Assembly: GCA_964555875.1 (NCBI GenBank) | Contig: CAZKUD010000003.1 | Location: forward strand, 14,659 to 78,658 | DNA length: 64,000 nucleotides | Direction: 5' to 3' | From: an uncultured archaeon | GTDB taxonomy: Archaea; Aenigmatarchaeota; Aenigmatarchaeia; QMZP01 | In this document: piece after piece, positions 1 to 64,000 of the stretch | How the letters are laid out: the number at the start of each line of letters is the position of its first letter | Position numbering within the stretch: the first letter of the stretch is position 1 | The notes under the pieces: model-generated | Told to the model about the DNA's origin: nothing | Databases searched by the model: none | Seen by the model: the letters and a program-made list of their open reading frames with translations, nothing else | Position numbers and translations under genes: made by a program

Positions 1-2
1 TC

Positions 3-719
3 ATATTGTCCGGTCACCTCAGGCTGAGATATTTCGTTTCACTGGTACCTTTCATGGGAATAACGGCTTCTGTGGCGCTTCTGGAATTGAGGAAAAAGGA
101 AAGGCTCAGGGCGGCGGCAACTGCCCTGTTCACCATCATGCTCGCTTACACTTTCATTAACGCGGTATACATGGCACAGCTGGAGGAAACTACCCTCTGG
201 GGGGCAGAGGAGCTTAGGTCTTATGTTGATTCCATAGAGGGCGATGTGACGGTGGCGACGGCATATCTGCCGTATTACCTGGAGGCGACTTCCAGCAAAG
301 ACATCAGGGACGTGGTCGTGTATTATGATTTCGGGGACATGAAACTGGAATTCAGGGAGCTTTACGATATACTTGGGGATATGTCCCACCCAGACCATGG
401 TTCAATCTTCAGGCGGTATTCCAACGGGGATTTCGAGAGTTACAGGAATTTCGACCATGGCTGGTTCAAGGAAAACGGCGTGGACTATGTCATATTATCA
501 GCCTACAAGGATTATGAGAGGTCTGGAAGGACCGATTATTTCAGTCCTCCTGTGTTCCTGGGGCTGTTCAAGAGGGCCTACACCAACGGGAGGATTCCCC
601 CGGATTTTGAGTTCGAGTCAGATGTTTACAAATCAATAGACGGGGACCCCAGGTTCGAAAGGGAAGGGGACGTAAGAAAGGGCAGCCAGACCGTATTCAT
701 TTCATATAGAGTTCTTTGA
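3..719 (+). CDS. 3' portion of a gene entering from upstream of the window; function unclear, possibly the extracytoplasmic tail of a membrane glycosyltransferase-like protein
   Basis: Frame is open to the window edge; the listed start at 6 is a non-ATG codon. One TM-like segment is followed by a Tyr/Asp-rich soluble tail resembling the C-terminal tails of the GT-C-like ORFs at 2715-4295 and 25809-27557. Confidence 0.35.
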   Translation: MLSGHLRLRYFVSLVPFMGITASVALLELRKKERLRAAATALFTIMLAYTFINAVYMAQLEETTLWGAEELRSYVDSIEGDVTVATAYLPYYLEATSSKDIRDVVVYYDFGDMKLEFRELYDILGDMSHPDHGSIFRRYSNGDFESYRNFDHGWFKENGVDYVILSAYKDYERSGRTDYFSPPVFLGLFKRAYTNGRIPPDFEFESDVYKSIDGDPRFEREGDVRKGSQTVFISYRVL

Positions 720-1650
720 CGCCCTTGAACCAATCCACATGTTTTCTGACGCCTTCCTCTATGGAGTATTCCGGGGCGTATCCCAGGATTTCCTTGGCCC
801 TTGTTATGTCGGCACCGGTGTGGGACACGTCTCCCTGCTGGCTCTCTATGTGCCTGATGTCGGGCTCCTTTCCTATGACCTCACCCAGAACCTTGACGAG
901 GTCATTGACGCTTATCCTGTTTCCGCTAGCTATGTTGAATGTGCCATTGCCTTTCCTCATTGCAAGCATGTTGGCCTTCACGACGTCCAGCACGCATGTG
1001 AAGTCCCGTGTCTGCTTGCCGTCGCCATATATCTCTATGGTTTCGCCCCTGAATATCTTGTTTATGAACTTCTGTATGGCCTCGTCTGGCCTCTGCCTGG
1101 GCCCGTAGACAGTGAAATACCTGAGCATGACAGTCTTCATGCCGTATGATTCAGAGAACATGCTGCACCAGTTTTCGGCGTTAAGTTTGGAGAGGGCATA
1201 AGGTGATATGGGGCTTGGCGGGCGCCTCTCGCTGACCGGAAGGTCCCCTTCATTGACTTCGCCATAGACGGAAGAGGATGACGCCAAAACTAATTTTTCG
1301 GCGTCCCTGAAAGTATCGAGGAGCTTGACTGTGCCCAACACATTGACATTGCAGTATTTCTGGGGGTTCTTCATGGATGCCCTGACGCCTGCCATGGCTG
1401 CCTGGTGGCTGACAATCTCTATGCCTTTGGCCCTTATCTTCTGCAGGGCGGAGTCGTCCAGTATGGAGCCTAATATGAAATCGAAATTCCTGGACTTCTT
1501 CAGGATTTCGAGGTTGGCCTTCTTTATCTCAACAGAATAGTAGGGGTCAAGGTTATCTATTCCCGTGACGCTGTGGCCCTCTTTTAGCAGAGCCTCGGCT
1601 ATGTTTGACCCTATGAACCCGGCACACCCCGTAACTAAAATATTTGCCAT
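697..1650 (-). CDS. NAD-dependent nucleotide-sugar epimerase/dehydratase (extended SDR, UDP-sugar 4-epimerase type)
   Basis: N-terminal Rossmann motif ILVTGCAGFIGSN and the YxxxK-type SPYALSK motif. ATG at 1650 (MANILVTG) is preferred over the TTG at 1656. TATA-like TTATTTAAATATAT lies about 30 nt upstream. Confidence 0.8.
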   Translation of the reverse strand: MANILVTGCAGFIGSNIAEALLKEGHSVTGIDNLDPYYSVEIKKANLEILKKSRNFDFILGSILDDSALQKIRAKGIEIVSHQAAMAGVRASMKNPQKYCNVNVLGTVKLLDTFRDAEKLVLASSSSVYGEVNEGDLPVSERRPPSPISPYALSKLNAENWCSMFSESYGMKTVMLRYFTVYGPRQRPDEAIQKFINKIFRGETIEIYGDGKQTRDFTCVLDVVKANMLAMRKGNGTFNIASGNRISVNDLVKVLGEVIGKEPDIRHIESQQGDVSHTGADITRAKEILGYAPEYSIEEGVRKHVDWFKGVKELYMK

Positions 1651-1717
1651 ATTCAATCATTAGCATGGTTGTGATATATTTAAATAATTGCCCAATTCGC
1701 TACCATTTTACTTGGTG

Positions 1718-2671
1718 TTATGTCCTGAGCCGTACGGGATCCTTAAGCCAAAAGAAGAGTCCCATGGCCGCATTTATCCAATATCCTAATACAAGGTATA
1801 CAATCGAGAGGGCTATGGCCAGCTCAGGGGAAACCCCAATCAGGCCCAGGGAGAAAACGAGGAAGGCGTCCCGGGTGCCTATGCCGGATACTGATACCGG
1901 GATGAGCTCTATTATCACGACTATGCTCAGGACAGCCAGCATGTAAAGGTAATCTATTTGTATCCCGAGGGCAAGGGCGAATATCTGGACCTCAAGTATC
2001 TGGATGAGCCAGATGCCCACACTGAATATGGAAACCGCAGCCAAACTGCCCCTCCTTTTCCTGATATCCCCCATGGAGCCGTAGAATTCGTGGAAGCTTG
2101 CCCTCATCCTGTCCTCGTGGCGGGCGGGCACGAAAACCCTGAATATTGGTCTGAGGGCCCTCCTCATGAAACTTTTCCTGAACATGAGACCCAGAAGCGC
2201 GAAGCCTATGACGACAAAAGTTATTACCACATAAAGCAGAGCAGACTCTCCAAACCAGGCCGAGAATAGAACTATACCGAAGGAGGCGAACACCAGGGCC
2301 ACTGCAAGCTCTATGGCCCTGTCAATAACCACGGTGGATATGCATCTTCCAAGGCCTTTGCAGTGTTTGTTAAGGTACAGGGCCCTTATCAGGTCCCCTG
2401 CCCTTCCCGGGGTGATTATACCTGTAAGTGCGCCTATGAGCCACACCCTCACGCTCTGGCTGAAGCGGTAGTCGCATCCGTGCATCCCTATGACCATCTT
2501 CCATTTGAAGCCTTTCAAGACAGTTACCAAGGCCACCATCCCTATGCTCAGCAAAAGGTAGTAAAGGTCCACGTCGGATAGAACCTGGACTATTTTCAGC
2601 GGCCCTGCCCTGGCTATTATGAACACGAACAGGGCCAACCCTATCACGGGCAGTATCTTTGACAGCCTCAT
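1718..2671 (-). CDS. UPF0104 / lysylphosphatidylglycerol-synthase TM-region family membrane protein (flippase-like)
   Basis: About 8 predicted TM segments; the N-terminus and the PGRAGD-type loop (ITPGRAGDLIR) are typical of this family. Paralog at 12087-13019 has ITPGKIGTFSR. Confidence 0.6.
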   Translation of the reverse strand: MRLSKILPVIGLALFVFIIARAGPLKIVQVLSDVDLYYLLLSIGMVALVTVLKGFKWKMVIGMHGCDYRFSQSVRVWLIGALTGIITPGRAGDLIRALYLNKHCKGLGRCISTVVIDRAIELAVALVFASFGIVLFSAWFGESALLYVVITFVVIGFALLGLMFRKSFMRRALRPIFRVFVPARHEDRMRASFHEFYGSMGDIRKRRGSLAAVSIFSVGIWLIQILEVQIFALALGIQIDYLYMLAVLSIVVIIELIPVSVSGIGTRDAFLVFSLGLIGVSPELAIALSIVYLVLGYWINAAMGLFFWLKDPVRLRT

Positions 2672-2714
2672 GCGGTCACCTAATTATTTATGTAACAGAG
2701 CTGATATATAATCC

Positions 2715-4295
2715 ATGAAAATGGTCCTCCCCGGGAAAACGCTGTCCTTGGTGCTGGTTACAATACTAATTATCAGCGCCACGGGAATTTGGTGGGGGCT
2801 GCCGAACCATGTTTCTTGGTCATCTGATGATTTGGGAGGGCCCCTGACTCTGGGGCACATCTATCACGTGTTTTCCAACGGCTACAGGAATCCCCCGTTC
2901 CATTTCTTCGTGAATGCCGTATTTTATGCGCCTTACTTGGGATTCCTTTATCTTACTGGCGGCATCCAGTCCCCTGCAGCGTCATTCCCATACGGCTTCT
3001 TGGACCCGGTTGCATCGATGACTGTCCTTCACATGATAACAAGGGCGATAAACCTGGGGATGGCTGTTGGCATTGCATTTTTTGTGTATCTTATATCCAA
3101 GGAGATGTTCAATGAGAGGAAGGCCGCCCTCCTCTCGGCCCTGATGTTGGGGCTCAGCCCCCTGTTTGTTGTGCTGTCCAAAATAGGGAGGCTTGACGTT
3201 CCCATGGTATTCCATACCACCATCTCCCTGTACCTCCTCATAAGAGTGATAAAGGGAGGCAGGAAATGGGATTACGTCCTCTTCGGGCTGTCCATGGCGC
3301 TTGCCCTGGCGACAAAGCTGCAGTCCGTGTCATTTTACGTCATCATTGTTCCTGTTCTGCTTTATTTCCATTTCGGGGAGGGGAGAGGAAGCTACATAAG
3401 CAGGCTGCTGGACAGGAGGCTCCTCCTGATGATAATTGTATTCCTGGCCGCTTCCTTTTTGGCCCACAACCTAATTGATGTGGAAGAGAATATCTTCAGG
3501 CTCAATTATTGGCTGGGGGGGCATGGGGTGTCCAATTGGGCGGAGTTTTCCAACACACTTGAAGGGCATTCAATGCTTTTCATTAAGACCTCGGAAACCC
3601 TTGCGGCATCCATCGGCATATCGTCCCTCTTGGCCGCAATCAGCGGGGCGCTCTGCATGCTGCTGGGCAGGGTGGTGCCGAGGTCGGACGGCCGCTCCCG
3701 GCGTTTCATGCTCCTGCTCCTGGCCATAATAGTGTCACAGTATCTTTTCGTGATTGCTCCGGTAAGGTTCATTCTGCCGAGATATCTCCTGCAGATGATT
3801 GTCCCGCTTGCCGTTTTTGGGGGGTGGTTCCTTTCTTCGTTGTGGCAGGGCGGGAGAACCAAGAAGGCTGCAGTCATAATCATACTGACCCTGTCTCTGT
3901 CCCAGGCGCTTGCGATGGACCACATCATGCTGAACGATTCCAGATACCATGCTGAACAGTGGATGCTGTCCAACGTGGACAAGCATGACCAGATAGAGCT
4001 TTATGTGGGCCTGGAGGGGATGCCACGGCTAGACATCATGGGCTACACCAACATAAACAGGATGGACATGGACATGGAAACCCTGGACACGCTGCAGGAA
4101 AGGGGTCCAGACTACGTGCTTATGAGGCCGCTGACCTACAGGACGCCTGGCCAAGAAGAGGTTTTCTATAATTCAATCGTTGGTGGGGAACTGGGATACT
4201 TGGTAGAGAAGAGATTCAAGAGCCCCTCATTCCTGTTTCCGGATGTATACCCTGATTATGTGAACCCTGAAATAATCATCCTCAAGAAGGCCTGA
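2715..4295 (+). CDS. GT-C fold membrane glycosyltransferase (ArnT/PMT, GT39/GT83-like)
   Basis: 526 aa with a multi-TM N-terminal two thirds, a soluble C-terminal domain and a glycosylation-island context. The family call is by architecture only. Confidence 0.55.
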   Translation: MKMVLPGKTLSLVLVTILIISATGIWWGLPNHVSWSSDDLGGPLTLGHIYHVFSNGYRNPPFHFFVNAVFYAPYLGFLYLTGGIQSPAASFPYGFLDPVASMTVLHMITRAINLGMAVGIAFFVYLISKEMFNERKAALLSALMLGLSPLFVVLSKIGRLDVPMVFHTTISLYLLIRVIKGGRKWDYVLFGLSMALALATKLQSVSFYVIIVPVLLYFHFGEGRGSYISRLLDRRLLLMIIVFLAASFLAHNLIDVEENIFRLNYWLGGHGVSNWAEFSNTLEGHSMLFIKTSETLAASIGISSLLAAISGALCMLLGRVVPRSDGRSRRFMLLLLAIIVSQYLFVIAPVRFILPRYLLQMIVPLAVFGGWFLSSLWQGGRTKKAAVIIILTLSLSQALAMDHIMLNDSRYHAEQWMLSNVDKHDQIELYVGLEGMPRLDIMGYTNINRMDMDMETLDTLQERGPDYVLMRPLTYRTPGQEEVFYNSIVGGELGYLVEKRFKSPSFLFPDVYPDYVNPEIIILKKA

Positions 4296-4297
4296 AA

Positions 4298-5359
4298 TCA
4301 CAGCATTTTGTAGCAGGACTCCAGCATATCTATAACGTTCTTCCAGGAATATTTCCTGGCTGCCTTCAGGCAGTTCCTGGACATTTTTTTCCTCAGCTTC
4401 TCGTCCTTCAGCAGCCTTCCGAGCCTGTCAGCCAGTTCGTCAGGATTCTTGTCCCTTACCAGGAATCCAGTCTTTCCCTCTTCTATTATCTCAGGCACGC
4501 CCGCTATCCTGGTGGCCACCACAGGGAGGCCCACTGACATTGCTTCAAGTATCACGTTTGGGAAGCCTTCTCCCTTGCCTGACACAGAAGAGGAGACGAA
4601 GATGTTGCCCCTGGCCAGGTGTTTTTTTACGTCCTCTGGTCGCACCTTACCAACGAACTCCACGTCCATGCCCTTGGCCATCTCCTTCGCTTCTGGCATC
4701 TCCGGGCCGTCTCCCACCATTATGAGTTTAGCTCCCTTCAGTTTTTTCATTGCCTCCATCAGGTAGGGAATGCCCTTCCTGCTTATGAAATTGCCCACAA
4801 AGACTATGCCTTTTCCGCTGGAAATCCTGTTGCCAGGATCTATGCCGTTGGGTATGGCCCTCACATTCTTGTCAGGGAAGTCCTCCAGGACCTGTTTCCT
4901 GACAATTTCAGTCTGTGTCAGCACCAAATCAGCGTTTCTTATGGCAAAGTTTCCCAGCCATCTGCTCAGCCCGCTCTTCCTAAGGGAGTCAGTGTAGCTG
5001 CTTCTCAACCAGACTATTGTCTTCATGCCCGTTTTCCTTTTGGCCAGTGCGCCCACCACGCCGTTGGGCCTCAGCATCATGCACTGCAGCACATCCGGAT
5101 TCCCCGCTTTCCTTATCTCCTTCAGGGAGTTTCTGATGTGAGATAAGAGCCTCAGAACAGGGAAATTGATGACTTCAAATCTCCGTATCTCGAACCCGTC
5201 CATCTTTTCGTTTCTCTTGGCGCCTGGAGCCATTCTGGTGATTACCGTGACCTTGTGGCCCCTCTTTGCCAGCTGTCTGGCAATGCTGTAGCTCTGCGTT
5301 TCTGCGCCGCCCACGTAATGAGGCAAAAAGCCTGAAACCAGTATGGTTATTTTCATCAT
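4298..5359 (-). CDS. Glycosyltransferase family 4 (GT-B)
   Basis: N-terminus KITILVSGFLPHYVGGAETQ and C-terminal EGFPNVILEAMSVGLPVVAT (the E-x7-E region). The start ATG at 5359 forms an ATGA overlap with the upstream stop. Confidence 0.8.
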   Translation of the reverse strand: MMKITILVSGFLPHYVGGAETQSYSIARQLAKRGHKVTVITRMAPGAKRNEKMDGFEIRRFEVINFPVLRLLSHIRNSLKEIRKAGNPDVLQCMMLRPNGVVGALAKRKTGMKTIVWLRSSYTDSLRKSGLSRWLGNFAIRNADLVLTQTEIVRKQVLEDFPDKNVRAIPNGIDPGNRISSGKGIVFVGNFISRKGIPYLMEAMKKLKGAKLIMVGDGPEMPEAKEMAKGMDVEFVGKVRPEDVKKHLARGNIFVSSSVSGKGEGFPNVILEAMSVGLPVVATRIAGVPEIIEEGKTGFLVRDKNPDELADRLGRLLKDEKLRKKMSRNCLKAARKYSWKNVIDMLESCYKML

Positions 5360-6597
5360 TTCACCCTCTTGCACACCAGTATGTTCACCCTGCAAAGGGA
5401 TTTCAGGACAGCCGGCACGAGCATGCTCTCCATGGGGGGCATGAGGTTTATGCCATATCTCTTCTCTACCTTGAGGGCTGGCTCCAGCATCCGTTTCACC
5501 CTCCCGTAGCTCATCGGCCTGACGGGCCCCTCGTTGCTGGTTACTTCGTCCCTTCCCCTGGCCCCGGTCTTTATGGAATAGTTTATCCCGTATATGCTCC
5601 TGGAGTTCCAGAAAGATAATATCAAGGTTCCCCCTACCTTAAGTACCCTCACCATCTCGCCCATGAGCCTTTCCGGATCCGGGACTGTTTCCAGCTTGTT
5701 TATGCAGGTGACGCAGTCAAATGCCCTGTCCCCGTAGGGTATCCTGTATATCCCCCCTTTTTTCAGCACCAGTTCCTTTCCTATGCCTGATGCCTTCTTC
5801 CTTCTCCTTATGAAATCCAGCATCTCCTCGGATACCTCATACGCATGGAACCTGCTGTCGGAGTTCTTCATCATCTCCATCAGGTGGGCCCCGGCAAAGG
5901 GGAGGACGTCCAAAGTATTTCCCTCCTTGGGTATGAAGGAAGATACCTTTTTCATCGCCGCCAGGAATTCTTTCCTCTGTCCCGGGATGAATGCCTCGGG
6001 CGTCGGAGAAGTTGCCCTTATCCCCCTTGACCTGTAATCGGAAAGCGTATCCTCGTCCCATTCTTCCGGGAATACCCTGGCTTTTTTTCCTCCGGAAAAG
6101 GAATCGGCATGCATTATATCTTTCATGTCCCGCCTTTTCGGGGCAGGGGGGACAGCTGCCGGGTATCCAATAAAGACTGCAGCGACCACAAGTAAGCTGT
6201 CGGGTATGCCCAATATATCCCTCACCCGTTCCCTGTTGCCGCAATCGGCAACCCATACTGCCCCCAAACCAATGTCATGTGCTGCAAGGAGCATGTTCTG
6301 TATGGCAGCGGACGCGCTCTGCACGTTAGCCTGGAACTCGCTGTTCACGTCCTTCCTGTAAAGGACGTATATGGCAACTGGGGCGTTCTTGATGAATGCG
6401 GAGGCCTTTGCACTGTCGGCAAGCTTCCTTTTCACGTCTTCCTTTCTTACCACCACAAACTCCCACATCTGCTTGTTGCAAGCGGAAGGTGCCCACTGCG
6501 CAGCGTCTATTATGTCCCTTACCTTTTTATCCTCGACTTCCTTTTCCAGGAATCTCCTGACACTTCTTCTCTCCCGTATGGCTTTTCTTACTTCCAT
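5356..6597 (-). CDS. Fusion protein: N-terminal nitroreductase-like flavoprotein domain plus C-terminal class I methyltransferase-like domain
   Basis: N-terminus RRSVRRFLEKEV...APSACNKQMWEFVVV is a nitroreductase signature. The C-terminal region resembles Methyltransf_11 (RAFDCVTCINKLETVPDPERLMGEMVRVLKVGGTLILSF), but its glycine-rich SAM loop is degenerate (LDVLPFAGAH). Confidence 0.7.
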   Translation of the reverse strand: MEVRKAIRERRSVRRFLEKEVEDKKVRDIIDAAQWAPSACNKQMWEFVVVRKEDVKRKLADSAKASAFIKNAPVAIYVLYRKDVNSEFQANVQSASAAIQNMLLAAHDIGLGAVWVADCGNRERVRDILGIPDSLLVVAAVFIGYPAAVPPAPKRRDMKDIMHADSFSGGKKARVFPEEWDEDTLSDYRSRGIRATSPTPEAFIPGQRKEFLAAMKKVSSFIPKEGNTLDVLPFAGAHLMEMMKNSDSRFHAYEVSEEMLDFIRRRKKASGIGKELVLKKGGIYRIPYGDRAFDCVTCINKLETVPDPERLMGEMVRVLKVGGTLILSFWNSRSIYGINYSIKTGARGRDEVTSNEGPVRPMSYGRVKRMLEPALKVEKRYGINLMPPMESMLVPAVLKSLCRVNILVCKRVK

Positions 6598-7949
6598 TAC
6601 CTGTCCCTCATCAAAAGCTTTAGAGTCATTTTATCGATTTTTTCCTTTCCTTTTAAAGCAGTGTATGCTGACATGATGCCCTTCAGGGCGCCTCCCAGGA
6701 ACTTTATCCTGTTCTCCTTTATTATAGGGTTTCCTGTGTCAGAATCAACCGTATTGAACATGGTATCGCCCGTAATGAAGCCTCCCATGGCCTCCATGCC
6801 CGAGCCTATGGGATCAGTGTATTTCCTCCTATTTGTCAGCATTCTGAGCCTTGACATCACCACTATTATGTCGGCATGTGAATCGATGTCACAGTGGTTT
6901 CTTTTTCTGCCCATCCTTGGAAAGAAGCCCATCGGGGACTGTGTCCCCATCCATTTCTCTGCCCAATGCTCGGCCGCTTCCAGGAATGCCCTGTCCTTGA
7001 ATGCTTCATATGCGTCCAGCATGGCACCCGTGGCCATGTGATTCTCTATCACAGTGGATTCCCTGTCACATATTGTGCCCTTTCTGAGGTCGAACCCCCT
7101 CATGTACGTCCCGTCGTCCTTCCTATATCTGCCTATTCCCCCAAGGCTCTTGAGTGCCATCGACTTAATCTCGCTGCTCTTTGAAACTTCATACAGTCTT
7201 ATCAGGCCGTACAGCATATTCGTGTTCATCTTTGATATTGTGGCCGTGCCTCCTTCCCTGTTAAAGATGGGCAGTATCTTGTCGGGGAAGAGCGAATGTT
7301 TTCTGAAAGATTTCGTCGAACACCATCCCCTGGCAATTCTCATGGCCCCGTCCAGATGTTTCTCTTCCCTGGAGATGTCATAAAGGTTGGCAAGCTCCTC
7401 CATCAGTATGCCCGAAACCTGTGGCCTGAAGAACATGAATCCCCTCTTTGGCCAGGGAACATGCAATGCTGGAATCGCGGCGGAGTGCACAAACCCCCTG
7501 CCCGTTATGAAGCCCAGTATTCCGTCGCAAAGGCTTCCGTTCTCTTCAAGGAACCCCTTCTTCCCTGTCATCCTGTGTATCATGTTCACGCCCAGCACAG
7601 CATCCATGTGGCCTTGTGGATAAGCCGGAAAAAGGCGGCTCTGGCTGACGCGTCTGCTGCCGTCGGAAAGGGGGTAGTAGAGCCCGCACGGCTGCTTCAG
7701 CCTTTCCTTTATCAGACCCAGCTGATGGGCAGACCATTCGGTGTTTTTCCTGCCCCCTGACGCCATGTCATGCCAAACCATAAAAGGGGCAAAATCCCCG
7801 AAGTCGTCCGGCTCGCATATGTTGTCCGCCCAGACGTCCCTTACAGGGTCGTGGAAACCCGTCCTGAAAAGGCCCCATGGGTTGGGGGATTCATTCCTGA
7901 TGAACCTGCACAGCCTGTCCGCAATGTTGAGCATGTCATTGGGATTCAT
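6597..7949 (-). CDS. Hypothetical protein, about 450 aa, no recognisable family (possibly an alpha-helical toroid-type carbohydrate-active fold)
   Basis: Long ORF translationally coupled on both sides (ATGA at 7946-7949, TAATG at 6595-6599). No TM segments or catalytic motifs recognised. ATG at 7949 is preferred over 7964. Confidence 0.5.
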   Translation of the reverse strand: MNPNDMLNIADRLCRFIRNESPNPWGLFRTGFHDPVRDVWADNICEPDDFGDFAPFMVWHDMASGGRKNTEWSAHQLGLIKERLKQPCGLYYPLSDGSRRVSQSRLFPAYPQGHMDAVLGVNMIHRMTGKKGFLEENGSLCDGILGFITGRGFVHSAAIPALHVPWPKRGFMFFRPQVSGILMEELANLYDISREEKHLDGAMRIARGWCSTKSFRKHSLFPDKILPIFNREGGTATISKMNTNMLYGLIRLYEVSKSSEIKSMALKSLGGIGRYRKDDGTYMRGFDLRKGTICDRESTVIENHMATGAMLDAYEAFKDRAFLEAAEHWAEKWMGTQSPMGFFPRMGRKRNHCDIDSHADIIVVMSRLRMLTNRRKYTDPIGSGMEAMGGFITGDTMFNTVDSDTGNPIIKENRIKFLGGALKGIMSAYTALKGKEKIDKMTLKLLMRDR

Positions 7950-9238
7950 GCAAGAGCCTCCCATATCTTATGCCTTATGTACACGCTCCCAGCAAGGAAT
8001 GACGCCAAGGTAGACATTATTGCGCCATATATGCCGAACTGTGGTATCAGAATGTAGGCCATCACCATGCCCGCTGTTGCGGCTATGGCCGTGGCATAAC
8101 CTGTGTTTTTTACCCCACTGATGCCCATTGACGATGAGAACCAGGTATGTGCGAAGAAATTTATGTCCACTATGGCCACGAGGGAGAACAGGAGGATGAG
8201 AGGCAAAGATATGGCGTATTCTCTTCCGTAAAGGAACAGTATGATGAAGGCCAGCGACAGGACCGCCACAAAAACCAGAGGGTATAGCTTGAACATCCTG
8301 TTCATCTTCCTGAATATCATCTTCTTGTCCTTCTCCCTTGATGCGGCCGGGAAAAAGACTATTATGAAAGTCGTTATGAAGAAGCTTGCCACGTTAAGGG
8401 TGGAGAATGAATATGCCTGGTAAAGCCCGACTTCGCTGAAAGTGAGGAACACGTTTATGAGAATCTTGTTTATGTTGGTGTTTATGGTATAGGCCACTGT
8501 GCTGAGTATGACTATGGACCCGTACTTCAGCAGAGTCTTGCCCCATTTCCGGTCTATCTTGGGCCTGAAATACCTCCTAAGCTCGGGCAAGGCAAACGAG
8601 GATGCCAAGGCATATCCAACGGCCATTGCGGCTATGGGGACGAACGCGGTGTTGGAGAATACAAAAAGAACCAATGCGGTTCCCAAGAATAGCACGTTCA
8701 TGACTATGTTCGCCAGGCTTATCTTCTTCATCTTGTTCATGCCGCGCCATACCCTCTCGCTCATGGTCCACATGGAAAGCAGTATCGCAAGCAGGATGGC
8801 ACCGAAGACGCAGTTCTGAGTGACGTTGGAAAATGCCGCTATATGACTGGAGAACAAAGTGAGTAATAGCGTGGATGCCAGGGCCAGGAGAAGCACCATG
8901 CTGATTGAGGTCGATATTATCTTTTTCTTCTCATCATCGCTCCTGTCCTCGGCCAGGTATTTCACAAGGGCAACGGCCAGCCCCAACACCATAGGTATCC
9001 AGAAGAAGTTTGAAAGCGAAACTACCATCGTGAATTTCCCGTATTCCCCGGGACCCAGCACCCGCCCCGTATATATCTGGAAGAGCACGCTGAAGACCTT
9101 TGATATGGCTATTCCGAAGAACACGAGACTGAGGTTTCTCATGAACCCCATCGCCCCCTTTCCCGGAACCTCCCCAAAGACCTTGGGGTAAAAATACATT
9201 ATGACCTTCCTTGTGAAACTTTCTATGAACCTCTTCAT
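7946..9238 (-). CDS. Polysaccharide/oligosaccharide flippase (Wzx-like, MOP superfamily)
   Basis: 430 aa with about 12-14 TM segments and a typical N-terminal region (MRNLSLVFFGIAISKVFSVLFQIYTGRVLGPGEYG). The start at 9238 gives an ATGA overlap. The 5' extension to 9541 is low-complexity and overlaps the GT2 gene. Confidence 0.7.
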   Translation of the reverse strand: MKRFIESFTRKVIMYFYPKVFGEVPGKGAMGFMRNLSLVFFGIAISKVFSVLFQIYTGRVLGPGEYGKFTMVVSLSNFFWIPMVLGLAVALVKYLAEDRSDDEKKKIISTSISMVLLLALASTLLLTLFSSHIAAFSNVTQNCVFGAILLAILLSMWTMSERVWRGMNKMKKISLANIVMNVLFLGTALVLFVFSNTAFVPIAAMAVGYALASSFALPELRRYFRPKIDRKWGKTLLKYGSIVILSTVAYTINTNINKILINVFLTFSEVGLYQAYSFSTLNVASFFITTFIIVFFPAASREKDKKMIFRKMNRMFKLYPLVFVAVLSLAFIILFLYGREYAISLPLILLFSLVAIVDINFFAHTWFSSSMGISGVKNTGYATAIAATAGMVMAYILIPQFGIYGAIMSTLASFLAGSVYIRHKIWEALA

Positions 9239-10167
9239 TCTCTCCCCCTGAACATGCTTACAAGTATACCAAGCGACTGTGAAATCTGCTTGATGGTATG
9301 GATGAAAGGGAAAACCAGCATGGCCCTCGTCCTGCAGGCTTTGGTCCCTATGTAGAGGTAAACTAGGAAGAGGGACAGCAGTTGCAGCCCCGCCAGGGCC
9401 AGTAGCGGCAGCCAGAATACAGAGAGCAGGAGAAGTGCCAGGAACACCGGCATGTAGAGTATCCTGAGCCAGTATCCCCCTCCCCTCATCTCCCTGTGCT
9501 TGGAGCAGAGCAGCATGTAGTTCTTTCCATAGTTGTACCATTTTTTCAGCAGGCCCCTGATGCTTGTCGGATGGTAGTGCTTTACGGAGAGGGACCGGTC
9601 AAAAAGGAGCCTGTGCCCCCTCTTCCTTATCCTGAAATTGAACTCCGGATCCTCTCCTGCTGCCGCCCTGAATGTCTGGTCGAATTCCAATCCATTTATG
9701 GCGGACCTCCTGTAGACCACATCCATTGTCGCAAGGGAATCCACGAATTTCCTTTTTGTTGACATGTCTATGCCATACAGCAGGGAGTCCAGGGACTCTG
9801 ATACCATGCTCCTGTCAGTGCTTATGCCGGGCCCCCCCACTCCCGCGACCCTCCTGTCCCCAAGAAGTTTCAAGGCCTTGGCAGACCAATCCCTTGGCAG
9901 GACGACATCGGAGTCCACGAACGCGATGTAATCGAATCTGGCTGACCTGAGGCCCCTGTTCCTGGCCGATGCCGGCCCGCTGTTCTTCTGGGTGAACATC
10001 CTTATTCCTTTCATCTTTCTGAGTATGCTGGCCGTCCCGTCATTTGAGCCGTCGTCTACCACTATCACCTCTCCCGTGTTCCCCTGGGCCAGGACTGACT
10101 TCACGCAGTCCTTTATTGTATTCTCCGCATTGTATGCGGGAACAATGAACGATATCTTCCCTTTCAT
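9235..10167 (-). CDS. Glycosyltransferase family 2
   Basis: ISFIVPAYNAENTIKDCVKSVLAQ and VIVVDDGSNDGT, plus a DSD motif (AFVDSDVVL) and C-terminal TM segments. Confidence 0.8.
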   Translation of the reverse strand: MKGKISFIVPAYNAENTIKDCVKSVLAQGNTGEVIVVDDGSNDGTASILRKMKGIRMFTQKNSGPASARNRGLRSARFDYIAFVDSDVVLPRDWSAKALKLLGDRRVAGVGGPGISTDRSMVSESLDSLLYGIDMSTKRKFVDSLATMDVVYRRSAINGLEFDQTFRAAAGEDPEFNFRIRKRGHRLLFDRSLSVKHYHPTSIRGLLKKWYNYGKNYMLLCSKHREMRGGGYWLRILYMPVFLALLLLSVFWLPLLALAGLQLLSLFLVYLYIGTKACRTRAMLVFPFIHTIKQISQSLGILVSMFRGRE

Positions 10168-11240
10168 TTCGCACCTAATAATTTCAGCTCCTTTTCGAGC
10201 TCCATTTCAAGATTATGATTCATTCCTATATTTTTCTTTGCGTTTGCCCCCATTCTGGACGCCATTTTCGGGTTTTTGAGGAGGCAGGAAATCCCTTCAG
10301 AGAATTCCTTTTGGTTTCCGGGTTTCACCAGTATGCCTGATTTTTTGTCAAGATATTCCGGGATTCCTCCCACTCTGGTGGCCACAGTGGGCAGGCCTGC
10401 TGCCATGGCTTCCATAAGGGCCCTTGGGGAAGCATCATACCTGGATGTTATGGCAAATATGTCAGCTCCCTTCAGAAGCTCTGGCACTTTATCGGAGAAT
10501 CCCAGGAAGTGCACGTTATTGCCTGCCTCCTCCCTGCACCGTTCCATCAGGGGACCGTCTCCGCACACCACCAGATGGAGGTCTGGATGGGTTTCCAGGC
10601 AGAGCTTGTGGGCCCTTATCATGGTAATCGGGTCCTTTATGTCAATCAGCCTCCCGACGAATATGATTTTTTTCCCTCCGAGCTTCTTCATGAAGGGGCT
10701 TGGCTTGGCTCCGGTTATCCTGGACATTATTATGCCCTCGTTTATCGGCACCACCTTGTTTCCCACGAAATCCCGTACCTCATTATTGCCTGCTATAACA
10801 TGGTCCACGAACCTTACCAGCATCCTCTCCACGGGCCTTACCATGCCCCGCTTGAAGCCTTTGGTGGAGTTCCACCAAAGGTAATAATACTTTATGATGA
10901 CCCTCGTGCTGGCCAGCCTGTTGACCATGAACGCCAGCGGGAGGCTGGCCGCGCCGACAAGCCTCAACACCCTCAGACCATGCCTCTTCGTGTAGAACAA
11001 CACCACCATCCAGCCAAAAAGGATGTAGAAGAACCTGCTGTAAAGCCTTATGTGCCTGCAGTTCCTGGGCAGGTCCTTCTCATAATTCTTGGAATCATGG
11101 CTGAACACCAGGACATTATCGAAGGCTGAGCTGTACTTCCTGATGAGGAGCATCTCAGAGACTTGACTAACGTTGCCTGAACATTTCCTGAAAATTCCTT
11201 CGAATGAGCCATGGAAGCTCAGCAATATGCCAGCATTCAT
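10164..11240 (-). CDS. Glycosyltransferase family 4 (GT-B)
   Basis: C-terminal RYDASPRALMEAMAAGLPTVATRVGGIPE. The likely ATG start is MNAGILL, preceded by AAGGAGGA; the ORF-track start at 11288 is a TTG. The exact start coordinate is inferred from the ORF track frame. Confidence 0.7.
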   Translation of the reverse strand: MNAGILLSFHGSFEGIFRKCSGNVSQVSEMLLIRKYSSAFDNVLVFSHDSKNYEKDLPRNCRHIRLYSRFFYILFGWMVVLFYTKRHGLRVLRLVGAASLPLAFMVNRLASTRVIIKYYYLWWNSTKGFKRGMVRPVERMLVRFVDHVIAGNNEVRDFVGNKVVPINEGIIMSRITGAKPSPFMKKLGGKKIIFVGRLIDIKDPITMIRAHKLCLETHPDLHLVVCGDGPLMERCREEAGNNVHFLGFSDKVPELLKGADIFAITSRYDASPRALMEAMAAGLPTVATRVGGIPEYLDKKSGILVKPGNQKEFSEGISCLLKNPKMASRMGANAKKNIGMNHNLEMELEKELKLLGAK

Positions 11241-11314
11241 CAGACCACAATTCCTCCTTGGTTCAGCCAATATAAAGTTTTCTCCCAAATGCGTCCCATA
11301 ACGCCCTTTTAAGT

Positions 11315-12055
11315 ATGTTGATGGAATCTATAATTAATCATTTTATGGTCATGAGAAAGGCAAAGCTGTCGCTTATAATACCGGCATACAACGAAGAGAA
11401 GAGGATAAAAGATACATTGGAGCAGTATGCCAAGTTTTTTTCCGGGAAAATGGATTACGAGATCATCGTCATCACGGACGGCTGCACGGACAGGACGGTC
11501 GAAGTAATAAAGGAAGTGACCAGGAAACATCCGAATGTAAGGAATCGGGATTACCCCAAGAAGCTCGGGAAGGGCGGCGCTGTCCTTAAGGGATTTGAGC
11601 TGGCCAGGGGGGAGCTTGTCGCATATGCTGACGCTGACGGTGCGACCCCACCCAAAGAGCTCATGAAGCTCATTAAAAAAATGGGCCGCTATGATGGGGC
11701 GATAGGCTCCAGGTGGATGGAGGGGTCATCCATGATGCAAAAACAGCCCCTATCCAGGCGAATAGCGAGCAGGATACTAAACGCTCTTGTCAGGGCACTG
11801 CTTGGCATGCCTTACAAGGATACGCAGTGCGGCGCAAAGGTGTTCAAACGGAACGCTATAAAGGGCATCTTGGAGGGCGTCAAAACCACTAATTTTGCGT
11901 TCGACATAACGCTCCTGTTCCACATGAACAGGAAGGGGTTCAGAATAAAGGAAGTCCCCATAAAATGGTCGGACAGGGACTTCTCCACACTTAAGATAAG
12001 CAGGGCCGCCCCCAGGATGTTCCTTGTTATCATAAAACTGTTGTTCAAGAGATAG
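11315..12055 (+). CDS. GT2 polyprenyl(dolichyl)-phosphate hexosyltransferase-like glycosyltransferase
   Basis: LSLIIPAYNEEKRI, VITDGCTDRT and a DADG motif (AYADADGATPP); its size and layout resemble DPM1/AglD/AglJ-type enzymes. The true start is probably one of the internal Met codons (11345 or 11351). Confidence 0.75.
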   Translation: MLMESIINHFMVMRKAKLSLIIPAYNEEKRIKDTLEQYAKFFSGKMDYEIIVITDGCTDRTVEVIKEVTRKHPNVRNRDYPKKLGKGGAVLKGFELARGELVAYADADGATPPKELMKLIKKMGRYDGAIGSRWMEGSSMMQKQPLSRRIASRILNALVRALLGMPYKDTQCGAKVFKRNAIKGILEGVKTTNFAFDITLLFHMNRKGFRIKEVPIKWSDRDFSTLKISRAAPRMFLVIIKLLFKR

Positions 12056-12086
12056 CAAATTAAAGTATCGGATTCAAAAGAAGTAT

Positions 12087-13019
12087 ATGCTATCCAAAGC
12101 CAAGAAGCTCGTGCCTATCATAGGGATAGCCATACTCCTGTATCTTGTGCTTGAGGTGGGAGCATCGAACATAATCAATGCCATGTTGGGCGCGAATGTA
12201 ACATACCTTATGTTGGCCATTGTCTTGGTGGTGCCCTATCTTCTCCTACAGACGCATAAATGGTGGTACATAATAAGGAAACTGGAGGGGCCCCTCGGGT
12301 TCTCTTATCTCCTGAAGATATACATCATAGGGACGTTCTGGAGCGTAATAACCCCCGGAAAGATCGGGACGTTCTCCAGAATAGCTTACATAAAAAGGAA
12401 GACAGGAAAGGATCTTGGGGAGAGCAGCCTGAGCGTGGTTCTGGACAAGATGCTTGATATGTTCGCGCTTTTCATGCTTGCTATAATCGGGGGCGTGCTT
12501 CTTACTGGGTATGTATCAGGAATGATGCTTGTCATGATGGCCGTGCTGTTCGCGGCCTTTATTGTCATGTCTGCTCTTCTTATGAAGAAGAGCACAAGCA
12601 GGGCATTGATGAGGCTTGTCCATAGGTTCATACTGCCGCAAAGGTTCAGGTCCGGCGCCCACAAGTCATTCAATTCCTTCTACAAGAGCGTACCGTCCAT
12701 CAGGCGCCTCGTTGTCCCGTTCGTATCAACTGCACTGAGCTGGATTGTCATATACTCAGCCAATCATTTCGTGGCGCTGTCTCTTGGCATACATGTCCCA
12801 TGGCACATCTTCGTGACGCTTTTTCCCATAGCCACGATAATAGGGCTGATACCCATAACTGTTTCAGGATGGGGGACCCGTGAAGCAGTGCTAATAGGCC
12901 TTCTCGCCCCCTTCGCAGCGACCGCAGAGAGCGTGATAGCCATGAGCATATTAATATTTTTCATGACCGGTGTGCCGCCCGCTGCGCTGGGCGCCATCCT
13001 TTCATTCTCTGAGAAATAG
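12087..13019 (+). CDS. UPF0104 / LPG-synthase TM-region family membrane protein (second copy)
   Basis: Multi-TM protein that is a clear paralog of 1718-2671, with the same N-terminal and loop pattern. Confidence 0.6.
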   Translation: MLSKAKKLVPIIGIAILLYLVLEVGASNIINAMLGANVTYLMLAIVLVVPYLLLQTHKWWYIIRKLEGPLGFSYLLKIYIIGTFWSVITPGKIGTFSRIAYIKRKTGKDLGESSLSVVLDKMLDMFALFMLAIIGGVLLTGYVSGMMLVMMAVLFAAFIVMSALLMKKSTSRALMRLVHRFILPQRFRSGAHKSFNSFYKSVPSIRRLVVPFVSTALSWIVIYSANHFVALSLGIHVPWHIFVTLFPIATIIGLIPITVSGWGTREAVLIGLLAPFAATAESVIAMSILIFFMTGVPPAALGAILSFSEK

Positions 13020-13655
13020 TCAGATGAAGCCGTACTTTAGCATTAGCTCTGGATTGGCTGCGGACGCAAGCGCATCCACGTCATCCCTTATCTTCCTCAA
13101 CCTGTCCATCGCCATGTGCATGGATTCGACAAAAACCTTCTTCTCGCCGTGCCTGCTGAATATGTCCTCCATCCTCTCCTCAAAAGTCATGATTCTCTTG
13201 CCGTCCGAATGGAGGTCCCCGTATGCAACCAGTATCTCGTTCCATGTCTTGGGGAAGAATTCCTCCGGGTTAAAGTCCCTGTAAGGAGTCCCGTCCCTCC
13301 TCTCTATCTCCAGGGTTTCGCCGATTGTGAAGTGCGTCCTGACTGCCCTGGCTATCCTGGGCATACCCTCCCGCTCAAGATATTCCCCTGTCAGGATGGT
13401 TTCATGGAGGAAGTCCTCCGTGAAGCACTTGCCGAGGTCGTGTAATATGCCGGCCGCTTCGATTTCCTCGGGGCCCACATTAAATTCCGTGTTATACACC
13501 CTTATTGCAACTGCCCGGCCCCTGGCTATCTTGCCAGTGTCATAGGAGTGTTTCCGGTAGTTTGCCGGGTTCTGTATGAGCCCGCTTTCTGATATATGCC
13601 TCTCCAGGTAAGCCCCGGCATCTGCCGCTGTTTTTATCACCATATTCATCACCAA
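13020..13655 (-). CDS. HD-domain metal-dependent phosphohydrolase-family protein
   Basis: H...HD signature (RKHSYDTG ... AAGILHDLGK) with downstream His/Asp residues. It is divergent from the phosphonate operon across a 72-bp AT-rich spacer. Confidence 0.65.
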   Translation of the reverse strand: MVMNMVIKTAADAGAYLERHISESGLIQNPANYRKHSYDTGKIARGRAVAIRVYNTEFNVGPEEIEAAGILHDLGKCFTEDFLHETILTGEYLEREGMPRIARAVRTHFTIGETLEIERRDGTPYRDFNPEEFFPKTWNEILVAYGDLHSDGKRIMTFEERMEDIFSRHGEKKVFVESMHMAMDRLRKIRDDVDALASAANPELMLKYGFI

Positions 13656-13727
13656 TGGGGTATAAAATGGGAAAAAGGCTTAAATAGGCTCATTTTATAG
13701 TTAATTAAGAAACTTGAGGTAGGAACC

Positions 13728-15449
13728 ATGACGCTCAAGAACAAAATCATGCCTGATGCAAGGGTAGGGTCCCTGAAGAAGCTCCTTGACCAGGGAAGGC
13801 TCGTGAGGGTGATAGAGGCCCACAACGGGCTGAGCGCTATCATAGGCAACGATATATCAGTCGAAGACGGTGAGGGCAAGGGCAGGGGGTTTGATGCCCT
13901 GTGGGTGAGCAGCCTGACAGAGACCGCTGCAAAAGGCCACCCTGACGTCGAGATACTGGGGTTCACATCCAGGCTCAATACCATACACGAGGTGGCGGAG
14001 GTGTCCAACAAGCCTATAATAGTTGACGGCGATACAGGGATGGATTCCAACCATTTCGAATACATGGTAAAGAAGATGGAGAGGGCAGGGGTTTCCGCGG
14101 TCATAATAGAGGACAAGGTCTTCCCGAAAAGGAACAGCCTGGACGGGGAGGCAAAGCAGACACTAGAAGACCCCAAGACGTTTGCCGCAAAGATAAGGCG
14201 CGGGAGGGAGATCAGAATAAACGATTCCTTCCTGATAATAGCAAGGATAGAGAGCCTTATAGCGGGGGCAGGCCTTGAAGACGCCCTGATGAGGGCCAGG
14301 GCATATCTCGATGCCGGGGCAGATGGCATAATGATACACTCCAAGTCCAAGGACCCGGCAGAGATACTCAGGTTCGCGGAAGAATACAAGAAGATATGCC
14401 AAGAGCTCGGAGTGAAGAAGCCGCTCATTTCCGTTCCCACTGCATACAACACGATCACTGACGAGGAACTGCATAAGAGGGGCTTCAACATAGTCATTCA
14501 TGCCAATCATATGCTGAGGTCATCCTGCAAGGCGATGGAGGATGTGTGCAGGCTGATACTGGCGAGTGGGAGGTCCATGGAGACGGACCCCTTCTGTGCG
14601 CCCGTCAAGCATGTCTTCAGGCTCGTGGGTTTTGAGGACGTAAAGCAAAAGGATGCGGAGAACGAGGACATGCTAATGAACAAGATGAGGGTAATAATAC
14701 CGGCGGCCGGGGAGCACCCTGACCTTGAGGGCGTTCTGGGGGGCAGGCCGTGCTGCATGCTGGACATCAACGGCAAGACCATACTTGAGAGGCAGATAGA
14801 GGCCACCGGAAAGTTTGGGCTGAAGAATGTCGTGGTCATAAGGGGGCACCAGAAGGGACAGATAAGGGCCGAAGGCGTCAAGTTCTTTGACAACGACGAC
14901 TACGCAAATACGTCTGTCATGGCTTCCCTCATGAAGGCAAAGGAGGAGTTCGGGGAGGGATTCATATATGTGAATTCTGACATCATTTTCGAAGAGGAAA
15001 TGATTAAAGGGCTCATGGCAGAAGATTCTGATATCGTAATCATAGTTGACGGCAGCTACAGGAACCACAAACACGATGTCGACAAGAGGCTTGACCTGGT
15101 GACATTGAAGCACTCTTCTGGGGGCCACAGGAACCTCAAGAGGAAGGGGAATTTTGCGCTTAGGATAGGCAAGAACATACCCAAAGAAATGGCTGACGGC
15201 GAGTTCATAGGCATGGCCAAGTTCTCCAGGGAAGGGGCAGCTAACCTGAGGAAGGTATACGAGGACTGCATGGAAAAGCACAAGGGCAGGTTCCACGAAG
15301 CGGATTCTGTGGAAAGGTCCGGAATTACCGACATGTTGCAGGAGCTTATTGACAGGGGGTTCAAGGTTTCTGTCATCGAAGTGTACCAGGGATGGACCGA
15401 AATACACAACAAGGATGACATTGAAAGGGCAAGGGGTGAGGTTGCATGA
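13728..15449 (+). CDS. pepM: Phosphoenolpyruvate phosphomutase (PepM) fused to a C-terminal nucleotidyltransferase domain
   Basis: The N-terminal domain has EAHNGLSA, LWVSSL, IVDGDTGMD and IIEDKVFPKRNS (the EDKx5NS PepM signature). The C-terminal roughly 270 aa have an NTP-transferase fold start, VIIPAAGEHP...GGRPCCMLDINGKTILERQI. Confidence 0.85.
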   Translation: MTLKNKIMPDARVGSLKKLLDQGRLVRVIEAHNGLSAIIGNDISVEDGEGKGRGFDALWVSSLTETAAKGHPDVEILGFTSRLNTIHEVAEVSNKPIIVDGDTGMDSNHFEYMVKKMERAGVSAVIIEDKVFPKRNSLDGEAKQTLEDPKTFAAKIRRGREIRINDSFLIIARIESLIAGAGLEDALMRARAYLDAGADGIMIHSKSKDPAEILRFAEEYKKICQELGVKKPLISVPTAYNTITDEELHKRGFNIVIHANHMLRSSCKAMEDVCRLILASGRSMETDPFCAPVKHVFRLVGFEDVKQKDAENEDMLMNKMRVIIPAAGEHPDLEGVLGGRPCCMLDINGKTILERQIEATGKFGLKNVVVIRGHQKGQIRAEGVKFFDNDDYANTSVMASLMKAKEEFGEGFIYVNSDIIFEEEMIKGLMAEDSDIVIIVDGSYRNHKHDVDKRLDLVTLKHSSGGHRNLKRKGNFALRIGKNIPKEMADGEFIGMAKFSREGAANLRKVYEDCMEKHKGRFHEADSVERSGITDMLQELIDRGFKVSVIEVYQGWTEIHNKDDIERARGEVA

Positions 15450-16582
15450 ACTCCGGTGAATTCTGCTCAAGGCTGAAGGGCCTTGGATACAGCTTCTTTG
15501 CTGGCGTTCCCTGCTCCTTCTTCAAGGACACGATAAACTACGTGATAAGCGACAAGGACACGTTCTATGTTTCGGCTGTGAATGAGGGTGCAGCAGTAGG
15601 GATAGCGTCCGGCGCCCAGCTTGCCGGCAAGAAGGCCGCCGTGGTAATGCAGAACGCTGGCGTCGGCAACACCATAAACCCGCTGACATCTCTCAACATG
15701 ATATACAACATCCCAATCCTTATCTTCATAAGCGGAAGGGGTTATGGCGTGAAGGACGAGCCCCAGCACGCAATAATGGGCAGGGCCACACATAAGCTCA
15801 TGGAAGAGATAGGCGTTGAGGTGAAGGACCTGCCTGAAGATGATGATGAGGCCTTCAGGGAGATGGAGAGCTTTGATAAGAAGATGTCGGACGGAAAGCC
15901 CAGGGCTTTTGTCATCAGGAAGGGCACGATAGGGGCATGCGAGACTGAAAGGGGGGACATGAAGGAGAGGGTAATAGAGCCCCATTATTCCTCTGAAGAG
16001 AGGCCAAAGGGACTCATCAGCAGGTATGACGCCATAGAAACCGTAAGCAGGCTGATGGATGACAGAACCGCTGTTGTGGCCACCACAGGAAAGATATCAA
16101 GGGAGCTTTTCACCATAAATGACCGGCCGCTCAACTTCTACATGCAGGGATCCATGGGCCATGCCGCCGCGATAGGCCTGGGTGTAGCCATATGCAAGCC
16201 GGACAGGAAGGTCGTGGTGATGGACGGGGACGGGGCGGCCCTCATGCACATGGGCACGCTTTCGACCATAGGCCATTATGCTCCCGAGAACCTCACGCAT
16301 ATAGTGTTCGACAACGAGTGCCATGAAACAACCGGGGGGCAGGGCACCACATCAGTGACGGCCAGGCTTGACGATGTCGCCAGGTCATGCAGGTACAGCA
16401 GGGTGTACAGGGTGTACACGATAGAGGGCTTGGAGAATGCGGTCAGGGAGTCCTTGGAGGGGGATGGACCAGGGTTTATACTGGTGAAGGTCAGCAGGGA
16501 GAAGAAGGAAGGCATACCAAGGATAACCACTAAATACACAACGGAGGAAACCGCAAGGATATTCAGGGAGGCGCTTTCGTAA
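15446..16582 (+). CDS. ppd: Phosphonopyruvate decarboxylase (ThDP-dependent)
   Basis: The N-terminus GYSFFAGVPCSFFKD is typical of Ppd/AepY. ThDP motif: MDGDGAALMHMGTLSTIG...FDNECHETTGGQ. ATGA overlap with pepM. Confidence 0.8.
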   Translation: MNSGEFCSRLKGLGYSFFAGVPCSFFKDTINYVISDKDTFYVSAVNEGAAVGIASGAQLAGKKAAVVMQNAGVGNTINPLTSLNMIYNIPILIFISGRGYGVKDEPQHAIMGRATHKLMEEIGVEVKDLPEDDDEAFREMESFDKKMSDGKPRAFVIRKGTIGACETERGDMKERVIEPHYSSEERPKGLISRYDAIETVSRLMDDRTAVVATTGKISRELFTINDRPLNFYMQGSMGHAAAIGLGVAICKPDRKVVVMDGDGAALMHMGTLSTIGHYAPENLTHIVFDNECHETTGGQGTTSVTARLDDVARSCRYSRVYRVYTIEGLENAVRESLEGDGPGFILVKVSREKKEGIPRITTKYTTEETARIFREALS

Positions 16583-17721
16583 TGAGCCAGGAGATTGTTT
16601 TTGGGCCAGGCAAACTCCGTGAGCTTGGCAGCATAATAGAAAGGCTGGGGCCCAAATCCATCTTTCTCGTTACAGGCAAAAGGTCTTATGATTCCTGCGG
16701 AGCCAGGGAGATCGTAGAAGAGGCATGCAAAGGTAGGGAAGTCCACAGGTTCAGCGATTTCGAGGTCAACCCAAAGATTGAGGACGTCAAGAGGGGCATA
16801 AAGATTTGCCTGGAGAATGGCTGTGACCTTGTTGTGGCCGTCGGTGGGGGAAGCGTGATGGATGTCGGGAAGTCAGTTGCCATACTGTCCCGGCAAGAAG
16901 ACAAGGAACATCCGGAGAGATACATAACCAAGGAAGAGGCCCCTTTGCCTAAGACCCTCCCCATGGTTGCGGCTCCGACCACGTTCGGGACAGGGAGCGA
17001 ATCCACGCATTTTGCGGTGGTATACATAGGCAAGGACAAGTACTCACTTGCCGATGGGATGATGGTCCCCAAGGTCGCCATAATAGACCCCAGGATGTCT
17101 AAAACCCTGACAAGGAAGATAAAGGGAAGCACCGCATTCGATGCCATATGCCAGGCCCTGGAGGCCTACTGGTCAAACAGGTCCACGGAAGAGTCAAAAG
17201 AATACAGCACCAAGGCGCTGAAGCTCATGGTCCCATCAATTGAAAGGTTTGTCAATGAAGGGTATGACGAGAGGGCAGCATCTGACATGGCGCTTGGAAG
17301 CAACCTGGCGGGAAGGGCCATAAACATAGCCAAAACAACCGCTGTGCATTCGACTTCATATCCCATGACATCATATTTCGGTGTCCCCCATGGCCAGGCA
17401 TGCGCCATAACCCTGCCCGAATTTTTCAGGTTCAACTGCGGAGTGGGTGAGGGCAACATACAAGACAGCAGAGGCATTGGTTATGTCAAGGACATTATGA
17501 AGAGCATACCTGGACTGTTTGGGATGGAAAGCGAGGAGGAATGCTACAACAAGATTAAGACCCTTATGGTCAATTGCGGGCTTGCAACCAGATTGGGGGA
17601 CCTGAACATAAATGACATAAAGCTCATACTGGACAACGGCTTCAATCCGGAGAGGGTCAAGAACAACCCCGTGAAGGTCACAAGGTCTGATTTGAGGAGG
17701 CTGCTGGAGGGGATAGGATGA
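16582..17721 (+). CDS. Group III iron-containing alcohol dehydrogenase; candidate phosphonoacetaldehyde reductase (PhpC/FomC/Pdh-like)
   Basis: GGGSVMDVGK motif and His-rich metal site region (AVHSTSYPM...PHGQAC). TAATG overlap with ppd; the substrate assignment comes from operon context. Confidence 0.7.
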   Translation: MSQEIVFGPGKLRELGSIIERLGPKSIFLVTGKRSYDSCGAREIVEEACKGREVHRFSDFEVNPKIEDVKRGIKICLENGCDLVVAVGGGSVMDVGKSVAILSRQEDKEHPERYITKEEAPLPKTLPMVAAPTTFGTGSESTHFAVVYIGKDKYSLADGMMVPKVAIIDPRMSKTLTRKIKGSTAFDAICQALEAYWSNRSTEESKEYSTKALKLMVPSIERFVNEGYDERAASDMALGSNLAGRAINIAKTTAVHSTSYPMTSYFGVPHGQACAITLPEFFRFNCGVGEGNIQDSRGIGYVKDIMKSIPGLFGMESEEECYNKIKTLMVNCGLATRLGDLNINDIKLILDNGFNPERVKNNPVKVTRSDLRRLLEGIG

Positions 17722-18428
17722 AGGCTGTCATACTGGCCTCCGGCGCGGCCACCAGGCTCAGGCCGCTTACGGACAATGTGCCCAAGTGCCTCATAGAAGT
17801 CAATGGGGACACAATACTGGGAAGAATGCTGAGGGGGCTGGAAAGGAACGGGGTAAAGGATATCCTGATAACCACCGGCCACATGGGAGATGCTGTCAGA
17901 GAGTACGTGAAAAGCAATTTTCCGGGCCTTAACGTAGAGTATGTTCATAATCCCATGTTTGGGGACACAAATTACATATATTCCATGTGGCTTGCCAAAG
18001 ACAAGGTGACCGATGATGACATCCTGCTCCTTCACGGGGACCTGGTTTTTGACGAGACGCTCCTCGAAAGGGCGGTGAATGTAACCGGCAGCATGGTACT
18101 GGTCAACAAAAGCGTGCCTCCACCAGAGAAGGACTTCAAGGGCCTTGTTGTGGATGGGCACGTGAAGAACGTGGGAGTGAACGTGTTTGGGGATGGGGCA
18201 TTCTTCCTGGCCCCGATGTACAGGCTTTCCAAGGAAGCTTTCAAGGTATGGATGTCTGAGATAAACCGCTTTGTGGGCAATGGGAAGGTCAAATGCTATG
18301 CAGAGGATGCTTTCAACAACGTATCACATATAATAAAGGTTGCCCCCCTGTACTACACAGAATTCTGTATGGAAATAGATACCCCGGAAGACCTGGAAAA
18401 GGCAAAAAAGGCGCCCGAGATGGCCTGA
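17718..18428 (+). CDS. Nucleotidyltransferase (LicC/sugar-phosphate NTP-transferase fold); candidate phosphonate cytidylyltransferase
   Basis: AVILASGAATRLRPLTDNVPKCLIEVNG is the G-x-G-x-R-L signature. ATGA overlap with the upstream ADH gene. Confidence 0.7.
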   Translation: MKAVILASGAATRLRPLTDNVPKCLIEVNGDTILGRMLRGLERNGVKDILITTGHMGDAVREYVKSNFPGLNVEYVHNPMFGDTNYIYSMWLAKDKVTDDDILLLHGDLVFDETLLERAVNVTGSMVLVNKSVPPPEKDFKGLVVDGHVKNVGVNVFGDGAFFLAPMYRLSKEAFKVWMSEINRFVGNGKVKCYAEDAFNNVSHIIKVAPLYYTEFCMEIDTPEDLEKAKKAPEMA

Positions 18429-18489
18429 CAATTAATAGGCTAAGGTGGCACAATAAGCTTGGTAAAGGCATGCTTGGGGTGAGATGTCA

Positions 18490-18903
18490 TTATTTCAGTA
18501 TCCCGAACGTCAGCCTCTTGTGGCCGTTGAAGTTCCAGAAGACCACTATCAATATGGACAGCATCTTGGCCAGCATGTACCAGAGCCCGAAGAACTCGAC
18601 GAACACAAAGAGGAACATTTGGTTTAGGGCAAGCCCAACCATGGCAACGGCCACAAAAAGGCCGAACTGCTTTGCTATTTTTTTGCTCTTGTTCTTGAAA
18701 TTGAGGTACTTGTTAAGGGAGTAATCTGTCGCCATGCCCGCTATATAGGACAGTCCCGCAGAGAACAAGTACCATATGCCTAGGAATTCTGTCAGGGAGA
18801 ATAGCAGCCCCAAGTCAACAAGCGCAGCTATGCCACCGAAGAACATGTAGTTTATGAAGAGCCTCATGTCCTGCTTCCCGAATATCGGTTTTATCACATC
18901 CAT
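18490..18903 (-). CDS. GtrA-family membrane protein
   Basis: 137 aa with 4 TM segments and the GtrA-like motif FINYMFFGGIAALVDLGLLF. Confidence 0.7.
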   Translation of the reverse strand: MDVIKPIFGKQDMRLFINYMFFGGIAALVDLGLLFSLTEFLGIWYLFSAGLSYIAGMATDYSLNKYLNFKNKSKKIAKQFGLFVAVAMVGLALNQMFLFVFVEFFGLWYMLAKMLSILIVVFWNFNGHKRLTFGILK

Positions 18904-18906
18904 GTT

Positions 18907-19677
18907 TCAACTGACCCTGAATTTCTCGACTTCCCTTATTCCCCTGACGTGTAGCATGTAGACCATCAGCGCCTTGAGTATATTGGCGCTGTAGCCCACG
19001 AGTTCGGAGAATGACGGGTGCCGGGATTCCTTCCCGTAATGGGTAGGTATGGGCCTTTCCGTTATTTTCAGGCCCTTTATCTTGAACTGTATGAGGATGT
19101 CTGTATCGAACTCGTATGCGTCAGAACATTTCTTGAAAGGGACCTGATTCAGGGCGGCGCACCTGTAGACCCTGAACCCGGAGTGGTACTCCGAGAGCTT
19201 CAGCTTCAGCACGAAGTTTTCGATTCCGGTGAGGAACTTGTTGCCAATCAGCTTGAAGACTGGCATGCCCCCCCTCCTTGGGTTGCCCTCCATCCTTGAA
19301 CCGAAGACCATATCTGATTTGTCGCTCTTTATGGCGTCCAGAAGTGTGGGTATCTTCTCTGGAGCGTACTGGGCATCGCCGTGGAGCATCACAACGTAAT
19401 CATATCCCCTGTCTATGGCATACTGGTAGGCCACCTTCTGCGTGCCGCCGTATCCCAGGTTTCTCTTGTTCTTCAGGACGGTCAGGTTTGACATCCCCTT
19501 CCTTTTCTTGTACTGTACCCCAACGAGGTATGTGCTGTCCTGGCTGTCGTTGTCTATTATGAATATTTCCTTCACGACGTCCTTTATCTCCTTGGGTATC
19601 CTGTCTATGACCAGCGGGAGGGTATGGGCCACGTTATAGGCAGGTATGAATATGGCCACCTTCTCCTTCCTTTTCAT
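18907..19677 (-). CDS. Glycosyltransferase family 2 (polyprenyl-phosphate glycosyltransferase type, pairs with GtrA)
   Basis: VAIFIPAYNVAHTL, IFIIDNDSQDST and MLHGDAQY. The start at 19677 gives an ATGA overlap with rfbH; the 5' extension to 19842 overlaps rfbH and is low-complexity. Confidence 0.75.
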   Translation of the reverse strand: MKRKEKVAIFIPAYNVAHTLPLVIDRIPKEIKDVVKEIFIIDNDSQDSTYLVGVQYKKRKGMSNLTVLKNKRNLGYGGTQKVAYQYAIDRGYDYVVMLHGDAQYAPEKIPTLLDAIKSDKSDMVFGSRMEGNPRRGGMPVFKLIGNKFLTGIENFVLKLKLSEYHSGFRVYRCAALNQVPFKKCSDAYEFDTDILIQFKIKGLKITERPIPTHYGKESRHPSFSELVGYSANILKALMVYMLHVRGIREVEKFRVS

Positions 19678-21014
19678 CGTCCTCCCCTCCTCGATTTCAG
19701 GAAGCTGCCTATTCTTTCTGCCATGTAATCCAGCATCTCTTCTGTGATGCCCGGGTATACCCCGACCCAGAAGGTATTGTTCATTATTTTGTCCGTTTTC
19801 TCCAGGCCGCCGACTGTCCTGTGCTCCACTCCATTGAAACATGGCTGCCTGGTTATATTGCCTGAGAAGAGCAGCCTTGTGGCAATCTTGTTATCCTCGA
19901 GGTAGCTGACGATATCGGTCCTTGAGAACGGCGCCCCATCCTTCACGGTTATTGGGAATCCGAACCAGCTGGGGTCCGAGTTCTCAGTTGGCTTTGCGAA
20001 GGACAGGAGATTTTCGTGCTCATTGAGCCTTGCGTGAAGGCCCTTCCAGTTCCTTTTTCTGGCATCCACGAACCCCGGGAGCTTCCGGAGCTGCTCGACC
20101 CCTATGGCAGCCTGCATGTCTGTCAGCTTTAGGTTGTATCCCCTGTGGGAGTATATGTATTTATGGTCATAACCGTATGGCAGGGTGCCGAGCTTCCATT
20201 TGAACCTCTTCTTGCAGGTATCGTCGTGGCCCGGCTCGCACCAGCAATCCCTGCCCCAGTCTCTGAAGGACTCTATCAGCCTCTTCAACTGTGTGTCGTT
20301 GGTCACCAGTGCGCCCCCCTCTCCCATGGTCATGTGGTGCGGGGGATAGAAGCTGCACGTGGATATGTGCCCGAAGGTGCCTGTGTGTTTTCCCTTGTAT
20401 TTGGAACCCAGGGCATCGCAGTTGTCCTCTATCAGCCACAGGCCGTGCTTCTTGCATACCCTGCCTACTGTATCAAGGTCGAAGGGGTTGCCAAGGGTGT
20501 GGGCCAGGAATATGGCCTTTGTCTTGTCAGTCACTGCCTCTTCAATCCTGCTGCAGTCGATGTTAAGTGTGTCCTGGTTCACATCAAGGAATACCGGCAC
20601 CAGGCCGTTCTGGATGATGGGATTAACGGTTGTGGGGAAAGCGCATGCCACTGTTATGACCTCATCTCCCGGCTTGAGATGCCTCTCCCCCAGCTTGGGG
20701 GACGTGAGGGCAGACACCGCAAGCAGGTTGGCGGATGAGCCTGAGTTGGTAAGGGAGCAGTACTTGGCTCCCAGGAATTCTGAGAACTCTTTCTCGAATC
20801 GCCTGGCGAATCTTCCGGATGTCAGCCAGAAATCGAGGGACGCCTCCATGAGCGATTTTATCTCCTCGGCATCATACACCCTACCAGAGTACTTTATGTA
20901 TGTCTTCCCTGGCTTGAAGCTTTCCCTTCTCTTGTGGACTGCCTCAAAGTGCCTTTCAGCTATCTTACGTGCCTCCTTTCTCAGGGACTCGTCTTCTGCT
21001 TTATTTTCCATCAT
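19674..21014 (-). CDS. rfbH: CDP-4-keto-6-deoxy-D-glucose 3-dehydrase (E1; RfbH/DdhC/AscC type, PMP- and Fe-S-dependent)
   Basis: DegT-fold protein in which SFYPPHHMTMGEGG carries His where aminotransferases have the PLP-Lys. The Cys pattern C-x57-C-x1-C-x7-C was counted directly (DNC...RDCWCEPGHDDTC). Confidence 0.8.
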   Translation of the reverse strand: MMENKAEDESLRKEARKIAERHFEAVHKRRESFKPGKTYIKYSGRVYDAEEIKSLMEASLDFWLTSGRFARRFEKEFSEFLGAKYCSLTNSGSSANLLAVSALTSPKLGERHLKPGDEVITVACAFPTTVNPIIQNGLVPVFLDVNQDTLNIDCSRIEEAVTDKTKAIFLAHTLGNPFDLDTVGRVCKKHGLWLIEDNCDALGSKYKGKHTGTFGHISTCSFYPPHHMTMGEGGALVTNDTQLKRLIESFRDWGRDCWCEPGHDDTCKKRFKWKLGTLPYGYDHKYIYSHRGYNLKLTDMQAAIGVEQLRKLPGFVDARKRNWKGLHARLNEHENLLSFAKPTENSDPSWFGFPITVKDGAPFSRTDIVSYLEDNKIATRLLFSGNITRQPCFNGVEHRTVGGLEKTDKIMNNTFWVGVYPGITEEMLDYMAERIGSFLKSRRGGR

Positions 21015-22122
21015 TATCTAAAGTCTCCATGTAATTATCTATCTCCTTCTCCGTGGCCTCCCTCAGGCCGTCTCCCTTCTGGCTCCCATAATACCTCTTG
21101 TACCAGTCCACCGTTCTCTTAACAGTGTCATTTATACCGTACACTGGCTTCCAGCCAAGGGCGGAACACGCCTTCTCTATGTTGAGTTTGAGCAGTTTGG
21201 CCTCATGGGGCTTTCTGGAACCATCTACCGTATATTCCCCCCTGCCCCAATGCTTTATCAAGAGCTTGACCAGTTCCTCCACTGGTATTATGTTGCTGTC
21301 GTTTGGCCCGAAATTCCATGCCCCGCAGTATTTCGCCCCCCCTTTTCTCATCAGGGCGCCAAGCAGGAGGTAACCACAGAGCGGGTCAAGGATATATTGC
21401 CATGGCCTCACTGCACCAGGGGACCGGATGCTTATGGGCTCGCCCTTTGATATGGCCCTTATGCAGTCAGGAACTATTCTGTCAATTCCCCAGTCGCCCC
21501 CTCCTATGACATTGCCGGCCCTGACAGAAGAAAGGGCGACCTTGTTGGAGCTGTCCCCGTCACGCTGGCTGAAAAAGGACCTCCTGTATGCGCTTGTAAC
21601 CAGCTCTGCACAGCCCTTGCTGCAGCTGTACGGGTCGTATCCGCCCATAGGGTCGGTCTCCCTGTAGCCTCTGTCACATTCCATGTTCTCGTAGCACTTG
21701 TCGCTGGTAACATTCACACAAACCTTGGTGCTGCCAGACTTTCTGACACATTCCAGCACATTGATGGTTCCCATCACGTTCGTCTCGAATGTTAGCTTGG
21801 GCTCCTGGTAGGACGGCCTCACGAGTGATTGGGCAGCCATGTGGAAGACGAATTCAGGACAGTGTTCACTGAAAACGGACGCTAGCCTGCCCTCGTCCCT
21901 CACATCCCCCTTTATGTGGGTGACCAGATCATCAAGCCCTATGGAATCGAAGAGGTTGGGGATGCTAGGCGGCTCTAGGGAATATCCTATTACCTCAGCT
22001 CCCATGCGGTTGAGCCAGAGGGAGAGCCAGCTGCCCTTGAACCCCGTATGCCCAGTAACGAGCACCTTCTTTCCGCCGTAAGCTTCCCGCAGGGCTTCAG
22101 CCGTGCTTGATCTTCCAGTCAT
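21001..22122 (-). CDS. rfbG: CDP-glucose 4,6-dehydratase
   Basis: KKVLVTGHTGFKGSWLSLWL, a YSCSKGCAE (YxxxK) motif and about 370 aa, all typical of RfbG/DdhB. Confidence 0.85.
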   Translation of the reverse strand: MTGRSSTAEALREAYGGKKVLVTGHTGFKGSWLSLWLNRMGAEVIGYSLEPPSIPNLFDSIGLDDLVTHIKGDVRDEGRLASVFSEHCPEFVFHMAAQSLVRPSYQEPKLTFETNVMGTINVLECVRKSGSTKVCVNVTSDKCYENMECDRGYRETDPMGGYDPYSCSKGCAELVTSAYRRSFFSQRDGDSSNKVALSSVRAGNVIGGGDWGIDRIVPDCIRAISKGEPISIRSPGAVRPWQYILDPLCGYLLLGALMRKGGAKYCGAWNFGPNDSNIIPVEELVKLLIKHWGRGEYTVDGSRKPHEAKLLKLNIEKACSALGWKPVYGINDTVKRTVDWYKRYYGSQKGDGLREATEKEIDNYMETLDNDGK

Positions 22123-22555
22123 ATGGTATCTTATCCGTGTTCGGATCCATCCTCTTTATTTCATCAGGGTCGTGTGGTATGGTGGCGCAGTTGGCCACTA
22201 TCGAGGTTTCGTCGCCGACTCCCCTGAAGCCGTTCCAGACCATCGGGGGCACCTTCACCAGGCAATAGTTGTCCTGGCCCATGACAATCTCCATTATGTT
22301 TCCCTTGGTAGGCGAACCTTCCCTGGCATCATACAACACGAGTTTTATGTTGCCCTTGATTACCGCATAGTTGAGGGTCATCTTCTCATGTATGTGCCAT
22401 CCCTTCACGACGCCGGGATGGACAGAAGAGAAGTATATCTCCCCGAATTTCTCAAAGATGGGGTCATCGCTCCTGAGCATATGGTATATGCATCCCCGCT
22501 CGTCCTGTATCTTCTTCAGGGGCTTCACGACCACTCCTTCTATTGTGCTTTTCAT
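22097..22555 (-). CDS. RmlC-like cupin, NDP-4-keto-6-deoxyhexose 3,5- or 5-epimerase family
   Basis: 152 aa with DERGCIYHM and GWHIHEKMTLNYAVIKG (cupin His). The start at 22555 gives an ATGA overlap. The ORF-track extension to 22708 is rejected. Confidence 0.65.
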   Translation of the reverse strand: MKSTIEGVVVKPLKKIQDERGCIYHMLRSDDPIFEKFGEIYFSSVHPGVVKGWHIHEKMTLNYAVIKGNIKLVLYDAREGSPTKGNIMEIVMGQDNYCLVKVPPMVWNGFRGVGDETSIVANCATIPHDPDEIKRMDPNTDKIPYDWKIKHG

Positions 22556-23499
22556 TTCCCTCCCCCTTTCTTGTACCAGTCTATGGTCAGCTTCAGGCCT
22601 GTTTCCAGGACCATGTTCTTGGGATGCCACCCCAGCATCCTCTCCGCCTTGCTTATGTCGGCGCAGCAGAGCCATACCTCGTTGCTCCTGTGCTCCAGAG
22701 CATCCCACTGGGGATTGCCAGAACCCACTATCTCCCTTATCTTGTTGACCACGTCCTTCACGCTCACGGCCTTTCCTGTTCCTATGTTGAAAACCTCATG
22801 CCTGCTTGGGAATTTCCGGGACGATAGCAGCTTCATGTAAGCATCAACTATGTCCTCCACGTACACGAAATCCCATTTTTGCTTTCCTGTTGTCATTTTT
22901 TGGGTTTCCCCATCCATCATGCTCCTTATGGAGTGGGGTATTAGCTTCCTTTTGTGGTCGGCTGGCCCGTAAGGGGGGAACAGCCTGAGGGTGACAGCAC
23001 GCAGGCTTCCGTTCTTGGTATAGAAGTCACAGGCCTGCTCAGCGTATATCTTTGTGAGCGCATAAAGGTTCACCGGTTCCAGCTCTGATTCCTCTGTGAG
23101 CTTCCCGTCGCTTGCCTTGTATACGAAAGCCGTGCTGGTGTTGACAAAGAGCCTGGTTCCATGCTCCCTGGATGCTTCCAGGAGGTTTATGGCGCCTGTT
23201 GTGTTGGCGCCCATCATGGACTTTATTTCATCTGACCTATGATTGACAGCATAGTAGGTTGCAAGATGGAAGACTGCGTCCGGCCTGAAATCAGAGAATG
23301 CGGAAGAAACGCCGCCAGTGTCGCTCAGGTTTGCGTCATATGCCTTTATCTTGCTGATGCTGTCCTCTATGCGCCAGGTATCTGATTCAGTCCTCTTTAT
23401 TATGCCAACCTCAAAACCGTCTTTCAGCAACCTCTTCACCAGATGGGAGCCTATGAAGCCGGTGGCTCCCGTTATCATCACTCTTTTCATCTCAGTCAT
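22552..23499 (-). CDS. NAD(P)-dependent nucleotide-sugar reductase/epimerase (extended SDR); candidate CDP-4-keto-3,6-dideoxyhexose 4-reductase
   Basis: VMITGATGFIGSHL and YALTKIYAE (YxxxK). It sits between rfbF and the cupin epimerase. ATGA overlap at 23496-23499. Confidence 0.7.
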   Translation of the reverse strand: MTEMKRVMITGATGFIGSHLVKRLLKDGFEVGIIKRTESDTWRIEDSISKIKAYDANLSDTGGVSSAFSDFRPDAVFHLATYYAVNHRSDEIKSMMGANTTGAINLLEASREHGTRLFVNTSTAFVYKASDGKLTEESELEPVNLYALTKIYAEQACDFYTKNGSLRAVTLRLFPPYGPADHKRKLIPHSIRSMMDGETQKMTTGKQKWDFVYVEDIVDAYMKLLSSRKFPSRHEVFNIGTGKAVSVKDVVNKIREIVGSGNPQWDALEHRSNEVWLCCADISKAERMLGWHPKNMVLETGLKLTIDWYKKGGGK

Positions 23500-24275
23500 C
23501 CCCATGTCTTCCAGAAAGCCTTTTTATTGTTCCATAGGGTGTTGAGGAAAACCATGTCCCTATAGGTATCCATGCAGCCCCACTGCCCCCTGTGGACATG
23601 CACCATGAGCTGGCCCTCTTTTGCTAGCTTTTCAAGGGGGCCCATCTCGAAATCACAGTTCTTTTCCAGGGACAGATAATCGAATATCTTCCTGTTGAAC
23701 ACGAAGAACCCACCGTTTATCAGGCCCTCCGAAAGCTGGGGTTTTTCTGTGAAGGACACCACCTTGTCCCCGCTTATCACCATCTCTCCGAACCTGGAGG
23801 GCGGCCTGACACCCGTGACTGTCCCTATCTTGCCGTGCTTTTTGTGGAATTCTAGAAGCTCCTTTATGTTTACGTTGGCCACCCCGTCCCCGTATGTCAG
23901 CATGAACGTGTCCCCGTCTATGTATTTTTCTATCTGCTTTATCCTGGAGCCCTTCAGGTTGGCTTCTCCAGTGTCGGCAAGCGTGACTTTCCAGTCCCCC
24001 TCGCCATGGTTCCTGTGTATTTCTATCTTGTTGTGGTCTCCCAGCTCTATTGTGAAGTCGTTCTTCAGGACGCCGTAATTGTAGAAATATTCCTTTATCT
24101 TCTCGCCCTTGAATCCCAGGCAGAGGACGAAATCTTTGAATCCGTAGTTGGAATACGTCTTCATTATGTGCCAGAGCATGGGCTTTCCCCCTATCTCTAC
24201 CATGGGTTTTGGCTTGGATTCTGTCTCTTCCTTTAGCCTGGTGCCTGTTCCGCCGCATAGGATAACGACTTTCAT
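23496..24275 (-). CDS. rfbF: Glucose-1-phosphate cytidylyltransferase
   Basis: MKVVILCGGTGTRLKEETESKPKPMVEIGGKPMLWHIMK matches the RfbF/DdhA N-terminus nearly canonically; 259 aa. Confidence 0.85.
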   Translation of the reverse strand: MKVVILCGGTGTRLKEETESKPKPMVEIGGKPMLWHIMKTYSNYGFKDFVLCLGFKGEKIKEYFYNYGVLKNDFTIELGDHNKIEIHRNHGEGDWKVTLADTGEANLKGSRIKQIEKYIDGDTFMLTYGDGVANVNIKELLEFHKKHGKIGTVTGVRPPSRFGEMVISGDKVVSFTEKPQLSEGLINGGFFVFNRKIFDYLSLEKNCDFEMGPLEKLAKEGQLMVHVHRGQWGCMDTYRDMVFLNTLWNNKKAFWKTWG

Positions 24276-25084
24276 AATTTACTCCGAACCTCAGGCTTTT
24301 TATAAGTTTGCCTAATTTGCTTCTTGGCCTTTATTAATAAACCGACGCTTGTCCCGGAATTCTTGAAGAGGGCGTTATCAAGCTTTATGATTCCTGCAAC
24401 CGCCCTTTGGAGTGTCCCCGGGGCGGCCTTTCTTCCCGATATCATGGGCTTGCCTGGCCTCGATCTGTTAGTGGGATCGGGCTTGACTGACCTGGATAGG
24501 ATAAAAGAAAGGTAGTTCTCTAAGAGGCCCGCAAGATAATGGTTCAGGTATTCCATCTTTTCTATACTGAATCCTGCCCCCTCTATGATGCATGTGAGCA
24601 GCTCCCTGCTGTACAGCCTTAGGTGACCGAATCCCCACATGCCAATGGGCAGGTGCGCCCCAAGGGGCCTCAAGAAGCCGTTGACGGGGTCGTATGTCCA
24701 GGGGTATCTTGAATGGGGCACGGAAAGGACAAGATTCCCCCCATCCTTCAGGACCCTGAATATCTCAGATACCACTTTCTTGTCGTCCCTTATGTGTTCC
24801 AAGACATCCATACAGATTACGGCATCAAAGGAGTTGTCCCTGAAGGGAAGTTCCTCTCCCCCTGAAATTGCATAGTGGTTGTTGCCGCCACTGCCCAGTT
24901 TTGCAGACATGATATCGCTCCTGTTTATGTCCACCCCCACAGTACGGCTGAACATGGCAGACAGTGTCCTGTCGTATTCCCCGTCGCCGCAGCCCACGTT
25001 TAGCACAGTCCTTCCTTTGCCTATGTTTTCCATGGCTGTTTTCATCCTGTTGAAATAGCTGGGAGCTAAGGTCTTGATGGACAT
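24272..25084 (-). CDS. Class I SAM-dependent methyltransferase
   Basis: Motif I VLNVGCGDGEY and motif post-II FDAVICMDVLEHI. ATGA overlap with rfbF. Confidence 0.7.
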   Translation of the reverse strand: MSIKTLAPSYFNRMKTAMENIGKGRTVLNVGCGDGEYDRTLSAMFSRTVGVDINRSDIMSAKLGSGGNNHYAISGGEELPFRDNSFDAVICMDVLEHIRDDKKVVSEIFRVLKDGGNLVLSVPHSRYPWTYDPVNGFLRPLGAHLPIGMWGFGHLRLYSRELLTCIIEGAGFSIEKMEYLNHYLAGLLENYLSFILSRSVKPDPTNRSRPGKPMISGRKAAPGTLQRAVAGIIKLDNALFKNSGTSVGLLIKAKKQIRQTYKKPEVRSKL

Positions 25085-25091
25085 GGCAATC

Positions 25092-25808
25092 TTAAATGTT
25101 ATTCCGTATGTTTTTCCAGGTGCTGGTTTCTTCCTTTACTTTTCTGTCTTTCTTGCCCTGGCGTTTCCTTATCATCCAGAAGATCCAGAAGAGAGGTATG
25201 TATACGCCGTAAAAATACATGAAGTATTGAAGAAGGTCCAGAACGCCGAGCACATAAAGCACAGGGAGAAACATGTTCGCAAGGGTTATGTCATAGGCAA
25301 ATTTGGCCACACGCCCCGATTTCTTTTCCCTTCTAAGGGCCATGTGCTCTGCCCTGAGCTCGTGGAGCCTTAGCATCATCATGAATACCGAGGCAGATAT
25401 GCCCAGGAGCAGAAGTATCAAGCTGCCGCCCCTGAGGAACAGGCCAAGGCCTATGAAGATGTGGACGAAGTAGTACATGTCGTGACCCGCTATGTCAAGC
25501 AGCCTGCCATAGTAGGTTGGTCCGTGGTACCTGGCCAGCTCTCCGTCAACATGGTCGAAGACGTAGGCCACATTGAGCAGGATGGCACTCACGACTATGT
25601 TCCACCAACTGCCGCTCACAAGGAACGGGAAGAAGGAAGAGGCCATGAATATCAGCTGTATCACTGTGGCGGTGTTCGGGGCTATCCCCATAATGAGGAA
25701 GAGCTTTGTAACGTATATGGACACTTTCCTCATTACCCGCGTGTACAGGAATTCCTTCCCCAGTTCAGGGGGCTGGCATATTTTTCTGAGTTCCTTTATA
25801 GACTCCAT
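25092..25808 (-). CDS. CDP-alcohol phosphatidyltransferase-family membrane protein
   Basis: The signature D-x2-D-G-x2-A-R-x8-G-x3-D-x3-D is present as DHVDGELARYHGPTYYGRLLDIAGHD. Multi-TM, 238 aa. Confidence 0.75.
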   Translation of the reverse strand: MESIKELRKICQPPELGKEFLYTRVMRKVSIYVTKLFLIMGIAPNTATVIQLIFMASSFFPFLVSGSWWNIVVSAILLNVAYVFDHVDGELARYHGPTYYGRLLDIAGHDMYYFVHIFIGLGLFLRGGSLILLLLGISASVFMMMLRLHELRAEHMALRREKKSGRVAKFAYDITLANMFLPVLYVLGVLDLLQYFMYFYGVYIPLFWIFWMIRKRQGKKDRKVKEETSTWKNIRNNI

Positions 25809-27557
25809 TCAATCACCTTCCAGGCAATCGGTCCTGAATATCATTGACACCGGGACACCCCCTGCCGCGACAGAGTAAAGAGGCTCGCATCCTTCCATGT
25901 AGCTAGCCATCTCAACGGCATTGTAGGGCTCTGATGTGGAGGAGGAATCTACTATGCTTCTCCTGTTCAGGATGACGTAATAGTCTGCCCCCTCTTTCTC
26001 TGTTGAAATTATTATATCATTCCTTAAAATTCCTTCTTGGTCGAATATGGCAAGGTTGAGCCCTCTCGAGTCCAGGTCCGAAGAGGGCACCCTCTCCCCT
26101 ATCTGCCCTATGTCTCCATGTTTGTATGCATTGAATATGTTCCAGGCCATTGGCACATGGACAACTGCTTTCTCTTCCAGGTTGCTGTTCATCCAGGGAA
26201 CAAGATGCAGATACGATTCTCCCCAATAGTCGAGTTCAAATCCGGCCGCATATGCCCCCCCTGTGCCGCCCACAATTTCACTGTAATAGCTCACCATGTT
26301 GGGCATGCCACCAGCAAGGGGAATGACGGCAGAAGCCGCTATTATGGCTGCGAGGATGGCTGCTATATGTATCTTGTGCCCATATTTGTCTGACAATAGG
26401 CTGATGATTCTGTCTGCACCGATGCCGGATATCATTGCCACAAAGGGGAATATCGGCACGAACAATCTAACGACATCGTGGGGATCACCGAATGGAGTAG
26501 AAAAGAACGCCAATAAGAGGAATGCGCACAGGAAAGGCAACATGAATGCCCTGTCTTTTAGGGACACCGTATTCTTCAGCCCGAAGTATGTGCCCGCGAG
26601 CGCCAGTATCAGTATCGCTGCAGGCATGGTGACAGAAGACATGACCCATGGATAGTGCCAGGGGGGGCTCTGGAATATCTGCCCCAGGTAATAGACCGGA
26701 ACATGTATGTTGGCTGACTGGTTGGAGTAAAACCCGAAGTAATCTAGTAGCCTGGGAACAGTGTCCTTCCAGAGCCATGGCCAGGCAGCTATGAGCACCA
26801 GCGGCGTAAGCATTATGGAGGAATACGCAACAAGCGGTACTCTCCTTAGGGCCGCCACCATATTAGAGTGTTTTATCTTCCTGGCGGCGGGAACCAGCCT
26901 GTCCCTGTAGCTTATCAGCAGCCAGAGGGGTATGGCAACGAACAGTATGTATGCCTGTATCTTGCTTGCGAGTGCAAGTCCCATCATGACTCCCGTAAGG
27001 AGACCGAACCTCCAGTCACGGAGCCCCTTCCAGAAGAAATAAGATGCTATCAGCATCATTATGGCGGCTGTCACGTCAAGCGTCATGTAATGGGAGTGTG
27101 AAAAGAACCTCGGCATGAATATCAGGGACAAAGACGCGAAGGTGCCTGCCCTAATGCTGTATGCCTCTGATGTGAAGAGGAACAGCACAAAAACGCCTAT
27201 TGCCACCAGCAGCATGATGGCAATCCGGTGAGCCGCCACGGAGGACCAGAAATCAAGCTGTTGCCCGTTGAGGAAGAAAGTAATTGCCCAGGTGAAACCT
27301 GAGATGGTCTGGGCCAGTCTGGGTCTGTTATGCCAGCATCTTCCCCATCCGTCTCCCTCGGGCACATGATCTATGGTGCACATCTCCATTGGGGGGTTAC
27401 CTGTGGCCCAGGAATATATCGAATGCATCCTGACCTTTGATGCCGCAAGGTATCTGGTCTCATCCCATACCAGACCAGTCGTGTCTATCGTGGACACTGA
27501 AAGCGCCAAGTACAGAAGTACCAGTAATATGCCTAAAAGGTAAATGTTCTTGTTCAT
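25809..27557 (-). CDS. GT-C fold membrane glycosyltransferase (ArnT/PMT-like), third copy in window
   Basis: 582 aa with a multi-TM core and a C-terminal soluble domain. An early loop holds the acidic motif VWDETRY (a DE-type motif typical of GT-C enzymes). Confidence 0.6.
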   Translation of the reverse strand: MNKNIYLLGILLVLLYLALSVSTIDTTGLVWDETRYLAASKVRMHSIYSWATGNPPMEMCTIDHVPEGDGWGRCWHNRPRLAQTISGFTWAITFFLNGQQLDFWSSVAAHRIAIMLLVAIGVFVLFLFTSEAYSIRAGTFASLSLIFMPRFFSHSHYMTLDVTAAIMMLIASYFFWKGLRDWRFGLLTGVMMGLALASKIQAYILFVAIPLWLLISYRDRLVPAARKIKHSNMVAALRRVPLVAYSSIMLTPLVLIAAWPWLWKDTVPRLLDYFGFYSNQSANIHVPVYYLGQIFQSPPWHYPWVMSSVTMPAAILILALAGTYFGLKNTVSLKDRAFMLPFLCAFLLLAFFSTPFGDPHDVVRLFVPIFPFVAMISGIGADRIISLLSDKYGHKIHIAAILAAIIAASAVIPLAGGMPNMVSYYSEIVGGTGGAYAAGFELDYWGESYLHLVPWMNSNLEEKAVVHVPMAWNIFNAYKHGDIGQIGERVPSSDLDSRGLNLAIFDQEGILRNDIIISTEKEGADYYVILNRRSIVDSSSTSEPYNAVEMASYMEGCEPLYSVAAGGVPVSMIFRTDCLEGD

Positions 27558-28630
27558 TTTTCACCGAAAACTCTCCAGCTCCTGCCGTCTATGTCTGTTA
27601 TCCAAATGTTTTTAAGCCCGGCCTCCTTTAGCCAGCCTTCCATGTCTTCCCTCCTGTAATAGTTGTCCTTCGGAGTTGCCAGGAAGTCGAATGTGTCGGC
27701 ATGCTTCACCCTGAAGGGGAACTTTGCATAGCCTTTGAAGGGGGTCATCTCTGCCAGGCCGTTGAGCCTGAGCGCCCGGAGGGCGTGATACATGCCGTTT
27801 GATGAATGGTATAACATTGCCGGAAGGTAGCAGAGATAGTACAGCATCCCATGTGGCAGCCTCCTTGTCACCTTCCTTAGCCTTCCCAACACAGCCACCT
27901 TGAACCACCTGCCCTCCCTCCCGTAGACCCAGATGAATACCGAGCTGCCCCTCTTCGCGAACTTTGCCAGGCTGAGGTATGCGCCCTTCGGGTCCGGCAG
28001 GTGGTGTATCACGCCGATAGAGAATATGAAGTCGAACTTGCTCCTGAAGGGAAGGTTGTATGCGTCCCCCTGCACGATGTGCGCCTTTGGGAACTTCCTG
28101 ACGTTGTGGTATGCGGCCTCAACTGCATGGCTCAGGTCAAGGCCGACCACTTCTGCCCCGAACTCGGCGCTGTAGTATGTGTGCCGCCCGAAGCCGCAGC
28201 CGACATCAAGGACCAGCTTGTTCCTAAAAAAGGAAGGCTTTATGGGCTTTATGTAATTGAGGAAATTGGCCCTGAACTCTGGGAACATCTCATGGAACCT
28301 GTTCCACTGGAAACCGAATGACTCCAGCGTGTCCCTCTTCATCCTGGTGTCCTTCCCCTGCTTCTTTCCTTCCATCTCTTTTGGGAGCTTGCTGCTGTAT
28401 TTTTCCAGGAAGGCCGAGTATCTCTTTTCCACCTGGGAATCCCGAAGGGAGTCGGGCAGCATCCTGGGTATGCCGCCTATTATAGGGTACCATCTCCTGC
28501 ACTTGCAGGTGAGGACGCCATCTGTCACTTCCTTTATGCCTGACTCCCCCTTCTCCTCCCCGAAGGGGTGGAGTTTAAGGCTCCCCTTGCATTCGGGGCA
28601 AATCAGGATGTCCATCAGGCTCAGTTTCAT
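27554..28630 (-). CDS. Trm112-like zinc-ribbon domain fused to a class I SAM methyltransferase
   Basis: The N-terminus ILICPECKGSL...LTCKCRRWYPIIGGIPRML is a Trm112p-like fold. The methyltransferase motif is VLDVGCGFGRH. Confidence 0.7.
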   Translation of the reverse strand: MKLSLMDILICPECKGSLKLHPFGEEKGESGIKEVTDGVLTCKCRRWYPIIGGIPRMLPDSLRDSQVEKRYSAFLEKYSSKLPKEMEGKKQGKDTRMKRDTLESFGFQWNRFHEMFPEFRANFLNYIKPIKPSFFRNKLVLDVGCGFGRHTYYSAEFGAEVVGLDLSHAVEAAYHNVRKFPKAHIVQGDAYNLPFRSKFDFIFSIGVIHHLPDPKGAYLSLAKFAKRGSSVFIWVYGREGRWFKVAVLGRLRKVTRRLPHGMLYYLCYLPAMLYHSSNGMYHALRALRLNGLAEMTPFKGYAKFPFRVKHADTFDFLATPKDNYYRREDMEGWLKEAGLKNIWITDIDGRSWRVFGEK

Positions 28631-28636
28631 AGTATC

Positions 28637-29962
28637 CTACAAGGTCTTGTATCTTATGCCCAGCTCCTTTGCTCTTGATGCATCGAAGAATCTCCTGACA
28701 TCCACCAGTATCGGGTTCTGGGAAGATGCGCTTTTCACCGAGGACATGTCCATCGCCCTGAATGCGTCATGGTCGGTTACCAGCACCACACAGTCCATTT
28801 CCTTGGCCTCATCCATGCTCTCTATGCGCCTTATCCCGAACTGCTTTTCTATGTCTTCTTTCTTTAGGTGTGGCTCATATGCGAATACGTTCACGCCCTT
28901 GGATAGCAGCTCCTTGGTTATTGCCTCTGCCGGGGTATTCCTGTAATCCTTCACGTTCTTCTTGAATGTGAGGCCGAGGAGCAGGACGTTTGAGCCGTTC
29001 ATGCTTTTTTTCACCTCGTTGAGGGAGGCGGATATGATGCTGACGACGTGCATGGGCATGTAATTGTTGATGTCCCTCCCTGCGAGTATGACCTTGGAGT
29101 CGTATCCCATGTCCTTTGCCTTGTGCACCAGGTAGTACGGGTCCACAGGTATGCAGTGTCCTCCCACAAGCCCCGGCCTGTAGGGATGGAAGTTCCATTT
29201 GGTGCCTGCTGCCTCAAGCACCTTGTTGACATCTATGCCCATCTTCCCGAATATCAGGGCAAGTTCGTTGACAAGGGCTATGTTCAGGTCCCTCTGTATG
29301 TTCTCTATGACCTTCGCCGCTTCCGCTGTCTCTATGCTATCGGTTTTGTGGGTGCCCGCCTCTGTCACCTTCCCGTACAGCTCGGCAAGCACGTCCGTCG
29401 TCTCCTTGTCCTGACCCCCCACCACCTTGACTATCTTCTTCAGCGTATGCTCCCTGTCGCCCGGGTTTATCCTCTCTGGGGAATACCCCAGAAAGAAGTC
29501 CGTTCCTGCCTTCATGCCTGACGCCTTCTCCACTGCGGGCCCCAGTATGTTCCTTGTGACTCCCGGGTACACTGTGGATTCTAGCACTATGACCGCTCCC
29601 TTCTCTGCCGCCCTTCCTGCCACCGAACCAGCTGACTCGACGTACGCGAGGTCCGGCTCGTTTCCTTTCCTCAGGGGGGTCGGCACGCTTATGATGAAGA
29701 AGTCCGAGCCCTTTATGTCTTTCTCGTCGGAGGTGAACGTTATGTTCCCTGTGCTTATGGCACCCTCCAGCTCTTCCCTGCTTATGTCATTGTTGGTGTC
29801 CATCCCCTTGGAAAGGGTCTCCACCTTCTCCTTATTGATGTCGAACCCCCTCACCTTCAGGCCAGAGTTAGCAAATCCCAGTGCCAGGGGCAGGCCCACG
29901 TAGCCCAGGCCTAATATGCAGACTGTAGCGCTGCCGTCCCTAAGACTTTCCCTTGCTTTCAT
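28637..29962 (-). CDS. Nucleotide-sugar 6-dehydrogenase (UDP-GlcNAc/ManNAc/Glc dehydrogenase family, TviB/WbpO-like)
   Basis: VCILGLGYVGLPLALGF and the catalytic Cys region GLVGGHCIPVDPYY; 441 aa. Confidence 0.8.
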   Translation of the reverse strand: MKARESLRDGSATVCILGLGYVGLPLALGFANSGLKVRGFDINKEKVETLSKGMDTNNDISREELEGAISTGNITFTSDEKDIKGSDFFIISVPTPLRKGNEPDLAYVESAGSVAGRAAEKGAVIVLESTVYPGVTRNILGPAVEKASGMKAGTDFFLGYSPERINPGDREHTLKKIVKVVGGQDKETTDVLAELYGKVTEAGTHKTDSIETAEAAKVIENIQRDLNIALVNELALIFGKMGIDVNKVLEAAGTKWNFHPYRPGLVGGHCIPVDPYYLVHKAKDMGYDSKVILAGRDINNYMPMHVVSIISASLNEVKKSMNGSNVLLLGLTFKKNVKDYRNTPAEAITKELLSKGVNVFAYEPHLKKEDIEKQFGIRRIESMDEAKEMDCVVLVTDHDAFRAMDMSSVKSASSQNPILVDVRRFFDASRAKELGIRYKTL

Positions 29963-30881
29963 AGAACTTCACTGTCTCCTCCAGGCCTTCCTTCAGGGTG
30001 AACTTTGGCTCATATGACAGGAGCTTCCTGGCAAGGGATATGCCCGCCAGGGAATGTTTTATGTCGCCTTTCCTCTCTTCTGTATGCTCTGCCTTGATGC
30101 ATGTTCCCATTATCTCGTTCAGTATGTCTACAAGCATGTTTATCGTGACCCTTTCTCCCCTGGATATGTTGATTGCCCTACCTGCGGCCCTGGCGCTGTT
30201 CTCCATGGCCAGGATGTTGGCTGCCACCACATCCTTCACATAAGTGAAGTCCCTTGTCTGCTCTCCGTCGCCGTATATGGTCGGGCTCTTGCCGACCATT
30301 ATGCTGTTTATGAACTTGGGTATGACCGCGGAATATTGTGACGTCGGGTCCTGGTTCTCCCCGAAGACATTGAAGTACCTGAGCGAGACCGTCTCCATGC
30401 CGTGTATCTTATGGAAGACCTGGCAGTAATATTCCCCTGTGAGCTTGGAAACGGCATAAGGGGACATGGGCGCAGGCGCCATGGTCTCCACCTTGGGCAA
30501 GGTTTCCGATTCCCCATAGGCCGAGGATGACGCAGCATAAACGAATTTCTTGACCCCGGCATCCGCTGCAGCCACAAGCATGTTGAGCGTTCCCCCTATG
30601 TTGATGTCATTGGAGAGCACGGGCTCCTTCACTGACCTGGGGACAGAAGGGAGCGCAGCTTGGTGGAAGACGCAGTGGACGCCGTCGACTGCCTTCCTGA
30701 CCGTTTCCATGTCTCTGATGTCGCCTTCCAGTATCTCTGCCCTCTCCAGGCCGTCCAGGTTCTCCTTCTTTCCTGTAATCAGGCTGTCAAGTATCCTTAC
30801 ATTGAACCCTCTCTCGAGAAGCGCCTTGGCCAGGTTGGAACCTATAAAACCTGCGCCGCCTGTTACCAGAACTGTTTTCAT
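29940..30881 (-). CDS. NAD-dependent nucleotide-sugar 4-epimerase (TviC/WbpP-like)
   Basis: VLVTGGAGFIGSNL and SPYAVSKLTGE. It lies immediately upstream of the dehydrogenase. Confidence 0.8.
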   Translation of the reverse strand: MKTVLVTGGAGFIGSNLAKALLERGFNVRILDSLITGKKENLDGLERAEILEGDIRDMETVRKAVDGVHCVFHQAALPSVPRSVKEPVLSNDINIGGTLNMLVAAADAGVKKFVYAASSSAYGESETLPKVETMAPAPMSPYAVSKLTGEYYCQVFHKIHGMETVSLRYFNVFGENQDPTSQYSAVIPKFINSIMVGKSPTIYGDGEQTRDFTYVKDVVAANILAMENSARAAGRAINISRGERVTINMLVDILNEIMGTCIKAEHTEERKGDIKHSLAGISLARKLLSYEPKFTLKEGLEETVKFYESKGKS

Positions 30882-30914
30882 ATTCCACCATTATTATGAA
30901 TCATTTAAATAGGT

Positions 30915-31868
30915 TTACCCACTTCGCCCCCTGATGCTTCCGGAGAGGAGACCGAGCCCGAAAACCGCGCTTCTGAACATCAACATTATCGGGGACACCA
31001 AGGCGACTCCGGCTCCCATCCTGCGGGAACTGGCGGAAAAGGGCAGCGTGGTGATGAACAAGAGCAGGAGCAGGGCCGCGGCGGGCACGGGACCGATAAA
31101 AGGCAACGTAGCTATGGAAGCCAGGAAAAGGCAGACTAGGCCTATCTGGACCTTCAGGGACTGGGGAGTGTAGGAATCCTTCACTGCCTTCTTGGGGTGC
31201 TTCTTGTAGAGCAACACCCGCCAGTAGGCCCTCCAATATTTCTGCTTCAGGTACCTCGTCAGGCTGTCCGGATGGGTGTGGTAGACTATTGCCTTCCGGT
31301 TGAAGACCAGTTTGTGGCCCCTGGCCGCCATCCTGAATGAGAGTTCCGGGTCCTCCCCGGATGCCTTCGGGAAGCTCTTGTCAAACCCCCCGAACTTGCT
31401 GAACACGGACTTTCTGTAGGCGGCTGCGTACGTGCCTATGAAGTCTATGCAGTCCCCTTGGGACATCCTCCTGTACCTGTCCTCTATCTCTGCCTGGCAA
31501 AACCTGGCGACAAGGGATTTCTGCCTCGTCCTGTAGGCACCCTGGACCCCGGACACGCCCCTGTCGCTGAACGGCCTGAGCATCTCCCCGACCCAGTTTT
31601 TATCAGGCACGCAGTCAGCGTCGGTGAAAAGCAGTATGTCGCCCCTGGCGGCCTTCGACCCCATGTTCCTGGCCGCAGCAGGCCCCCTGTTCCTCTGGCT
31701 GATGACTTTTGCCCCAAGCTTCCTGGAGACCTCGGCCGTCCTGTCAGCGGAGCCGTCGTCCACCACTATCACTTCCAACGGCTTCTTGGTCTGGCGTTTC
31801 AGGGCACTGAGGCAATCACTTATAGCCTTCTCGGCATTGTAAGCAGGTATTATCACTGACGCCTTCAT
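30915..31868 (-). CDS. Glycosyltransferase family 2
   Basis: ASVIIPAYNAEKAI, VIVVDDGSADRT and FTDADCVP, with C-terminal TM segments. Confidence 0.8.
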   Translation of the reverse strand: MKASVIIPAYNAEKAISDCLSALKRQTKKPLEVIVVDDGSADRTAEVSRKLGAKVISQRNRGPAAARNMGSKAARGDILLFTDADCVPDKNWVGEMLRPFSDRGVSGVQGAYRTRQKSLVARFCQAEIEDRYRRMSQGDCIDFIGTYAAAYRKSVFSKFGGFDKSFPKASGEDPELSFRMAARGHKLVFNRKAIVYHTHPDSLTRYLKQKYWRAYWRVLLYKKHPKKAVKDSYTPQSLKVQIGLVCLFLASIATLPFIGPVPAAALLLLLFITTLPFSASSRRMGAGVALVSPIMLMFRSAVFGLGLLSGSIRGRSG

Positions 31869-31973
31869 ACTATATATACCGCTCCCGGACTTTTGTGTTT
31901 TTGCTGAAAGGACTTGGGAAAAGCTTTATAAGCTGTTTTCTCAAACTAAAGATAAGCCCCTAGTAGTGATTTT

Positions 31974-33395
31974 ATGAAAATCTTCATCGCCAACCCCCCG
32001 TTCATAAAGAACTTCAACCGACAGGTGAGGTGGTCAGCAAAGACGTCGGGCGGTCTCCACCCACCCATCTATCTTGCATACGCCGCGGCTGTACTGGCCA
32101 AGAAGCATGAGGTCAAGCTCGAGGACGCGGTCGCGGAGGGAAAGACTGTGGAGGGGTTCCTGAAGGACGTCAAGTCGTTCGGTCCTGACATGGTCGTGAT
32201 GGAGACGTCAACGCCGTCCATAGTCAACGATTCCAGGATAGCCGAGGAGATACGGAAGTTCTCGAAGGCCAAGATTGTGCTCACCGGTCCGCATACATCG
32301 GCCATGCCGGAGAGGACGCTCAAGGAGTCCATAGCGGATGCTGTAACAATAGGGGAATACGATTACACCCTGCCCGAAATCGCCGAAGCGTTCGAGAGGG
32401 GCGACACCCTGAAAGGCATAAAGGGGTGCGCATACAGGGAAGGCGGGAAGGCCGTCGTAAACCCCAGGAGGGAGCTGATAAGGGACCTGGACAAGCTGCC
32501 ATGGCCGCTCAGGGACCAGCTGCCGAACGAGAAGTATTCCGACACGCTCATGACGTCTCCCCTGACCTTCATAGTGACCGCAAGGGGCTGCCCCTTCCTA
32601 TGCAACTACTGCAACTGGCCCTCCACCATGTTCGGGCATATGATAAGGAAGCGAGACCCCATGGATGTGGTGGACGAGGTGGAGCACTGCGTGAAGAAAT
32701 ACAAGCTGAAGAGCTACAAGTTCTTTGACGACACATTCACCTGCGACAAGAACCACGTCAAGATAATCTGCAATGAACTGATAAAGAGGAAGATAAAGGC
32801 CAAGTGGATATGCAATGCCAGGGTGGACACGCTTGACGAGGAGACCATGAGGCTTATGAAGAAGGCCGGATGCAGCCTTTTCAAGATAGGTGTGGAGTCG
32901 GGCGACCAGGACATACTGGACTGGATAAAGAAGGGCACCAAGATAGAGCAGATAAGGAGCTTCTTCAAGCTGACAAAGAAGGTGGGGATACAGACATTCG
33001 CCTCCTTCATGATAGGCTATCCCCAGGAGACGGAGGAGACCATAAGGAAGACGTTCGACCTGGCTAAGGAGATAGGGCCGGACATGGCCCAGTTCGTCAT
33101 ACTTCAGCCCCTTCCCGGGACCGAACTCTGGGACTGGATGCAGAAAAAGGGGATGATACCCAAGGACATAAAGTGGGACGGCTACATAACAGAAGAGGGT
33201 TATGTGGACCTTGTTTTCAAGCACCCCAAGTTCTCGCAGGACGAGCTCAGGGAGATATGCTCCAGGCTCTGGAAAGGCTACTACATGAGGCCGGGATACA
33301 TAGCCAAGAGGGTCAAGAGGGGCATCACTTCTTCAAGGGAGATAAAGAGGAATGCTGCAGGCGTCAAGAAGATATTCAGGTACAGGAAGGCCTGA
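31974..33395 (+). CDS. B12-binding-domain radical SAM enzyme (class B rSAM family)
   Basis: N-terminal cobalamin-binding-like Rossmann region, then ARGCPFLCNYCNWP, which is the CxxxCxxC radical SAM cluster motif. Confidence 0.8.
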   Translation: MKIFIANPPFIKNFNRQVRWSAKTSGGLHPPIYLAYAAAVLAKKHEVKLEDAVAEGKTVEGFLKDVKSFGPDMVVMETSTPSIVNDSRIAEEIRKFSKAKIVLTGPHTSAMPERTLKESIADAVTIGEYDYTLPEIAEAFERGDTLKGIKGCAYREGGKAVVNPRRELIRDLDKLPWPLRDQLPNEKYSDTLMTSPLTFIVTARGCPFLCNYCNWPSTMFGHMIRKRDPMDVVDEVEHCVKKYKLKSYKFFDDTFTCDKNHVKIICNELIKRKIKAKWICNARVDTLDEETMRLMKKAGCSLFKIGVESGDQDILDWIKKGTKIEQIRSFFKLTKKVGIQTFASFMIGYPQETEETIRKTFDLAKEIGPDMAQFVILQPLPGTELWDWMQKKGMIPKDIKWDGYITEEGYVDLVFKHPKFSQDELREICSRLWKGYYMRPGYIAKRVKRGITSSREIKRNAAGVKKIFRYRKA

Positions 33396-33411
33396 TTCCC
33401 GGTGATCTCTC

Positions 33412-35262
33412 ATGTGCGGCATATGGGGCTTCAATTTTGAGGACAAGGAACTGCTCGCCAGGATGGGGAAGTCCCTGGAGCACAGGGGCCCTGACGGCAA
33501 AGGCAGCTTCTCTGACAAGCGCGTATCTCTGGGCCACAGGAGGCTTGCCATAATAGACCTGTCAGAAAGGGCCAGGCAGCCCATGGAGAGCGAGGACGGC
33601 AGCGTCGTGATGGTGTGCAATGGGGAGATATACAACTTCAGGGAGCTCAGGAAGGAGCTCGAGAAGGAGGGGCACAGGTTCTCCTCGGGCAGCGACTCAG
33701 AGGCTATCGTGCACGCATACGAGGAATGGGGGCCGAAATTCATAGACAGGTTGAGGGGCATATTCAGCCTGGCCATCTACGACAGGGACCGGGGGCTCCT
33801 GATACTGGCCAGGGACAGGCTTGGCGTGAAACCCCTCTACTACCACTTCGATGACAGGAAGTTCATCTTCGCGTCGGAAATAAAGGCAATCCTGGAATAC
33901 AGGAAATTTCCCCTTGACAAGGTGAGCCTGGATGAATTCTTCACGTTCCAGTATGTGCTGGCTCCCAGGACTCTGTTCGGGGGCATCAGAAAGCTCAGGC
34001 CCGCAGAAGCCATCGTGCTGGACCTGAAGAGCGGGAAGCTTTCGAGCAGCATATACTGGAAGCCCAACACGTCCAAAATGGAGGTTGGGGAAAGGCAGCT
34101 TGCCGGGGAGCTCGAGAAGCTGATAAGGGAATCAGTGGAGATGAGAATGGTAAGTGATGTGCCCATCGGCATATACCTGTCAGGGGGGCTGGACTCCAGT
34201 TACATAACCGCGCTTGCGTCAGAAGGCAGGAAGGACCTGAAGACATTCACCGTGGGCTTCGGGCACCACACGGACGAAACCGGGTATGCCAGGATGGTGG
34301 CCGAGGCATTCGGGACGGACCACAGGGAGGTCATAGTGGATGACGTGAAGATGGACATACTGCCGACTGTCACCTGGCACATGGATGTGCCCGCCGTGGA
34401 CATAGCAGCCATCCCGCTGTACGTGATGGCAAAAGAGTCCGGAAAGCATCTCACTGTAGCCCTGGCCGGGGACGGCGGGGACGAGATATTCGGGGGCTAT
34501 GACAAGTACAAGGCCATGTCTGCCAGGGGGCGCTATTCCAGGGTGCCGGGACCCATCAGAATGCCCGTGAACATCCTGGCCAAAAGAAAGATGGGAAAGG
34601 AAAATTACGGGAGGTTCAGGGAGCTCATGGGAAAGGACTGGCTGAGCTCCTACCTGGCCTACATATCCACCTTCTCAGAAGAGGAGAAAAGGAGGCTCTA
34701 CTCCACTGAATTCGTGAGGGCTGCGGACCTGGACGAAAGGGCGAAGCTTGCCACCCTGGTGAAGGGCAAAGGGAGCATGGACAACATAATATGCCTTGAC
34801 TTCAGGACCCAGTTGCCTGAGGACTACCTGATGAAGGTCGACAAGATGACGATGGCCAATGCCATAGAGGCCAGGGTGCCCCTCCTGGACCAGAAGGTAG
34901 TAGAGCTGTCCCTGAGGATACCAGCAGGCATGAAGGTGAGCGGGCTCAAGACCAAGTGCATGTTCAGGAAGATGGCCGCCAGGAAGCTGCCGAAGGAGAT
35001 AGTCCAGAGGAAGAAGAGCGGGTTCACCCTTCCTACAGAGAAGTGGATGGAGGAGGGCATGCGGGGGCTTGCCCTACAGATGTTCGATTCTGCCCCCAGG
35101 GAGATACTGGACAGGAAGGAAGCAGTGAAGATAATAGAGAACTATTCCAGGAGCAGGAGGTATTACACCAGGCAGCTGTGGACGGTTTTCTCGTTCATAT
35201 TGTGGCACAAGATGTATTTCAGCCCCGGCAAACATTCACTTAAGATGGGGGATTACCTATGA
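33412..35262 (+). CDS. asnB: Asparagine synthase (glutamine-hydrolysing) family amidotransferase
   Basis: N-terminal nucleophile MCGIWGF and the PP-loop YLSGGLDSS; 616 aa. Confidence 0.85.
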   Translation: MCGIWGFNFEDKELLARMGKSLEHRGPDGKGSFSDKRVSLGHRRLAIIDLSERARQPMESEDGSVVMVCNGEIYNFRELRKELEKEGHRFSSGSDSEAIVHAYEEWGPKFIDRLRGIFSLAIYDRDRGLLILARDRLGVKPLYYHFDDRKFIFASEIKAILEYRKFPLDKVSLDEFFTFQYVLAPRTLFGGIRKLRPAEAIVLDLKSGKLSSSIYWKPNTSKMEVGERQLAGELEKLIRESVEMRMVSDVPIGIYLSGGLDSSYITALASEGRKDLKTFTVGFGHHTDETGYARMVAEAFGTDHREVIVDDVKMDILPTVTWHMDVPAVDIAAIPLYVMAKESGKHLTVALAGDGGDEIFGGYDKYKAMSARGRYSRVPGPIRMPVNILAKRKMGKENYGRFRELMGKDWLSSYLAYISTFSEEEKRRLYSTEFVRAADLDERAKLATLVKGKGSMDNIICLDFRTQLPEDYLMKVDKMTMANAIEARVPLLDQKVVELSLRIPAGMKVSGLKTKCMFRKMAARKLPKEIVQRKKSGFTLPTEKWMEEGMRGLALQMFDSAPREILDRKEAVKIIENYSRSRRYYTRQLWTVFSFILWHKMYFSPGKHSLKMGDYL

Positions 35263-36392
35263 AGATAGCGATACTCGGCGCCAGGAGGTTCCCTCCCAGG
35301 ATGAGCGGGATAGACAAGCAGGTATACAACCTGTCGCTCAGGCTGGAGAGGATGGGCCATGAGGTGTTCGTCTTTGTCTCCGAGAGTGCCGGGAAGGCCC
35401 CCAGGAAGGGCATACACATAATCAGGATACCAAGCATAAACATTGAGCTGTCTGACATGAGCATGTCGTACCTCTCCTATAACGTGCTCTCGGTGCCCAA
35501 GGTAGTGTCTGCCATAAGGAAGCACAAGATAGACGTGCTTCATGCGAACAATCCCCCGTCAGGGGCCATAGCATACCTGGTGAAGAAGGCCACGGGCATA
35601 CCCGTAGTCTACACGCTTAGGGGGACCATACCTGACAACAGGAAGGCCAGGGGCAGGATGGTGTCTAAGCCGCTCTCCTTGATGGAGAAGATGGCGCTCA
35701 GGGTGGCTGACAAGTCCACCGCGCTCACCCAGCACATCAAGAGAACGACCGAAAGGTACCACAGGAGGAAGCTGGACATGGTCGTGATACCCAACGGCAT
35801 AGACACCGGCAGGAAAGGCGTGCCGGGAAGGATAAGGAAGGAGTTCGGGCTGAAGAGGAGTCATAAGGTGCTGGTCTTTGTGGGCAGGCTGGTGGGAGTG
35901 AAGGGACTGGCCTACCTGATGGACGCGATGAAGGGCGTGTGCAGGAAGCACCCGGACGCCAGGCTCCTTGTGGTAGGCGGAGGGCCCATAAAGCATTCCC
36001 TGGAGGAGCAGGCAAGGGTGAATGGCATAGGGAAGGCCGTGATATTCACTGGGCCCAGGGCAGACGTCCCTGACATACTCGCGGACTCCGACCTGATGGT
36101 CCTCCCGTCATTGCACGAAGGTTTCCCGAACGTCGTGCTGGAGGCCATGGTCGAGGGCAAGCCGGTGGTTGCCACAAGGGTCACCAGCAACCCTGAGATA
36201 GTCAGGCCGGCCTTCGGCACGCTTGCAGAGCCAAGGAACCCTGAGAGCCTGGAAAGGGCGATATGCTCCATGCTGTCCGGAGGAAAGCTGGAAAGCATGG
36301 GGAAGGCAGCCCTAAAGGAATCCAGGAAATATTCATGGGACAACGTGTCAAGGATGTTCGAGAGGGTCTTCAAAGAGGTTGCTCGCCGCTGA
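35259..36392 (+). CDS. Glycosyltransferase family 4 (GT-B)
   Basis: MKIAILGARRFPP... and C-terminal SLHEGFPNVVLEAMVEGKPVVATRV. ATGA overlap with asnB. Confidence 0.8.
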   Translation: MKIAILGARRFPPRMSGIDKQVYNLSLRLERMGHEVFVFVSESAGKAPRKGIHIIRIPSINIELSDMSMSYLSYNVLSVPKVVSAIRKHKIDVLHANNPPSGAIAYLVKKATGIPVVYTLRGTIPDNRKARGRMVSKPLSLMEKMALRVADKSTALTQHIKRTTERYHRRKLDMVVIPNGIDTGRKGVPGRIRKEFGLKRSHKVLVFVGRLVGVKGLAYLMDAMKGVCRKHPDARLLVVGGGPIKHSLEEQARVNGIGKAVIFTGPRADVPDILADSDLMVLPSLHEGFPNVVLEAMVEGKPVVATRVTSNPEIVRPAFGTLAEPRNPESLERAICSMLSGGKLESMGKAALKESRKYSWDNVSRMFERVFKEVARR

Positions 36393-38667
36393 TGCTCATG
36401 AAGCTGCTTATGTCATCAGTTCCCTCTTCAGGCTGTTTTGCAGGCTCGTCCCCATAGAGAACCTGGTATATCTTGACCGCGCCGTTGTCGAATGTTTTTT
36501 CCACCGGAAGGCCGAAGCCGTCCATGAACATGAGGCTGGAGAACACGTTCCTGTAGGCCTCTTCCGGCACGTAGAATACGCCGAAGTTGGTTATGGCAAC
36601 GCAGCCCCCTATGTTGGGGGTCTCCGTCCCCAAGGTTATTATGCCTGATGTGGTGCAGACGTCATTGACATATGCCCTGGAAACGTACTGGTCGCCTTCT
36701 GATATGAGGAACATGGGAGTCCCGGAAAGGCCTGCGCCCTCGAAAGGCAGCCATATACTGTACTGGCCTGCCTTGAACTCATATATGGTCTTGTTGCCCT
36801 GGGGGTAAGTGCCTGTCTGCTGGAACTGGAGCATGCCTGTTATCTCGCTTCCCTTGCTGCCTATCTTGGATATGGCCCCGTACTTCCCTGGAAGAGTGTA
36901 ATCCATAAGTATGTAGTCCACATGGTACCTCTCCTTCAGCCAGCTCTCGCAGGTGTAGTTCTCAACCTCGAATTCGCATGTGTCATCGCTCCAGTTCCTT
37001 GCGTCATTCATGAACCATACTGCTATGTCATACCTCGGGCCGGCGCCCCCGCCGTCGCTGACAGAGGGCCTCTGACCCCTTGTCTGGAACCAGTATCCGA
37101 AATCCCACCAGGACAGTATGTTGGAATCTTCGGGGGTCTCGGTGGCCAGGAATTCCATGGACTCCTTCCAGTAGTCGTTGAACGAGGGGCCTATGGAATT
37201 TGAGTAGACATATGCGCTGCCGAAGTTCGTTATCAGGAGGAGGGACATATAAACAGCGCCCAAGACCAGTACGGCGTTCCTCATATGTCTTATCCTTGAC
37301 ACTGCCTCTTTCCTGGTCACTTGCCGGGCCTTGTCAATCAGCCAGGATATTGCAATGGCACCCGAAACAGCAGCCGCAGGTCCCAGGACGAACAGGAGAC
37401 GTATCATGCCGAAGACCAGGGCTATGCTGGAGATTACCCAGAGAATCACGAACACCATGGACCAGTCGTATTTTTTGGTGTAGAATATGTATGCCATTAT
37501 TGCGACGCTGGCAAACATGAATATGTAAAGGGAAACGTACTGGGACATGAACCCCAGCTGCGGGATTATTGACGATATGTACCCCGTGCCAGTCGCCGAG
37601 TATATGTCGGCCCAGGAGCCCCCTATCTGCTCAGCTACAGTGCTGGCTGCAGTCGCCTTTTCCATTGATACCATGATTATTATGCCCTGCAGCGTGCTGT
37701 AAGCGACGTCAGAGAACATGGTGGATATGAAGAACCCTACGGCCCCGATGAGGGCCATGGCAGGCACGAAATATGGCAGATGCTCCTTCTTTACCAGGCC
37801 GTACCTCTCCACCCCGTGCCTCAGGCCCATGATTATCGCGGTGGCGATGAGCAGAAGATAGGACATCTCGGTCAGGCTGGTGTATTTGTAGGGGAACACG
37901 AAGTATCCGACTATTATGGTTATGAACATCGGCATAAAGGTCGCAGTCAGTTTCTTTGAATGCTGGTTCAGCAGCAGGAGTATGAGGGCGAACCCTGCGA
38001 TGAGCATGAAGAATATCCTGGCGCCTCCCCAGGTCTGTGCCACGAAAAGCAGGGCCAGTCCGGATACTATGCCCGAGATTGCGCTCGACTTCCAGGACTT
38101 GTCCTTGTAGCCCTTCAGGAAGAAGTAAATGCCCAGCATGAAGAAGGGGGCAGACATGCTCTCCTTCTCGAAGAAGCCCGCAGAGGTCCTGGTTATGAAG
38201 GCAGGGACAGTGGCCATGAAGAACGCTGCCAGCAGGCCCGCCTTCCTGTCGTACAAAAGCTTGCCCACGAAGTAGGTGATTGCTACAGCAAGCGCTCCCA
38301 TCATGGCAGGGAACAATATGGCGAACTGCAGATATGTCATGCTAAGGCCGCCCATGACTACGTAGAGTATGGCAGGGAGGTAGTACAGGGTCGGGGGGTC
38401 GTAAAGGCCGGGCTTTGCCCCGAACGGGTGGTGCCTCATCAGGTCTATTTCTGGCATCTGCCAGCTGTTCTCCAGCACGTACTCGCTGATCCTGAAGAGA
38501 TAGAAGGGGTCTATTGCCTGGAGCTCCCCGAACCTGGCCGGGAGGGCCCTGAGCCAGAACGCGGACACGACTATCAGGGCAAGCAACACCATGTAGATGA
38601 CGGTCTTTTTGTCTGCCTTTGGCATGCTGAAACTGGGAGCGATTTTGGATAATGCTTTTATGTCCAT
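36370..38667 (-). CDS. aglB: Archaeal oligosaccharyltransferase AglB (STT3 family)
   Basis: Multi-TM N-terminal domain plus a WWDYG-type motif, seen as ILSWWDFGYWFQ. ATG at 38667 (MDIKALSK) is preferred; 38625 is an alternative. The ORF-track start at 38730 would overlap aglH. Confidence 0.85.
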   Translation of the reverse strand: MDIKALSKIAPSFSMPKADKKTVIYMVLLALIVVSAFWLRALPARFGELQAIDPFYLFRISEYVLENSWQMPEIDLMRHHPFGAKPGLYDPPTLYYLPAILYVVMGGLSMTYLQFAILFPAMMGALAVAITYFVGKLLYDRKAGLLAAFFMATVPAFITRTSAGFFEKESMSAPFFMLGIYFFLKGYKDKSWKSSAISGIVSGLALLFVAQTWGGARIFFMLIAGFALILLLLNQHSKKLTATFMPMFITIIVGYFVFPYKYTSLTEMSYLLLIATAIIMGLRHGVERYGLVKKEHLPYFVPAMALIGAVGFFISTMFSDVAYSTLQGIIIMVSMEKATAASTVAEQIGGSWADIYSATGTGYISSIIPQLGFMSQYVSLYIFMFASVAIMAYIFYTKKYDWSMVFVILWVISSIALVFGMIRLLFVLGPAAAVSGAIAISWLIDKARQVTRKEAVSRIRHMRNAVLVLGAVYMSLLLITNFGSAYVYSNSIGPSFNDYWKESMEFLATETPEDSNILSWWDFGYWFQTRGQRPSVSDGGGAGPRYDIAVWFMNDARNWSDDTCEFEVENYTCESWLKERYHVDYILMDYTLPGKYGAISKIGSKGSEITGMLQFQQTGTYPQGNKTIYEFKAGQYSIWLPFEGAGLSGTPMFLISEGDQYVSRAYVNDVCTTSGIITLGTETPNIGGCVAITNFGVFYVPEEAYRNVFSSLMFMDGFGLPVEKTFDNGAVKIYQVLYGDEPAKQPEEGTDDISSFMSISGEQPL

Positions 38668-38717
38668 AAGTATGTTGAATATATTGTCAAGGTTTTTAAA
38701 TATTCGTCTGAGGCCAT

Positions 38718-39743
38718 ATGGAATCCGCAATAATAGTAACCGTCATATCCTTCCTTGCCACGCTGCTGATAGCCCCGAAGCTGATGGCTTTCTTGAGGGG
38801 TTGCGGGATAACAGGGATAGACCAGCAGAAGAAGGGCAGGCCCCTGCTGCCGAGCTCCGGCGGGCTTGCGGTCGCGCTGGGTCTGCTGGGAGGCATAATG
38901 GCCTACATAGCCCTCAGCACCTTCATACTAAAAAACGTCATAGACCTGAGCCTGATGCTGGCCGCGTCAAGCACCATACTAATAGTGGTGCTCGTGGGGG
39001 CGCTGGATGACATAAACATCAAGAGCACCAAGAGGCGCGATTCATCCGGGACGGAGGAGTTCAGGGTGGGCCTTCCCCAGTGGCTCAAGCCCCTGCTGAC
39101 GCTTCCGGCTGCCATACCGCTGATGGCAGTCTCTGCAGGGGAGAGCCTGATAACGCCCCCCCTCATAGGCACCCTGGAGCTCGGGCTCGCCTATCCCCTG
39201 ATTGTGGTTCCCGTTGCCGTCCTATGCGTCTCCAACGCCACCAACATGCTGGCGGGCATGAACGGGCTGGAGGCCGGCATGGGGTTCCTGGCGTCGCTGT
39301 CCGTTGGCATATATGCCCTCCTTCTGGGAAGGGTCGAGGGAGCCATAATAGCGCTTGCCCTTTCGGCCGCCCTGCTGGCCTTCCTGAGATACAACTGGTA
39401 CCCCGCAAAAATGCTCCCAGGTGATTCGCTGACTTATCTGATAGGCGCAACATTCGTTGCCGCTATAATAATAGCCAACGTGGAGATGTTCGCCCTCATA
39501 GTATTCGTCCCCTGGGTGGCCGAGGCGTTCCTGAAGCTCAGGGGCAGGTTCGCCGTCGCCAGCCTGGGAGACCTCCAGCCCGACGGCACGCTCAAGTCAA
39601 AGTACAGGAATATATACTCCCTCACCCACCTGATAATGAGACCGGGGAAGTTCGGGGAGAAGCAGATAACCCTGGTTCTGATGGGAATCGAGCTTGTGTT
39701 CATCTTGCTGGCGTTCGCTGTCTACTGGTACAATATAATATAG
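38718..39743 (+). CDS. Polyprenyl(dolichyl)-phosphate HexNAc-1-phosphate transferase (MraY/WecA/AglH family)
   Basis: Multi-TM protein with NATNMLAGMNGLEAG, the archaeal variant of the NxxDGxDGL motif. It is divergent from aglB. Confidence 0.75.
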   Translation: MESAIIVTVISFLATLLIAPKLMAFLRGCGITGIDQQKKGRPLLPSSGGLAVALGLLGGIMAYIALSTFILKNVIDLSLMLAASSTILIVVLVGALDDINIKSTKRRDSSGTEEFRVGLPQWLKPLLTLPAAIPLMAVSAGESLITPPLIGTLELGLAYPLIVVPVAVLCVSNATNMLAGMNGLEAGMGFLASLSVGIYALLLGRVEGAIIALALSAALLAFLRYNWYPAKMLPGDSLTYLIGATFVAAIIIANVEMFALIVFVPWVAEAFLKLRGRFAVASLGDLQPDGTLKSKYRNIYSLTHLIMRPGKFGEKQITLVLMGIELVFILLAFAVYWYNII

Positions 39744-39748
39744 GATGC

Positions 39749-40072
39749 TTATCCGTATTCTCTCCAGCTGAACCTGCATTTGGTGCAGCGCAGGAAAAGC
39801 GTCGGGGCCTCGTCCCCTGACCTGGTCTGCCTTAGCCACCATATGGCTTCCTTGTGGCCGCACTTGGGGCAGACCGTCTTTGTCTTGGGGAGGACCTCCT
39901 CGTTCTTCTCTATGACGATTACCTCGTCCGAGGGCTTCTTCTTGACGTCCTCCTCTATCTCGAGGGGCTTGTAGTGCTTGACCTTATGGCCGCACTTCCT
40001 GCACACGAGAACCGTCTTCTTCTTCTCTTCCTTCGCCACGAGGACGGTCCCGCATTTCTTGCAAAAGTCCAT
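39749..40072 (-). CDS. tfs: Transcription factor S (TFS / RNA polymerase subunit M-like)
   Basis: Two zinc ribbons (CKKCG...CRKCG; CPKCG...CTKC) and the acidic loop QTRSGDEAPTLFLRCTKCRFSWRE. Confidence 0.85.
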   Translation of the reverse strand: MDFCKKCGTVLVAKEEKKKTVLVCRKCGHKVKHYKPLEIEEDVKKKPSDEVIVIEKNEEVLPKTKTVCPKCGHKEAIWWLRQTRSGDEAPTLFLRCTKCRFSWREYG

Positions 40073-40088
40073 TGTAATCTACCATTTC

Positions 40089-40613
40089 TTATCTTGCGAA
40101 CTTAAAACCTTTTCGGCCCCTCTTTTTCCGCCCGTATTCGTAAACGGCATACGCCGCTATTGCCCCACCCGCGACCCAAAGGATGTTGGGCAACAATATT
40201 TCCATCACCCCTATCTTGACCCACCCGAGCCAGGGTATTATGGCTATCTTCTTGCCGTGTATCTGCTCGCTGCTTATCCTTTTCTCGAAGGGCAGCTGGT
40301 TGGCGTTCGCGTCTCCCTTTGTCTGGAACGTGCCGTCAGGGTTTACCTCTATTATCCTGTGCACTATCGCCCTGCCGCTCCCCTCAGGGAAGAACACTAT
40401 CACGTCACCCTCCCCCAGCTGCTCGGGGAGCGTGCCCTGCAGTATCAGCAGGTCTCCCTTGTAGAACGTGGGGACCATCGAGTTGGATTCCACTGCCACC
40501 ACCGGCATGTCAGTGGCCAGGGCTATTCCCAGACCCTGGTTTATCAGGAAAGCCAGCGCTATCCCTCCCAGTATGTACAGTATCGTGGACACGTTTTCGG
40601 GTATCTTTTTCAT
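40089..40613 (-). CDS. Signal peptidase I (archaeal/ER S26B type)
   Basis: N-terminal TM segment, catalytic Ser region VESNSMVPTFYKGDLLIL and His region IVHRI. Confidence 0.75.
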   Translation of the reverse strand: MKKIPENVSTILYILGGIALAFLINQGLGIALATDMPVVAVESNSMVPTFYKGDLLILQGTLPEQLGEGDVIVFFPEGSGRAIVHRIIEVNPDGTFQTKGDANANQLPFEKRISSEQIHGKKIAIIPWLGWVKIGVMEILLPNILWVAGGAIAAYAVYEYGRKKRGRKGFKFAR

Positions 40614-41773
40614 AATCTAAACCGGCCGCGCTGCCGGAAGGCATCCTTCTCGGGGCCCCTGCTTCCCAGCCTGAACTGCCTGGACTTCTCGAACTTCTTT
40701 GAAACCTCGGCCTCGAACTTCTGCAGGACTCCCCTGACTGCCTTGGTGACGTCCCAGGCATGGTCGCCGGCAAAGAAATCGCCTTTCTGGGTTATGAGCC
40801 TCCCCTTGACGGAGTATTTTATCCTCTTTCCGTCCTCCTCGTACTTGTCCACATGAAGGACCATGTACTCTATGGGCACGCTCTTGCCCAGCTTCCTGAC
40901 CTCGTTCCTGAGCTGCTCGTCCACAACGGTCTTTATGAAGGCGTCTTCGTCCTGCATCCCGGAAACCGTCACGCGCACGCCGCTGACCCCCCTTGAGAGC
41001 AGCTTGAGCACCTGGACAGGTGTCACTATGCCCTGGAACTTGCCCTTCTCTATTATGGCAGTGTCCGCCCCCCTGTCCATCATGGACTTGACAAGCCTGT
41101 CTATGGGCGTGTCCGGGCCGGCCCTGACAAGGCCTCCCTGCATGATGCTCCTGGAAGAGGCGAGGACCTTTCCAGGCCTTCCTTTGTCGCCCCCGAGCTC
41201 GCCGACCTGCACCCTGGACTTCTTGTCCATCGTGGCCTTCAGAAGGTCCAGGGTGTCTATGATGCCCTCTGCCCTGTCGTCCTTGTCCAGTATCACCAGC
41301 CTGTTCGCCCCGGTCTGCCTCATTATGGAACGGGCCACGTCCAGGCCTTCGTCAGTGCCTATGCAGTAGGGGAACACCATCACCTCAGAGGCTGGCTTCC
41401 CTTTCATGTCCTGCTTCGGGACGAGGGACATGAGGCCCAGCTTGGTGACCATGTGGTATTTGCCGCCCTTGTACATGGGCACAGACTTGTAGCTGTTTAT
41501 CAGCACCGAGTTTATCGTTTCCCTTGCGTCAGCGTCCGGGGAGAACGGGCTTATCGGGTTTATTGCCGCCTTCAGGCTGGATATCTCGGTCTTGTCGGGG
41601 TTCGGTATGCTCCTTTTCACGAGGTCCCTGGACGTTATGGTGCCCAAATACTCATTGCCGTCCGCTATCACCGCTTCGTTCTTCCTCTTCCTGTACATTT
41701 CAGAGGCTACCTTTGAGACAGTGTCGTCCGGCCTGAACACTAGGGCCGGCTCCGCAACGTCAGCCAGATTCAT
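40610..41773 (-). CDS. Protein with tandem CBS domains and a C-terminal HPF/RaiA (S30EA)-like domain
   Basis: CBS-pair patterns repeat over roughly the first 260 aa. The C-terminal roughly 110 aa (VRVTVSG...IEYMVLHVDKYEE...KYSVKGRLITQKGDFFAGDHAWDVTKAVRGVLQKFEAEVSKK) follow the hibernation-factor beta-alpha-beta-beta-beta-alpha pattern by eye. Confidence 0.55.
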   Translation of the reverse strand: MNLADVAEPALVFRPDDTVSKVASEMYRKRKNEAVIADGNEYLGTITSRDLVKRSIPNPDKTEISSLKAAINPISPFSPDADARETINSVLINSYKSVPMYKGGKYHMVTKLGLMSLVPKQDMKGKPASEVMVFPYCIGTDEGLDVARSIMRQTGANRLVILDKDDRAEGIIDTLDLLKATMDKKSRVQVGELGGDKGRPGKVLASSRSIMQGGLVRAGPDTPIDRLVKSMMDRGADTAIIEKGKFQGIVTPVQVLKLLSRGVSGVRVTVSGMQDEDAFIKTVVDEQLRNEVRKLGKSVPIEYMVLHVDKYEEDGKRIKYSVKGRLITQKGDFFAGDHAWDVTKAVRGVLQKFEAEVSKKFEKSRQFRLGSRGPEKDAFRQRGRFRL

Positions 41774-41781
41774 GCTTTATA

Positions 41782-41982
41782 TTATACCCCGCTCTGCTTT
41801 ATCTTTTTCATCTCATTGACTATTTCGCCGGCAAGTATGTTCCTTATCCTCTTTGATTCTATGGGCTTGACTTCTGACAGCACCTTCTTGTTCTTGGCGA
41901 AATCAGTCCCAAACTTGCCTCCGTGCTCCTTTATGAGATCCTTTGCCATTGTCTTTACGGCGGTTGGTTTTACCCTTCCCAT
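41782..41982 (-). CDS. rps17e: 30S ribosomal protein eS17
   Basis: MGRVKPTAVKTMAKDLIKEHGGKFGTDFAKNKKVL...KRIRNILAGEIV is typical of archaeal S17e; 66 aa. Confidence 0.85.
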   Translation of the reverse strand: MGRVKPTAVKTMAKDLIKEHGGKFGTDFAKNKKVLSEVKPIESKRIRNILAGEIVNEMKKIKQSGV

Positions 41983-41983
41983 A

Positions 41984-42055
41984 TGGGGTAGGTGGGAATC
42001 GAACCCACAACACCACGATCTTCAGTCGTGTGCTCTCCCATTGAGCTACTACCCC
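41984..42055 (-). tRNA. tRNA-Phe (anticodon GAA), no intron, CCA not encoded
   Basis: Hand-folded cloverleaf: GGGGTAG TA GCTC AATGGGA GAGC A CACGA CTGAAGA TCGTG GTGTT GTGGG TTCGATT CCCAC CTACCCC A. All four stems are Watson-Crick. Confidence 0.9.
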
Positions 42056-42058
42056 GAG

Positions 42059-42217
42059 CGCCTTGGGAAGGAATTCCCGGCAGGCGGCCCAGGCCGCTTG
42101 CCCTTCGAACCTTCGACCCCACGGTTTCCGCCTGTTTCTTGTTTGGATGAAGCCTTTATGGCGCAAGCCAAAGGCTCCCTTAACAGCCGTGTGCTCTAAC
42201 CGCTGAGCTACCAAGGC
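42059..42217 (-). tRNA. tRNA-Asn (anticodon GTT) with two predicted introns: about 55 nt at 37/38 (42126-42180) and about 31 nt in the T-loop at 59/60 (42073-42103)
   Basis: The exons join to GCCTTGG TA GCTC AGCGGTTA GAGC A CACGG CTGTTAA CCGTG GGGTC GAAGG TTCGAAT CCTTC CCAAGGC G, a perfect cloverleaf. Intron boundaries are ambiguous by +/-1 nt. Confidence 0.75.
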
Positions 42218-42240
42218 AGATATCTAATATTCGTTGCTGA

Positions 42241-42251
42241 TTATTTAAATA
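42241..42251 (-). promoter_or_regulatory. TATA-box-like element upstream of the tRNA-Asn/tRNA-Phe/rps17e unit
   Basis: TTATTTAAATA lies 24-34 nt upstream of tRNA-Asn position 1 (42217), the spacing expected for an archaeal promoter. Confidence 0.4.
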
Positions 42252-42266
42252 GTGTCCGGGGGGCGG

Positions 42267-42863
42267 TCAGACGAGTTCCCATCTCATAGTGCCTATCCTG
42301 GCCCTCAGCATGGAGACGTTGCCGAACATCTCTATCCTGTCGGGCTTGAATTCCATCCTTCCGAGGAAGTTGCCCATCTCCAGCGTCCCGTTGTCGGTGG
42401 TCATGTTGGGGACTATCTCGAACCTCATGCCTGCCAGGGAAAGGGACGTTATCCTCATGCCATCAAGCACTATGCTCTCCATCGGCAGGGTCACCTTCAG
42501 TGATGAGCCCTCCTCTGAGAGGGTCATGGTGTGGTTCAGGAAGTCGGCGCCCATTGTCCCGGAGAACCCTGTCACTTCCGTGCCGCCGGCAGACAGGTCC
42601 ACGCTCGACTCGGGCTTCAGGGAGAACTCATCCGGGTAGAGGATTACCTGCACCGTGCTGGAGCGCGCCTCAGGCTGTTCCAGGAACCCCCCGAAGGGGG
42701 AGCCGCTGAACCAGCTGCTTATCTTCTCTATTATGCCTGACAGCAGGCCCCCGATGCCGCCTTCGCTTGTGCTGGTTTCCCCTCCAGCGGGGCCGCCCAG
42801 GAAGACAGCTGATATGACTATCAGCGCAGCGAATGACGCGCCCAGTATCCTCCAATCTAACAT
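42267..42863 (-). CDS. Hypothetical membrane-anchored/secreted protein
   Basis: N-terminal TM/signal-like segment (ILGASFAALIVISAVFLGG) followed by a Gly/Ser/Thr-rich linker and a beta-rich domain. ATG at 42863 is preferred over 42896. Confidence 0.45.
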   Translation of the reverse strand: MLDWRILGASFAALIVISAVFLGGPAGGETSTSEGGIGGLLSGIIEKISSWFSGSPFGGFLEQPEARSSTVQVILYPDEFSLKPESSVDLSAGGTEVTGFSGTMGADFLNHTMTLSEEGSSLKVTLPMESIVLDGMRITSLSLAGMRFEIVPNMTTDNGTLEMGNFLGRMEFKPDRIEMFGNVSMLRARIGTMRWELV

Positions 42864-42904
42864 GATATCACTACCTTTATATTGGAGAAATTTCAATATA
42901 AACT

Positions 42905-44080
42905 ATGTTTGACCTCATGCAAATAGGTAACGAGAGCTGGTTCTCCTGGATTCTCTGGCTGGTGTTCTTCATGGTGTTCTTCCTGTTCTATCCCAGGATA
43001 ATGACCTCCCAGATAATGTGGAAGATAGAGAGGTCTGCCAAGATGCTTGAGGGCATGTCAAGGAACTCCAAGAAGTTCATACTCAAGGAGATGGGAGGGG
43101 GCAAGTCCGCCGCGACCCGGGAGGCAGTGGACAGGTTCTTCGAGTTCTTCATGATAGAGCCTGTAAGCGCCGACCCCTTCGGCATCATGCAGAAGCTGGA
43201 GCATCTGGTGGTCGAGCAGAAGGACAGGTTCAGTTATTTTGTCAAACACAATACTTCCCACATGGACGAGGAGAAGATGGCCTGCCTGGAGATGGGGCTG
43301 GCAGGCGGCATATCTGTGCACATGATAGCCAAGGTGGTCAGGCACTACGTGGAGCTCGTCAGGAAGACCAAGAGCGTCCAGATAGCCATGATACTGCAGA
43401 TGCAGCTTCCCATGATAGAGAGGATGGCCAAGGCCATGTACAAGGGGACGCAAGCCATGGCGAAGGGCCACCCAATAGGCGACGGGATAGGGCCGATGGT
43501 GGCAGCCGACCTTATGGAGAAGAAGCCTAAGGAGATGGGCGAAGATATAATGGTGTCCAGGAGGAAGGTCAGCGGAAGGAACGTCTTCATACTGAAGGCC
43601 AGGGGGCCCGGCGGCAGGCTGGGGAGGCCCGGGAAGGCGGTCGACTCCCTTGTGAAGAAGCATAAGATATCAAGGATAATATGCGTGGATGCCGCAGCCA
43701 AGCTGGAGGGCGAGAAGACCGGCAGCATAGCCGAAGGCGTGGGCGTGGCCATGGGAGGACCGGGAGTGGAGCGCTCATACATAGAGAACATAGCGGTCAA
43801 GAAGAACATCCCCCTCGACTCCGTGATAGTTAAGATGAGCCAGGAGCAGGCCATCATGCCCATGGCAAAGCCCATAAAGGACGCCCTGCCCCACGCAAAG
43901 GAAGGCATAAAGAGGAGCCTGGCCAGGGTCAAGAAGGGTGCCTCTGTCATAATAGTGGGCGTGGGCAACACCAGCGGCGTTGGAAACGGGCCAAGCGAAG
44001 TCAAGGCGGCAGCTGCCTGGGTCGACAAGTACGACAGGGTACAGAAGCTCAAGAAGAAAAAGAAAGAGAAACACGACTAA
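42905..44080 (+). CDS. Conserved archaeal membrane-anchored protein of unknown function (possibly DUF1512-like)
   Basis: N-terminal TM segment (WFSWILWLVFFMVFFLFYP), a soluble domain and a Lys-rich C-terminal tail (KLKKKKKEKHD). The family assignment is from memory only. Confidence 0.45.
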   Translation: MFDLMQIGNESWFSWILWLVFFMVFFLFYPRIMTSQIMWKIERSAKMLEGMSRNSKKFILKEMGGGKSAATREAVDRFFEFFMIEPVSADPFGIMQKLEHLVVEQKDRFSYFVKHNTSHMDEEKMACLEMGLAGGISVHMIAKVVRHYVELVRKTKSVQIAMILQMQLPMIERMAKAMYKGTQAMAKGHPIGDGIGPMVAADLMEKKPKEMGEDIMVSRRKVSGRNVFILKARGPGGRLGRPGKAVDSLVKKHKISRIICVDAAAKLEGEKTGSIAEGVGVAMGGPGVERSYIENIAVKKNIPLDSVIVKMSQEQAIMPMAKPIKDALPHAKEGIKRSLARVKKGASVIIVGVGNTSGVGNGPSEVKAAAAWVDKYDRVQKLKKKKKEKHD

Positions 44081-44112
44081 ACTTGTTAAAGCTGGGGTTC
44101 CATTATTTCTCT

Positions 44113-45387
44113 ATGAAGTTCATAGCCGACCTGCACATACACGGAAGGTACAGCCAGGCCACCAGCAAGGACATTAGCATACTGAACCTGGAGAAGTGGG
44201 CCAGGGTGAAGGGAGTGGGGCTGCTCGGCACAGGGGACTTCACGCACCCGAAGTGGATAGAGGAGCTGAAGGCCCACCTGAAGGAGGACGGGACAGGCAT
44301 ACTGAGGACTGCCTCGGGATTCCCCTTCATGCTTCAGACCGAGATATCCAACATCTATTCCCAGGACGGTAAGGGCAGGAGGGTGCACAACGTGGTACTG
44401 GCGCCGGACTTTGATGCAGTGTCCAAGATAACGGAATGGCTGCTCACCAGGGGAAGGGTGGATTATGACGGCAGGCCAATATTCGGGATACCCTGCCCGG
44501 AGTTCGTCGAGTCACTGAAGGGGCTGGACGAGAGGATAGAGGTCATACCCGCGCATGTCTGGACCCCCTGGTTCTCCGTGTTCGGGTCCAAGTCAGGATT
44601 CGACTCCGTGGAGGAGTGCTACAAGGACCAGGCGAAGCACATATTCGCCCTCGAGACGGGCCTGTCCTCGGACCCTCCCATGAACTGGAGGCTGTCGCAG
44701 CTGGACCGGTACACGCTCGTCAGCAACTCTGACTGCCATTCCTACTGGCCCTGGAGGCTGGGAAGGGAGGCCAACATGTTCGAGCTGCCCGAGGTGACCT
44801 ACGGTTCCATAATCGGGGCACTCAAGGGCAGGAAGGGATTCCTCGGAACCATAGAGGTCGACCCCTCATACGGCAAGTACCACCTGGACGGCCACAGGAA
44901 CTGCGGGGTCTGCCAGGAGCCCAGGAAAAGCGCTGAAAGCAGGGGCATGTGCCCTGTCTGTGGAAAGGCATTGACCATAGGTGTCCTCAACAGGGTGGAG
45001 GAGCTCGCGGACAGGCCGGAGGGCTATACGCCGAAGGACCCGGCCTCCTACAGGTCGCTCATACCCCTCTCCGACATACTCACCAAAGTGATGAAGATAG
45101 CCAGCCCGGCCTCCAAGAAGGTGTGGGAGGCTTACTACAGGCTCATCGAGGGCTTCGGCTCGGAGTTCTCTGTAATGCTGGATGCGCCCCGGGAAAGCAT
45201 AAGCGATATGTCCAGCCAGAAGGTGGCTGATGCAATCATGATGGTGAGGGAAGGCAGGCTTAAGGTGCAGCCAGGGTACGACGGGGTGTACGGGGTACCG
45301 CTGTTCGACGGCAGGAAGCCTGCAGCGCCCAGGCCTGTTGAAAGGGCGCGCGAAACCAAGAAACAGAAGAACCTGTCAGACTTCTAG
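44113..45387 (+). CDS. Endonuclease Q (EndoQ; PHP-like domain plus zinc finger)
   Basis: FIADLHIHGRYSQATS and GTGDFTHPKW, with the Zn finger CGVCQEP...CPVCGKALTIGVLNRVEELAD. ATG at 44113 is preferred. Confidence 0.75.
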   Translation: MKFIADLHIHGRYSQATSKDISILNLEKWARVKGVGLLGTGDFTHPKWIEELKAHLKEDGTGILRTASGFPFMLQTEISNIYSQDGKGRRVHNVVLAPDFDAVSKITEWLLTRGRVDYDGRPIFGIPCPEFVESLKGLDERIEVIPAHVWTPWFSVFGSKSGFDSVEECYKDQAKHIFALETGLSSDPPMNWRLSQLDRYTLVSNSDCHSYWPWRLGREANMFELPEVTYGSIIGALKGRKGFLGTIEVDPSYGKYHLDGHRNCGVCQEPRKSAESRGMCPVCGKALTIGVLNRVEELADRPEGYTPKDPASYRSLIPLSDILTKVMKIASPASKKVWEAYYRLIEGFGSEFSVMLDAPRESISDMSSQKVADAIMMVREGRLKVQPGYDGVYGVPLFDGRKPAAPRPVERARETKKQKNLSDF

Positions 45388-46274
45388 ATTCCCGTCACCG
45401 TGACCTTCGTGCTCTTCTCGATGAAGTAGTAGTATCCGTCCGCGCTGGCGGTCACTTGGACCTGCTTGGGGACGGACGGTATGCTGGCCTTCACCGTGCA
45501 AGTTATGGTGTTGGACTTGCCCTTGAAGAGGGTGAGTGTCCTGTTGGTGTCAACCGGGCAGTCGACGTTCTCAAGGTCATCCGGAAGGCTGACCCGGAAA
45601 TTGACCTTGTTCCAATCATTGCTGTCCTTTGACGTGGCGACCACCCCTCCCCCCACATTGGTTATCGTGAACTCTATCGGGAATTCGAGGCCGTCCTTGA
45701 AGACCTTTATCGGGCCCTTTGTCACTATGCCCACCGAGACTGGTCCGCTTGACGTGCTCAGGGTCTCGCCTGGAAGCTCTCCCCCGAGCTGCTCTATCCG
45801 CCTGGCCTCTGTGGAGGACAGGAGCGTTATGGACTTTATGGTGTTGGTGCTGTACCTGTAGCTCACCCTGACTGTCGGGGTGTACGACATGCTGAGGCCC
45901 TTTGATATGTCCGGAGACTTGTAGGCGTATATGCATGACTTGGAGCCTCCGGCAGTGCCCCTAGCCTCGTCAGGCGCGATTAGGCCCCATGTGTCAGTGA
46001 GGTCGCATGTGCTTCCCCCGCCCTTACCGAGGAGGCTCCATTTTTCCATGCCGAATATCTCTGCCTTCACGTCGCTGGCGTCGACGCTGCCCTTGTTCCT
46101 CACCATAAGCTGCAGCTGGATGGTCTCCCCCTCGGACGCAGCGCTGAAGTCGGGCTCGAATGCCTCTATGGTGACCCCTCTCCCGCTGGCCGAGGCGGTG
46201 AAGCCTGGGGCAGTGCATCCGGAAACCATCACCACCAGAAGCACAGGCAGCAACATCAGGAGAAGCCTTCTCAT
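45384..46274 (-). CDS. Secreted lipobox protein, paralog A of a three-member family (beta-rich, CARDB-like N-terminal region)
   Basis: Signal peptide MRRLLLMLLPVLLVVMVSGC ends in a lipobox-like SGC. Contains GETIQLQLMVRNKGSVDASDV and YTPTVRVSYRY, shared with paralog B. A TATA-like TTTATTTATTTAAG lies upstream. Confidence 0.6.
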   Translation of the reverse strand: MRRLLLMLLPVLLVVMVSGCTAPGFTASASGRGVTIEAFEPDFSAASEGETIQLQLMVRNKGSVDASDVKAEIFGMEKWSLLGKGGGSTCDLTDTWGLIAPDEARGTAGGSKSCIYAYKSPDISKGLSMSYTPTVRVSYRYSTNTIKSITLLSSTEARRIEQLGGELPGETLSTSSGPVSVGIVTKGPIKVFKDGLEFPIEFTITNVGGGVVATSKDSNDWNKVNFRVSLPDDLENVDCPVDTNRTLTLFKGKSNTITCTVKASIPSVPKQVQVTASADGYYYFIEKSTKVTVTGI

Positions 46275-46325
46275 GTATATAGATTGTGCAGGCAAACTTA
46301 AATAAATAAAAAATAGCGAAGTTTC

Positions 46326-47291
46326 TCAGAAGAAACTGCCCGATTCTCCGGTGCCTGTCACCTTTACGGATGTGCTGTCCTCTGTCTGGAACCTGTAGTT
46401 CAGGTCGACCTTTATCAGCCCCTCCTGCTGGTATGCCGGGGGGTTGGTCACCTCGAACTCGCAGGTGATTTCCGCTTCCTTTCCTTGCCAGAGGTCCAGG
46501 TCCACGAGGGAGCTGCAGTCAGAAGAGCCTGCCAGGCCGGTGTACCTGAAGTTGGTCCCTGAAGGCGGCGTTATCTCCATCTGAACCGGATAGTCTCCTT
46601 CGCCGAAGTAGGTTCCGAAGCCGCTGCCATGCGTGACCGTTCCGCTCTGCTCCCACTGGGTGTTCGTCACCTTTATGTAGACCGGGAATATGTCATACTC
46701 TGTCCCGAAGTCGTCTGATGTCTTGACATAGTTCCCTGTCTTTATCTCCACCGCAAGGGGGCCTGCCGAGTATGTCGTGGTCTTTCCGCTCAAGGACTTG
46801 CCCTGCTGCTTTATCTTCCTCAGCTCGTCCACGTCCACAAGGGTCAATGGCTTCTGTGCCGATGTCTTGTAGTCGTAGCTGACCTTTACTATGGGCGTGT
46901 AGGTGAAACTGGTTCCCTTTGCAAGCGACGGTGCTTCTAGCCTCCAATCGACTGTCCTTACATCCCCTGGCGTCTGTGATGCCCCGTCATAAGGCAGCAT
47001 GCTGGAGGCCACGTCCACATAGTCAGTGAAGCCCCCGAATGTGCCCCATTCGGTGGTGTCTATGCCCGCCAGTTCTGCAACGACATTTTCTGCCGGTAAC
47101 TCGCCCTGGTTCTGGATCCTGAGCTGGAGCCTTACTGCGTCGCCTGAATAGACGTCCGCCAGGTCGGGCTTCCAGTCCGTTATGGCAAGCCCATTTCCCA
47201 TTCCTGCGCCTGTAGGGCCTGTCACGCATCCAGAGATAAGCATCACTGCAAAAACTGGTATGAGCAATAGGGCGGTTGATTTTGCTGGCAT
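46326..47291 (-). CDS. Secreted lipobox protein, paralog B
   Basis: The signal peptide ends in ISGC. Contains GDAVRLQLRIQNQGELPAENV and YTPIVKVSYDY; the C-terminus is ...STSVKVTGTG. Confidence 0.6.
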   Translation of the reverse strand: MPAKSTALLLIPVFAVMLISGCVTGPTGAGMGNGLAITDWKPDLADVYSGDAVRLQLRIQNQGELPAENVVAELAGIDTTEWGTFGGFTDYVDVASSMLPYDGASQTPGDVRTVDWRLEAPSLAKGTSFTYTPIVKVSYDYKTSAQKPLTLVDVDELRKIKQQGKSLSGKTTTYSAGPLAVEIKTGNYVKTSDDFGTEYDIFPVYIKVTNTQWEQSGTVTHGSGFGTYFGEGDYPVQMEITPPSGTNFRYTGLAGSSDCSSLVDLDLWQGKEAEITCEFEVTNPPAYQQEGLIKVDLNYRFQTEDSTSVKVTGTGESGSFF

Positions 47292-47325
47292 GCTTTATAT
47301 TAAGGTCGGCATTAATTTATAAAAC

Positions 47326-48342
47326 TTATACGGGGCTCACTGTCACTTTTGCGGTCTTCCTGAACTCATATAGGTAGGATACCCGGGCATTAAGCTGGAA
47401 AGTGGCCTCCTTGTTGATGTCCGCCGGTATCTTCAGGCTGCAGGGAAGGCTCCTCTTGTCCTTTATCAGCTTGACGTCTTCGTTCGGTACATAGTGGCCG
47501 TCCTTTTCTGTGAGCTCACAGTTACCGGCATCAATCGGCGTGTCGCCGGGTATGGTCAGGTTGAAGGACTCCTTTATTATCCTGGGCCCTTTCGTGCCGG
47601 TCTTCCCGGACGTCGGGTCTGCCAGGAAGCCATATCCCATGTTGTGGATATCCAGTGACACGCTCGTGTAGGAATCCGTCCCGGGGGAGGCCGCTGGTAT
47701 GGGCTCCTGGTCATTAACAGTGAAATACGCCTTCACCGGCCCCTGGCCCTTGGTGGTGTAATGGGACTTGGTCTTGAAGGTGCCTGCCTCGAGCTGTCTC
47801 TTGTATTCGTTCTGGCTTATGAAGGAGAGGGTGGTCAGGCCGTCGGTCGTGTAGGGATACCTGACATAGACCTTGAACTCGCATGGCGTCTCAAGCTTGA
47901 CGTCCTTGGCTGCCTTGAGGGTCCAGTCGACCACCATGGTCTCGCCCGCAAGTATCTTGCTGAACGTGCAGTTCGTATTGTCAGCGCCCGGAACCCCGCT
48001 GGGGCAGCTGACACTGATGCCGCTTTTCTGGAAGAGGCCTTCGCAGTGGTCATAGAGCTGCACTACCACGTCCTCGTCCTTTAGCTTTTCGTCCAGCCCT
48101 ATGCTCTTCTGCGGAACCGCATCGTCCCCCATGTTCTCTATGTAGGCGACGAGCCTGACGTTCTCCCCTGCCCTGACAGAGCTGGGGATTGCGGAGAGGT
48201 CCTTGACTATGATGATGTCGCTCTCGTAGGTTGCGCCTGTGCTGAAGAAGGGCAGCTGGATGCCTCCAGGAAGCTCAGGCATGGTGCACCCGGAGGTGAG
48301 AACCACGAGAAGTACAGGAAGCAGCAGTAACAGCCTCTTCAT
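47326..48342 (-). CDS. Secreted lipobox protein, paralog C (more divergent)
   Basis: MKRLLLLLPVLLVVLTSGC; GENVRLVAYIENMGDDAVP; the C-terminus ...RKTAKVTVSPV parallels A and B. Start at 48342; the extension to 48519 is rejected. Confidence 0.6.
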   Translation of the reverse strand: MKRLLLLLPVLLVVLTSGCTMPELPGGIQLPFFSTGATYESDIIIVKDLSAIPSSVRAGENVRLVAYIENMGDDAVPQKSIGLDEKLKDEDVVVQLYDHCEGLFQKSGISVSCPSGVPGADNTNCTFSKILAGETMVVDWTLKAAKDVKLETPCEFKVYVRYPYTTDGLTTLSFISQNEYKRQLEAGTFKTKSHYTTKGQGPVKAYFTVNDQEPIPAASPGTDSYTSVSLDIHNMGYGFLADPTSGKTGTKGPRIIKESFNLTIPGDTPIDAGNCELTEKDGHYVPNEDVKLIKDKRSLPCSLKIPADINKEATFQLNARVSYLYEFRKTAKVTVSPV

Positions 48343-48378
48343 GATAATAATTAATCCCGGAAGATATATATTAATTGG

Positions 48379-48891
48379 ATGGGCAGGAAAAAGGGCCAGA
48401 TGATTTTCGAGTTCATGGTTGCCGCAGTCCTTTTCTTCGGCATAGTACTCTACATAATGAGCTACCTGAGCGCCAGCATGGCGTCTTTCAGCGACGATTT
48501 CCATGTCAACACCCTGCACAGCAAGGCCTTCGCAGCGTCAGAGCTGCTGGTGCACACGAAGGGTGCCTGGTCAGGCAGCGTGCCTGTTTCCATGGGCCTG
48601 ATGAAGGAGTACCCTATGCTGGACGGCACCAAGATGGGCTACATGGGGTCTTACTGCCAGGGGAACTACAGGGACGTGCAGGAGGCGCTGGGCCTGGTGG
48701 ACACCCCCCTCTTCATGTCAGGGGCCGAAAGGCGGTACAACGTCAGGATAGAGATAAACGAGACCGACGGCACGCCGAGGATGCAGTGCGGCTCTTATGG
48801 AGGGGAAGAGGTGTTCGCCTCCGTGGACAGGGTCGCGCTCTCCGATGACCCTGTCCCGAAGAAGCTGCTGGTCAGGGTCGTCGTCTGGTAG
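48379..48891 (+). CDS. Type IV pilin-like protein (class III signal peptide)
   Basis: MGRKKGQMIFEFMVAAVLFFGIVLYIM has a basic leader, Gly at the predicted cleavage site, Glu at +5 and a hydrophobic helix. It is divergent from paralog C across a 36-bp AT-rich spacer. Confidence 0.55.
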   Translation: MGRKKGQMIFEFMVAAVLFFGIVLYIMSYLSASMASFSDDFHVNTLHSKAFAASELLVHTKGAWSGSVPVSMGLMKEYPMLDGTKMGYMGSYCQGNYRDVQEALGLVDTPLFMSGAERRYNVRIEINETDGTPRMQCGSYGGEEVFASVDRVALSDDPVPKKLLVRVVVW

Positions 48892-48893
48892 AA

Positions 48894-50237
48894 CTAGAAT
48901 ACCCTGTTGACAAGCTTGCCTAGCACGTCGCTAAGTGTCGGTTTTCCCACTTCCTTGAGGTTGTACCTTATCCTGACTATGGGCTTCCTGCTCTTGACGA
49001 GCCGCCTGAGGTCTATGGGGGTGCCGGCTATCACGGCGTCTATCTTCGAGTTGGCGTTGCTTATGGTCTTCTGCAGGTCCTTCACCTGGCCGGGGCTGTA
49101 CCCCATCGCCGGGAGGACGTTCTTGAGGTGGGGATAGTCCTCATACACCTTCTTCATAGTGCCCGCAGCAAACTGCTTTGCCGGCACTATCCTGCATCTC
49201 ATCTTCCTGGCCGCCACCGTCCCTGCCCCTATGGTCATGCCCCCGTGGGTCAGGGTTGGGCCGTCCTCGACGACAAGAACCCTCTTCCTCTGGACCAGTT
49301 CCGGCTTGGCCACGGTAACCTCTGAGTCAGCATCTATCACTATGGCGGAGGGGTTGTACTTCTTTATGTTCTCCTTCACTGTCCCTATGTTCCTCTTGCT
49401 GGCGCTGCCCTCCTTGTTCACTATTATGACGTCAGCCAGCCTGAGGTTGGTCTCCCCGGGATAGAAGTCTTTTTCATGTCCCGGCCTTAGGGGGTCCACC
49501 AGGGTTATCTGCATGTCAGGCCTGAAGAAGGGGGTGTCATTGTTGCCCCCGTCCCATATTATTACTCCGTCCTTCCTTCCTATGACCTTCTCTGCGCTGC
49601 GGAGTATCCTCTCGTAATCGACGCCCGCAAAGAGCGTCACGCCCATCTCTATCAGGGGCTCGTACTCCTCCCTCTCCTCTATGGTGCACCTGTGCCTGTC
49701 AAGGTCATCATATGTCGTGTATTTTTGGCACGCCTGCTTGGCCAGGTCGCCGTAAGGCATGGGGTGCCTGACAACGACCACCTTCTTGCCCTGTTCCTTC
49801 AGCACCGAGGCGACCTTCCTGGTCGTCTGTGACTTGCCGCACCCTGTCCTGACGGCTGTCACGGCTATGACGGGCTTGGTGGACCTGAGCATGGTGTACT
49901 TGGCGCCCAACATCACGAAGTCAGCTCCCAGGGAATTGACCAGGGCGGCCTTGTGCATGACTGTCGTATGGTGGAGGTCGGAGTATGACATTATGACCTC
50001 GTCGACGTTGTAGGTGGCTATCAGCTCTGGCAGCTTCTCCTCCGGGTATATGGGTATGCCCTTCGGGTAGAGCCTGCCTGCAAGCTTTGCCGGGTACTTC
50101 CTGCCCGAGATGTTGGGTATCTGTGCCGCGGTGAAAGCCACCACATCGTACCTGGCCCTGTTCCTGTAGACGACGTTGAAGTTGTGGAAGTCCCTGCCGG
50201 CCGCCCCCATTATTATGACCTTAACTTTCTTTGCCAT
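48894..50237 (-). CDS. Conserved archaeal P-loop protein (COG2403-type predicted GTPase/NTPase)
   Basis: VKVIIMGAAGRDFHNFNVVYR and a Walker A-like AVRTGCGKSQTT. The family is recalled from archaeal annotations; its function is unknown. Confidence 0.55.
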   Translation of the reverse strand: MAKKVKVIIMGAAGRDFHNFNVVYRNRARYDVVAFTAAQIPNISGRKYPAKLAGRLYPKGIPIYPEEKLPELIATYNVDEVIMSYSDLHHTTVMHKAALVNSLGADFVMLGAKYTMLRSTKPVIAVTAVRTGCGKSQTTRKVASVLKEQGKKVVVVRHPMPYGDLAKQACQKYTTYDDLDRHRCTIEEREEYEPLIEMGVTLFAGVDYERILRSAEKVIGRKDGVIIWDGGNNDTPFFRPDMQITLVDPLRPGHEKDFYPGETNLRLADVIIVNKEGSASKRNIGTVKENIKKYNPSAIVIDADSEVTVAKPELVQRKRVLVVEDGPTLTHGGMTIGAGTVAARKMRCRIVPAKQFAAGTMKKVYEDYPHLKNVLPAMGYSPGQVKDLQKTISNANSKIDAVIAGTPIDLRRLVKSRKPIVRIRYNLKEVGKPTLSDVLGKLVNRVF

Positions 50238-50266
50238 GGTATCACTTGATTATTGTCCCAGCCGGC

Positions 50267-50641
50267 TTATTTTCTTTTTGCGAGCCTGTCCAGCTTCTTC
50301 TCTATCCTGTCCAGCCTCTTGCCCATGTCGTCCCACATGTCCTGCACTATCTCATGTGGGGGCTTAGGCCTCATGTGCGCAGGCAGCGGCTTCTTTTCCC
50401 TCAGGAAACGGAGTATCTCCCTGTTCTTCAGGAAGTAGTACTTCTTGCCTCCCTTCCACTCGCTGTCCACCAGGCCAATCTCCGCCAGGAGCGTCAGGTG
50501 GAAATCGACTGTCTGGGGCTTCTTGTCTATCTCGTTCGCAATCTCCGTCAGGTACTTCTCCTTCTGGCTTATGCTGAGCAGTATCTTCCTGCGTATCTCG
50601 CTGGCCAGAGCCTTGTGGACGATGTCCTCGAAGAGGGGCAT
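50267..50641 (-). CDS. ArsR-family winged-helix transcriptional regulator
   Basis: ASEIRRKILLSISQKEKYLTEIANEIDKKPQTVDFHLTLLAEIGLV is an HTH_5 (ArsR) pattern. Confidence 0.75.
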   Translation of the reverse strand: MPLFEDIVHKALASEIRRKILLSISQKEKYLTEIANEIDKKPQTVDFHLTLLAEIGLVDSEWKGGKKYYFLKNREILRFLREKKPLPAHMRPKPPHEIVQDMWDDMGKRLDRIEKKLDRLAKRK

Positions 50642-50755
50642 GCTTTATTTTCGGGTTTCTTATTAAAATCCTTTATTTCGGCTTTTCTAGTATGACCGAA
50701 ACATTTAAGTACCTGTTTGTTTAATAATATCATAGAAAACTCGAAATTGGAGGTG

Positions 50756-50947
50756 ATGAATATGCCACCGCACCATAAGAAGGGCAATTGGGCCCTGGCA
50801 GGGGGCCTCCTGGCTTCCTCGGTGATAACTCTAGCGTTGGCAGCATCAATGCACCTGGGAGGGATACACATAACGACCATCCTCCCGACATCAGCGCCCA
50901 TATGGATGGGTTTCTCCACGATGCTGTTCATGCTGCTTAAGGAATAA
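50756..50947 (+). CDS. Small hypothetical membrane protein (63 aa)
   Basis: GGAGGTGA lies directly before the ATG, and there are two TM-like segments. Divergent from the ArsR gene. Confidence 0.35.
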   Translation: MNMPPHHKKGNWALAGGLLASSVITLALAASMHLGGIHITTILPTSAPIWMGFSTMLFMLLKE

Positions 50948-50959
50948 GGAGGTGAAGAA

Positions 50960-51184
50960 ATGGTAGAGCCAAGAAAGACACATGAGCTGTATGCCAGACG
51001 CTACATGGATACGCTGCCCGAGCCCTGCTGGGACTGCAGCCCGCTTTACAGGGCAGGCTACAGGGCCCTGGAGGGGTTCACAGAAAGGGGCGAATTCTGG
51101 GAAGCGTACGTGCTCGGCATGGAGCTTGAGCGGGGATGCTCGGGTGGGATTCCCGGGTTCCCTGTGACAGAAGACCACCCGTAA
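50960..51184 (+). CDS. Small hypothetical protein (74 aa)
   Basis: AAGGAGGTGAAGAA precedes the ATG, 12 nt after the previous stop. No recognisable family. Confidence 0.3.
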   Translation: MVEPRKTHELYARRYMDTLPEPCWDCSPLYRAGYRALEGFTERGEFWEAYVLGMELERGCSGGIPGFPVTEDHP

Positions 51185-51207
51185 ACAGGCGCTAGGATAA
51201 GGGGCCC

Positions 51208-52044
51208 CTATCTTATCGCCCTGTGTATATTGTCGGCGACGTCGATTGCCATCAGGCCCTCGCCTGCCTCTTTGGCTGCGATGTCGCCTGCCCTTCCGTT
51301 TATCCAGGCAGCTGCGCATGCCGCGTCGAACGGGCCGGTTCCCCTGGCGAGCAGCCCGCCGAGTATGCCGGCCAGCGTGTCCCCTGTGCCGCCCTTTGTC
51401 ATGCAAGGGTTGCCTGTCCTGTTGGCTGCCACATTCCTTCCGTCTGATATCACGTCGATGTGGCCCTTCAATAACACTGTCGCACCGAGCTTCTTGGCTG
51501 CCGCCTTCACCTGCTCTGCCCGCTTCTTTGTCTTCTCGCTTGGTTTTACTCCTGTCAGCACCTGGAACTCGTATGAGTGCGGAGTGAACACGCATCCTGC
51601 CTTCAGCTTGATTGGCTTCTTGGCGAACGCGTATATCGCGTCTGCGTCAATCACGCACGGGACCTTCACGGCCTTCAGAAACCTGGGGACGAAACCGAAC
51701 ACGTGGGCGTTCCTTCCCATCCCCCCTCCAATTACCACGGCCTCCGACCTTTCCGAGAGCCTGAGCAGCTCCCTCAGGTGCCATGGGTTTATGTAGTCCC
51801 CTTTCAGGGGGTGCGTTATCATGTCAGGCCCGAAGCCTGCTATTATGTCTGCCGCCCTTTTCGGCGCAGCCACCAGCACCAGGTCTGCGCCGGCCTTTAT
51901 CGCCCCCATTGCGGCAAGCGCAGGCGAGCCGGAATACAGCTTGCTTCCCCCTATTACCATCAGGTGCCCGAAGTCCCCCTTGTGGCACCAGGGCCGCCTC
52001 CTCTTGAAAATCCTCCTCACGAACTGCCTGTCTGTCGCCTTCAT
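51208..52044 (-). CDS. nnrD: ADP/ATP-dependent NAD(P)H-hydrate dehydratase (YjeF C-terminal / carbohydrate kinase family)
   Basis: HKGDFGHLMVIGGSKLYSGSPALAAMGAIKAGADLV and KGGTGDTLAGILGGLLA. Confidence 0.8.
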   Translation of the reverse strand: MKATDRQFVRRIFKRRRPWCHKGDFGHLMVIGGSKLYSGSPALAAMGAIKAGADLVLVAAPKRAADIIAGFGPDMITHPLKGDYINPWHLRELLRLSERSEAVVIGGGMGRNAHVFGFVPRFLKAVKVPCVIDADAIYAFAKKPIKLKAGCVFTPHSYEFQVLTGVKPSEKTKKRAEQVKAAAKKLGATVLLKGHIDVISDGRNVAANRTGNPCMTKGGTGDTLAGILGGLLARGTGPFDAACAAAWINGRAGDIAAKEAGEGLMAIDVADNIHRAIR

Positions 52045-52712
52045 TCCACCACAGTCCCCTTGAACTTCTTCCCCTTTAGGGCTGCGTCCAGGTTCTCTAT
52101 GTCAGTGCCCCTCATTATCAGGACCCTGAGGCCGAGCCCGTCCGCTTCCTTTGACGCTATCGGGTCGAATGGGAGGTTCGCTCCCGGTACCCACTTGTCG
52201 CCGACTATCTTCCTGAATGCCTTCCAGCCTATCCTGCCTATCGGCTTGGCGTCCTTGTGGTACTTTGGGTCCTTGTCGCACACCTGCGCGATGTTGCTGA
52301 GGTTTATGACCGTCTTGGCTCCGTAGCCTTTTGCCAGCAGAACCGCGTCATAGTCTGTGCTGAAGCCGGGCTTCCAGCCGGCGGCTATTATCACCTTCTC
52401 GTCGCACATTATCGGCCTGGTCGGGTCCTTTATTATCCTGGGATGCGCAACGTCCCTGAGTATGGTCCTCAGCAGGTGGGCGTTCAGCCTGGTGGCGTGT
52501 ATGCCTATCCAGTCTAGGTCCTCGTTGTCCAGGGTGAAGACCTCCTTGGCGCCTCTCTGGTATTTTCTGGTCGTGCTGCCGCCTCCGCAGATTATGGTGA
52601 ACCTCTTCCCAGATTTGACGTGGTCTAATATGAGCTTCCTGAACCTCTTGAGGAAGCTGACGTCCACGTCATCGGGGACTATTATGGAGCCCCCCAAGGA
52701 CACCACTACCAT
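52041..52712 (-). CDS. pyrH: UMP kinase (archaeal type)
   Basis: MVVVSLGGSIIVP...FTIICGGGSTTRKY. ATG at 52712 avoids overlap with the upstream gene's stop at 52714. ATGA overlap with nnrD. Confidence 0.8.
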   Translation of the reverse strand: MVVVSLGGSIIVPDDVDVSFLKRFRKLILDHVKSGKRFTIICGGGSTTRKYQRGAKEVFTLDNEDLDWIGIHATRLNAHLLRTILRDVAHPRIIKDPTRPIMCDEKVIIAAGWKPGFSTDYDAVLLAKGYGAKTVINLSNIAQVCDKDPKYHKDAKPIGRIGWKAFRKIVGDKWVPGANLPFDPIASKEADGLGLRVLIMRGTDIENLDAALKGKKFKGTVVE

Positions 52713-52713
52713 C

Positions 52714-54087
52714 TCATCCGCGCCTTTTCCTGTACTCGGCATAATTATACATCACTCCCATGGCGTTGGCTGCCCTGGCGGGGTAGGAGAAGCAGGGCAC
52801 CCCGCTGGACTCGAGGCATTTCTTCAGCACCTCAGTGTACCTGCCCCCGGATGCGACAACCACTATGGGCTTCCTGCTGTTCTTGCTGGCCTCTGCTATG
52901 ACAGACGTCACCTCCGGCGTAAGGGCAGGCACCTGGAATAGGACGATGGCCATTATCATGTCCACGTTCGGGTCTTCCATTGCAGCATTGATTGCCTTCT
53001 CGTAATGCCAGCTCTCTGCGTTCCCGGTCAGGTCTATGGGGTTCTTTATTATGAAATATGGGGGCAGGGCCTTCTTCAGTTCCCTGAGGGTCTTCTTCTT
53101 CATCCCGGCCAGTTCCAGGCCGTTCCTTATTATGCTGTCCACTGCCATCACGCCAAACCCGCCTCCGTCGGTTATGACCTGCACCCTCTTTCCCTTGGGA
53201 AGGGGCTGGGTGCTGAGCAGCCTGGCGAAGTCGAACATCTCCTCCATGTCGTCTGCCTGTATTATGCCCGACTGCCTGAATGCAGCAGAGAACACCTCCT
53301 CGGAGCCGGCGAGGCTTCCTGTGTGGCTCTGGACAGCGGCGCTGCCCTCCTTGGTGATGCCCCCCTTCTGCACCATTATGGGCTTCCTGTGGCTTAACTT
53401 CCTGGCGACGTCGAAGAGCTTCCTGCCGTCCTTTATGCCCTCGAAATATGCGCATATCACCTTGGTGTCCCTGTCCCTGGACAGGTACCCTATAAGCTCG
53501 TCCGCCCCTATGTCCGTCTCGTTGCCGTAGGAAACGAAGCGGGATATCTTGTAGCCCTTCATCGCCATCCAGTCCAGCATGACCGTCCCTATCGCGCCGG
53601 ACTGGCTTATGTACGCTATGTTGCCCTTGTCGGGCCTTTCGAGCTTGTACCTGGGGTTGAATATGGTGTCCACCCCGGAGTAGGGGTCGTATATGCCGAT
53701 GCAGTTGGTGCCGATGAGGCGCATCCTGTGCTTCCTGGCGACGGCCTTCACTTTCTCCTCTAGTTCCGCATTGCCTATCTCCTTGAAGCCGGCGGATATC
53801 ACCACTGCGTGCCTTATGCCCTTCCTGCCGCACTGCCCGAGGGCGGCCGGGACCAGGGAAGCGGGGACCACTATGATTGCGAGGTCCACCTTCCCAGGTA
53901 TGTCCTCCACGCTCCTGTAGCACTTCTGACCGAACAGCTCCCTGGCCTTCGGGTTGACCGGGTACACCTTTCCTTTGAAGTTGCCCTCGAAGAAGTTCCT
54001 GAAGATGACGTGGCCCGGCTTGCCGGGGCTCCTTGAGGCGCCGACAACGGCGACGGATCTGGGCTCGAAGAACTTGTCCAGGCTCAT
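52714..54087 (-). CDS. ADP-forming acetyl-CoA synthetase alpha subunit / CoA-binding succinyl-CoA-ligase-like protein
   Basis: FFEPRSVAVVGASRSPGKPGHVI, VNPK, and the phosphohistidine-loop-like SHTGSLAGS; 457 aa. Confidence 0.75.
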   Translation of the reverse strand: MSLDKFFEPRSVAVVGASRSPGKPGHVIFRNFFEGNFKGKVYPVNPKARELFGQKCYRSVEDIPGKVDLAIIVVPASLVPAALGQCGRKGIRHAVVISAGFKEIGNAELEEKVKAVARKHRMRLIGTNCIGIYDPYSGVDTIFNPRYKLERPDKGNIAYISQSGAIGTVMLDWMAMKGYKISRFVSYGNETDIGADELIGYLSRDRDTKVICAYFEGIKDGRKLFDVARKLSHRKPIMVQKGGITKEGSAAVQSHTGSLAGSEEVFSAAFRQSGIIQADDMEEMFDFARLLSTQPLPKGKRVQVITDGGGFGVMAVDSIIRNGLELAGMKKKTLRELKKALPPYFIIKNPIDLTGNAESWHYEKAINAAMEDPNVDMIMAIVLFQVPALTPEVTSVIAEASKNSRKPIVVVASGGRYTEVLKKCLESSGVPCFSYPARAANAMGVMYNYAEYRKRRG

Positions 54088-54120
54088 GGTGTTTATTATT
54101 TGTCGGCCGCAATATTAATT

Positions 54121-55287
54121 ATGCTGAGGAGCATACTCTCCGAGAGGGGGCAGGAGCTTCCCGGGATAGTGATAGGCAAGCTCCTGAAGATAGCGGTCGA
54201 GGACAGGTCGGTGGTTTCCCTCGGGCCGGGCGAGCCCGACTTCACGACGCCCAAGGAGATACTGGCGGCTGCAAGGAAGGCCCTGGGAGAGGGCCGCACC
54301 CACTACTCCCCGCCCCAGGGAAGGCTGGAACTGAGGCAGGCGATAGCAGAGAAGCTGAAGAAGGAGAACAGGATAACCGCTGACCCGGACGACATCATAG
54401 TGACCACGGGCTCGACAGAAGGCATACTGCTTTCCCTCATGGCCATGGTTGACCCCGGGGAGGGCGTGCTCCTGACAGACCCGGGCTTCCTAGCGTACAA
54501 GCCCACCATAGAGCTGCTGAGCGGGATGCCGCTCTCCGTGCCCCTGAAGGAGGAGCAGGGATGGCAGATAGACGTGGACGAGCTGGAGCGCGCCATCGTC
54601 CCGGAGAAGACAAACGCGATTATAATAAACACCCCCACCAACCCGACGGGCACGGTCTACACGAAGCAGACCCTGGAGGACATCGCGGACTTTGCGACAG
54701 AGCATGACATCATAATAATATCAGACGAGGCGTACGAGAAGCTGACCTACGACGATGCCAGGCACATTTCCATAGGCTCCCTGAACGGGATGGGGGAAAG
54801 GGTGCTGACCATGCAGTCTGTCTCAAAGACGTACGCGATGGCAGGGTTCAGGGTCGGCTGGCTCCACGGGCCCCAGAAGCTCGTCAAGGCGATGACAAAG
54901 CTCCATCTCTTCTCCACGCTTTCCGCGCCCACTGTTTCCCAGATTGCGGTGACGTCAGCGCTAAGGGGGAAGCAGGCAGCGACCGAAGAGATGAGGAAGG
55001 AGTATGACAGGAGGAGGAAGCTTATTGTCAGGAGGCTCAACAAGATGGGCCTGCACTGCGTGGAGCCCAAGGGCGCATTCTATGCCTTCCCGAAGATATC
55101 GCACCTCACCAAGAAGTCCTCGTTCAAGTTCGCTGAGTGGCTGCTGAAGGAGGGCAAGGTCGCCGTCGTGCCGGGAACAGAGTTCGGAAGGATGGGGGAA
55201 GGCTACATAAGGCTGAGCTACGCGACAGCGTACGAGAAGATAGTCACTGCGATGGGAAGGATGGAGAGGGCACTGAAGAAGCTCTAG
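54121..55287 (+). CDS. Class I/II pyridoxal-phosphate aminotransferase (aspartate aminotransferase family)
   Basis: SLGPGEPDFTTP, NPTNPTG and the PLP-Lys region SVSKTYAMAGFRVGW. ATG at 54121 is preferred over the TTG at 54100. Confidence 0.8.
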   Translation: MLRSILSERGQELPGIVIGKLLKIAVEDRSVVSLGPGEPDFTTPKEILAAARKALGEGRTHYSPPQGRLELRQAIAEKLKKENRITADPDDIIVTTGSTEGILLSLMAMVDPGEGVLLTDPGFLAYKPTIELLSGMPLSVPLKEEQGWQIDVDELERAIVPEKTNAIIINTPTNPTGTVYTKQTLEDIADFATEHDIIIISDEAYEKLTYDDARHISIGSLNGMGERVLTMQSVSKTYAMAGFRVGWLHGPQKLVKAMTKLHLFSTLSAPTVSQIAVTSALRGKQAATEEMRKEYDRRRKLIVRRLNKMGLHCVEPKGAFYAFPKISHLTKKSSFKFAEWLLKEGKVAVVPGTEFGRMGEGYIRLSYATAYEKIVTAMGRMERALKKL

Positions 55288-55658
55288 ACATCCACTGCGT
55301 TCAGGACATCATCCATCGAGAGCCACATGTCCTCGTCATAGTTGCCGTCCGCTATGTGGTTCAGGAGTATCATCTTCCACTTGTCCTGGGGCGGCTTCCA
55401 GGCAAGTATGCCGATGGCGCTCGCCTGCCTGCACCATTCCTGGAAGTCCCTTATCTTGTCCTTTGACAGGCGGGGCATTTTGTTCCAGGCCTTGCTTTCT
55501 ATCGCTATCACAAGACCCTTCTTTATCGCGACTATGTCTGCCGGAGTTAGCCAGCCCCCTGAAGACGCAGCGCGTATGCAGGAGAAGCCCCTCTTGGTCA
55601 GGATGTGCAGGAGGTCCCTCTCGTGCCTGGCGCCCTTGGCGTACGTCTTGATGGGCAT
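55284..55658 (-). CDS. hjc: Holliday junction resolvase Hjc
   Basis: KGARHERDLLHILTKRGFSCIRAASSG...DIVAIKKGLVIAIESKA contains the E...D...ExK nuclease motifs; 124 aa. Confidence 0.8.
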   Translation of the reverse strand: MPIKTYAKGARHERDLLHILTKRGFSCIRAASSGGWLTPADIVAIKKGLVIAIESKAWNKMPRLSKDKIRDFQEWCRQASAIGILAWKPPQDKWKMILLNHIADGNYDEDMWLSMDDVLNAVDV

Positions 55659-55783
55659 GAATACTAATTGTTCTCAAAGGATAAAAGGCAAGGCATAGCA
55701 GCGTTCCGCTATTCCGTTAGGCAGCGGAAGGCTTATATCTTTTTCTGGCGTGGGTTTTTATAACATTAAGACAAATATCGAAC

Positions 55784-56509
55784 ATGGATAACATGACTGA
55801 CGAACTGGCCGTCAGCCGCAGGGGCCTGGCCAAGGACATAGTCGGCGAGATAGTGCTATCTGATTCTCCCGAGCGCGTGATAAAGAAGTGGAGGGAGATA
55901 TTCAAGGTCTCCCAGAAGCGCCTCGCTCAGAGCCTGGGCATAACGTCGTCGGTGATAAGCGACTATGAGTCAGGGAGAAGGAGGTCCCCCGGCATAAAGG
56001 TGGTCAACAAGTATGTCAGCTCCCTTCTGGACATAGACCTGGAGCGGGGAGGCAACATCATAAAGAGCTTCTCCAAGGACGGCCCCCCGCCAGGCATGTC
56101 AGACGCCATACTGGACATGAGGGAACTCGAGGGCGGGGTGAGCGTGAACAGGTTTTGTAAGAGCATAAGCGCCTCTCTCCTCACAGACAGCCAGTCGAGC
56201 AAGCCCCTGTATGGCTACACCATCATAGACTCATTCAAGGCGATAACAGAGTTCTCGTTCAAGGAGCTTGTGCGGCTTTACGGCGCCACCACACAGAGGG
56301 CGCTGGTCTTCACCAAGGTGGAGACAGGAAGGACCCCAATGGTCGCAATCAAGCTCACAGGCCTGCAGCCGGCTCTGGTGGTGCTCCATGGGCTGGACAC
56401 GGTCGACGACGTCGCAAAGAGGATAGCAGAGGTAGAGGGCATACCCCTCGCTGTCTGCAGGCTGGATAACGCAGACAATATAGTGGAGGCCCTGACATCC
56501 ATTAAGTGA
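55784..56509 (+). CDS. XRE-type helix-turn-helix transcriptional regulator with a C-terminal uncharacterised domain
   Basis: KVSQKRLAQSLGITSSVISDYESGRR is a Cro/C1 HTH pattern. Confidence 0.65.
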   Translation: MDNMTDELAVSRRGLAKDIVGEIVLSDSPERVIKKWREIFKVSQKRLAQSLGITSSVISDYESGRRRSPGIKVVNKYVSSLLDIDLERGGNIIKSFSKDGPPPGMSDAILDMRELEGGVSVNRFCKSISASLLTDSQSSKPLYGYTIIDSFKAITEFSFKELVRLYGATTQRALVFTKVETGRTPMVAIKLTGLQPALVVLHGLDTVDDVAKRIAEVEGIPLAVCRLDNADNIVEALTSIK

Positions 56510-57184
56510 TTACAGCTTGGTTTGTTTTGACTCGCAGGACGCCTTTCCCGCCTTTATCTCCACCATGCCATAATAGCCGTCATAGACCGGGCCAGGATAA
56601 AAGAGCGTGGTGCCCCCCAGCCGGTCCTCTCCCCTGTTCTCATGTATGTGGGCGGAGATGGCCAGAAGCGGCTTCTTGGATTCTATGAATGCGCGTATCG
56701 CCTGGGATCCCACGTGGCCTCCCTTCGTCTTGTCCAGCTTGGTGTCCTTCGGGGGGCTGTGCACGACGAGGACGAACCCCCTGGGCGCCTTGGAAGAGAG
56801 CCTGTCCAGCCAGGCCGCAGTCTCCTTCTCGCTCGGCTCTATTATCGTGTTGAAGGGCGTCGCTGCGCCGCCGAACCCCAGGAAAGTGGTGCCCCCCCGC
56901 TTCTCTGTGGTGCAGTGGAGGTTAACCCCGTAGTTCCTGAACAGTTCTATTATCTCATACGGGTCATGGTTGCCGGGGACACATAGCACGGGCTTGCCTA
57001 TCGCAAGCAGCTGCTGAAGCACCATGTTGGCGACGTCCATCTGGGTGAAGTCCTGGGGGACACTGAACATGTCAGTGACGTCTCCGGGACAGACCACCAG
57101 GTCGAAGTCCTTTCCGGCAGCGTCTATCACCTTGGACAGCGCCCGCCTCTCACCATGTATATCAGCGAGTACCAGTATCCTCAT
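56510..57184 (-). CDS. Calcineurin-like metallophosphoesterase
   Basis: MRILVLADIHG, CPGDVTD, VPGNHD and HSPP motifs. Confidence 0.75.
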   Translation of the reverse strand: MRILVLADIHGERRALSKVIDAAGKDFDLVVCPGDVTDMFSVPQDFTQMDVANMVLQQLLAIGKPVLCVPGNHDPYEIIELFRNYGVNLHCTTEKRGGTTFLGFGGAATPFNTIIEPSEKETAAWLDRLSSKAPRGFVLVVHSPPKDTKLDKTKGGHVGSQAIRAFIESKKPLLAISAHIHENRGEDRLGGTTLFYPGPVYDGYYGMVEIKAGKASCESKQTKL

Positions 57185-57274
57185 ACTACTAATTGAAGCC
57201 TAATATTAAAAAATGCCTGACACCACGGTTTCCTGTGGAACTTGCCTTTTTTCTTTATTTCAGTTCTTTCAAAG

Positions 57275-57290
57275 TATTACAGTGTAATAT
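57275..57290. repeat. 16-nt palindromic element TATTACAGTGTAATAT, copy 1
   Basis: Exact duplicate of 57383-57398. Arms TATTAC/GTAATA surround a 3-4 nt centre. Confidence 0.8.
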
Positions 57291-57382
57291 TTAGAAATAG
57301 TTTTATAATACCCGATTTCCATAAGAAATAAAGGTGTCTGGGGTCCACATGAAATGAGGTGATCGTGGGCGCAGAGTACCGA

Positions 57383-57398
57383 TATTACAGTGTAATAT
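57383..57398. repeat. 16-nt palindromic element TATTACAGTGTAATAT, copy 2
   Basis: Exact duplicate of 57275-57290, 108 bp downstream. It lies about 57 nt upstream of the cdc6 ATG and about 30 nt upstream of a TATA-like ATTTAAA (57427-57433). Confidence 0.8.
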
Positions 57399-57454
57399 AA
57401 CAGGAGGGAAGAAACCCACAACAAGAATTTAAACCCCGGTTTCATATAGAGATT

Positions 57455-58654
57455 ATGGTCCAACAAACCCTGGGCGACATCTTCAGCGGCTATGTGCAGA
57501 AGGCAGGAGCGGTCTTCTCCAACAGGAACATCCTGTCACATGACCACATGCCTGAGCAGGCCATGCACAGGGACGAGCAGATGCAGCACCTTGCCACCAT
57601 ACTTGCCCCCTCCATACAGGGAGCCCGCCCCTCCAACGTGTTCCTCTACGGCAAGACCGGGACAGGCAAGACCCTGGTCGCCAGGCAGGTGACCAAGGAG
57701 CTGGAGAAGGCGTCTGACAGGGTGGTTGTGCTGTACATGAACTGCAAGATGAAGAGGGTGGCTGACACAGAGTACAGGCTTTTCGCAGAGCTCTCCCGGG
57801 AGCTCGGCAAGACCGTGCCCGCCACCGGCCTGCCGACAGACGAGGTGTACAGGATATTCTACGAGGCAATCGACTCCAGGCCCCAGAACGTCATACTCGT
57901 GCTAGACGAGATAGATGCCCTGGTCAGGAAGGTCGGCGACGAAATACTCTACAACCTCACCAGGGTCAATACAGAGCTGAAGCAGGCCAGGCTCTCGATG
58001 GTAGGCATCTCTAACAACATATCCTTCATAGAGTCCCTTGATTCCAGGGTGAAGTCCTCCCTCTCCGAGGAGGAGATAATATTCCCCCCATACAACGCCA
58101 ACCAGCTGAAGGACATCCTGTCCACCAGGGCAGAGAAGGCCTTCCACTCAGGCGCGCTCGGCGGCGGGGTGATAGAGAAGTGTGCCGCCCTGGCAGCACA
58201 GGAGCACGGCGACGCAAGAAAGGCGCTGGACCTGCTTCGGGTTGCAGGAGAGATGGCGGAGAGGAAGAAGGAGCCGACAGTGACATCGGGCTTCGTCGAT
58301 GCAGCGGAAGACAAGTTAGACCTGGACAGGACCACAGAGGTGGTGCAGGCACAGCCCAAGCAGTCCCTGGCCGTCCTTGCGGGCATCCTCAAGCTGACGG
58401 ACAAGGGAGAGAAGGACATCCAGACAGGGGACATCTTCCTGGAATATGAAAAGATATCAGCCAAGTGCGGCCTCAAGCCCCTCACCCAGAGGAGGGTCTC
58501 CGACCTTATAGCCGAGCTGGACATGCTGGGCATAATAAACGCAAAGGTGATATCAAAGGGCCGCTACGGAAGGACAAGGGAGATAAGGATACTCCTTGCA
58601 AGGCCCGCTGTGGAGAAGATACGGAGGGTGCTGGAAAGGAACTACCTGGTTTGA
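57455..58654 (+). CDS. cdc6: Orc1/Cdc6 replication initiator
   Basis: Walker A YGKTGTGKT, Walker B ILVLDEID, sensor regions and a C-terminal winged helix; 399 aa. Confidence 0.9.
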   Translation: MVQQTLGDIFSGYVQKAGAVFSNRNILSHDHMPEQAMHRDEQMQHLATILAPSIQGARPSNVFLYGKTGTGKTLVARQVTKELEKASDRVVVLYMNCKMKRVADTEYRLFAELSRELGKTVPATGLPTDEVYRIFYEAIDSRPQNVILVLDEIDALVRKVGDEILYNLTRVNTELKQARLSMVGISNNISFIESLDSRVKSSLSEEEIIFPPYNANQLKDILSTRAEKAFHSGALGGGVIEKCAALAAQEHGDARKALDLLRVAGEMAERKKEPTVTSGFVDAAEDKLDLDRTTEVVQAQPKQSLAVLAGILKLTDKGEKDIQTGDIFLEYEKISAKCGLKPLTQRRVSDLIAELDMLGIINAKVISKGRYGRTREIRILLARPAVEKIRRVLERNYLV

Positions 58655-58656
58655 TT

Positions 58657-59559
58657 ATGGACAAGAGGGAGATAGTGAGGAAGGCGCTGGAAAGGGGCGT
58701 GATGGTTTCCCCCGAGGCGCTTGAGGGCGCCGACTGGTCAGATATAGACTCGGTACTGGAGGAGGCCAAGCACATGCTAGTATACGGGTCCCCTGCGGGC
58801 GAAAAGAGGGGCCCAAACGTTTCTGTCAAGGAATCCGTCCCGAAGGCCAGGCTGAAGCCGAAGGACGTGGCGGACTTCTACAGCCAGAAATACAAGGCCA
58901 TGAGGCAGCTGCTGCTGAAGAAAGTCAAGGCAGTATCCATCAACAAGGCCCAGGACCTCAAATCAGGCGTGTCGGTCATAGGCATAGTGAAGGAACTGAC
59001 GCCCTCCGGCGCCGTCCTCGAGGACCAGACAGGCGAGATAGACGCCATAGGAAAGATTGATGCCGGAGAGGGCGATGTCCTGGGCGCCAAAGGCCAGGTA
59101 AGGGAGGGCAAGGTGATGGTTTCCGAAACCGTCTGGCCCGATGTCCCCCTTGTCAGGAAGCCCGGACGCATACATAACACGACCCTCCTCCTCACCTCAA
59201 AGGATGAGAAGGACGCGGACGTCATATTCTCCTCCTCAGGGGCAGAGGGCGCGACCCACGTTTCCCATTCCCCCACCTGGCTGACAGTCTCCAACAACGG
59301 CTCCTCCCTGACCGTGCTCGCCTACAAGACGGGCGAGAAGGACCTGAAGGCTGCTGCAGGCTGGCTCAAGAAGCGGTGCCTCCCGCACGAGGAGGTCCCT
59401 GGCCCGAAGAACCTTCACGTGATAGACCCTGTTCCTGACATCCTCTGGCTGATAGGGCCGCCTGCAGGGAAGGAGATTTACAAGGGAGTCTTAATAGTCT
59501 CCTGCGGAGAGGGCTCAGCCAAGGTCAACCTAGAGACGCTGGAAGCGGAGTTCAAGTAG
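58657..59559 (+). CDS. Short PolD small-subunit (DP1/B-subunit)-like protein: N-terminal helical domain plus OB fold, with degenerate or absent phosphoesterase motifs
   Basis: The N-terminus MDKREIVRKALERGVMVSPEALE resembles DP1 N-termini. OB-like segment VSVIGIVKELTPSGAVLEDQTGEIDAIG. The remaining roughly 160 aa lack the DxH/GDxxDG/GNHD motifs. The start is 2 nt after the cdc6 stop. Confidence 0.45.
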   Translation: MDKREIVRKALERGVMVSPEALEGADWSDIDSVLEEAKHMLVYGSPAGEKRGPNVSVKESVPKARLKPKDVADFYSQKYKAMRQLLLKKVKAVSINKAQDLKSGVSVIGIVKELTPSGAVLEDQTGEIDAIGKIDAGEGDVLGAKGQVREGKVMVSETVWPDVPLVRKPGRIHNTTLLLTSKDEKDADVIFSSSGAEGATHVSHSPTWLTVSNNGSSLTVLAYKTGEKDLKAAAGWLKKRCLPHEEVPGPKNLHVIDPVPDILWLIGPPAGKEIYKGVLIVSCGEGSAKVNLETLEAEFK

Positions 59560-59758
59560 AGTCCTTTTCTTCCCTTCTCCGCTCCTCAATGTTCCTGAAG
59601 TATTCGTCCCTTATCTGGTGCTCATTGTTCCTGCTCATATACTTCCAGCAGCCGTAGCCCGCAATCCCCATGAATGTAAGTGCCGGCAAGCCTATCATTA
59701 TGATCTCGTCCAGATACCCGCCAATGCCATCGAGCATAACAATTCTTGTCGCAAACAT
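59552..59758 (-). CDS. Small hypothetical membrane protein (68 aa)
   Basis: One TM segment (IIMIGLPALTFMGIAGYGCW) and a charged tail. It lies directly downstream of the TctA-like gene on the same strand. Confidence 0.3.
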   Translation of the reverse strand: MFATRIVMLDGIGGYLDEIIMIGLPALTFMGIAGYGCWKYMSRNNEHQIRDEYFRNIEERRREEKDST

Positions 59759-59767
59759 TCTTAAGCC

Positions 59768-60982
59768 TTACATGAGGCCGAAGTAGAACAGCATGATGGG
59801 CAGCATCAGGACCCCCATACAGCTGGTCCTCTTCACGCCAAACAGGGGAGGGAGGAGGCCTATGGACGTTGAAGTCACCATATACAGCATGCCGATGGGC
59901 CCTGTCATCAGCGCCACCATGCCGACCAGCATGACTATTATGGCCACCGACACCCTCCTGTAATCAAGCCTCTGGAACAGCCTGGCGAACCCCCTTCCGG
60001 CCCTTATTGTAAGGAAGGCCCCTGCCCCGGCAGAGAACAGGGCAGTCGCCATCAGGAGCAGCATCTCCCCGTAGCCGAAGTTCACGAGCACCTCCTGGAC
60101 AGCTACCGCAGCCCCTGACCTTGGCCTGGATATCAGGTACAGCGCCATGAGGGAGAACAGCGCTGCCACAGTGTTTATGCCTCCCAGGGAAACCATGAAC
60201 TCCCTAATCGACTTCCTCATGGAGAGCTCATGCGCCAGCACCCCTGCCTGCGCGGCGCCTATCCCGGGCAGCACTCCCATGAGCATGCCTGAGAAGAACC
60301 CCTTCACGCTTCCCATCACAGTCTCCTTCACAGGAAGCCTCACAGGAGCCTGGCTCTGCCTGGGCACCGATATGCCGGAGCCTATGCTTATAATTAGTGT
60401 GCTTATCCCGAACAGTCCAGTGAAGATGGGAAACAGCATGCTCTGATCTGGCAATAATGGCGTCTCCATTGTCATGACACCCAATATACCGGAAAGCCCG
60501 AACACAATCAGGCCATAGACCCTCTTCATCCCCTCATCCAGAAGTATCATGACCCCGGCTATCGCCAGCAGGAGCCAGGCCATGTATGACTTGATTCCCA
60601 TATATAGTATGGGCAGGACAACGGAGACCAGAGGGAACAGGACAACTGACAGCATGATAACGCCCAGCCCGCCCGCCACTGTCAGGCATACCGCCTCCTG
60701 CGCCTGGCCCTTCAGCAGGAACCTGTGCCCAGGCAGGACAGAGAGGGCGGTCTCCCCTTCCGGCGCGCCTATGAACACAGACGGTATGAAGTTAAGGAAA
60801 GTGTTGGAGATGGCCATCGATGTGACGAACACAGCTATAGCGTGAGGCGTGAAGAAGAGCAGGAGCGAGGAGGTGGATGCTAGCATGACTGCAGCCACAG
60901 TGTTCGGGTGTACCCCGGGTATCAGGCCTGTGAATGTGCCTCCCAACACCCCAATCATGGCCATTAGCGCGAACTCCATCAT
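59768..60982 (-). CDS. TctA/DUF112-family integral membrane protein (putative transporter)
   Basis: 404 aa, highly hydrophobic, with GLIPGVHPNT and LPGIGAAQAGV motifs typical of DUF112/TctA. Confidence 0.6.
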   Translation of the reverse strand: MMEFALMAMIGVLGGTFTGLIPGVHPNTVAAVMLASTSSLLLFFTPHAIAVFVTSMAISNTFLNFIPSVFIGAPEGETALSVLPGHRFLLKGQAQEAVCLTVAGGLGVIMLSVVLFPLVSVVLPILYMGIKSYMAWLLLAIAGVMILLDEGMKRVYGLIVFGLSGILGVMTMETPLLPDQSMLFPIFTGLFGISTLIISIGSGISVPRQSQAPVRLPVKETVMGSVKGFFSGMLMGVLPGIGAAQAGVLAHELSMRKSIREFMVSLGGINTVAALFSLMALYLISRPRSGAAVAVQEVLVNFGYGEMLLLMATALFSAGAGAFLTIRAGRGFARLFQRLDYRRVSVAIIVMLVGMVALMTGPIGMLYMVTSTSIGLLPPLFGVKRTSCMGVLMLPIMLFYFGLM

Positions 60983-61347
60983 AGTCCCAGGCTGTCAGCC
61001 AGTATCTCCACGCTCCCCTTGTACATCCCCACCTTTCCCAGCGCGCATATGTTGTCCCCCTCCTTGAGGGAGTAGGGGTTGCCTGTCATTCCCCTGGCAG
61101 TGCCATTGAACACGACCACGCTGATGGTTCCTGTCTCGTCAGTCAGCCTGAAGAAGAGATGGTTGTTCTTCGAAACATGCTTGTATGTTATGTTCCCGCA
61201 TACCTTTGCTGCCACGCCTGTCATGTCCCCTGTGACGCCGCCTATCTCCAGTGCGTTCTCAGACACCTGGCCTGAAACCAGGAATATCGAGAGCAGCCCA
61301 AGGAGCGAGCAGGCAAGGGAGAGCTTCAGGAGCCCTGATTCCTCCAT
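60979..61347 (-). CDS. Membrane-anchored OB-fold (tRNA_anti-like) protein
   Basis: N-terminal TM segment, then FFRLTDETGTISVVVFNG...LKEGDNICALGKVGMYKGSVEI, an OB-fold pattern. ATG at 61347 is preferred. ATGA-type overlap with the downstream gene. Confidence 0.55.
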   Translation of the reverse strand: MEESGLLKLSLACSLLGLLSIFLVSGQVSENALEIGGVTGDMTGVAAKVCGNITYKHVSKNNHLFFRLTDETGTISVVVFNGTARGMTGNPYSLKEGDNICALGKVGMYKGSVEILADSLGL

Positions 61348-61398
61348 AATGAATCCTTCTCCCGGCCTCAGATATGCCTGACGTTGAGGGAGAATCAA

Positions 61399-61625
61399 CC
61401 TGAATGTTTACTTCACACCCCTTCATTTCACATGGAACATTACGTCACATGAACTTCACCCCCTCGTTTCAGGTGGAAAAGTCCGCATGATGTCGAAATG
61501 AAATTCACATGAAGACACCCTTGTTTCATGTGCAACACCCGTTAACTTCATGTCCAGCTTCAGAATCCTTCATTTCCAGGCGTGAACAAGAGATTACGCA
61601 GAATCAGCAGGAATGAAGGTAATGT
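61399..61625. repeat. Intergenic cluster of ORB-like short repeats (core TTCAYRTG, several followed by a CACCC string)
   Basis: TTTCACATGGAA (61426-61437), GTCACATGAACTTCACCCCC (61444-61463), TTTCAGGTGGAAAA (61467-61480), TTCACATGAAGACACCC (61504-61520), TTTCATGTGCAACACCC (61524-61540), CTTCATGTCCAGC (61546-61558). CCTTCATTTC occurs twice (about 61419 and 61567). Confidence 0.6.
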
Positions 61626-64000
61626 TCAGTTCACGACAGCCTCAGCAGGCCCGTTGGCTGAGGCGAAATTGAGCTTGCCCCCGCAGCTGCAGGTTCCCAT
61701 CAGGGGCATCCTCTGGTAATGCTTGCTGCATTTTGAGCACAGGAAGCCCGTCATCTCATCCTTCTTGATACTTTTCATCACCTTGGGCCCATCCTCCGCA
61801 GCATTCGCTGCCCTCCCCTTCCTGAGTATGTCCAGCAGGCCCACTTGCTTGCCCCCTCCCATCAGCTCGGACTTCGTGATGCCCATGGCACCGAATATCC
61901 TCTCCAGGGGAGGCATGAGCTGGTTGTCTATATAATAAGAGGCGTCTATCTGCAGCCCCTTCTCCTTTATGTATGATGGGTCCTCTGCCCTCTTGCTCAG
62001 CATCTCCTTGCCCTTCACTATGACGTACTCTATCCTGTCCCCCACGCCAGGGGCGTCTACAGCGTTCCTGGCTTTCATTTTGGTGACAAGCTCTATGTGC
62101 GGCTGCACCCCCTTGTAGTGCTTGGGCGCCTTGGTCATGGTCTTGGTGATTATCAGCTTGCTTATGTCTATCTTCCCTGCCAGCAGGTCGTCTATCACAC
62201 CCTTGAAATACTTCATGGCCCCCTTCACGTCCTCCTGCTTCAGTATTATCTCTATGACCTCCTTGAGGGTCTCTCCCACCAGCTTGCACCAGTCCCTCCT
62301 AACGGTCTCTATGCCCTTCATCTCCAGGCCCTCGTCCCATCCCTCCTTCGTCCTCTCGAACTTCCAGGCAGCGTACCTCTTCTTGGTGAGGGGCAGGAAC
62401 CTCTTGAATATCTTCTCGAACTCCAGCTCCTGGGTGCCCAGCAGGTTCGCCGTTATCTCCCCCGCTATCTTGTCTGCTATCCTCCCCATCTCATCCATGT
62501 CCTCTATGCCCTTGAGCTTGGCGAAGACGGAATCAGTGTCCCCGTACACTATCTGGTAGCCGTACTTCTTCTCGACGACGTCTTTGGTGTTGTGTATGGT
62601 CTCCCTGCCTATTGAGGTGATGGAATTTGCTATGTCCAGGTCGAACAGCTTTGACCTGGCGTACCCGAAGTATCCGTACATGGCATTGGCCATTATCTTC
62701 AGCGCCCATTGCTTGGCGTGCATCTCCCTGTGCTTGTTCTCGTCCTTCACGTCCTTCATGGCCTTCTTCACGGCCCCCCTCTCGTTCATGAGGGTCTCCA
62801 GGAGGTCCGGCACTATGCCCCTCTTCCTCTCCTTCTTGAGGAACCATGTCCCCGCAGGCGTGATGGTAAGGTCCTCCTTCTTCACGCCCGCCTCCTCTTC
62901 CTGCCCCTGGTTGACCTTGGTCGTCGGGCAGATGTTGAACGACCTTATGATGGAGGGGTACATGGACTTGAAGTCCAGCACAGCCACGGACGAATGCAGG
63001 CCCTTCACCGGCTCCAGCACCGCCCCTCCTCCCAGCTCCTCTTTCCTTCCCAGGCCTCTCTTCGCTGCCGTGGCATCGTCGGGCTTGCATGGGAATACAT
63101 ACCCCTTCTGGTTGAACACCCTCAGCATGTAGTTCTCTATCCTTGTGGTCTCCCCGGAATCCAGGGTGTCCTGCAGCAGCGTGCCCGACACCTTTGAAAG
63201 AGCGGTGTGCTTGTCTATCAGCTTCATCTTCTGCACAAGGTCCAGCGCCAGCTGCGAGTCCTTCCTGCAGTATTCTGCCAGCTTCCTGAACTCCTCGTCG
63301 CTTCCCTTCCAGAACTTCTCTATCTCCGAGTGCTTCACGTCCTCCTTCTGCTCCCCGATGAGGGCATTGGCCACGAAGTTCAGGCTGTACCTCTGGAGGG
63401 AGAAGTCCTTCTTCACTATGGCGAAGGAGTCCAGCGCTATCCTTCCGGTCAGGTTGACCTTTGTGCTTATGCCTATCTTCCTGTGCGACGTCCTCTTCTG
63501 CAGGCACCTCCCCAGGAACGGCTTAACGTCAAGCTTGTACATCCTGTCGAGTATGTAGGGGAAGTCGAAGTTGTTGCAGTTGTAGCCTGTCATGAAGTCA
63601 GGGTCATACCTCTTCACCATCTTCACGAACTCTTCCAGCATCCCGCTCTCAGAATCGAACGACATCACATTGTCCCCCTTCCTCGTGCTCAGAACCACGG
63701 ACTTGTTGCCCTCGAACGGGTGGCTGAACACCAGGGAAACCATTATGATGGGGTCCTTCTTGGGGTCCGGAAGGGCTCCAGAGGAAGACACGCACTCCAG
63801 GTCGAATGCCAGGTACTTCAGGTCAGCATTCCCGCCCTTGTCTATGGGCACAAGCTTCTTCACGGTGAACTTCTTGTCAGCCTGGACGGTTTCCGTGTTC
63901 GCGAACTGGTCCCCCTCGGTCCTGCACCACCCCATGCCCGACAGGCCCATGTCAGCCATGACCCTGTACTTGAAGAGGACGTCCGCCTCGTATACCGTTA
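61626..64000 (-). CDS. polB: Family B DNA polymerase (PolB), 5' end beyond the window
   Basis: Exo I FDLE, motif A DFKSMYPSII, motif B KIMANAMYGYFG and motif C YGDTDS. The frame stays open upstream of the listed Met to the window edge (..YEADVLFKYRVMADMGL..). Confidence 0.9.
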   Translation of the reverse strand, partial: TVYEADVLFKYRVMADMGLSGMGWCRTEGDQFANTETVQADKKFTVKKLVPIDKGGNADLKYLAFDLECVSSSGALPDPKKDPIIMVSLVFSHPFEGNKSVVLSTRKGDNVMSFDSESGMLEEFVKMVKRYDPDFMTGYNCNNFDFPYILDRMYKLDVKPFLGRCLQKRTSHRKIGISTKVNLTGRIALDSFAIVKKDFSLQRYSLNFVANALIGEQKEDVKHSEIEKFWKGSDEEFRKLAEYCRKDSQLALDLVQKMKLIDKHTALSKVSGTLLQDTLDSGETTRIENYMLRVFNQKGYVFPCKPDDATAAKRGLGRKEELGGGAVLEPVKGLHSSVAVLDFKSMYPSIIRSFNICPTTKVNQGQEEEAGVKKEDLTITPAGTWFLKKERKRGIVPDLLETLMNERGAVKKAMKDVKDENKHREMHAKQWALKIMANAMYGYFGYARSKLFDLDIANSITSIGRETIHNTKDVVEKKYGYQIVYGDTDSVFAKLKGIEDMDEMGRIADKIAGEITANLLGTQELEFEKIFKRFLPLTKKRYAAWKFERTKEGWDEGLEMKGIETVRRDWCKLVGETLKEVIEIILKQEDVKGAMKYFKGVIDDLLAGKIDISKLIITKTMTKAPKHYKGVQPHIELVTKMKARNAVDAPGVGDRIEYVIVKGKEMLSKRAEDPSYIKEKGLQIDASYYIDNQLMPPLERIFGAMGITKSELMGGGKQVGLLDILRKGRAANAAEDGPKVMKSIKKDEMTGFLCSKCSKHYQRMPLMGTCSCGGKLNFASANGPAEAVVN

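Follow-up and report, generated by a model that had tools for sequence, protein, structure and literature searches.

Nucleotidyl activation is the predominant logic of phosphonate clusters. Approximately two-thirds of them have nucleotidyltransferases of this kind, and some are known to combine a fused with a stand-alone nucleotidyltransferase (PMC6697681). The bacterial Pnt clusters consist of a Ppm-PntC fusion, Ppd and a stand-alone PntC (Rice et al. 2019, PMC6697681; Li & Horsman 2022, PMC8942020), and PepM-PF12804 fusions make up approximately 33% of bacterial Ppm (PMC6697681). The early steps of fosfomycin biosynthesis in Streptomyces involve Fom1 (CyTase-PepM), Fom2 (Ppd) and FomC (Fe-ADH). 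Among archaea, earlier studies describe phosphonate clusters in Methanocorpusculum (PMC10035134), in Borgs (10.1101/2024.11.05.622173), in cold-seep archaea (PMC11051675) and in 12 RefSeq archaea (PMC8942020). The methylphosphonate cluster of Nitrosopumilus maritimus contains pepM, ppd, pdh and mpnS together with transferases, and its methylphosphonate was proposed to be esterified to exopolysaccharide (summarised in PMC9381506). Exopolysaccharide decorated with HEP is known from Stackebrandtia nassauensis / Glycomyces (cited in PMC8942020).

We analyzed a stretch of archaeal DNA of 64 kb (the window) and consider it likely that it carries a HEP-type "phosphonyl tailoring" cassette of an archaeon, probably a member of a DPANN lineage. 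The cassette consists of four genes, all on the + strand: a pepM-NT fusion (13728-15449, 573 aa), ppd (15446-16582, 378 aa), a gene for an Fe-alcohol dehydrogenase (16582-17721, 379 aa) and NT2, encoding a stand-alone nucleotidyltransferase (17718-18428, 236 aa). They are translationally coupled through overlaps of 4, 1 and 4 nt, and the junctions GCATGAAC, TCGTAATGAGC and GGATGAAG read from the sequence correspond to ATGA, TAATG and ATGA. This agrees with the sequence-only reading, which had described four co-directional genes with such overlaps. The motifs quoted there (IVDGDTGMD, IIEDKVFPKRNS, MDGDGA...FDN, GGGSVMDVGK and GAATRLRPLT) were all found in the translations. The segment 15446-18428 was 100% identical at the nucleotide level across four independent public assemblies (over the whole span in three, while the contig of the fourth stops after 778 bases), with the same gene calls and lengths, and the context of the cassette was identical as well. 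Therefore the arrangement is neither due to chance nor an assembly artefact. Upstream of pepM, the A/T-rich intergenic region of 72 bp that separates it from a divergent HD-domain gene (13656..13727) contains the TATA-like elements CTTAAATA and TTTTATAG, and a GAGGT Shine-Dalgarno-like site lies 7-11 nt 5' of the pepM ATG. We regard this region as a putative promoter.

The PEP mutase domain (13728..14657, + strand, residues 1 to approximately 310 of the 573-aa fusion) passed the NCBIfam equivalog cut-off of TIGR02320 (343.7 bits, cut-off 319.55). It contains IVDGDTG and EDKVFPKRNS, which matches the EDKx5NS signature, and its top PDB matches were the PEP mutases 5unc and 1m1b (E = 1e-48 to 1e-45). 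Models of phosphonopyruvate hydrolase (164 bits, cut-off 374), methylisocitrate lyase (121 bits, cut-off 354) and CPEP mutase (51 bits, cut-off 420) all scored far lower than required. The proposal that this is a genuine PepM, rather than a methylisocitrate lyase or CPEP mutase, was thus borne out. The ThDP-dependent enzyme encoded next (15446..16582, + strand) reached 386.7 bits against TIGR03297 (cut-off 312.5), covered positions 2-358 of the 360 in the model, and has the GDG...N motif, so its earlier assignment as phosphonopyruvate decarboxylase holds. Sulfopyruvate decarboxylase models scored under their cut-offs. It is extremely improbable that these isocitrate-lyase-superfamily and ThDP enzymes are misassigned and there is no phosphonate pathway, or that the genes form a catabolic operon for the utilisation of HEP/AEP. 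Non-PepM enzymes do dominate the PF13714 superfamily (PMC6697681), and Fe-ADHs serve HEP catabolism too (PMC13576164). However, misassignment is at odds with two passed equivalog cut-offs and the EDKx5NS signature, and a catabolic role with the window, in which phosphonatase, PhnW, PhnY/Z, C-P lyase and a phosphonate transporter were not found.

The third protein (16582..17721, + strand) is a group III Fe-alcohol dehydrogenase (PF00465 at 4e-45, PF25137 at 4e-32) and a predicted phosphonoacetaldehyde reductase. It missed all NCBIfam cut-offs, scoring 175.9 bits against TIGR03405 (Phn_Fe-ADH; cut-off 423.7) and 185 against the ErcA model (cut-off 550). The related loci contained 40 homologues (27-47% identity), almost all of them no more than approximately 3 kb from pepM/ppd, and the signatures DAxxQ, TTAxHxxSYP and PHG are common to the clade. 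The synteny with pepM/ppd in 40 other loci upholds the earlier placement of a group III Fe-ADH beside PepM and Ppd. From family membership and this strongly conserved synteny we predict that the enzyme would reduce phosphonoacetaldehyde to 2-hydroxyethylphosphonate (2-HEP).

Taken from the sequences, the cassette encodes the standard route from PEP to 2-HEP, probably CMP-activated. The PepM domain would isomerise PEP to phosphonopyruvate. Ppd would convert this to phosphonoacetaldehyde and CO2, an irreversible decarboxylation that would pull the unfavourable PepM equilibrium forward; for these two steps the sequence evidence is at equivalog level. After reduction by the Fe-ADH, 2-HEP and CTP would give CMP-2-HEP through NT2, possibly with help from the PepM-fused domain or with that domain in its place, by analogy to LicC, PntC and Fom1. 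The activated phosphonate may then be transferred, as the genomic context suggests, to a hydroxyl of an island-made lipid-linked glycan or of a lipid at the cytoplasmic face. The outcome would be a phosphatase-resistant phosphonate decoration at the cell surface. Up to CMP-HEP the order of intermediates (PEP, PnPy, PnAA, HEP) is that of the fosfomycin pathway, which also has a nucleotidyltransferase fused to PepM. The two fusions differ, however: Fom1 has its CyTase at the N-terminus, from the unrelated fold family PF01467, whereas the domain here is C-terminal and of PF12804. Moreover, the cassette is without Fom3, Fom4 and FomD, and it lies in a glycan island rather than an antibiotic cluster.

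NT2 (17718..18428, + strand) is a LicC/PntC-like protein and a predicted CTP:2-HEP cytidylyltransferase. It matched PF00483 at 1.8e-12 and PF12804 at 1.1e-11, and both this protein and the fused domain were above the Pfam gathering scores for PF12804/PF00483. Its top PDB match was LicC (1jyk, 2e-15), with PntC (6pd1) at 1.4e-8, and it keeps the canonical GAATRLRPLT...PK motif (signature GxxTRLxPLT...PK), all of which confirms the earlier class assignment. It is distinctly unlikely that NT2 activates another phospho-alcohol or a sugar phosphate for the island glycan, with HEP left free or attached otherwise. Such a role could be read from its scores on sugar-1-phosphate and inositol-phosphate nucleotidyltransferase models, and from the islands L089 and L090, which are pepM-less but carry genes with a distant similarity to NT2 (25-29% identity). 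The precedent cited earlier for the cytidylylation of HEP or AEP also holds in part: Fom1 makes CMP-HEP and PntCs use AEP, but the HEP case is restricted to Fom1, whose PF01467 domain is unrelated. Assays of the characterised PF12804 PntCs covered AEP and phosphocholine, with AEP preferred, and use of HEP has been shown for no PF12804 enzyme (PMC6697681). Against this, the start of NT2 overlaps the stop codon of the ADH gene (ATGA), and such nucleotidyltransferases are as frequent in phosphonate clusters as stated above. Dozens of loci have NT2 homologues (35-51% identity) within their pepM cassettes; in a comparison set of 80 related loci (L001-L080), 44 had one in the cassette. In the closest relatives the homologue is directly 3' of the branch enzyme (L082/83, L084 and L085) or no more than 6 kb away (L081 and the P0008 contig). 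These relatives retain PepM-NT, a branch enzyme and an NT2-like nucleotidyltransferase while the branch enzyme changes between Fe-ADH, AEPT, aldehyde dehydrogenase and 2-hydroxyacid dehydrogenase, so NT2 tracks the end phosphonate.

The LicC-like domain fused to PepM (14679..15449, + strand, residues ~318-573) matched PF12804 with 34 bits (gathering score 27), and its family profile matched LicC 1jyk at 4.7e-19 and PntC 6pd1 at 8.9e-10, while it shares only 23% identity with NT2. It is without the canonical GxGTR/PK residues, having HPD where LicC has GTR, and PC instead of PK. The canonical Arg is missing and, in this clade, so is the Lys, with Cys instead. A further nucleotidyltransferase domain on PepM is present as had been claimed, but it is only a putative second active enzyme, and its role is uncertain. 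LicC is the most similar solved structure for both units, and in the LicC/LicD phosphocholine pathway, as predicted here, a small phospho(no)-alcohol is cytidylylated and then moved to a glycan. The predicted substrate here is a phosphonate, in contrast to that pathway, and the cassette is without the LicA kinase, LicB transporter and LicD transferase.

The cassette lies inside a 40-kb glycosylation island with GT2, GT4 and GT-C enzymes, flippase-like proteins, AglB and an AglH-like enzyme. Outside the cassette, the AglB/STT3 oligosaccharyltransferase (36370-38730, - strand, PF02516 at 3e-21) and the GT4-family polyprenyl-phosphate HexNAc-1-P transferase (38718-39743, + strand, PF00953 at 4e-33) identify the island as a locus of N-glycosylation of the archaeal kind. 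The position of the cassette within an AglB-containing archaeal island was thus described correctly, but the link to AglB and N-glycans is positional only, with 18 kb between them. In the syntenic relatives L090 and L091 the island is present without the cassette. Like the bacterial Pnt clusters, the cassette has Ppd, a PF12804 domain fused C-terminally to PepM and a second LicC-like nucleotidyltransferase within a few genes, and is set among cell-surface glycan genes, with CMP activation followed by transfer. It differs in its branch enzyme (Fe-ADH leading to HEP, not AEPT leading to AEP), in the Cys that replaces the signature Lys, and in an archaeal host with AglB-type glycosylation and without a LicD-like transferase. 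No LicD, sulfatase/EptA or TagF-type transferase was found in the window.

Among the scanned ORFs of at least 150 aa in the window we detected no class-V aminotransferase, MpnS/HEPD, C-P lyase or phosphonatase, in line with the earlier statement that AEP transaminase, HEPD, MpnS and C-P lyase are missing. Therefore 2-HEP, probably CMP-activated, is the best-supported product, which sustains the earlier prediction of NMP-2-HEP. The window covers just 64 kb of the genome and tailoring enzymes could be encoded elsewhere, so 2-HEP might be an intermediate that enzymes outside the window, or unrecognised within it, process further. For example, MpnS would lead to methylphosphonate, HEPD to hydroxymethylphosphonate, and a Fom3-like B12 radical SAM enzyme with CMP-HEP as its substrate to 2-hydroxypropylphosphonate. 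We consider such a conversion unlikely. The island does have several SAM methyltransferases and a B12-radical SAM gene (31974-33395), whose homologues lie no further than 10 kb from pepM in L015, L031, L041, L071, L077 and L085 and two genes downstream of it in L081. However, the proteins closest to its product were HpnJ (323.6 bits), which acts on sugars, and AprD4. It reached only 147 bits (cut-off 600) against the PhpK family, and its orthologues accompany a CDP-OH/methyltransferase module in pepM-less islands. No orphan ORF matched MpnS or HEPD in PDB, NCBIfam or Pfam, and we infer that these O2-requiring enzymes are unlikely for such an organism.

With 2-HEP as the predicted end phosphonate, the parallel with N. 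maritimus is incomplete. The cluster of that species shares the archaeal host, PepM, Ppd, an Fe-ADH leading to HEP and a neighbourhood that suggests surface polysaccharide esterification (summarised in PMC9381506). Since no MpnS was detectable, methylphosphonate of that type is not predicted here; the lineage is DPANN-like and AglB is in the same island. The same end chemistry is expected for the pepM-ppd-phpC type cluster of Stackebrandtia/Glycomyces, which leads to 2-HEP on exopolysaccharide. Those hosts are actinobacteria and their product was demonstrated chemically (cited in PMC8942020), while the archaeal cassette is read from sequence alone.

An atypical CDP-alcohol phosphotransferase with at least 4 TM segments (25092..25808, - strand; PF01066, 38 bits, gathering score 22) is a weak candidate, and the sole recognisable one in the window, for phosphonyl transfer from CMP-HEP to an alcohol acceptor. 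By the same biosynthesis, CMP-HEP could then serve it as a CDP-alcohol analogue and become a phosphonolipid head group, in parallel to CMP-AEP-dependent phosphonolipid synthesis and the "Burkholderiales_CDP-OH" clusters. This destination appears rather doubtful. The gene is 6.7 kb from the cassette, and CDP-OH_P_transf genes adjoin PepM-NT in L081, the P0008 contig and L084 (in the last, a homologue with 32% identity 4 kb from PepM-NT/AEPT/NT2). In NCBIfam, the top match of NT2 is to one half of the bifunctional IPCT/DIPPS enzyme, and the other half is among the matches of the CDP-OH protein. CDP-OH_P_transf occurs together with two PntCs, one of them Ppm-fused, in a large family of bacterial clusters (PMC8942020), and such a gene is also near PepM-NT in the Borg "Cobalt" glycan region of Methanoperedens elements (10.1101/2024.11.05.622173). 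That region shares the archaeal setting, the PepM-cytidylyltransferase fusion and N-glycan genes (DPMS there), but is AEP-type (PntC-AEPT fusion) and extrachromosomal, with no Fe-ADH reported (10.1101/2024.11.05.622173). On the other hand, the gene in the window sits among glycan genes (PMT_2, methyltransferases and a CDP-hexose pathway), and the last (fourth) Asp of the family catalytic motif is His, this Asp being missing in the subfamily. Its closest orthologues (45-59% identity) and more distant members of the subfamily come mostly from glycan clusters, among them those of L089-L091, L096 and L097, where the DNA fetched (up to 10 kb on either side) contained no pepM. Lipid synthesis is, moreover, usually missing in DPANN archaea.

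Of the 80 related loci, 26 had the full four-gene set, and 11 of these were archaeal. The cassette is thus widespread in bacteria and archaea and represents a typical instance of an established pathway, in a host that has been little studied. The novelty claimed earlier was overstated, given these counts, the share of PepM fusions in bacteria, the published archaeal clusters and the esterification proposed for N. maritimus.

The HD-domain protein encoded divergently from pepM (13020..13655, - strand) matched PF01966 at 1.2e-6 and reached 54 bits against TIGR00295 (cut-off 172). The structure of PhnZ is solved, and the search for PDB matches returned none for this protein, PhnZ included. No homologue was found in L001-L080, but one with 27% identity adjoins a nucleotidyltransferase gene in the pepM-less locus L090.

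The four co-directional ORFs described by the sequence-only reading were present exactly as claimed, all on the plus strand. They encode a PepM-nucleotidyltransferase fusion (13728-15449, 573 aa), Ppd (15446-16582, 378 aa), a group III Fe-dependent alcohol dehydrogenase, Fe-ADH (16582-17721, 379 aa), and a stand-alone nucleotidyltransferase, NT2 (17718-18428, 236 aa), which is the third gene after pepM. The junctions read GCATGAAC, TCGTAATGAGC and GGATGAAG and give the ATGA, TAATG and ATGA overlaps reported earlier, with the ppd start codon overlapping the pepM stop; every peptide motif quoted before was also found in the translations. Reading the sequence upstream of the first gene, we found a divergent, A/T-rich intergenic region of 72 bp with TATA-like elements and a putative ribosome-binding site, GAGGT. 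The unit is compact, intact and translationally coupled, and heterologous expression of it would be possible. The GC content of the cassette is 0.52, within the range of its flanks (0.49-0.54), and its composition thus gave no support for a recent transfer. The same arrangement was observed in four independent assemblies (JGI, two from ENA, and Logan), with 100% identity over the cassette and 99.9-100% over 11-21 kb of flank; therefore a chimeric assembly is excluded. We had also suspected a strain-variable cassette, because the exact PepM cluster had a 1.9-kb contig as its sole member, and rejected this, as the cassette is identical in four independent contigs.

The N-terminal 310 residues of the fusion protein scored 343.7 bits with TIGR02320, the PEP mutase equivalog (cut-off 319.55), while the models of the sister families stayed under their cut-offs (phosphonopyruvate hydrolase, 164 vs 374; methylisocitrate lyase, 121 vs 354; CPEP mutase, 51 vs 420). 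PEP mutases were also the best PDB matches of this domain. The EDKx5NS motif is present as IIEDKVFPKRNS and the Mg-binding DxDxG as IVDGDTG, and residues E128, D129, K130, N136, S137, D100 and D102 were invariant in the 25 relatives of the PepM alignment. These results confirm a true PepM rather than a methylisocitrate lyase or CPEP mutase. The identity of Ppd was equally borne out: it reached 386.7 bits with the equivalog TIGR03297 (cut-off 312.5; model positions 2-358 of 360 covered), both ThDP domains were found (PF02776, PF02775), and the GDG...N motif reads MDGDGA...FDN. Models of sulfopyruvate decarboxylase placed the protein under their cut-offs. Judging from these matches, the PepM domain and Ppd almost certainly carry out C-P bond formation and decarboxylation.

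The third protein matched PF00465 (4e-45) and PF25137 (4e-32) and contains the dinucleotide motif GGGSVMD. Its best solved relative was methanol dehydrogenase; among PDB entries we found no PhpC, FomC, DhpG or Pdh for comparison. The proposal of a PhpC/FomC/Pdh-type enzyme stood as far as pepM/ppd synteny and the group III fold are concerned, but the phosphonate-associated model TIGR03405 was not passed (175.9 vs 423.7), nor was any other curated NCBIfam subfamily model (best ErcA, 185 vs 550). Therefore the assignment as a predicted phosphonoacetaldehyde reductase rests on context, and this context is strong. An ADH homologue was detected in 47 of 80 related pepM loci. Forty full-length homologues (27-47% identity) adjoin ppd or pepM and share with the window Fe-ADH the clade signatures DAxxQxxE(S/A)xW, TTAxHxxSYP and PHG. 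We consider 2-hydroxyethylphosphonate (HEP) a highly probable small-molecule product. In 35 of the 41 cassette-linked Fe-ADHs the second canonical metal-ligand His is replaced by Gln (DAxxQ; residues about 187-191 in the window protein), which may mark either the phosphonoacetaldehyde-reductase clade or a change in metal binding.

We looked for enzymes that would take the pathway elsewhere in all non-nested ORFs of at least 150 aa in the 64-kb window, using Pfam, NCBIfam or both. For these ORFs the reported absence of AEP transaminase (AEPT), HEPD, MpnS and C-P lyase holds. No protein had the class-V aminotransferase family PF00266, expected for AEPT, as its best match; none was recognised as C-P lyase, phosphonatase or PhnY/Z, as LicD, sulfatase/EptA or a TagF-type enzyme; and none matched MpnS or HEPD. 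Two aminotransferase-type proteins of the window are of other kinds: the DegT-type protein at 19674-21014 is RfbH (736 bits vs 423), and that at 54100-55287 belongs to class I/II and lies 36 kb off among housekeeping genes. Orphan ORFs of MpnS/HEPD-like size (about 430-455 aa) were further compared with PDB sequences, and together with Pfam and NCBIfam this gave no support for a hidden MpnS or HEPD: 6597-7964 had no PDB match at E <= 10, 44083-45387 is EndoQ and 48894-50237 is weakly cDPG-synthetase-like. The HD protein directly upstream of the cassette (13020-13655), tried as a PhnZ-like C-P oxygenase, was rejected in this role: it showed a weak TIGR00295 match, no PDB match and no homologue in the 80 pepM loci.

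The sequence-only reading had claimed two nucleotidyltransferases. Both indeed have the PF12804 fold with LicC as nearest solved relative, but the domain fused to PepM (14679-15449) lacks the Arg of GTR and the Lys of PK. NT2 has the PF12804/PF00483 fold, its Pfam matches of 47.8 and 45.6 bits being over the gathering scores, and keeps the canonical signature GAATRLRPLT...PK (GAATRLRPLTDNVPK). The closest solved structures were phosphocholine cytidylyltransferase LicC (2e-15) and the AEP cytidylyltransferase PntC, 6pd1 (1.4e-8), in alignments spanning the N-terminal 100-120 residues only. With its fold, GxGTRLxPLT...PK signature, nearest structures and position within five genes of pepM, NT2 is of the PntC/LicC type, as had been proposed. 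The fused domain scored 34 bits with PF12804 (gathering score 27) and shares 23% identity with NT2 across 117 residues. A profile of its family matched LicC at 4.7e-19 over nearly the full LicC length and PntC at 8.9e-10, and so its fold assignment is sound. In an ungapped alignment with LicC, GTR is replaced by HPD and PK by PC, and the canonical NTP-binding signature is thus lost. The GTR motif was missing in 25 of 25 aligned relatives; the signature Lys was lost, mostly to Cys, in the closest ones, and the window clade reads PCC. Therefore NT2 is the better candidate for the activating enzyme. Nucleotide activation of HEP is, in our judgement, likely. The fused PF12804 family lacks the GxGTR loop, yet it has been kept across thousands of PepM fusions, and this conservation suggests a non-canonical or non-catalytic role for the domain.

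A PF12804 domain is fused to approximately 33% of bacterial Ppm enzymes, and nucleotidyltransferases occur in two-thirds of phosphonate clusters, some of which have both fused and stand-alone copies (Rice et al., PMC6697681). PntCs cytidylylate AEP, the characterised ones having been assayed on AEP and phosphocholine, and CMP-HEP is the product of the Fom1 CyTase domain, PF01467 (PMC6697681). In Fom1 this cytidylyltransferase is N-terminal on PepM, whereas the window fusion carries a C-terminal PF12804 domain. Pfam found no PF01467 in the fusion protein, which is therefore not a Fom1-type CyTase-PepM.

We then compared the cassette with related loci. The PepM-nucleotidyltransferase fusion family gave more than 8000 matches, the best at 50-63% identity. 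An alignment-based scan of genome contigs yielded the best 80 GTDB-species loci, and PepM, Ppd, Fe-ADH and NT2 occurred together in 26 of them. Eleven of these are archaeal (Methanosarcinales, Thermoplasmata, Promethearchaeota, Nanoarchaeota, Methanosphaera, Methanomethylophilaceae), and the others come mainly from gut Firmicutes, plus one CPR bacterium. Two MAGs, L018 from Thermoplasmata and L015 from Falkowbacteria, match the window exactly in architecture and gene order. In archaea, pepM-ppd-ADH clusters or PepM-nucleotidyltransferase fusions have already been published for Methanocorpusculum (PMC10035134), Borg N-glycan regions (10.1101/2024.11.05.622173), six cold-seep archaeal phyla (PMC11051675) and marine surveys (PMC9381506). 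In the set of Li and Horsman, which includes 12 archaeal neighbourhoods, 8.5% of ppm neighbourhoods were assigned to the HEP type, and these authors described isolated products as limited to N. maritimus methylphosphonate and the Stackebrandtia HEP-exopolysaccharide (PMC8942020). The novelty put forward in the sequence-only reading was accordingly judged overstated: the cassette is no new kind of system, and represents a known pathway type already noted in archaea.

The closest relatives of the fusion protein are modular, each joining PepM-NT and an NT2-like nucleotidyltransferase to a branch enzyme that varies: L082/83 (63% identity) has Fe-ADH, L084 has AEPT, L085 has an aldehyde dehydrogenase, and both L081 and the P0008 contig have a 2-hydroxyacid dehydrogenase. 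In all these relatives the stand-alone nucleotidyltransferase lies near the branch enzyme, in three loci directly 3' of it. Its presence there whatever the type of branch enzyme supports a predicted action on the final small phosphonate.

Two of these relatives, L081 and the P0008 contig (54-58% PepM identity), are archaeal islands in which PepM-NT is followed by the 2-hydroxyacid dehydrogenase. A B12-radical SAM enzyme and an alpha/beta hydrolase lie further downstream, and two CDP-OH transferases flank the cluster. We detected no Ppd in either cluster; together with PepM-NT and the 2-hydroxyacid dehydrogenase, this suggests that archaea have a putative branch of the phosphonolactate type, which lies beside AsnB-GT4-STT3.

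That the host is archaeal follows from the genes of the window, among them those for Cdc6/Orc1, EndoQ, AglB/STT3, an AglH-like GT4 enzyme and family-B DNA polymerase. PolB has named relatives at 54-58% identity, nearly all of them from Candidatus Aenigmatarchaeota and one from Nanoarchaeota, so by this single marker the host is probably a DPANN archaeon. The cassette lies in a glycosylation island (positions 700-39700) of GT2, GT4 and GT-C (PMT_2) transferases, sugar-nucleotide enzymes and flippase-like proteins (Polysacc_synt, LPG_synthase_TM, GtrA). The proposed setting in an archaeal glycosylation island with AglB was therefore upheld, but AglB is 18 kb from the cassette and so connects it to N-glycans by position only. 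Directly downstream of the cassette, on the minus strand, is a complete-looking CDP-3,6-dideoxyhexose pathway (19674-24275). RfbF (338 bits vs 300), RfbG (467 vs 278) and RfbH (736 vs 423) were all over the NCBIfam cut-offs, and the set also holds an RmlC/FdtA-like isomerase of 152 aa and an SDR reductase/epimerase; an E3 reductase (RfbI/AscD) was not recognised in it. For a probable DPANN archaeon, such sugar chemistry is unusual.

Two loci, L090 and L091, contain an island syntenic with that of the window (33-54% protein identity over about a dozen genes) and have no cassette at the matching position. In L091, LPG_synthase_TM directly adjoins the methyltransferase/CDP-OH module, and in the window these two are separated by the block of HD gene, cassette, GtrA, GT2 and Rfb genes. 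The comparison with these cassette-free islands identifies the cassette as a predicted accessory insertion into a conserved island. The whole 11-kb segment 13020-24275 (HD, cassette, GtrA, GT2, Rfb) looks like such an insertion, with no compositional anomaly.

Beyond family membership we infer functions from sequence, and the pathway would run as follows. The PepM domain would convert PEP into phosphonopyruvate, which Ppd would decarboxylate to phosphonoacetaldehyde and CO2. Fe-ADH would reduce the aldehyde to 2-HEP with NAD(P)H, and NT2 would join 2-HEP and CTP into CMP-2-HEP. From CMP-2-HEP, the phosphonate would pass at the cytoplasmic face to a hydroxyl of a lipid-linked glycan or a lipid, and the product would then be exported and displayed. 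As the destination we slightly favour a cell-surface glycoconjugate or lipid.

For the transfer step we considered the membrane CDP-alcohol phosphotransferase at 25092-25808 (minus strand; PF01066, 38 bits vs gathering score 22), apparently the only recognisable enzyme of the window able to use a CMP-activated donor. The stretch corresponding to the motif DGx2ARx7-8Gx3Dx3D reads DGELARYHGPTYYGRLLD, but the final (fourth) Asp position is His. The protein belongs to a subfamily with a near-invariant N-terminal MESIKELRKICQ, in which the fourth Asp is mostly His. CDP-OH transferases accompany PepM-NT in L081, the P0008 contig and L084 (the L084 copy being 32% identical to that of the window), and they were also found beside PepM-NT in a Borg glycan region (10.1101/2024.11.05.622173) and in a large Burkholderiales cluster family (PMC8942020). 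Of six other contexts examined for the MESIKELRKICQ-type subfamily, L084 alone has pepM; the remaining five are glycan clusters without it, containing methyltransferases, a B12-radical SAM enzyme, and PMT_2 or flippases. This weakened the case for a dedicated HEP transferase, which L084 alone supports. Because pepM is missing in five of the six contexts, the enzyme is a candidate for HEP transfer and not an assignment, and we regard this role as unlikely; the same or less can be said for any specific transferase named.

The MESIKELRKICQ-type subfamily (L084, L089-L091, L096, L097) recurs in glycan clusters of archaea and Patescibacteria. The B12-radical SAM enzyme at 31974-33395 was tried as a Fom3/PhpK-type methyltransferase acting on CMP-HEP, and this found no support: it is nearest to HpnJ/AprD4, and the PhpK family scored 147 vs 600 bits. 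In pepM-less islands its orthologues are found together with the CDP-OH/methyltransferase module.

More speculatively, and with considerable doubt, a DPANN-type archaeon may place CMP-HEP-derived 2-HEP on an N-glycan/S-layer glycoprotein or a surface lipid by a transferase of unrecognised type, one possibility being the atypical MESIKELRKICQ-type CDP-alcohol phosphotransferase subfamily. In this reading, the catalytically divergent PepM-fused domain could also play a non-canonical role.

To our knowledge, no archaeal phosphonates have been chemically characterised outside Nitrosopumilus, though genome surveys now report the genes from many archaeal phyla. Cell surfaces decorated with phosphonate resist phosphatases, and the decorations feed the environmental C-P pool, to which the HEP and methylphosphonate esters of dissolved organic matter belong. 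Prochlorococcus has been proposed to carry phosphonylated glycoproteins on its surface (PMC8931226). As far as we searched the literature, new contributions would be chemical evidence for archaeal HEP conjugates, a detailed DPANN example, and a role for the signature-less fused domain. The cassette bears on whether a PF12804 PntC-type enzyme takes HEP, on the role of the widespread PepM-fused domain without canonical catalytic residues, and on which enzyme transfers phosphonate in organisms without LicD. As it lies in a glycosylation island and its host is probably a DPANN archaeon, it offers a concrete surface-chemistry hypothesis for organisms living by cell-cell contact. If true, HEP surface decoration here would be the first HEP glycoconjugate in Archaea, and finding the cassette again in Nanoarchaeota and in a CPR bacterium would suggest that phosphonate surfaces recur among ultrasmall episymbionts.

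Several other features of the window were observed. The protein encoded at 6597-7964 (minus strand) is a soluble one of 455 aa in a flippase/GT operon, for which Pfam, NCBIfam and PDB gave no match; L091 has a homologue (34% identity) in the syntenic place, with a faint match to a C5-epimerase C-terminal domain on record there. A nitroreductase-SAM methyltransferase fusion lies within the glycan operon at 5356-6597 (minus strand) and has an L091 counterpart of 48% identity. A GtrA-like flippase, a GtrB-like GT2 and two PMT_2 GT-C proteins (18490-19842, minus; 2715-4295, plus; 25809-27557, minus) resemble a three-component system for sugar addition to outer-face glycans. A run of ORFs of 290-450 aa without Pfam or NCBIfam family (45384-50237, minus; 39978-40856, plus) includes one weakly like cyclic 2,3-diphosphoglycerate synthetase (3e-5) and several with one or two predicted N-terminal TM segments. 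Finally, at 55287-57455 and 57455-58654 (plus strand) we found the Cdc6/Orc1 gene with non-coding stretches nearby and PolB and PolD-small-subunit-like genes close, and a replication origin may lie near it (55287-58654).

Follow-up and report, generated by a model that had tools for sequence, protein, structure and literature searches.

The locus described here lies within a stretch of DNA of 64,000 nucleotides (the window) and consists of a tightly packed quintet of minus-strand genes at 19674-24275. Their products are RfbF, an SDR of the extended type, a short cupin resembling RmlC, RfbG and E1/RfbH. A preliminary description, made from the sequence alone, had reported five consecutive genes in this interval, and all five open reading frames were found on the minus strand at the positions given in Table 1. 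They form part of a run of 13 same-strand genes, from 31868 to 18490, whose ends overlap or nearly abut according to their coordinates. On one side of the quintet, the stop codon of a SAM methyltransferase gene overlaps the rfbF start; on the other, E1 ends 4 nt into a GT2 glycosyltransferase gene, and a GtrA gene follows 3 nt downstream of the GT2 gene. The GT2, GtrA and PMT_2 GT-C genes stand in one string with the genes for the sugar.

Table 1. Features of the locus and its surroundings, in window coordinates
Feature	Position	Strand	Basis
rfbF/ddhA, glucose-1-phosphate cytidylyltransferase (giving CDP-D-glucose)	23496..24275	-	TIGR02623 equivalog, full length
Extended SDR, 312 aa, proposed NADPH-dependent CDP-3,6-dideoxy-4-hexulose 4-reductase	22552..23490 (alternative start 23505)	-	PF01370
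Short RmlC-like cupin, 152 aa, proposed CDP-3,6-dideoxy-4-hexulose 5-epimerase	22097..22555	-	PF00908
rfbG/ddhB, CDP-glucose 4,6-dehydratase	21001..22122	-	TIGR02622 equivalog
rfbH/ddhC/ascC (E1), predicted PMP-/[2Fe-2S]-dependent CDP-4-keto-6-deoxyglucose 3-dehydrase	19674..21014	-	NF011936 RfbH
GT2 glycosyltransferase, proposed dolichyl-phosphate dideoxyhexose synthase	18907..19677	-	PF00535, 74 bits
GtrA-family small membrane protein, partner of polyprenyl-phosphate sugar synthases	18490..18903	-	PF04138, 85.8 bits
GT-C (PMT_2) membrane glycosyltransferase, candidate extracytoplasmic transferase for the lipid-linked sugar	25809..27557	-	PF13231 and PF02366 (weak), Pfam list
Class I SAM methyltransferase, possible sugar O-methylase	24272..25084	-	PF08241, 78 bits
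AglB/STT3 oligosaccharyltransferase, 751 aa, archaeal marker, likely consumer of the lipid-linked glycan	36370..38625	-	PF02516 STT3

The host is an archaeon, as the preliminary description had supposed: the Pfam lists for the same contig contain AglB/STT3, Cdc6, Hjc, S17e, NAC, TFS and PolB. It probably is a small, symbiont-type archaeon of a DPANN, Aenigmarchaeota-like lineage. The island that contains the quintet also carries three B12-radical-SAM genes, whose products themselves depend on an unlinked low-potential donor.

RfbF, RfbG and the E1 dehydrase

The identities previously given to RfbF, RfbG and E1 hold, since each protein scores above its NCBIfam equivalog cut-off. RfbF reaches 338.5 bits on TIGR02623 (cut-off 300.25) and RfbG 467 bits on TIGR02622 (cut-off 278.45); E1 reaches 736.3 bits on NF011936 RfbH (cut-off 423), with residues 5-441 of 446 covered. 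The three proteins are 51%, 49% and 57% identical, respectively, to RfbF, RfbG and RfbH of the Salmonella enterica rfb cluster, and with the Yersinia E1, which has been crystallised (PDB 3bcx/3bb8, E = 1e-171 by HMMER), the archaeal E1 shares 58% identity. The E-values obtained for E1 are far beyond chance.

Alignment also bears out two details of the earlier reading of E1, namely, a His in place of the PLP-binding Lys and the spacing C-x57-C-x1-C-x7-C. The segment SFYPPHHMTMGEGG begins at residue 221, so that His residues stand at 226 and 227. In the HMMER alignment, His226 lies opposite His220 of 3bcx and opposite the Lys that the H220K mutant (3bb8) has instead, at the position where DegT-type aminotransferases have their PLP-binding Lys. 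Cys199, Cys257, Cys259 and Cys267 (spacing 57/1/7) all lie opposite Cys 193/251/253/261 of Yersinia E1, which Agnihotri et al. reportedly assigned as the cluster ligands in 2004. His226 and the four Cys are invariant in the eight relatives examined (8/8), and the four-Cys motif in E1 is confirmed by a review (PMC8987622).

These residues bear on the question of whether E1 needs an external reductant at all. ColD (GDP-4-keto-6-deoxymannose 3-dehydratase, colitose pathway) resembles E1 in its DegT fold, in the His that replaces the PLP-binding Lys and in leading to a 3,6-dideoxy-L-hexose precursor, and it requires no reductase. The archaeal enzyme might work in the same manner, by enamine hydrolysis with PMP regenerated with glutamate, or it might be an aminotransferase that yields a 4-amino sugar, given that the homologous 3-dehydrase SpnQ shows transaminase activity when its reductase is omitted (PMC8987622). 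The lack of a locally encoded reductase would suit either possibility. However, the four cluster Cys that are strictly conserved in E1 are missing from ColD, the archaeal protein reaches only ~198 bits on ColD against the 736 bits on the RfbH equivalog, and, according to the review, E1 shows no transferase activity under the SpnQ conditions (PMC8987622). We regard a reductant-free E1 as very improbable.

The SDR, the cupin and the module in other genomes

The two remaining proteins of the quintet are assigned with less precision. The SDR matches PF01370 with 177 bits, and reaches none of the NCBIfam equivalogs in the search. It matches no characterised CDP-sugar reductase, and its best PDB matches are epimerases, the first being the GalE-type epimerase 4zrm (127 bits); hence, the SDR may itself be an epimerase. 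Nor is it close to the Salmonella enzymes (L088), being 24% identical to Prt (CDP-paratose synthase) and 22% to Tyv. On the other hand, its orthologues all retain the GxxGxxG motif, Thr118, Tyr143-x3-Lys147 and an Arg33 after beta-2, and the conserved Arg33 together with YxxxK would fit an NADPH-using reductase. An SDR counterpart occupies the same position in two other loci, a Dehalococcoidales genome (L006, 58% identity) and L086.

The cupin scores 52 bits on PF00908 (gathering threshold 27). Its best PDB match is 3ejk (E = 3e-38), deposited only as 'dTDP sugar isomerase', and its His54 lies opposite the His of the RmlC RGLH motif ('rglhyq' in 2b9u). RmlC itself was ruled out, because the protein obtains 30.8 bits on the TIGR01221 equivalog, for which the cut-off is 155.75, and the PDB and NCBIfam matches include no characterised member of this short cupin family. 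Cupin orthologues with 63-73% identity occur near rfbH in 7 of 80 genome loci and in L086. Since the cupin is accompanied by E1 and an RmlD-like reductase in other loci, an epimerase and a reductase that act after E1 are suggested.

The order RfbF-SDR-cupin-RfbG-E1 itself recurs in L006 (58-70% identity) and in L086. The closest E1 relative comes from L087, a locus with two SDRs and no cupin, and thus the tailoring steps vary.

This variation is relevant to another interpretation, in which the cupin and the SDR act directly on the RfbG product and give a CDP-6-deoxy-L-hexose, with E1 on a second branch, or in which the SDR is an epimerase, so that the final sugar is not of the ascarylose type. 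A precedent is the Yersinia ddhB-altA-altB module, which makes a 6-deoxy-L-sugar, 6-deoxy-L-altrose, from the same intermediate (PMC5399914), and the 4-epimerases that are the best solved relatives of the SDR and the gene content of L087 point in the same direction. Against this, E1 is intact and translationally coupled, the same five-gene order is present in three unrelated genomes, and the cupin accompanies E1 and the RmlD-like reductase elsewhere. We consider this interpretation quite unlikely, and prefer AscE/AscF-like roles, 5-epimerase and 4-reductase, which we propose, together with the stereochemistry of both steps, for the cupin and the SDR from fold and context.

One of the closest known systems is the asc cluster of Yersinia pseudotuberculosis (ddhD/ascD, ddhA, ddhB, ddhC/ascC, ascE, ascF), which uses the same CDP-glucose route, with orthologues of RfbF, RfbG and E1 followed by the proposed 5-epimerase and 4-reductase, and whose E1 has the same His and the same Cys spacing. 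It differs from the archaeal locus in gene order (F-SDR-cupin-G-H here), in having ddhD/E3, in being coupled to Wzx and an O-unit glycosyltransferase rather than to GT2 and GtrA, and in its host, which here is an archaeon with no LPS. The Salmonella rfb cluster (rfbI-rfbF-rfbG-rfbH-prt-tyv) has no cupin acting on a CDP-sugar, in contrast to the archaeal locus. The preliminary description had left the product as ascarylose- or paratose-type: with an RmlC-like cupin next to an SDR, the ascarylose-type (L-series) alternative is the better fit of the two.

Electron supply to E1

The preliminary description was correct in that the window encodes no E3 reductase, and the same is true for about 7 kb beyond each end. 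These ~78 kb belong to a contig that measures at least 166 kb, and they hold neither an E3-like ferredoxin-FNR gene nor one for a ferredoxin or a flavodoxin: Fer2, FAD_binding_6 and NAD_binding_1 are absent from the Pfam lists from -7 kb to +7 kb, a motif scan finds no C-x4-C-x2-C protein, and the best tblastn match to Salmonella RfbI on this contig (L004) has E = 1.9. The probe was the genuine Salmonella RfbI, and it was validated on Salmonella rfbI (L088:5115-6086), where E = 0.

It does not follow that the locus is defective. The same probe was applied to 85 other, non-enterobacterial rfbH loci (82 in bacterial or archaeal genomes or metagenome contigs and 3 on plasmids), the search covering at most 10 kb around each, or less where the contig ended sooner. 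None of them (0/85) yielded an E3, the best E being 0.26. Likewise, no E3 is annotated beside rfbFGH in Azospirillum, and the plasmid records of Streptomyces and Desulfobaculum show none beside rfbH. In addition, SpnQ works with general ferredoxin/FNR or flavodoxin reductase pairs (PMC8987622). Because of these two observations, the earlier statement that E3 is obligatory and conspicuously missing is an overstatement; in this sample, rfbH loci that lack E3 are the rule, and the absence of E3 is usual outside Salmonella/Yersinia-type clusters rather than a gap in the pathway.

An alternative is that E1 uses a dedicated E3-type reductase (an AscD/RfbI-like [2Fe-2S] flavoprotein) whose gene is unlinked and lies elsewhere in the genome. 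The inspected region is only part of the contig, FNR-like reductases are common housekeeping proteins, and the Yersinia and Salmonella E1 enzymes do work with E3 (PMC8987622; PMC5399914). However, one would expect the gene of a specific partner to lie near rfbH in at least some genomes, which is not seen in any of the 85 loci, whereas ddhD sits inside the cluster in Yersinia and Salmonella; in the latter, rfbI is immediately upstream of rfbF. We judge an unlinked E3 to be unlikely.

Instead, we propose that a general low-potential carrier whose gene lies elsewhere, such as a ferredoxin or flavodoxin, supplies the two electrons for E1, as happens with SpnQ; the dependence of the three B12-radical-SAM proteins of the same island on an unlinked donor fits this proposal. 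A point against it is that DPANN genomes are reduced. SpnQ, the TDP-4-keto-2,6-dideoxyglucose 3-dehydrase of Saccharopolyspora spinosa, is an E1-type PMP/[2Fe-2S] enzyme whose cluster includes no E3 of its own. It differs in that it serves TDP-2,6-dideoxy sugars in antibiotic pathways, whereas the archaeal E1 stands beside RfbF and RfbG and scores above the cut-off of the RfbH equivalog.

Proposed pathway and delivery to the cell surface

Taken together, we propose with moderate confidence that the five genes constitute a functional, horizontally shared module for a CDP-3,6-dideoxy-L-hexose, with electrons for E1 taken from a general donor and delivery to a surface glycan through GT2, GtrA and GT-C proteins. 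In this scheme, RfbF would form CDP-glucose and RfbG would convert it into CDP-4-keto-6-deoxy-D-glucose; E1, with PMP, His226 and a [2Fe-2S] cluster held by its four conserved Cys, would remove the 3-OH at the expense of two electrons; the cupin would then invert C5, and the SDR would reduce C4. The pathway would thus most probably end in CDP-ascarylose or in the C4 epimer of this sugar nucleotide.

The co-transcribed GT2 and GtrA proteins would transfer the sugar onto dolichyl phosphate, and the GT-C enzyme may then place it on the surface glycan of this DPANN archaeon. The best NCBIfam matches of the GT2 protein, all below threshold, are AglJ, PpgS and dolichyl-phosphate hexose transferase. 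GtrA-like genes occur near rfbH in 7 loci, and a different, ArnC-like GT2 family is found near rfbH in ~20 of the 80 genome loci. Systems that combine GT2, GtrA and GT-C proteins include mycobacterial PpgS/Rv3632/Rv3779, bacterial Gtr, ArnC/ArnT and the AglD/AglJ-type steps of Haloferax. The archaeal locus has the same three components, although the donors in the known three-component polyprenyl-phosphate sugar systems are UDP- or GDP-sugars, and the donor proposed here is a CDP-dideoxyhexose. To our knowledge, no GT2 polyprenyl-phosphate synthase uses a CDP-sugar.

An active module would give this archaeon a 3,6-dideoxyhexose on its cell surface, which in DPANN archaea presumably mediates contact with the host cell. 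No 3,6-dideoxyhexose is among the sugars listed in a 2024 review of archaeal N-glycans. In a survey of 12,939 genomes, most sugars of the rare group, which includes tyvelose, paratose and abequose, are absent from Archaea, and these three are found mainly in Salmonella and Yersinia.

A broader proposal, which we offer tentatively, is that E1-type 3-dehydrases outside Enterobacterales form a large E3-independent group fed by general low-potential carriers, and that a genome-reduced DPANN archaeon thereby decorates its surface with a 3,6-dideoxy-L-hexose, a class of sugars reported in none of the archaeal glycan sources consulted, via a dolichyl-phosphate-linked, CDP-sugar-using GT2/GtrA/GT-C pathway. 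With E3 lacking in all of the 85 non-enterobacterial loci, the physiological reductant of E1 becomes a well-defined and directly testable question, and most genuine CDP-3,6-dideoxyhexose loci will escape any pathway-calling scheme that demands E3. Note that the gene set itself is conventional, and that RfbH has already been annotated automatically in several archaeal MAGs.

Gene content and residues of the sugar module

The five genes of the module lie on the minus strand at exactly the coordinates that the preliminary description had assigned to them, and that observation is confirmed in full. RfbF, RfbG and E1 (RfbH/DdhC/AscC, the 3-dehydrase) each score above the cut-offs of their family models and qualify as members of these families, and an extended SDR and an RmlC-like cupin are encoded between RfbF and RfbG. 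The module is part of a minus-strand string of 13 genes, extending from 31868 to 18490, in which neighbouring starts and stops overlap or nearly abut. In the order of transcription, the first half of the string contains GT2, SDR, UDP-sugar dehydrogenase, methyltransferase, PMT_2 GT-C, CDP-alcohol phosphatidyltransferase and methyltransferase genes, and the second half contains RfbF, SDR, cupin, RfbG, E1, GT2 and GtrA.

Coordinates of the features discussed (window positions, except those prefixed with L005, the flank just left of the window)
Feature	Position	Strand	Remarks
RfbF	23496-24275	-	NCBIfam equivalog TIGR02623, 338.5 bits (cut-off 300.25)
Extended SDR	22552-23490	-	PF01370, 177 bits
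RmlC-like cupin, 152 aa	22097-22555	-	PF00908, 52 bits
RfbG	21001-22122	-	TIGR02622, 467 bits (cut-off 278.45)
E1/RfbH	19674-21014	-	NF011936, 736 bits (cut-off 423)
GT2	18907-19677	-	Start overlapped 4 nt by E1 stop
GtrA	18490-18903	-	Begins 3 nt past GT2
CDP-alcohol phosphatidyltransferase	25092-25808	-	In sugar-gene string
GT-C	25809-27557
AglB	36370-38625
PEP mutase fused to nucleotidyltransferase domain	13728-15449	+	Phosphonate cluster
ThDP decarboxylase	15446-16582	+	Phosphonate cluster
Fe-alcohol dehydrogenase	16582-17721	+	Phosphonate cluster
Second nucleotidyltransferase	17718-18428	+	Phosphonate cluster
B12-radical-SAM gene	31974-33395
B12-radical-SAM gene	L005:988-2406
B12-radical-SAM gene	L005:5082-6434
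Nitroreductase-methyltransferase fusion, 413 aa	5356-6597	-	Glycan island
Asn-synthase homologue	33412-35262		Glycan island
tRNA-Phe	41984-42055

The crystallised E1 of Yersinia pseudotuberculosis (PDB 3bcx/3bb8) matches the window E1 with E = 1e-171 and 58% identity over 430 residues. In this alignment, His226 is opposite Yersinia His220, the position occupied by Lys in the H220K mutant chain 3bb8, and Cys199, 257, 259 and 267 (spacing 57/1/7) are opposite positions 193, 251, 253 and 261. The His and Cys residues thus correspond to those of E1 as had been supposed, and all five are invariant among eight relatives. ColD, the colitose-pathway 3-dehydratase, lacks the cysteines and matches the window E1 at only about 198 bits.

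Among the closest E1 homologues, the majority have a length of 526-557 aa, of which about 95 aa form an N-terminal domain (proteins P0002, P0008, P0026 at L086:10001-11641, P0058 and P0085). With 25-35 bits, this domain scores above the gathering threshold (23.1) of PF02452, the Pfam model for PemK/MazF toxins, so that in these relatives a toxin-fold domain is fused to the sugar 3-dehydrase; the window E1 is without it.

Conservation of the module and the predicted pathway

The order RfbF-SDR-cupin-RfbG-E1 is repeated in a Dehalococcoidales genome (locus L006), with identities of 70, 58, 66, 64 and 67%, respectively, and also in locus L086, which belongs to a different kind of organism because it carries TCA-cycle genes. 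Of the 80 genome loci compared, 7 have a cupin orthologue (63-73% identical) alongside rfbH, and four of these also contain an RmlD-like reductase. The presence of both beside rfbH speaks for an epimerase and a reductase that act as a pair after E1; their product would be an L-series 3,6-dideoxyhexose. About 20 bacterial loci contain an ArnC-like GT2 gene close to rfbH, and 7 contain a GtrA-like one; this recurrence supports a connection of the sugar module with a polyprenyl-phosphate pathway.

Orthology of the window SDR to the Salmonella CDP-paratose synthase Prt or the CDP-tyvelose 2-epimerase Tyv was ruled out, the identity being 24 and 22%, respectively; among solved structures, GalE-type epimerases are closest to it. 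The protein retains Thr118 and Tyr143-x3-Lys147, and has an invariant Arg33 directly after beta-2, a pattern that in SDRs generally is weak evidence for the use of NADP(H) and for a role as a reductase.

In the pathway we propose, RfbF would form CDP-glucose from glucose-1-phosphate and CTP, and RfbG would convert it into CDP-4-keto-6-deoxy-D-glucose. E1 would then produce CDP-4-keto-3,6-dideoxy-D-glucose through a PMP Schiff base with His226 as the base, its [2Fe-2S] cluster passing two single-electron transfers from a general ferredoxin or flavodoxin. After E1, the cupin would epimerise C5, and the SDR would reduce C4 to give CDP-ascarylose or its C4 epimer. The sugar would be loaded by GT2 and GtrA as a dolichyl-phosphate sugar, from which the GT-C would transfer it, outside the membrane, to a glycan ultimately handled by AglB. 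The RfbF, RfbG and E1 steps are predicted from homology at the equivalog level and from the conservation of catalytic residues; the electron donor, the cupin and SDR steps and the lipid-linked route we infer from the context.

Two further observations concern rfbH loci in general. In many of them (L013, L016, L020, L023-L026 and others), the window RfbG shares only 30-35% identity with the product encoded between rfbF and rfbH, which suggests a second, divergent family of CDP-glucose 4,6-dehydratases. In addition, about 30 of the 80 loci (among L008-L083, the Methanoregula ones included) have, at a distance of a few kb from rfbH at most, a gene for an acetolactate-synthase-like ThDP enzyme of about 600 aa. 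The enzyme recalls YerE, which belongs to yersiniose biosynthesis, so that 3,6-dideoxy sugars of the branched-chain type may be common among environmental bacteria and methanogens.

The E3 reductase and the electron donor

Precomputed Pfam lists, a motif scan and a tblastn search all bear out that the window does not encode E3 (AscD/RfbI/DdhD, the ferredoxin-FNR type partner of E1). The lists, which extend from 7 kb left to 7 kb right of the window, contain no Fer2, FAD_binding_6, NAD_binding_1 or flavodoxin family, and the motifs C-x4-C-x2-C (plant-type), RxYS and GxGxxP gave no candidate among all window ORFs and 85 loci. Signatures of a local 4Fe-4S ferredoxin, flavodoxin or rubredoxin were also not found; that scan brought up only the CxxxCxxC motifs of radical-SAM proteins and the zinc ribbon of TFS. 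The first E3 probes were AscD and RfbI sequences, initially checked at the family level only (BenC-like Fdx-FNR proteins). The positive control is an unlisted ORF between rfbC and rfbF in the Salmonella rfb region (L088:5115-6086), which is the canonical rfbI; the RfbI and AscD probes match it at 98 and 51% identity, respectively. With this genuine RfbI ORF as the probe, the final tblastn search of the window and 91 loci (1.69 Mb) scored in L088 alone, the next best E being 0.26.

The preliminary description had called E3 the obligatory electron donor, a reading that is not supported. Besides L088, the search covered 85 other rfbH loci. Of these, 80 are the genome loci with the greatest similarity to the window E1 (mostly bacterial, with three from Methanoregula and one from Methanobacteriaceae), two are loci of the closest metagenomic relatives, and three are plasmid records (Azospirillum, Streptomyces and Desulfobaculum) in which no E3 is annotated either. 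Since none of the 85 has a linked E3, its absence is the rule in this sample rather than a peculiarity of this archaeon. A Haladaptatus plasmid match was rejected as RfbH, being only 34% identical.

In Yersinia and Salmonella, ddhD belongs to the ddhDABC cluster (PMC5399914). For the E1 homologue SpnQ of Saccharopolyspora spinosa, the reductants are general pairs, either ferredoxin/ferredoxin-reductase or flavodoxin/flavodoxin-reductase (PMC8987622), which backs the absence of E3 as the usual state. The window module would work in the manner of the asc pathway of Yersinia and the rfb pathway of Salmonella; it is not of the ddhDABC type, because E3 is absent, and in this it resembles SpnQ. The gene set is conventional, its missing E3 being explained as the common state, and the comparison sharpens the question of what reduces E1 outside enterobacteria.

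To find a conserved alternative reductase near rfbH, we grouped 1,407 ORFs of 81 sequences into clusters, and no redox partner appeared among the recurrent neighbours, which were the ThDP enzyme (about 30 loci), ArnC-like GT2, a NeuB-like protein, transketolase halves and RmlD-like SDR. The three B12-radical-SAM genes of the same island likewise need a low-potential one-electron donor that has no local gene. The island also encodes a fusion of two nitroreductase-family (FMN) domains and a class I methyltransferase domain; as an E1 donor it was dropped, being 13 kb away and not conserved with rfbH.

Host and surface-glycan island

The archaeal origin of the contig is upheld by its genes for AglB/STT3, ribosomal protein S17e, Cdc6/Orc, Hjc, NAC, TFS and family-B DNA polymerase. 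The best named relatives of the polymerase (55-58% identity) are from Candidatus Aenigmatarchaeota and Nanoarchaeota MAGs, and the 90%-identity cluster of Hjc includes MEE9406417.1 of a Candidatus Aenigmarchaeota archaeon, so the host is most likely a DPANN archaeon.

RfbH homologues are automatically annotated in MAGs of Methanophagales, Methanoperedens, Candidatus Argoarchaeum, Methanoregula and Methanobacteriaceae, and thus rfbH in Archaea is not new. Text searches of the literature yielded no publication on a CDP-3,6-dideoxyhexose pathway in archaea. No 3,6-dideoxyhexose is mentioned in a 2024 review of archaeal N-glycans, and a survey of 12,939 genomes found most rare-group sugars absent in Archaea; it assigns tyvelose, paratose and abequose chiefly to Salmonella and Yersinia. 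The predicted sugar would be new for archaeal, especially DPANN, surfaces.

The surface-glycan island, which covers window positions 1-39000 and about 7 kb further left (at least 45 kb), is very large for what is presumably a small DPANN genome. Its G+C content (50-54% over window 1-32 kb) is slightly below that of the housekeeping half (55-57%). Besides AglB, the Asn-synthase homologue and the three B12-binding radical-SAM enzymes, it encodes many GT2, GT4 and GT-C proteins, three LPG_synthase_TM proteins and a carbamoyltransferase. Divergent from the sugar genes is a phosphonate biosynthesis cluster (13728-18428), which suggests that a nucleotide-activated hydroxyethylphosphonate is made to decorate glycans or lipids. 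A run of ORFs of about 300-450 aa (42900-50240), for which DUF1512 and MJ0043_C are the only recorded Pfam matches, adjoins the tRNA-Phe gene.

Follow-up and report, generated by a model that had tools for sequence, protein, structure and literature searches.

A CDP-alcohol phosphotransferase with a variant active-site motif in a surface-glycan operon of an archaeon, and its candidacy for phosphonate transfer

Two convergent operons

The window (the whole stretch of 64,000 nucleotides that was analysed) carries a surface-glycan island in which 14 co-directional genes lie on the minus strand (18490-31868). One of them, at 25092-25808, is an ATG-to-TAA open reading frame encoding a CDP-alcohol phosphotransferase (CDP-AP) of 238 amino acids, the plus strand of the same interval being interrupted by a stop. 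The sequence-only reading had placed this gene between a methyltransferase and a GT-C enzyme, and this is the arrangement we find. A SAM methyltransferase gene (MT270, 24272-25084, minus strand; Methyltransf_11, 78 bits) starts 7 nt downstream, and a PMT_2-type GT-C glycosyltransferase (25809-27557, minus strand; Pfam PMT_2, 37.7 bits) lies immediately upstream. The TGA stop of the GT-C gene abuts the ATG of the CDP-AP gene, with a Shine-Dalgarno-like GGTGAT motif inside the GT-C 3' end, and the two genes are predicted to be translationally coupled. The start of the GT-C gene is in turn overlapped by the stop of a gene in which, according to Pfam, a Trm112-like zinc ribbon is fused to a SAM methyltransferase (27554-28630, minus strand). 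Just downstream of the CDP-AP gene, the same operon encodes a glucose-1-phosphate cytidylyltransferase, a CDP-glucose 4,6-dehydratase and RfbH, CDP-hexoses being the CDP-linked metabolites nearest to the CDP-AP in the glycan operon. The operon also encodes a DPM-synthase-like GT2 together with GtrA, and pairs of a GT2 with LPG_synthase_TM occur in the island as well.

On the plus strand, the island includes a B12-binding radical SAM enzyme (31974-33395) that scores 323.6 bits against the HpnJ model (cut-off 577.6) and has AprD4 (6FD2, 106.8 bits) as its best PDB match. It is probably an HpnJ/AprD4-like enzyme rather than a clear methylase. Fom3-like methylation of CMP-2-hydroxyethylphosphonate by this enzyme was considered and is unsupported, its best NCBIfam and PDB matches (HpnJ and AprD4) being non-methylases.

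The phosphonate operon (13728-18428, plus strand) is convergent with the operon of the CDP-AP and lies on the opposite strand, 6.7 kb away from the CDP-AP gene. It opens with a PEP mutase (Ppm, 13728-15449; TIGR02320, 343.7 bits, above the cut-off of 319.55) fused to a C-terminal NTP-transferase domain (NTP_transf_3 at residues 341-447), followed by a phosphonopyruvate decarboxylase (Ppd, 15446-16582; TIGR03297, 386.7 bits, cut-off 312.5). The next gene encodes an Fe-dependent alcohol dehydrogenase (Fe-ADH, 16582-17721), recognised by the Fe-ADH Pfam model and scoring 175.9 bits, below the cut-off, against Phn_Fe-ADH; it is predicted to be a phosphonoacetaldehyde reductase yielding 2-hydroxyethylphosphonate (HEP). 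The last gene encodes a stand-alone LicC/PntC-like cytidylyltransferase (NTase2, 17718-18428) whose best PDB matches are LicC (1JYK, 60 bits), IPCT (2XME) and PntC (6PD1), and which is the predicted maker of a CMP-activated donor.

Family and predicted fold

The CDP-AP matches the Pfam family PF01066 (CDP-OH_P_transf) over residues 43-186 with 38.2 bits (E 2.4e-9), the gathering threshold being 22 bits. Its AF2 model (pLDDT 78, pTM 0.72) has helices at residues 4-11, 21-40, 44-64, 68-95, 99-127, 130-155, 177-189 and 193-217, which corresponds to a predicted fold of an N-terminal interfacial helix and a core of about six transmembrane (TM) helices, like that of AF2299 and PIPS. A Foldseek search with this model returned CDP-APs at all of ranks 1-19 (prob 1.0), the best being the AF2299 structures 4Q7C and 4O6M (TMq 0.59-0.65). 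Profile and predicted fold thus both identify a member of the CDP-alcohol phosphotransferase superfamily, which agrees with the initial description of a multi-TM protein of this family, and 11 orthologues share 45-59% identity with it.

AF2299 and IPCT-DIPPS of Archaeoglobus fulgidus (4O6M/4Q7C and 4MND) are the best matches by sequence (profile E 2.3e-8 and 2.6e-4, respectively) as well as by fold, and these comparisons make them the nearest solved relatives, of the class using soluble CDP-alcohols. As is the case for the window protein, both have an interfacial helix followed by six TM helices, share the D1xxD2GxxAR...G...D3 residues and have as partner a LicC/IPCT-like cytidylyltransferase, which provides the donor in the form of a soluble CDP-alcohol. 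Identity is limited to 18-19%, however, and the window protein has no fused cytosolic domain, has His in the place of the fourth Asp, a loop shortened by one residue and an additional Asp. Furthermore, the product of DIPPS is a soluble osmolyte, whereas the window gene is part of a surface-glycan island.

A histidine in place of the fourth signature aspartate

The peptide DHVDGELARYHGPTYYGRLLDIAGHD, first noted as carrying the complete family signature, is indeed encoded at 25479-25556 on the minus strand, but the signature is only partly present. The canonical form is D1xxD2GxxAR-x8-GxxxD3xxxD4, located on TM2-TM3, and the window protein reads D85-x2-D88-G-x2-A-R93-x7-G101-x3-D105-x3-H109-D110. 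D1, D2, G, A, R, G2 and D3 are all there, the loop is x7 instead of x8, and His109, one helical turn past D3 (D3+4), occupies the canonical place of the fourth Asp, with Asp110 at D3+5. In an alignment of 129 relatives the H109 column is the canonical D4 column. A HMMER pairwise alignment to AF2299 pairs Asp110 with D4, but only by placing a gap inside a helix. His109 or Asp110 may accordingly be the residue that takes the catalytic part.

With another residue in place of Asp4, which in the canonical motif is catalytic or binds metal, activity is not assured, and the loss of this residue raises the alternative that the paralogue is catalytically dead or has been put to another use, such as serving the GT-C as a scaffold or lipid-binding subunit. 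The presence of G, A, N, T or Q at the D4 position in other members of the clade, besides His in the window protein, would fit such a decay. We nevertheless regard this as very improbable, as D1, D2, G, A, R, G2, D3 and the H109/D110 pair are invariant across the 11 orthologues in spite of identities as low as 45%, and as His is the commonest residue of the D4 column among the 129 relatives (H 61, D 22, G 17, A 10), a frequency that points to function. On this sequence evidence, the protein belongs to a large, uncharacterised clade with His in place of the fourth signature Asp. The His variant has no statistical support as a specific marker of phosphonate linkage: 15 of 106 relatives with a residue other than Asp in this column are linked against one of 22 with Asp, numbers too small to separate the two groups.

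Also speaking against a dead enzyme, a His with a catalytic part has been documented among eukaryotic CDP-APs (PMC10182977), if not at this site. In CHPT1 and CEPT1 the active-site His is essential, but these enzymes keep all four Asp, and the His directly follows D3 (D3-H-x2-D4) rather than replacing D4.

An enzyme other than the housekeeping synthases

The window protein had been proposed to differ from the housekeeping phospholipid synthases of its superfamily, and three lines of evidence agree in rejecting an identity as archaetidylinositol-phosphate synthase (AIPS) or archaetidylserine synthase. First, its best NCBIfam match, the AIPS model NF040950, gives 33.8 bits where the cut-off is 180; the PIPS score is likewise far below cut-off and the serine-synthase model gives no match. 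Second, the genome has an AIPS-like gene of its own on another contig, encoding 218 amino acids (143 bits), keeping the canonical x8 loop and D-x3-D and adjoining an inositol-3-phosphate synthase (MIPS) gene, so that the search for another genomic copy had a positive outcome; CarS is encoded as well. Third, the tree places the window protein on a clade apart from this AIPS-like gene, with branches of more than 1.2 substitutions per site between them. Only two PF01066 genes besides the one in the window are present in the genome, and an orthologue of the latter occurs in just 3 of 61 genomes of the order. Taken on its sequence, it is an accessory, non-housekeeping CDP-alcohol phosphotransferase.

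An accessory enzyme could still draw on the housekeeping donor. CarS is encoded in the genome, which therefore makes CDP-archaeol, and the protein might use CDP-archaeol to make an accessory polar lipid (archaetidyl-X), the X hydroxyl belonging to a sugar, cyclitol or polyol made by its neighbours or even being the free hydroxyl of HEP. The HpnJ-like radical SAM enzyme and the GT2 and LPG_synthase_TM pairs resemble sets of lipid head-group tailoring genes, and one genome bearing an orthologue has no LicC/PntC-type NTase, so that a housekeeping CDP donor would suffice there. We consider this reading improbable, given that sequence and fold bring the protein closest to AF2299 and IPCT-DIPPS among solved structures and not to CDP-DAG enzymes, that most orthologues and many relatives have a LicC-type NTase as partner, and that the scores against the housekeeping models are so low.

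Gene contexts of orthologues and relatives

Ppm or Ppd is found within 8 kb of 16 non-redundant relatives, and for 13 of these the distance to a gene of the phosphonate pathway (Ppm, Ppd, Fe-ADH or NTase) is no more than 1.2 kb. The usual order is a co-directional Ppm-Ppd-(ADH)-NTase-CDP-AP, with the CDP-AP as terminal or adjacent gene, and the sources are diverse (Woesearchaeota, Bathyarchaeia, Omnitrophota, Bacteroidota, Bacillota, Chloroflexota, Desulfuromusa, Binatia and metagenomes). Homologues of NTase2 (39-55% identity) are directly upstream of, or convergent with, the CDP-AP at loci L098, L026, L027, L031, L043, L071, L131, L132 and L153. The first of these harbours the closest orthologue (59% identity): there, the genes for the PMT_2 enzyme, the CDP-AP and MT270 are convergent with orthologues of NTase2 (55%) and Fe-ADH (51-55%), which is the arrangement of the window minus the inserted CDP-dideoxyhexose genes. 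At L007 and L160 an NTase fills the same convergent slot, but it is only 25-28% identical to NTase2.

The partners kept across the orthologue loci are the GT-C, the SAM methyltransferases and the B12-radical SAM enzyme, and not Ppm. MT270 is the most constant neighbour (46-57% identical copies in L098, L004, L006 and L159); the GT-C gene adjoins the orthologue in L098, L004, L007 and L008 and is two genes off in L006; the Trm112-like fusion has 53% identical copies in L004 and L007; and homologues of the radical SAM enzyme (30-34%) stand beside CDP-AP relatives in L004, L006, L159, L009, L010, L022, L108, L133 and L152.

CDP-hexose genes are present at no orthologue locus but the window, although a relative also occurs together with such genes in L036 and L025. 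Their position just downstream of the CDP-AP gene brings up a transfer of hexose-1-phosphate from CDP-glucose or a CDP-3,6-dideoxyhexose to polyprenol or another acceptor, giving a lipid-phosphate-sugar for the GT-C; this would explain the tight coupling to an enzyme that needs a polyprenyl-phosphate-linked donor. We hold this to be the most improbable of the alternatives, since the association is confined to the window among orthologue loci and the DPM-synthase-like GT2 and GtrA of the operon would already make a lipid-phosphate-sugar. To our knowledge, no CDP-AP uses a CDP-sugar.

Strict co-inheritance with PEP mutase was rejected, as the three genomes of the order with an orthologue and the two (of the same 61) with Ppm overlap only in the genome of the window. 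Orthologues of 46-47% identity occur in two independent genomes (G038/G063 and G053/G061; 82% and 90% complete) without PEP mutase, one of which is the genome also lacking a LicC/PntC-type NTase. At the Ppm locus of a relative genome, G008, no transferase is visible, but this locus is uninformative because the contig ends after 7.9 kb. Phylogeny, which separated the window protein from the housekeeping synthases, gave no resolved phosphonate-linked sister clade, both trees (from a quick search) being basal polytomies in which phosphonate linkage is scattered over at least seven subclades and mixed with unlinked members.

The orthologues in genomes without PEP mutase must have a non-phosphonate donor there, which opens the alternative that the window protein takes an ordinary phosphate-ester head group, which could be of phosphoglycerol, phosphoethanolamine/choline or polyol-phosphate type, from a CDP-alcohol and places it on the lipid or glycan built by the GT-C/methyltransferase/radical-SAM module, the phosphonate operon feeding some other, unrecognised transferase. 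The low identity of the paired NTases of L007 and L160 to NTase2, the many relatives having NTases but no Ppm in their 20-kb flanks (for example L025, L036, L042 and the actinobacterial clade) and the absence of phosphonate genes among the conserved partners speak in its favour. On the other hand, NTase2 and the Ppm-fused NTase are the sole CDP-alcohol sources of the island, a search of the genome for another phosphonate transferase family (LicD, TagF-type) found none, and in L098 the tail of the HEP operon lies directly against the orthologue. We judge it unlikely, though deserving of attention.

Proposed role and precedents

Phosphonate transfer to a lipid or lipid-linked glycan (a lipid or a glycan in the sequence-only reading) has in our estimation about an even chance of being the role of the window protein, which is the best candidate for it in the genome. 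The relatives in Ppm-Ppd operons, the L098 locus and the lack of LicD and TagF argue for this role. The case is partial because the gene lies in a different operon from the phosphonate genes, because orthologues exist in genomes without PEP mutase, because the conserved partners do not include Ppm and because only part of the canonical motif is present.

What we infer of donor, acceptor and of any activity at all is as follows. On the cytoplasmic side of the membrane, a D85/D88/D105 metal site of the protein would bind a small phosph(on)o-alcohol activated with CMP, and the hydroxyl of a membrane-anchored acceptor would attack the distal phosphorus of the donor, releasing CMP. As acceptor we envisage either a lipid or a lipid-linked glycan, the latter being passed on to the co-translated GT-C and the methyltransferases. 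The most likely donor in this genome is CMP-HEP or a tailored derivative, which the convergent Ppm-NTase/Ppd/Fe-ADH/LicC-like NTase operon would supply, and the product would be a phosphonate monoester on lipid or glycan.

The donor appears to be modular. We tentatively suggest, as a rather unlikely possibility, that the His-for-Asp4 clade is the missing general installer of phosph(on)o-alcohols on prokaryotic surfaces, fed by an adjacent LicC/PntC-type enzyme with hydroxyethylphosphonate where a Ppm operon is present and otherwise with a phosphate ester. The clade would form a fixed unit with the GT-C and the methyltransferases in Aenigmatarchaeota, and a DPANN archaeon would display a phosphonate-bearing lipid or glycan.

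Attachment of nucleotide-activated phosphonates to surface molecules is the least understood step of phosphonate biology, its transferases being only predicted. Our literature search found no characterised prokaryotic CMP-phosphonate transferase, and we know of no bacterial or archaeal CDP-AP that has been shown biochemically to use a CMP-phosphonate. The window protein and its relatives offer a concrete family of small, expressible candidates, marked by D..DGE[LI]AR ... D-x3-H and by a recurrent operon position directly after a cytidylyltransferase in archaea and bacteria. If the proposed role is true, it would account for the transfer of HEP-type phosphonates to lipids or glycans, which matters for phosphorus cycling in the sea and in sediments and for the surface chemistry of DPANN symbionts. 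The variety of gene contexts cautions against calling every such gene phosphonate-specific.

PntC-type activation has been characterised (PMC6697681), and CDP-OH transferases have been linked to phosphonates before. The predicted 'Burkholderiales_CDP-OH' or group 1 phosphonolipid clusters (Yu et al. 2013; Li & Horsman 2022, PMC8942020) resemble the window in gene content, with a Ppm-PntC-type NTase fusion, Ppd, a second, stand-alone PntC and a CDP-OH membrane transferase predicted to accept the CMP-phosphonate. They are of the AEP/hydroxy-AEP type (AEPT, dioxygenase) and lipid-oriented, whereas the window is of the HEP type (Fe-ADH, no AEPT) and its transferase is in a separate glycan operon, joined to a GT-C; the products of these clusters are likewise uncharacterised. 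A Borg cluster provides a further precedent (10.1101/2024.11.05.622173). Among eukaryotic enzymes, CHPT1 and CEPT1 (PMC10182977, PMC10156783) take their donor as a soluble CDP-alcohol and have the hydroxyl of a lipid as acceptor, as proposed for the window protein, but have ten TM helices and weak Foldseek similarity to it (E 0.66). Eukaryotic choline/ethanolamine phosphotransferases give phosphonolipids from CMP-AEP (PMC9765203).

Identity and active site of the CDP-alcohol phosphotransferase

The gene at 25092-25808 is a 238-aa ORF on the minus strand running from ATG to TAA, the plus-strand reading of this interval being interrupted by a stop codon, and its product matches PF01066 (CDP-OH_P_transf) in Pfam with 38.2 bits (cut-off 22). 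The sequence-only reading was therefore right about the gene and its CDP-alcohol phosphotransferase (CDP-AP) family, although it left the strand unstated, as it was in placing the gene between a methyltransferase and a GT-C enzyme in a co-directional 14-gene block (18490-31868, all on the minus strand). Counted from 18490, this block encodes GtrA, a DPM-synthase-like GT2, RfbH, CDP-glucose 4,6-dehydratase, a 3,5-epimerase-like protein, an SDR, glucose-1-phosphate cytidylyltransferase, a methyltransferase, the CDP-AP (gene 9), a PMT_2 GT-C enzyme, a Trm112-methyltransferase fusion, a UDP-sugar dehydrogenase, an epimerase and a GT2. At the junctions, the GT-C gene ends in TGA immediately before the CDP-AP ATG, and the methyltransferase starts 7 nt past the CDP-AP stop. 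Two ORFs as listed (18907-19842 and 22097-22708, both minus) overlap their upstream neighbours by about 170 and 157 nt, with Pfam domains beginning at residues 64 and 54, respectively; their true starts are probably internal methionines near residues 56 (MKRKEK...) and 52 (MKSTIEG...).

What did not stand is the "complete signature" D-x2-DG-x2-AR-x8-G-x3-D-x3-D. The peptide is present, but reads D85-x2-D88-G-x2-A-R93-x7-G101-x3-D105-x3-H109-D110, with a loop one residue shorter than the canonical AR-x8-G-x3-D-x3-D and with His109, then Asp110, one helical turn past the third aspartate. His109 occupies the column of the canonical fourth aspartate (D4) in an alignment of 129 non-redundant relatives (H 61, D 22, G 17, A 10, others 19), whereas the HMMER pairwise alignment with the Archaeoglobus fulgidus structure AF2299 opens a gap and pairs Asp110 with D4 instead. 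The AlphaFold2 model (pLDDT 78, pTM 0.72) shows an interfacial helix and a core of six TM helices, as expected, its closest structural matches being AF2299, PIPS and IPCT-DIPPS. The protein thus belongs to the CDP-AP superfamily by profile and fold, yet fails the canonical signature at D4. Such a substitution might signal lost or changed catalysis; with the named motif residues from D85 to D110 invariant in all 11 orthologues found (45-59% identity), we consider this very improbable. A precedent for a histidine base exists in eukaryotic CHPT1, but at a position other than that of His109 (PMC10182977).

Distinction from housekeeping lipid synthases

The assembly (1.09 Mb, 89% complete), from a DPANN archaeon, holds three PF01066 genes. 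One, of 218 aa, has the canonical motif, lies back to back with inositol-3-phosphate synthase and scores 143 bits with the archaetidylinositol-phosphate synthase (AIPS) model, against which the gene in the block scores 33.8 bits (cut-off 180). The latter's orthologues, present in just 3 of the 61 genomes of the order, form a well-supported clade (99) distant from the genome's own AIPS. Given the low score, the separate clade and the other, AIPS-like copy, identity as an AIPS or archaetidylserine synthase is ruled out, and the earlier proposal that this is no housekeeping enzyme holds up on both clustering and copy number. CarS is likewise encoded in the genome. A role as an accessory lipid synthase dependent on CDP-archaeol we regard as improbable. 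The third gene, a 147-aa ORF (contig C2 of this genome, 79411-79620; locus L003, 1426-1869), has the canonical DG-x2-AR-x8-G-x3-D-x3-D motif but fewer TM helices than a full CDP-AP core requires, and may be a truncated paralogue or have a mis-called start.

Association with phosphonate genes

A four-gene operon (13728-18428) on the opposite strand converges on the block. It encodes a PEP mutase (Ppm) fused to an NTP-transferase domain (above the TIGR02320 cut-off), phosphonopyruvate decarboxylase (Ppd; above that of TIGR03297), an Fe-alcohol dehydrogenase (Fe-ADH) and a free nucleotidyltransferase, NTase2 (17718-18428), whose best solved relatives are LicC, IPCT and PntC. Neither a LicD-family nor a TagF-type transferase was found in the 89%-complete assembly, leaving the CDP-AP as its sole recognisable candidate acceptor of a CMP-activated small head group.

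We fetched 80 genome and 59 metagenome loci with relatives of the CDP-AP and looked on either side of these for genes homologous to those of the window. Ppm and/or Ppd lie within 8 kb of the relative in 16 non-redundant loci, 13 of which have a phosphonate-pathway gene within 1.2 kb. The commonest layout is a co-directional Ppm-Ppd-(Fe-ADH)-NTase-CDP-AP (for example L026, L027, L031, L043, L071, L021, L035, L147 and L153), and the hosts are Woesearchaeota, Bathyarchaeia, Omnitrophota, Bacteroidota, Bacillota, Chloroflexota, Desulfuromusa and Binatia. PEP mutase is rare, with only some 4% of bacterial genomes (PMC8942020) and 2 of the 61 genomes of the order carrying it, so this adjacency is far beyond chance. 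The linkage is spread over at least seven subclades, mixed with unlinked members having full 20-kb flanks; both trees are star-like, and neither resolves a sister group.

The most telling locus for a phosphonate link is L098, a 6.7-kb contig carrying the closest orthologue (59% identical). Here the GT-C, CDP-AP and methyltransferase genes, in that order, face NTase2 (55% identity to its counterpart in the window) and Fe-ADH (51-55%) in convergent orientation, and the contig stops beyond Fe-ADH. This is the window's arrangement minus the intervening CDP-dideoxyhexose, GT2 and GtrA genes. The CDP-dideoxyhexose genes could be taken to point to a CDP-hexose donor feeding the GT-C enzyme; with their absence from L098, this is the least probable of the explanations considered. 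The GT-C and Fe-ADH genes of L098 (1934-3618 and 5826-6714) are each broken into two adjacent ORFs, through either assembly-error frameshifts or gene decay.

Two further observations concern cassette make-up. In the window, a TIGR00295-like HD-domain protein (13020-13655, minus) forms a divergent pair with the Ppm fusion, and in the PEP-mutase-free locus L006 (2177-3799) a similar protein is divergent from a free NTase of 297 aa, which precedes an MFS transporter, so that the HD-NTase pair predates or outlives the mutase domain. G008, a relative genome of the same family without a detected CDP-AP orthologue, has a differently built 2-hydroxyethylphosphonate (HEP) cassette (contig C45; L161, 1-7861) with a radical SAM/SPASM protein, a Fom1-like cytidylyltransferase-Ppm fusion (transferase N-terminal), an NTase, Ppd, Fe-ADH and a second NTase.

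Proposed function and donor range

The role in installing a phosphonate proposed from the sequence is supported in part: it gains from the linked loci, L098 and the lack of LicD- or TagF-type transferases, but it is weakened by the star-like trees, by the position of the gene outside the phosphonate operon and by orthologues at 46-47% identity in two independent genomes without PEP mutase (G038 = G063, 82% complete; G053 = G061, 90% complete). No LicC/PntC-type NTase was found in G053/G061, and the NTase in the convergent slot of L007 and L160 is just 25-28% identical to NTase2. A donor of the phosphate-ester type, with no tie to the phosphonate operon, would suit these genomes; we consider it possible, if rather unlikely. 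Transfer of hydroxyethylphosphonate from CMP-HEP to a membrane-anchored lipid or lipid-linked glycan is the candidate role we put forward, at about an even chance. A modular donor is the simplest reading: transferases of one kind would serve any CMP-activated head group made by the local cytidylyltransferase, with HEP supply plugged into the donor position in the window and L098 lineages.

Homology with AF2299, DIPPS and PIPS suggests a mechanism in which D85, D88 and D105 bind the metal(s) and the CMP-P moiety at the cytoplasmic face of the membrane. CMP would leave on attack at the distal phosphorus by a hydroxyl group of an acceptor anchored in the membrane, an attack promoted by His109 and/or Asp110; CMP-HEP would in this way yield a hydroxyethylphosphonate monoester. 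That the enzyme is constantly coupled to a GT-C partner suggests an acceptor of the lipid or lipid-linked glycan type, with further processing on the outside of the membrane.

The concept of CDP-OH transferases acting on CMP-phosphonates is not new, having been published as a prediction for the 'Burkholderiales_CDP-OH' / group 1 phosphonolipid clusters, which carry two PntCs (phosphonate cytidylyltransferases), one fused to Ppm (PMC8942020), and for a Borg cluster (10.1101/2024.11.05.622173). Activation by PntC has been characterised, with LicD-like enzymes proposed as transferases (PMC6697681); our literature search found no paper on a characterised prokaryotic CMP-phosphonate transferase. 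The present enzyme is a His-variant, GT-C-coupled member of these predicted phosphonate/head-group transferases, and its clade offers a well-defined, testable candidate for the uncharacterised attachment step.

Conserved neighbours and related islands

The orthologues share several neighbours, namely the PMT_2 GT-C enzyme, a methyltransferase of 250-270 aa, the Trm112-methyltransferase and a B12-binding radical SAM enzyme, and this conserved company speaks against a dedicated phosphonate role or for a broader one. The radical SAM enzyme (31974-33395, plus) is HpnJ-/AprD4-like, unlike the methylase Fom3 (HpnJ 323 bits, below cut-off; AprD4, a diol dehydratase, PDB 6FD2), and its sequence suggests rearrangement of a sugar or cyclitol rather than Fom3-like methylation. 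It also adjoins the CDP-AP clade in L004, L006, L159, L009, L010, L022, L108, L133 and L152, in both archaeal and bacterial hosts and whether or not phosphonate genes are present. Pairs of GT2 and LPG_synthase_TM genes (window 11315-13019, plus, and 1718-2671, minus; L004 12881-14567; L006 6487-8167) share islands with this HpnJ-like enzyme, and the likeness to the hopanoid HpnI/HpnL/HpnJ head-group set hints that Aenigmatarchaeota may have a lipid-linked head group of the cyclitol or aminosugar kind. The contig of L005/L019 (CAZSVU010000059.1), binned as 'uncultured Polyangiaceae bacterium' (9.1-Mb bin), has the same protein order, lengths and Pfam calls as L004, from a separate 1.1-Mb assembly, over the shared stretch; the upstream flank of L004 carries archaeal genes (RNA polymerase subunit L, TFIIS-type zinc ribbon), and the contig is probably mis-binned.
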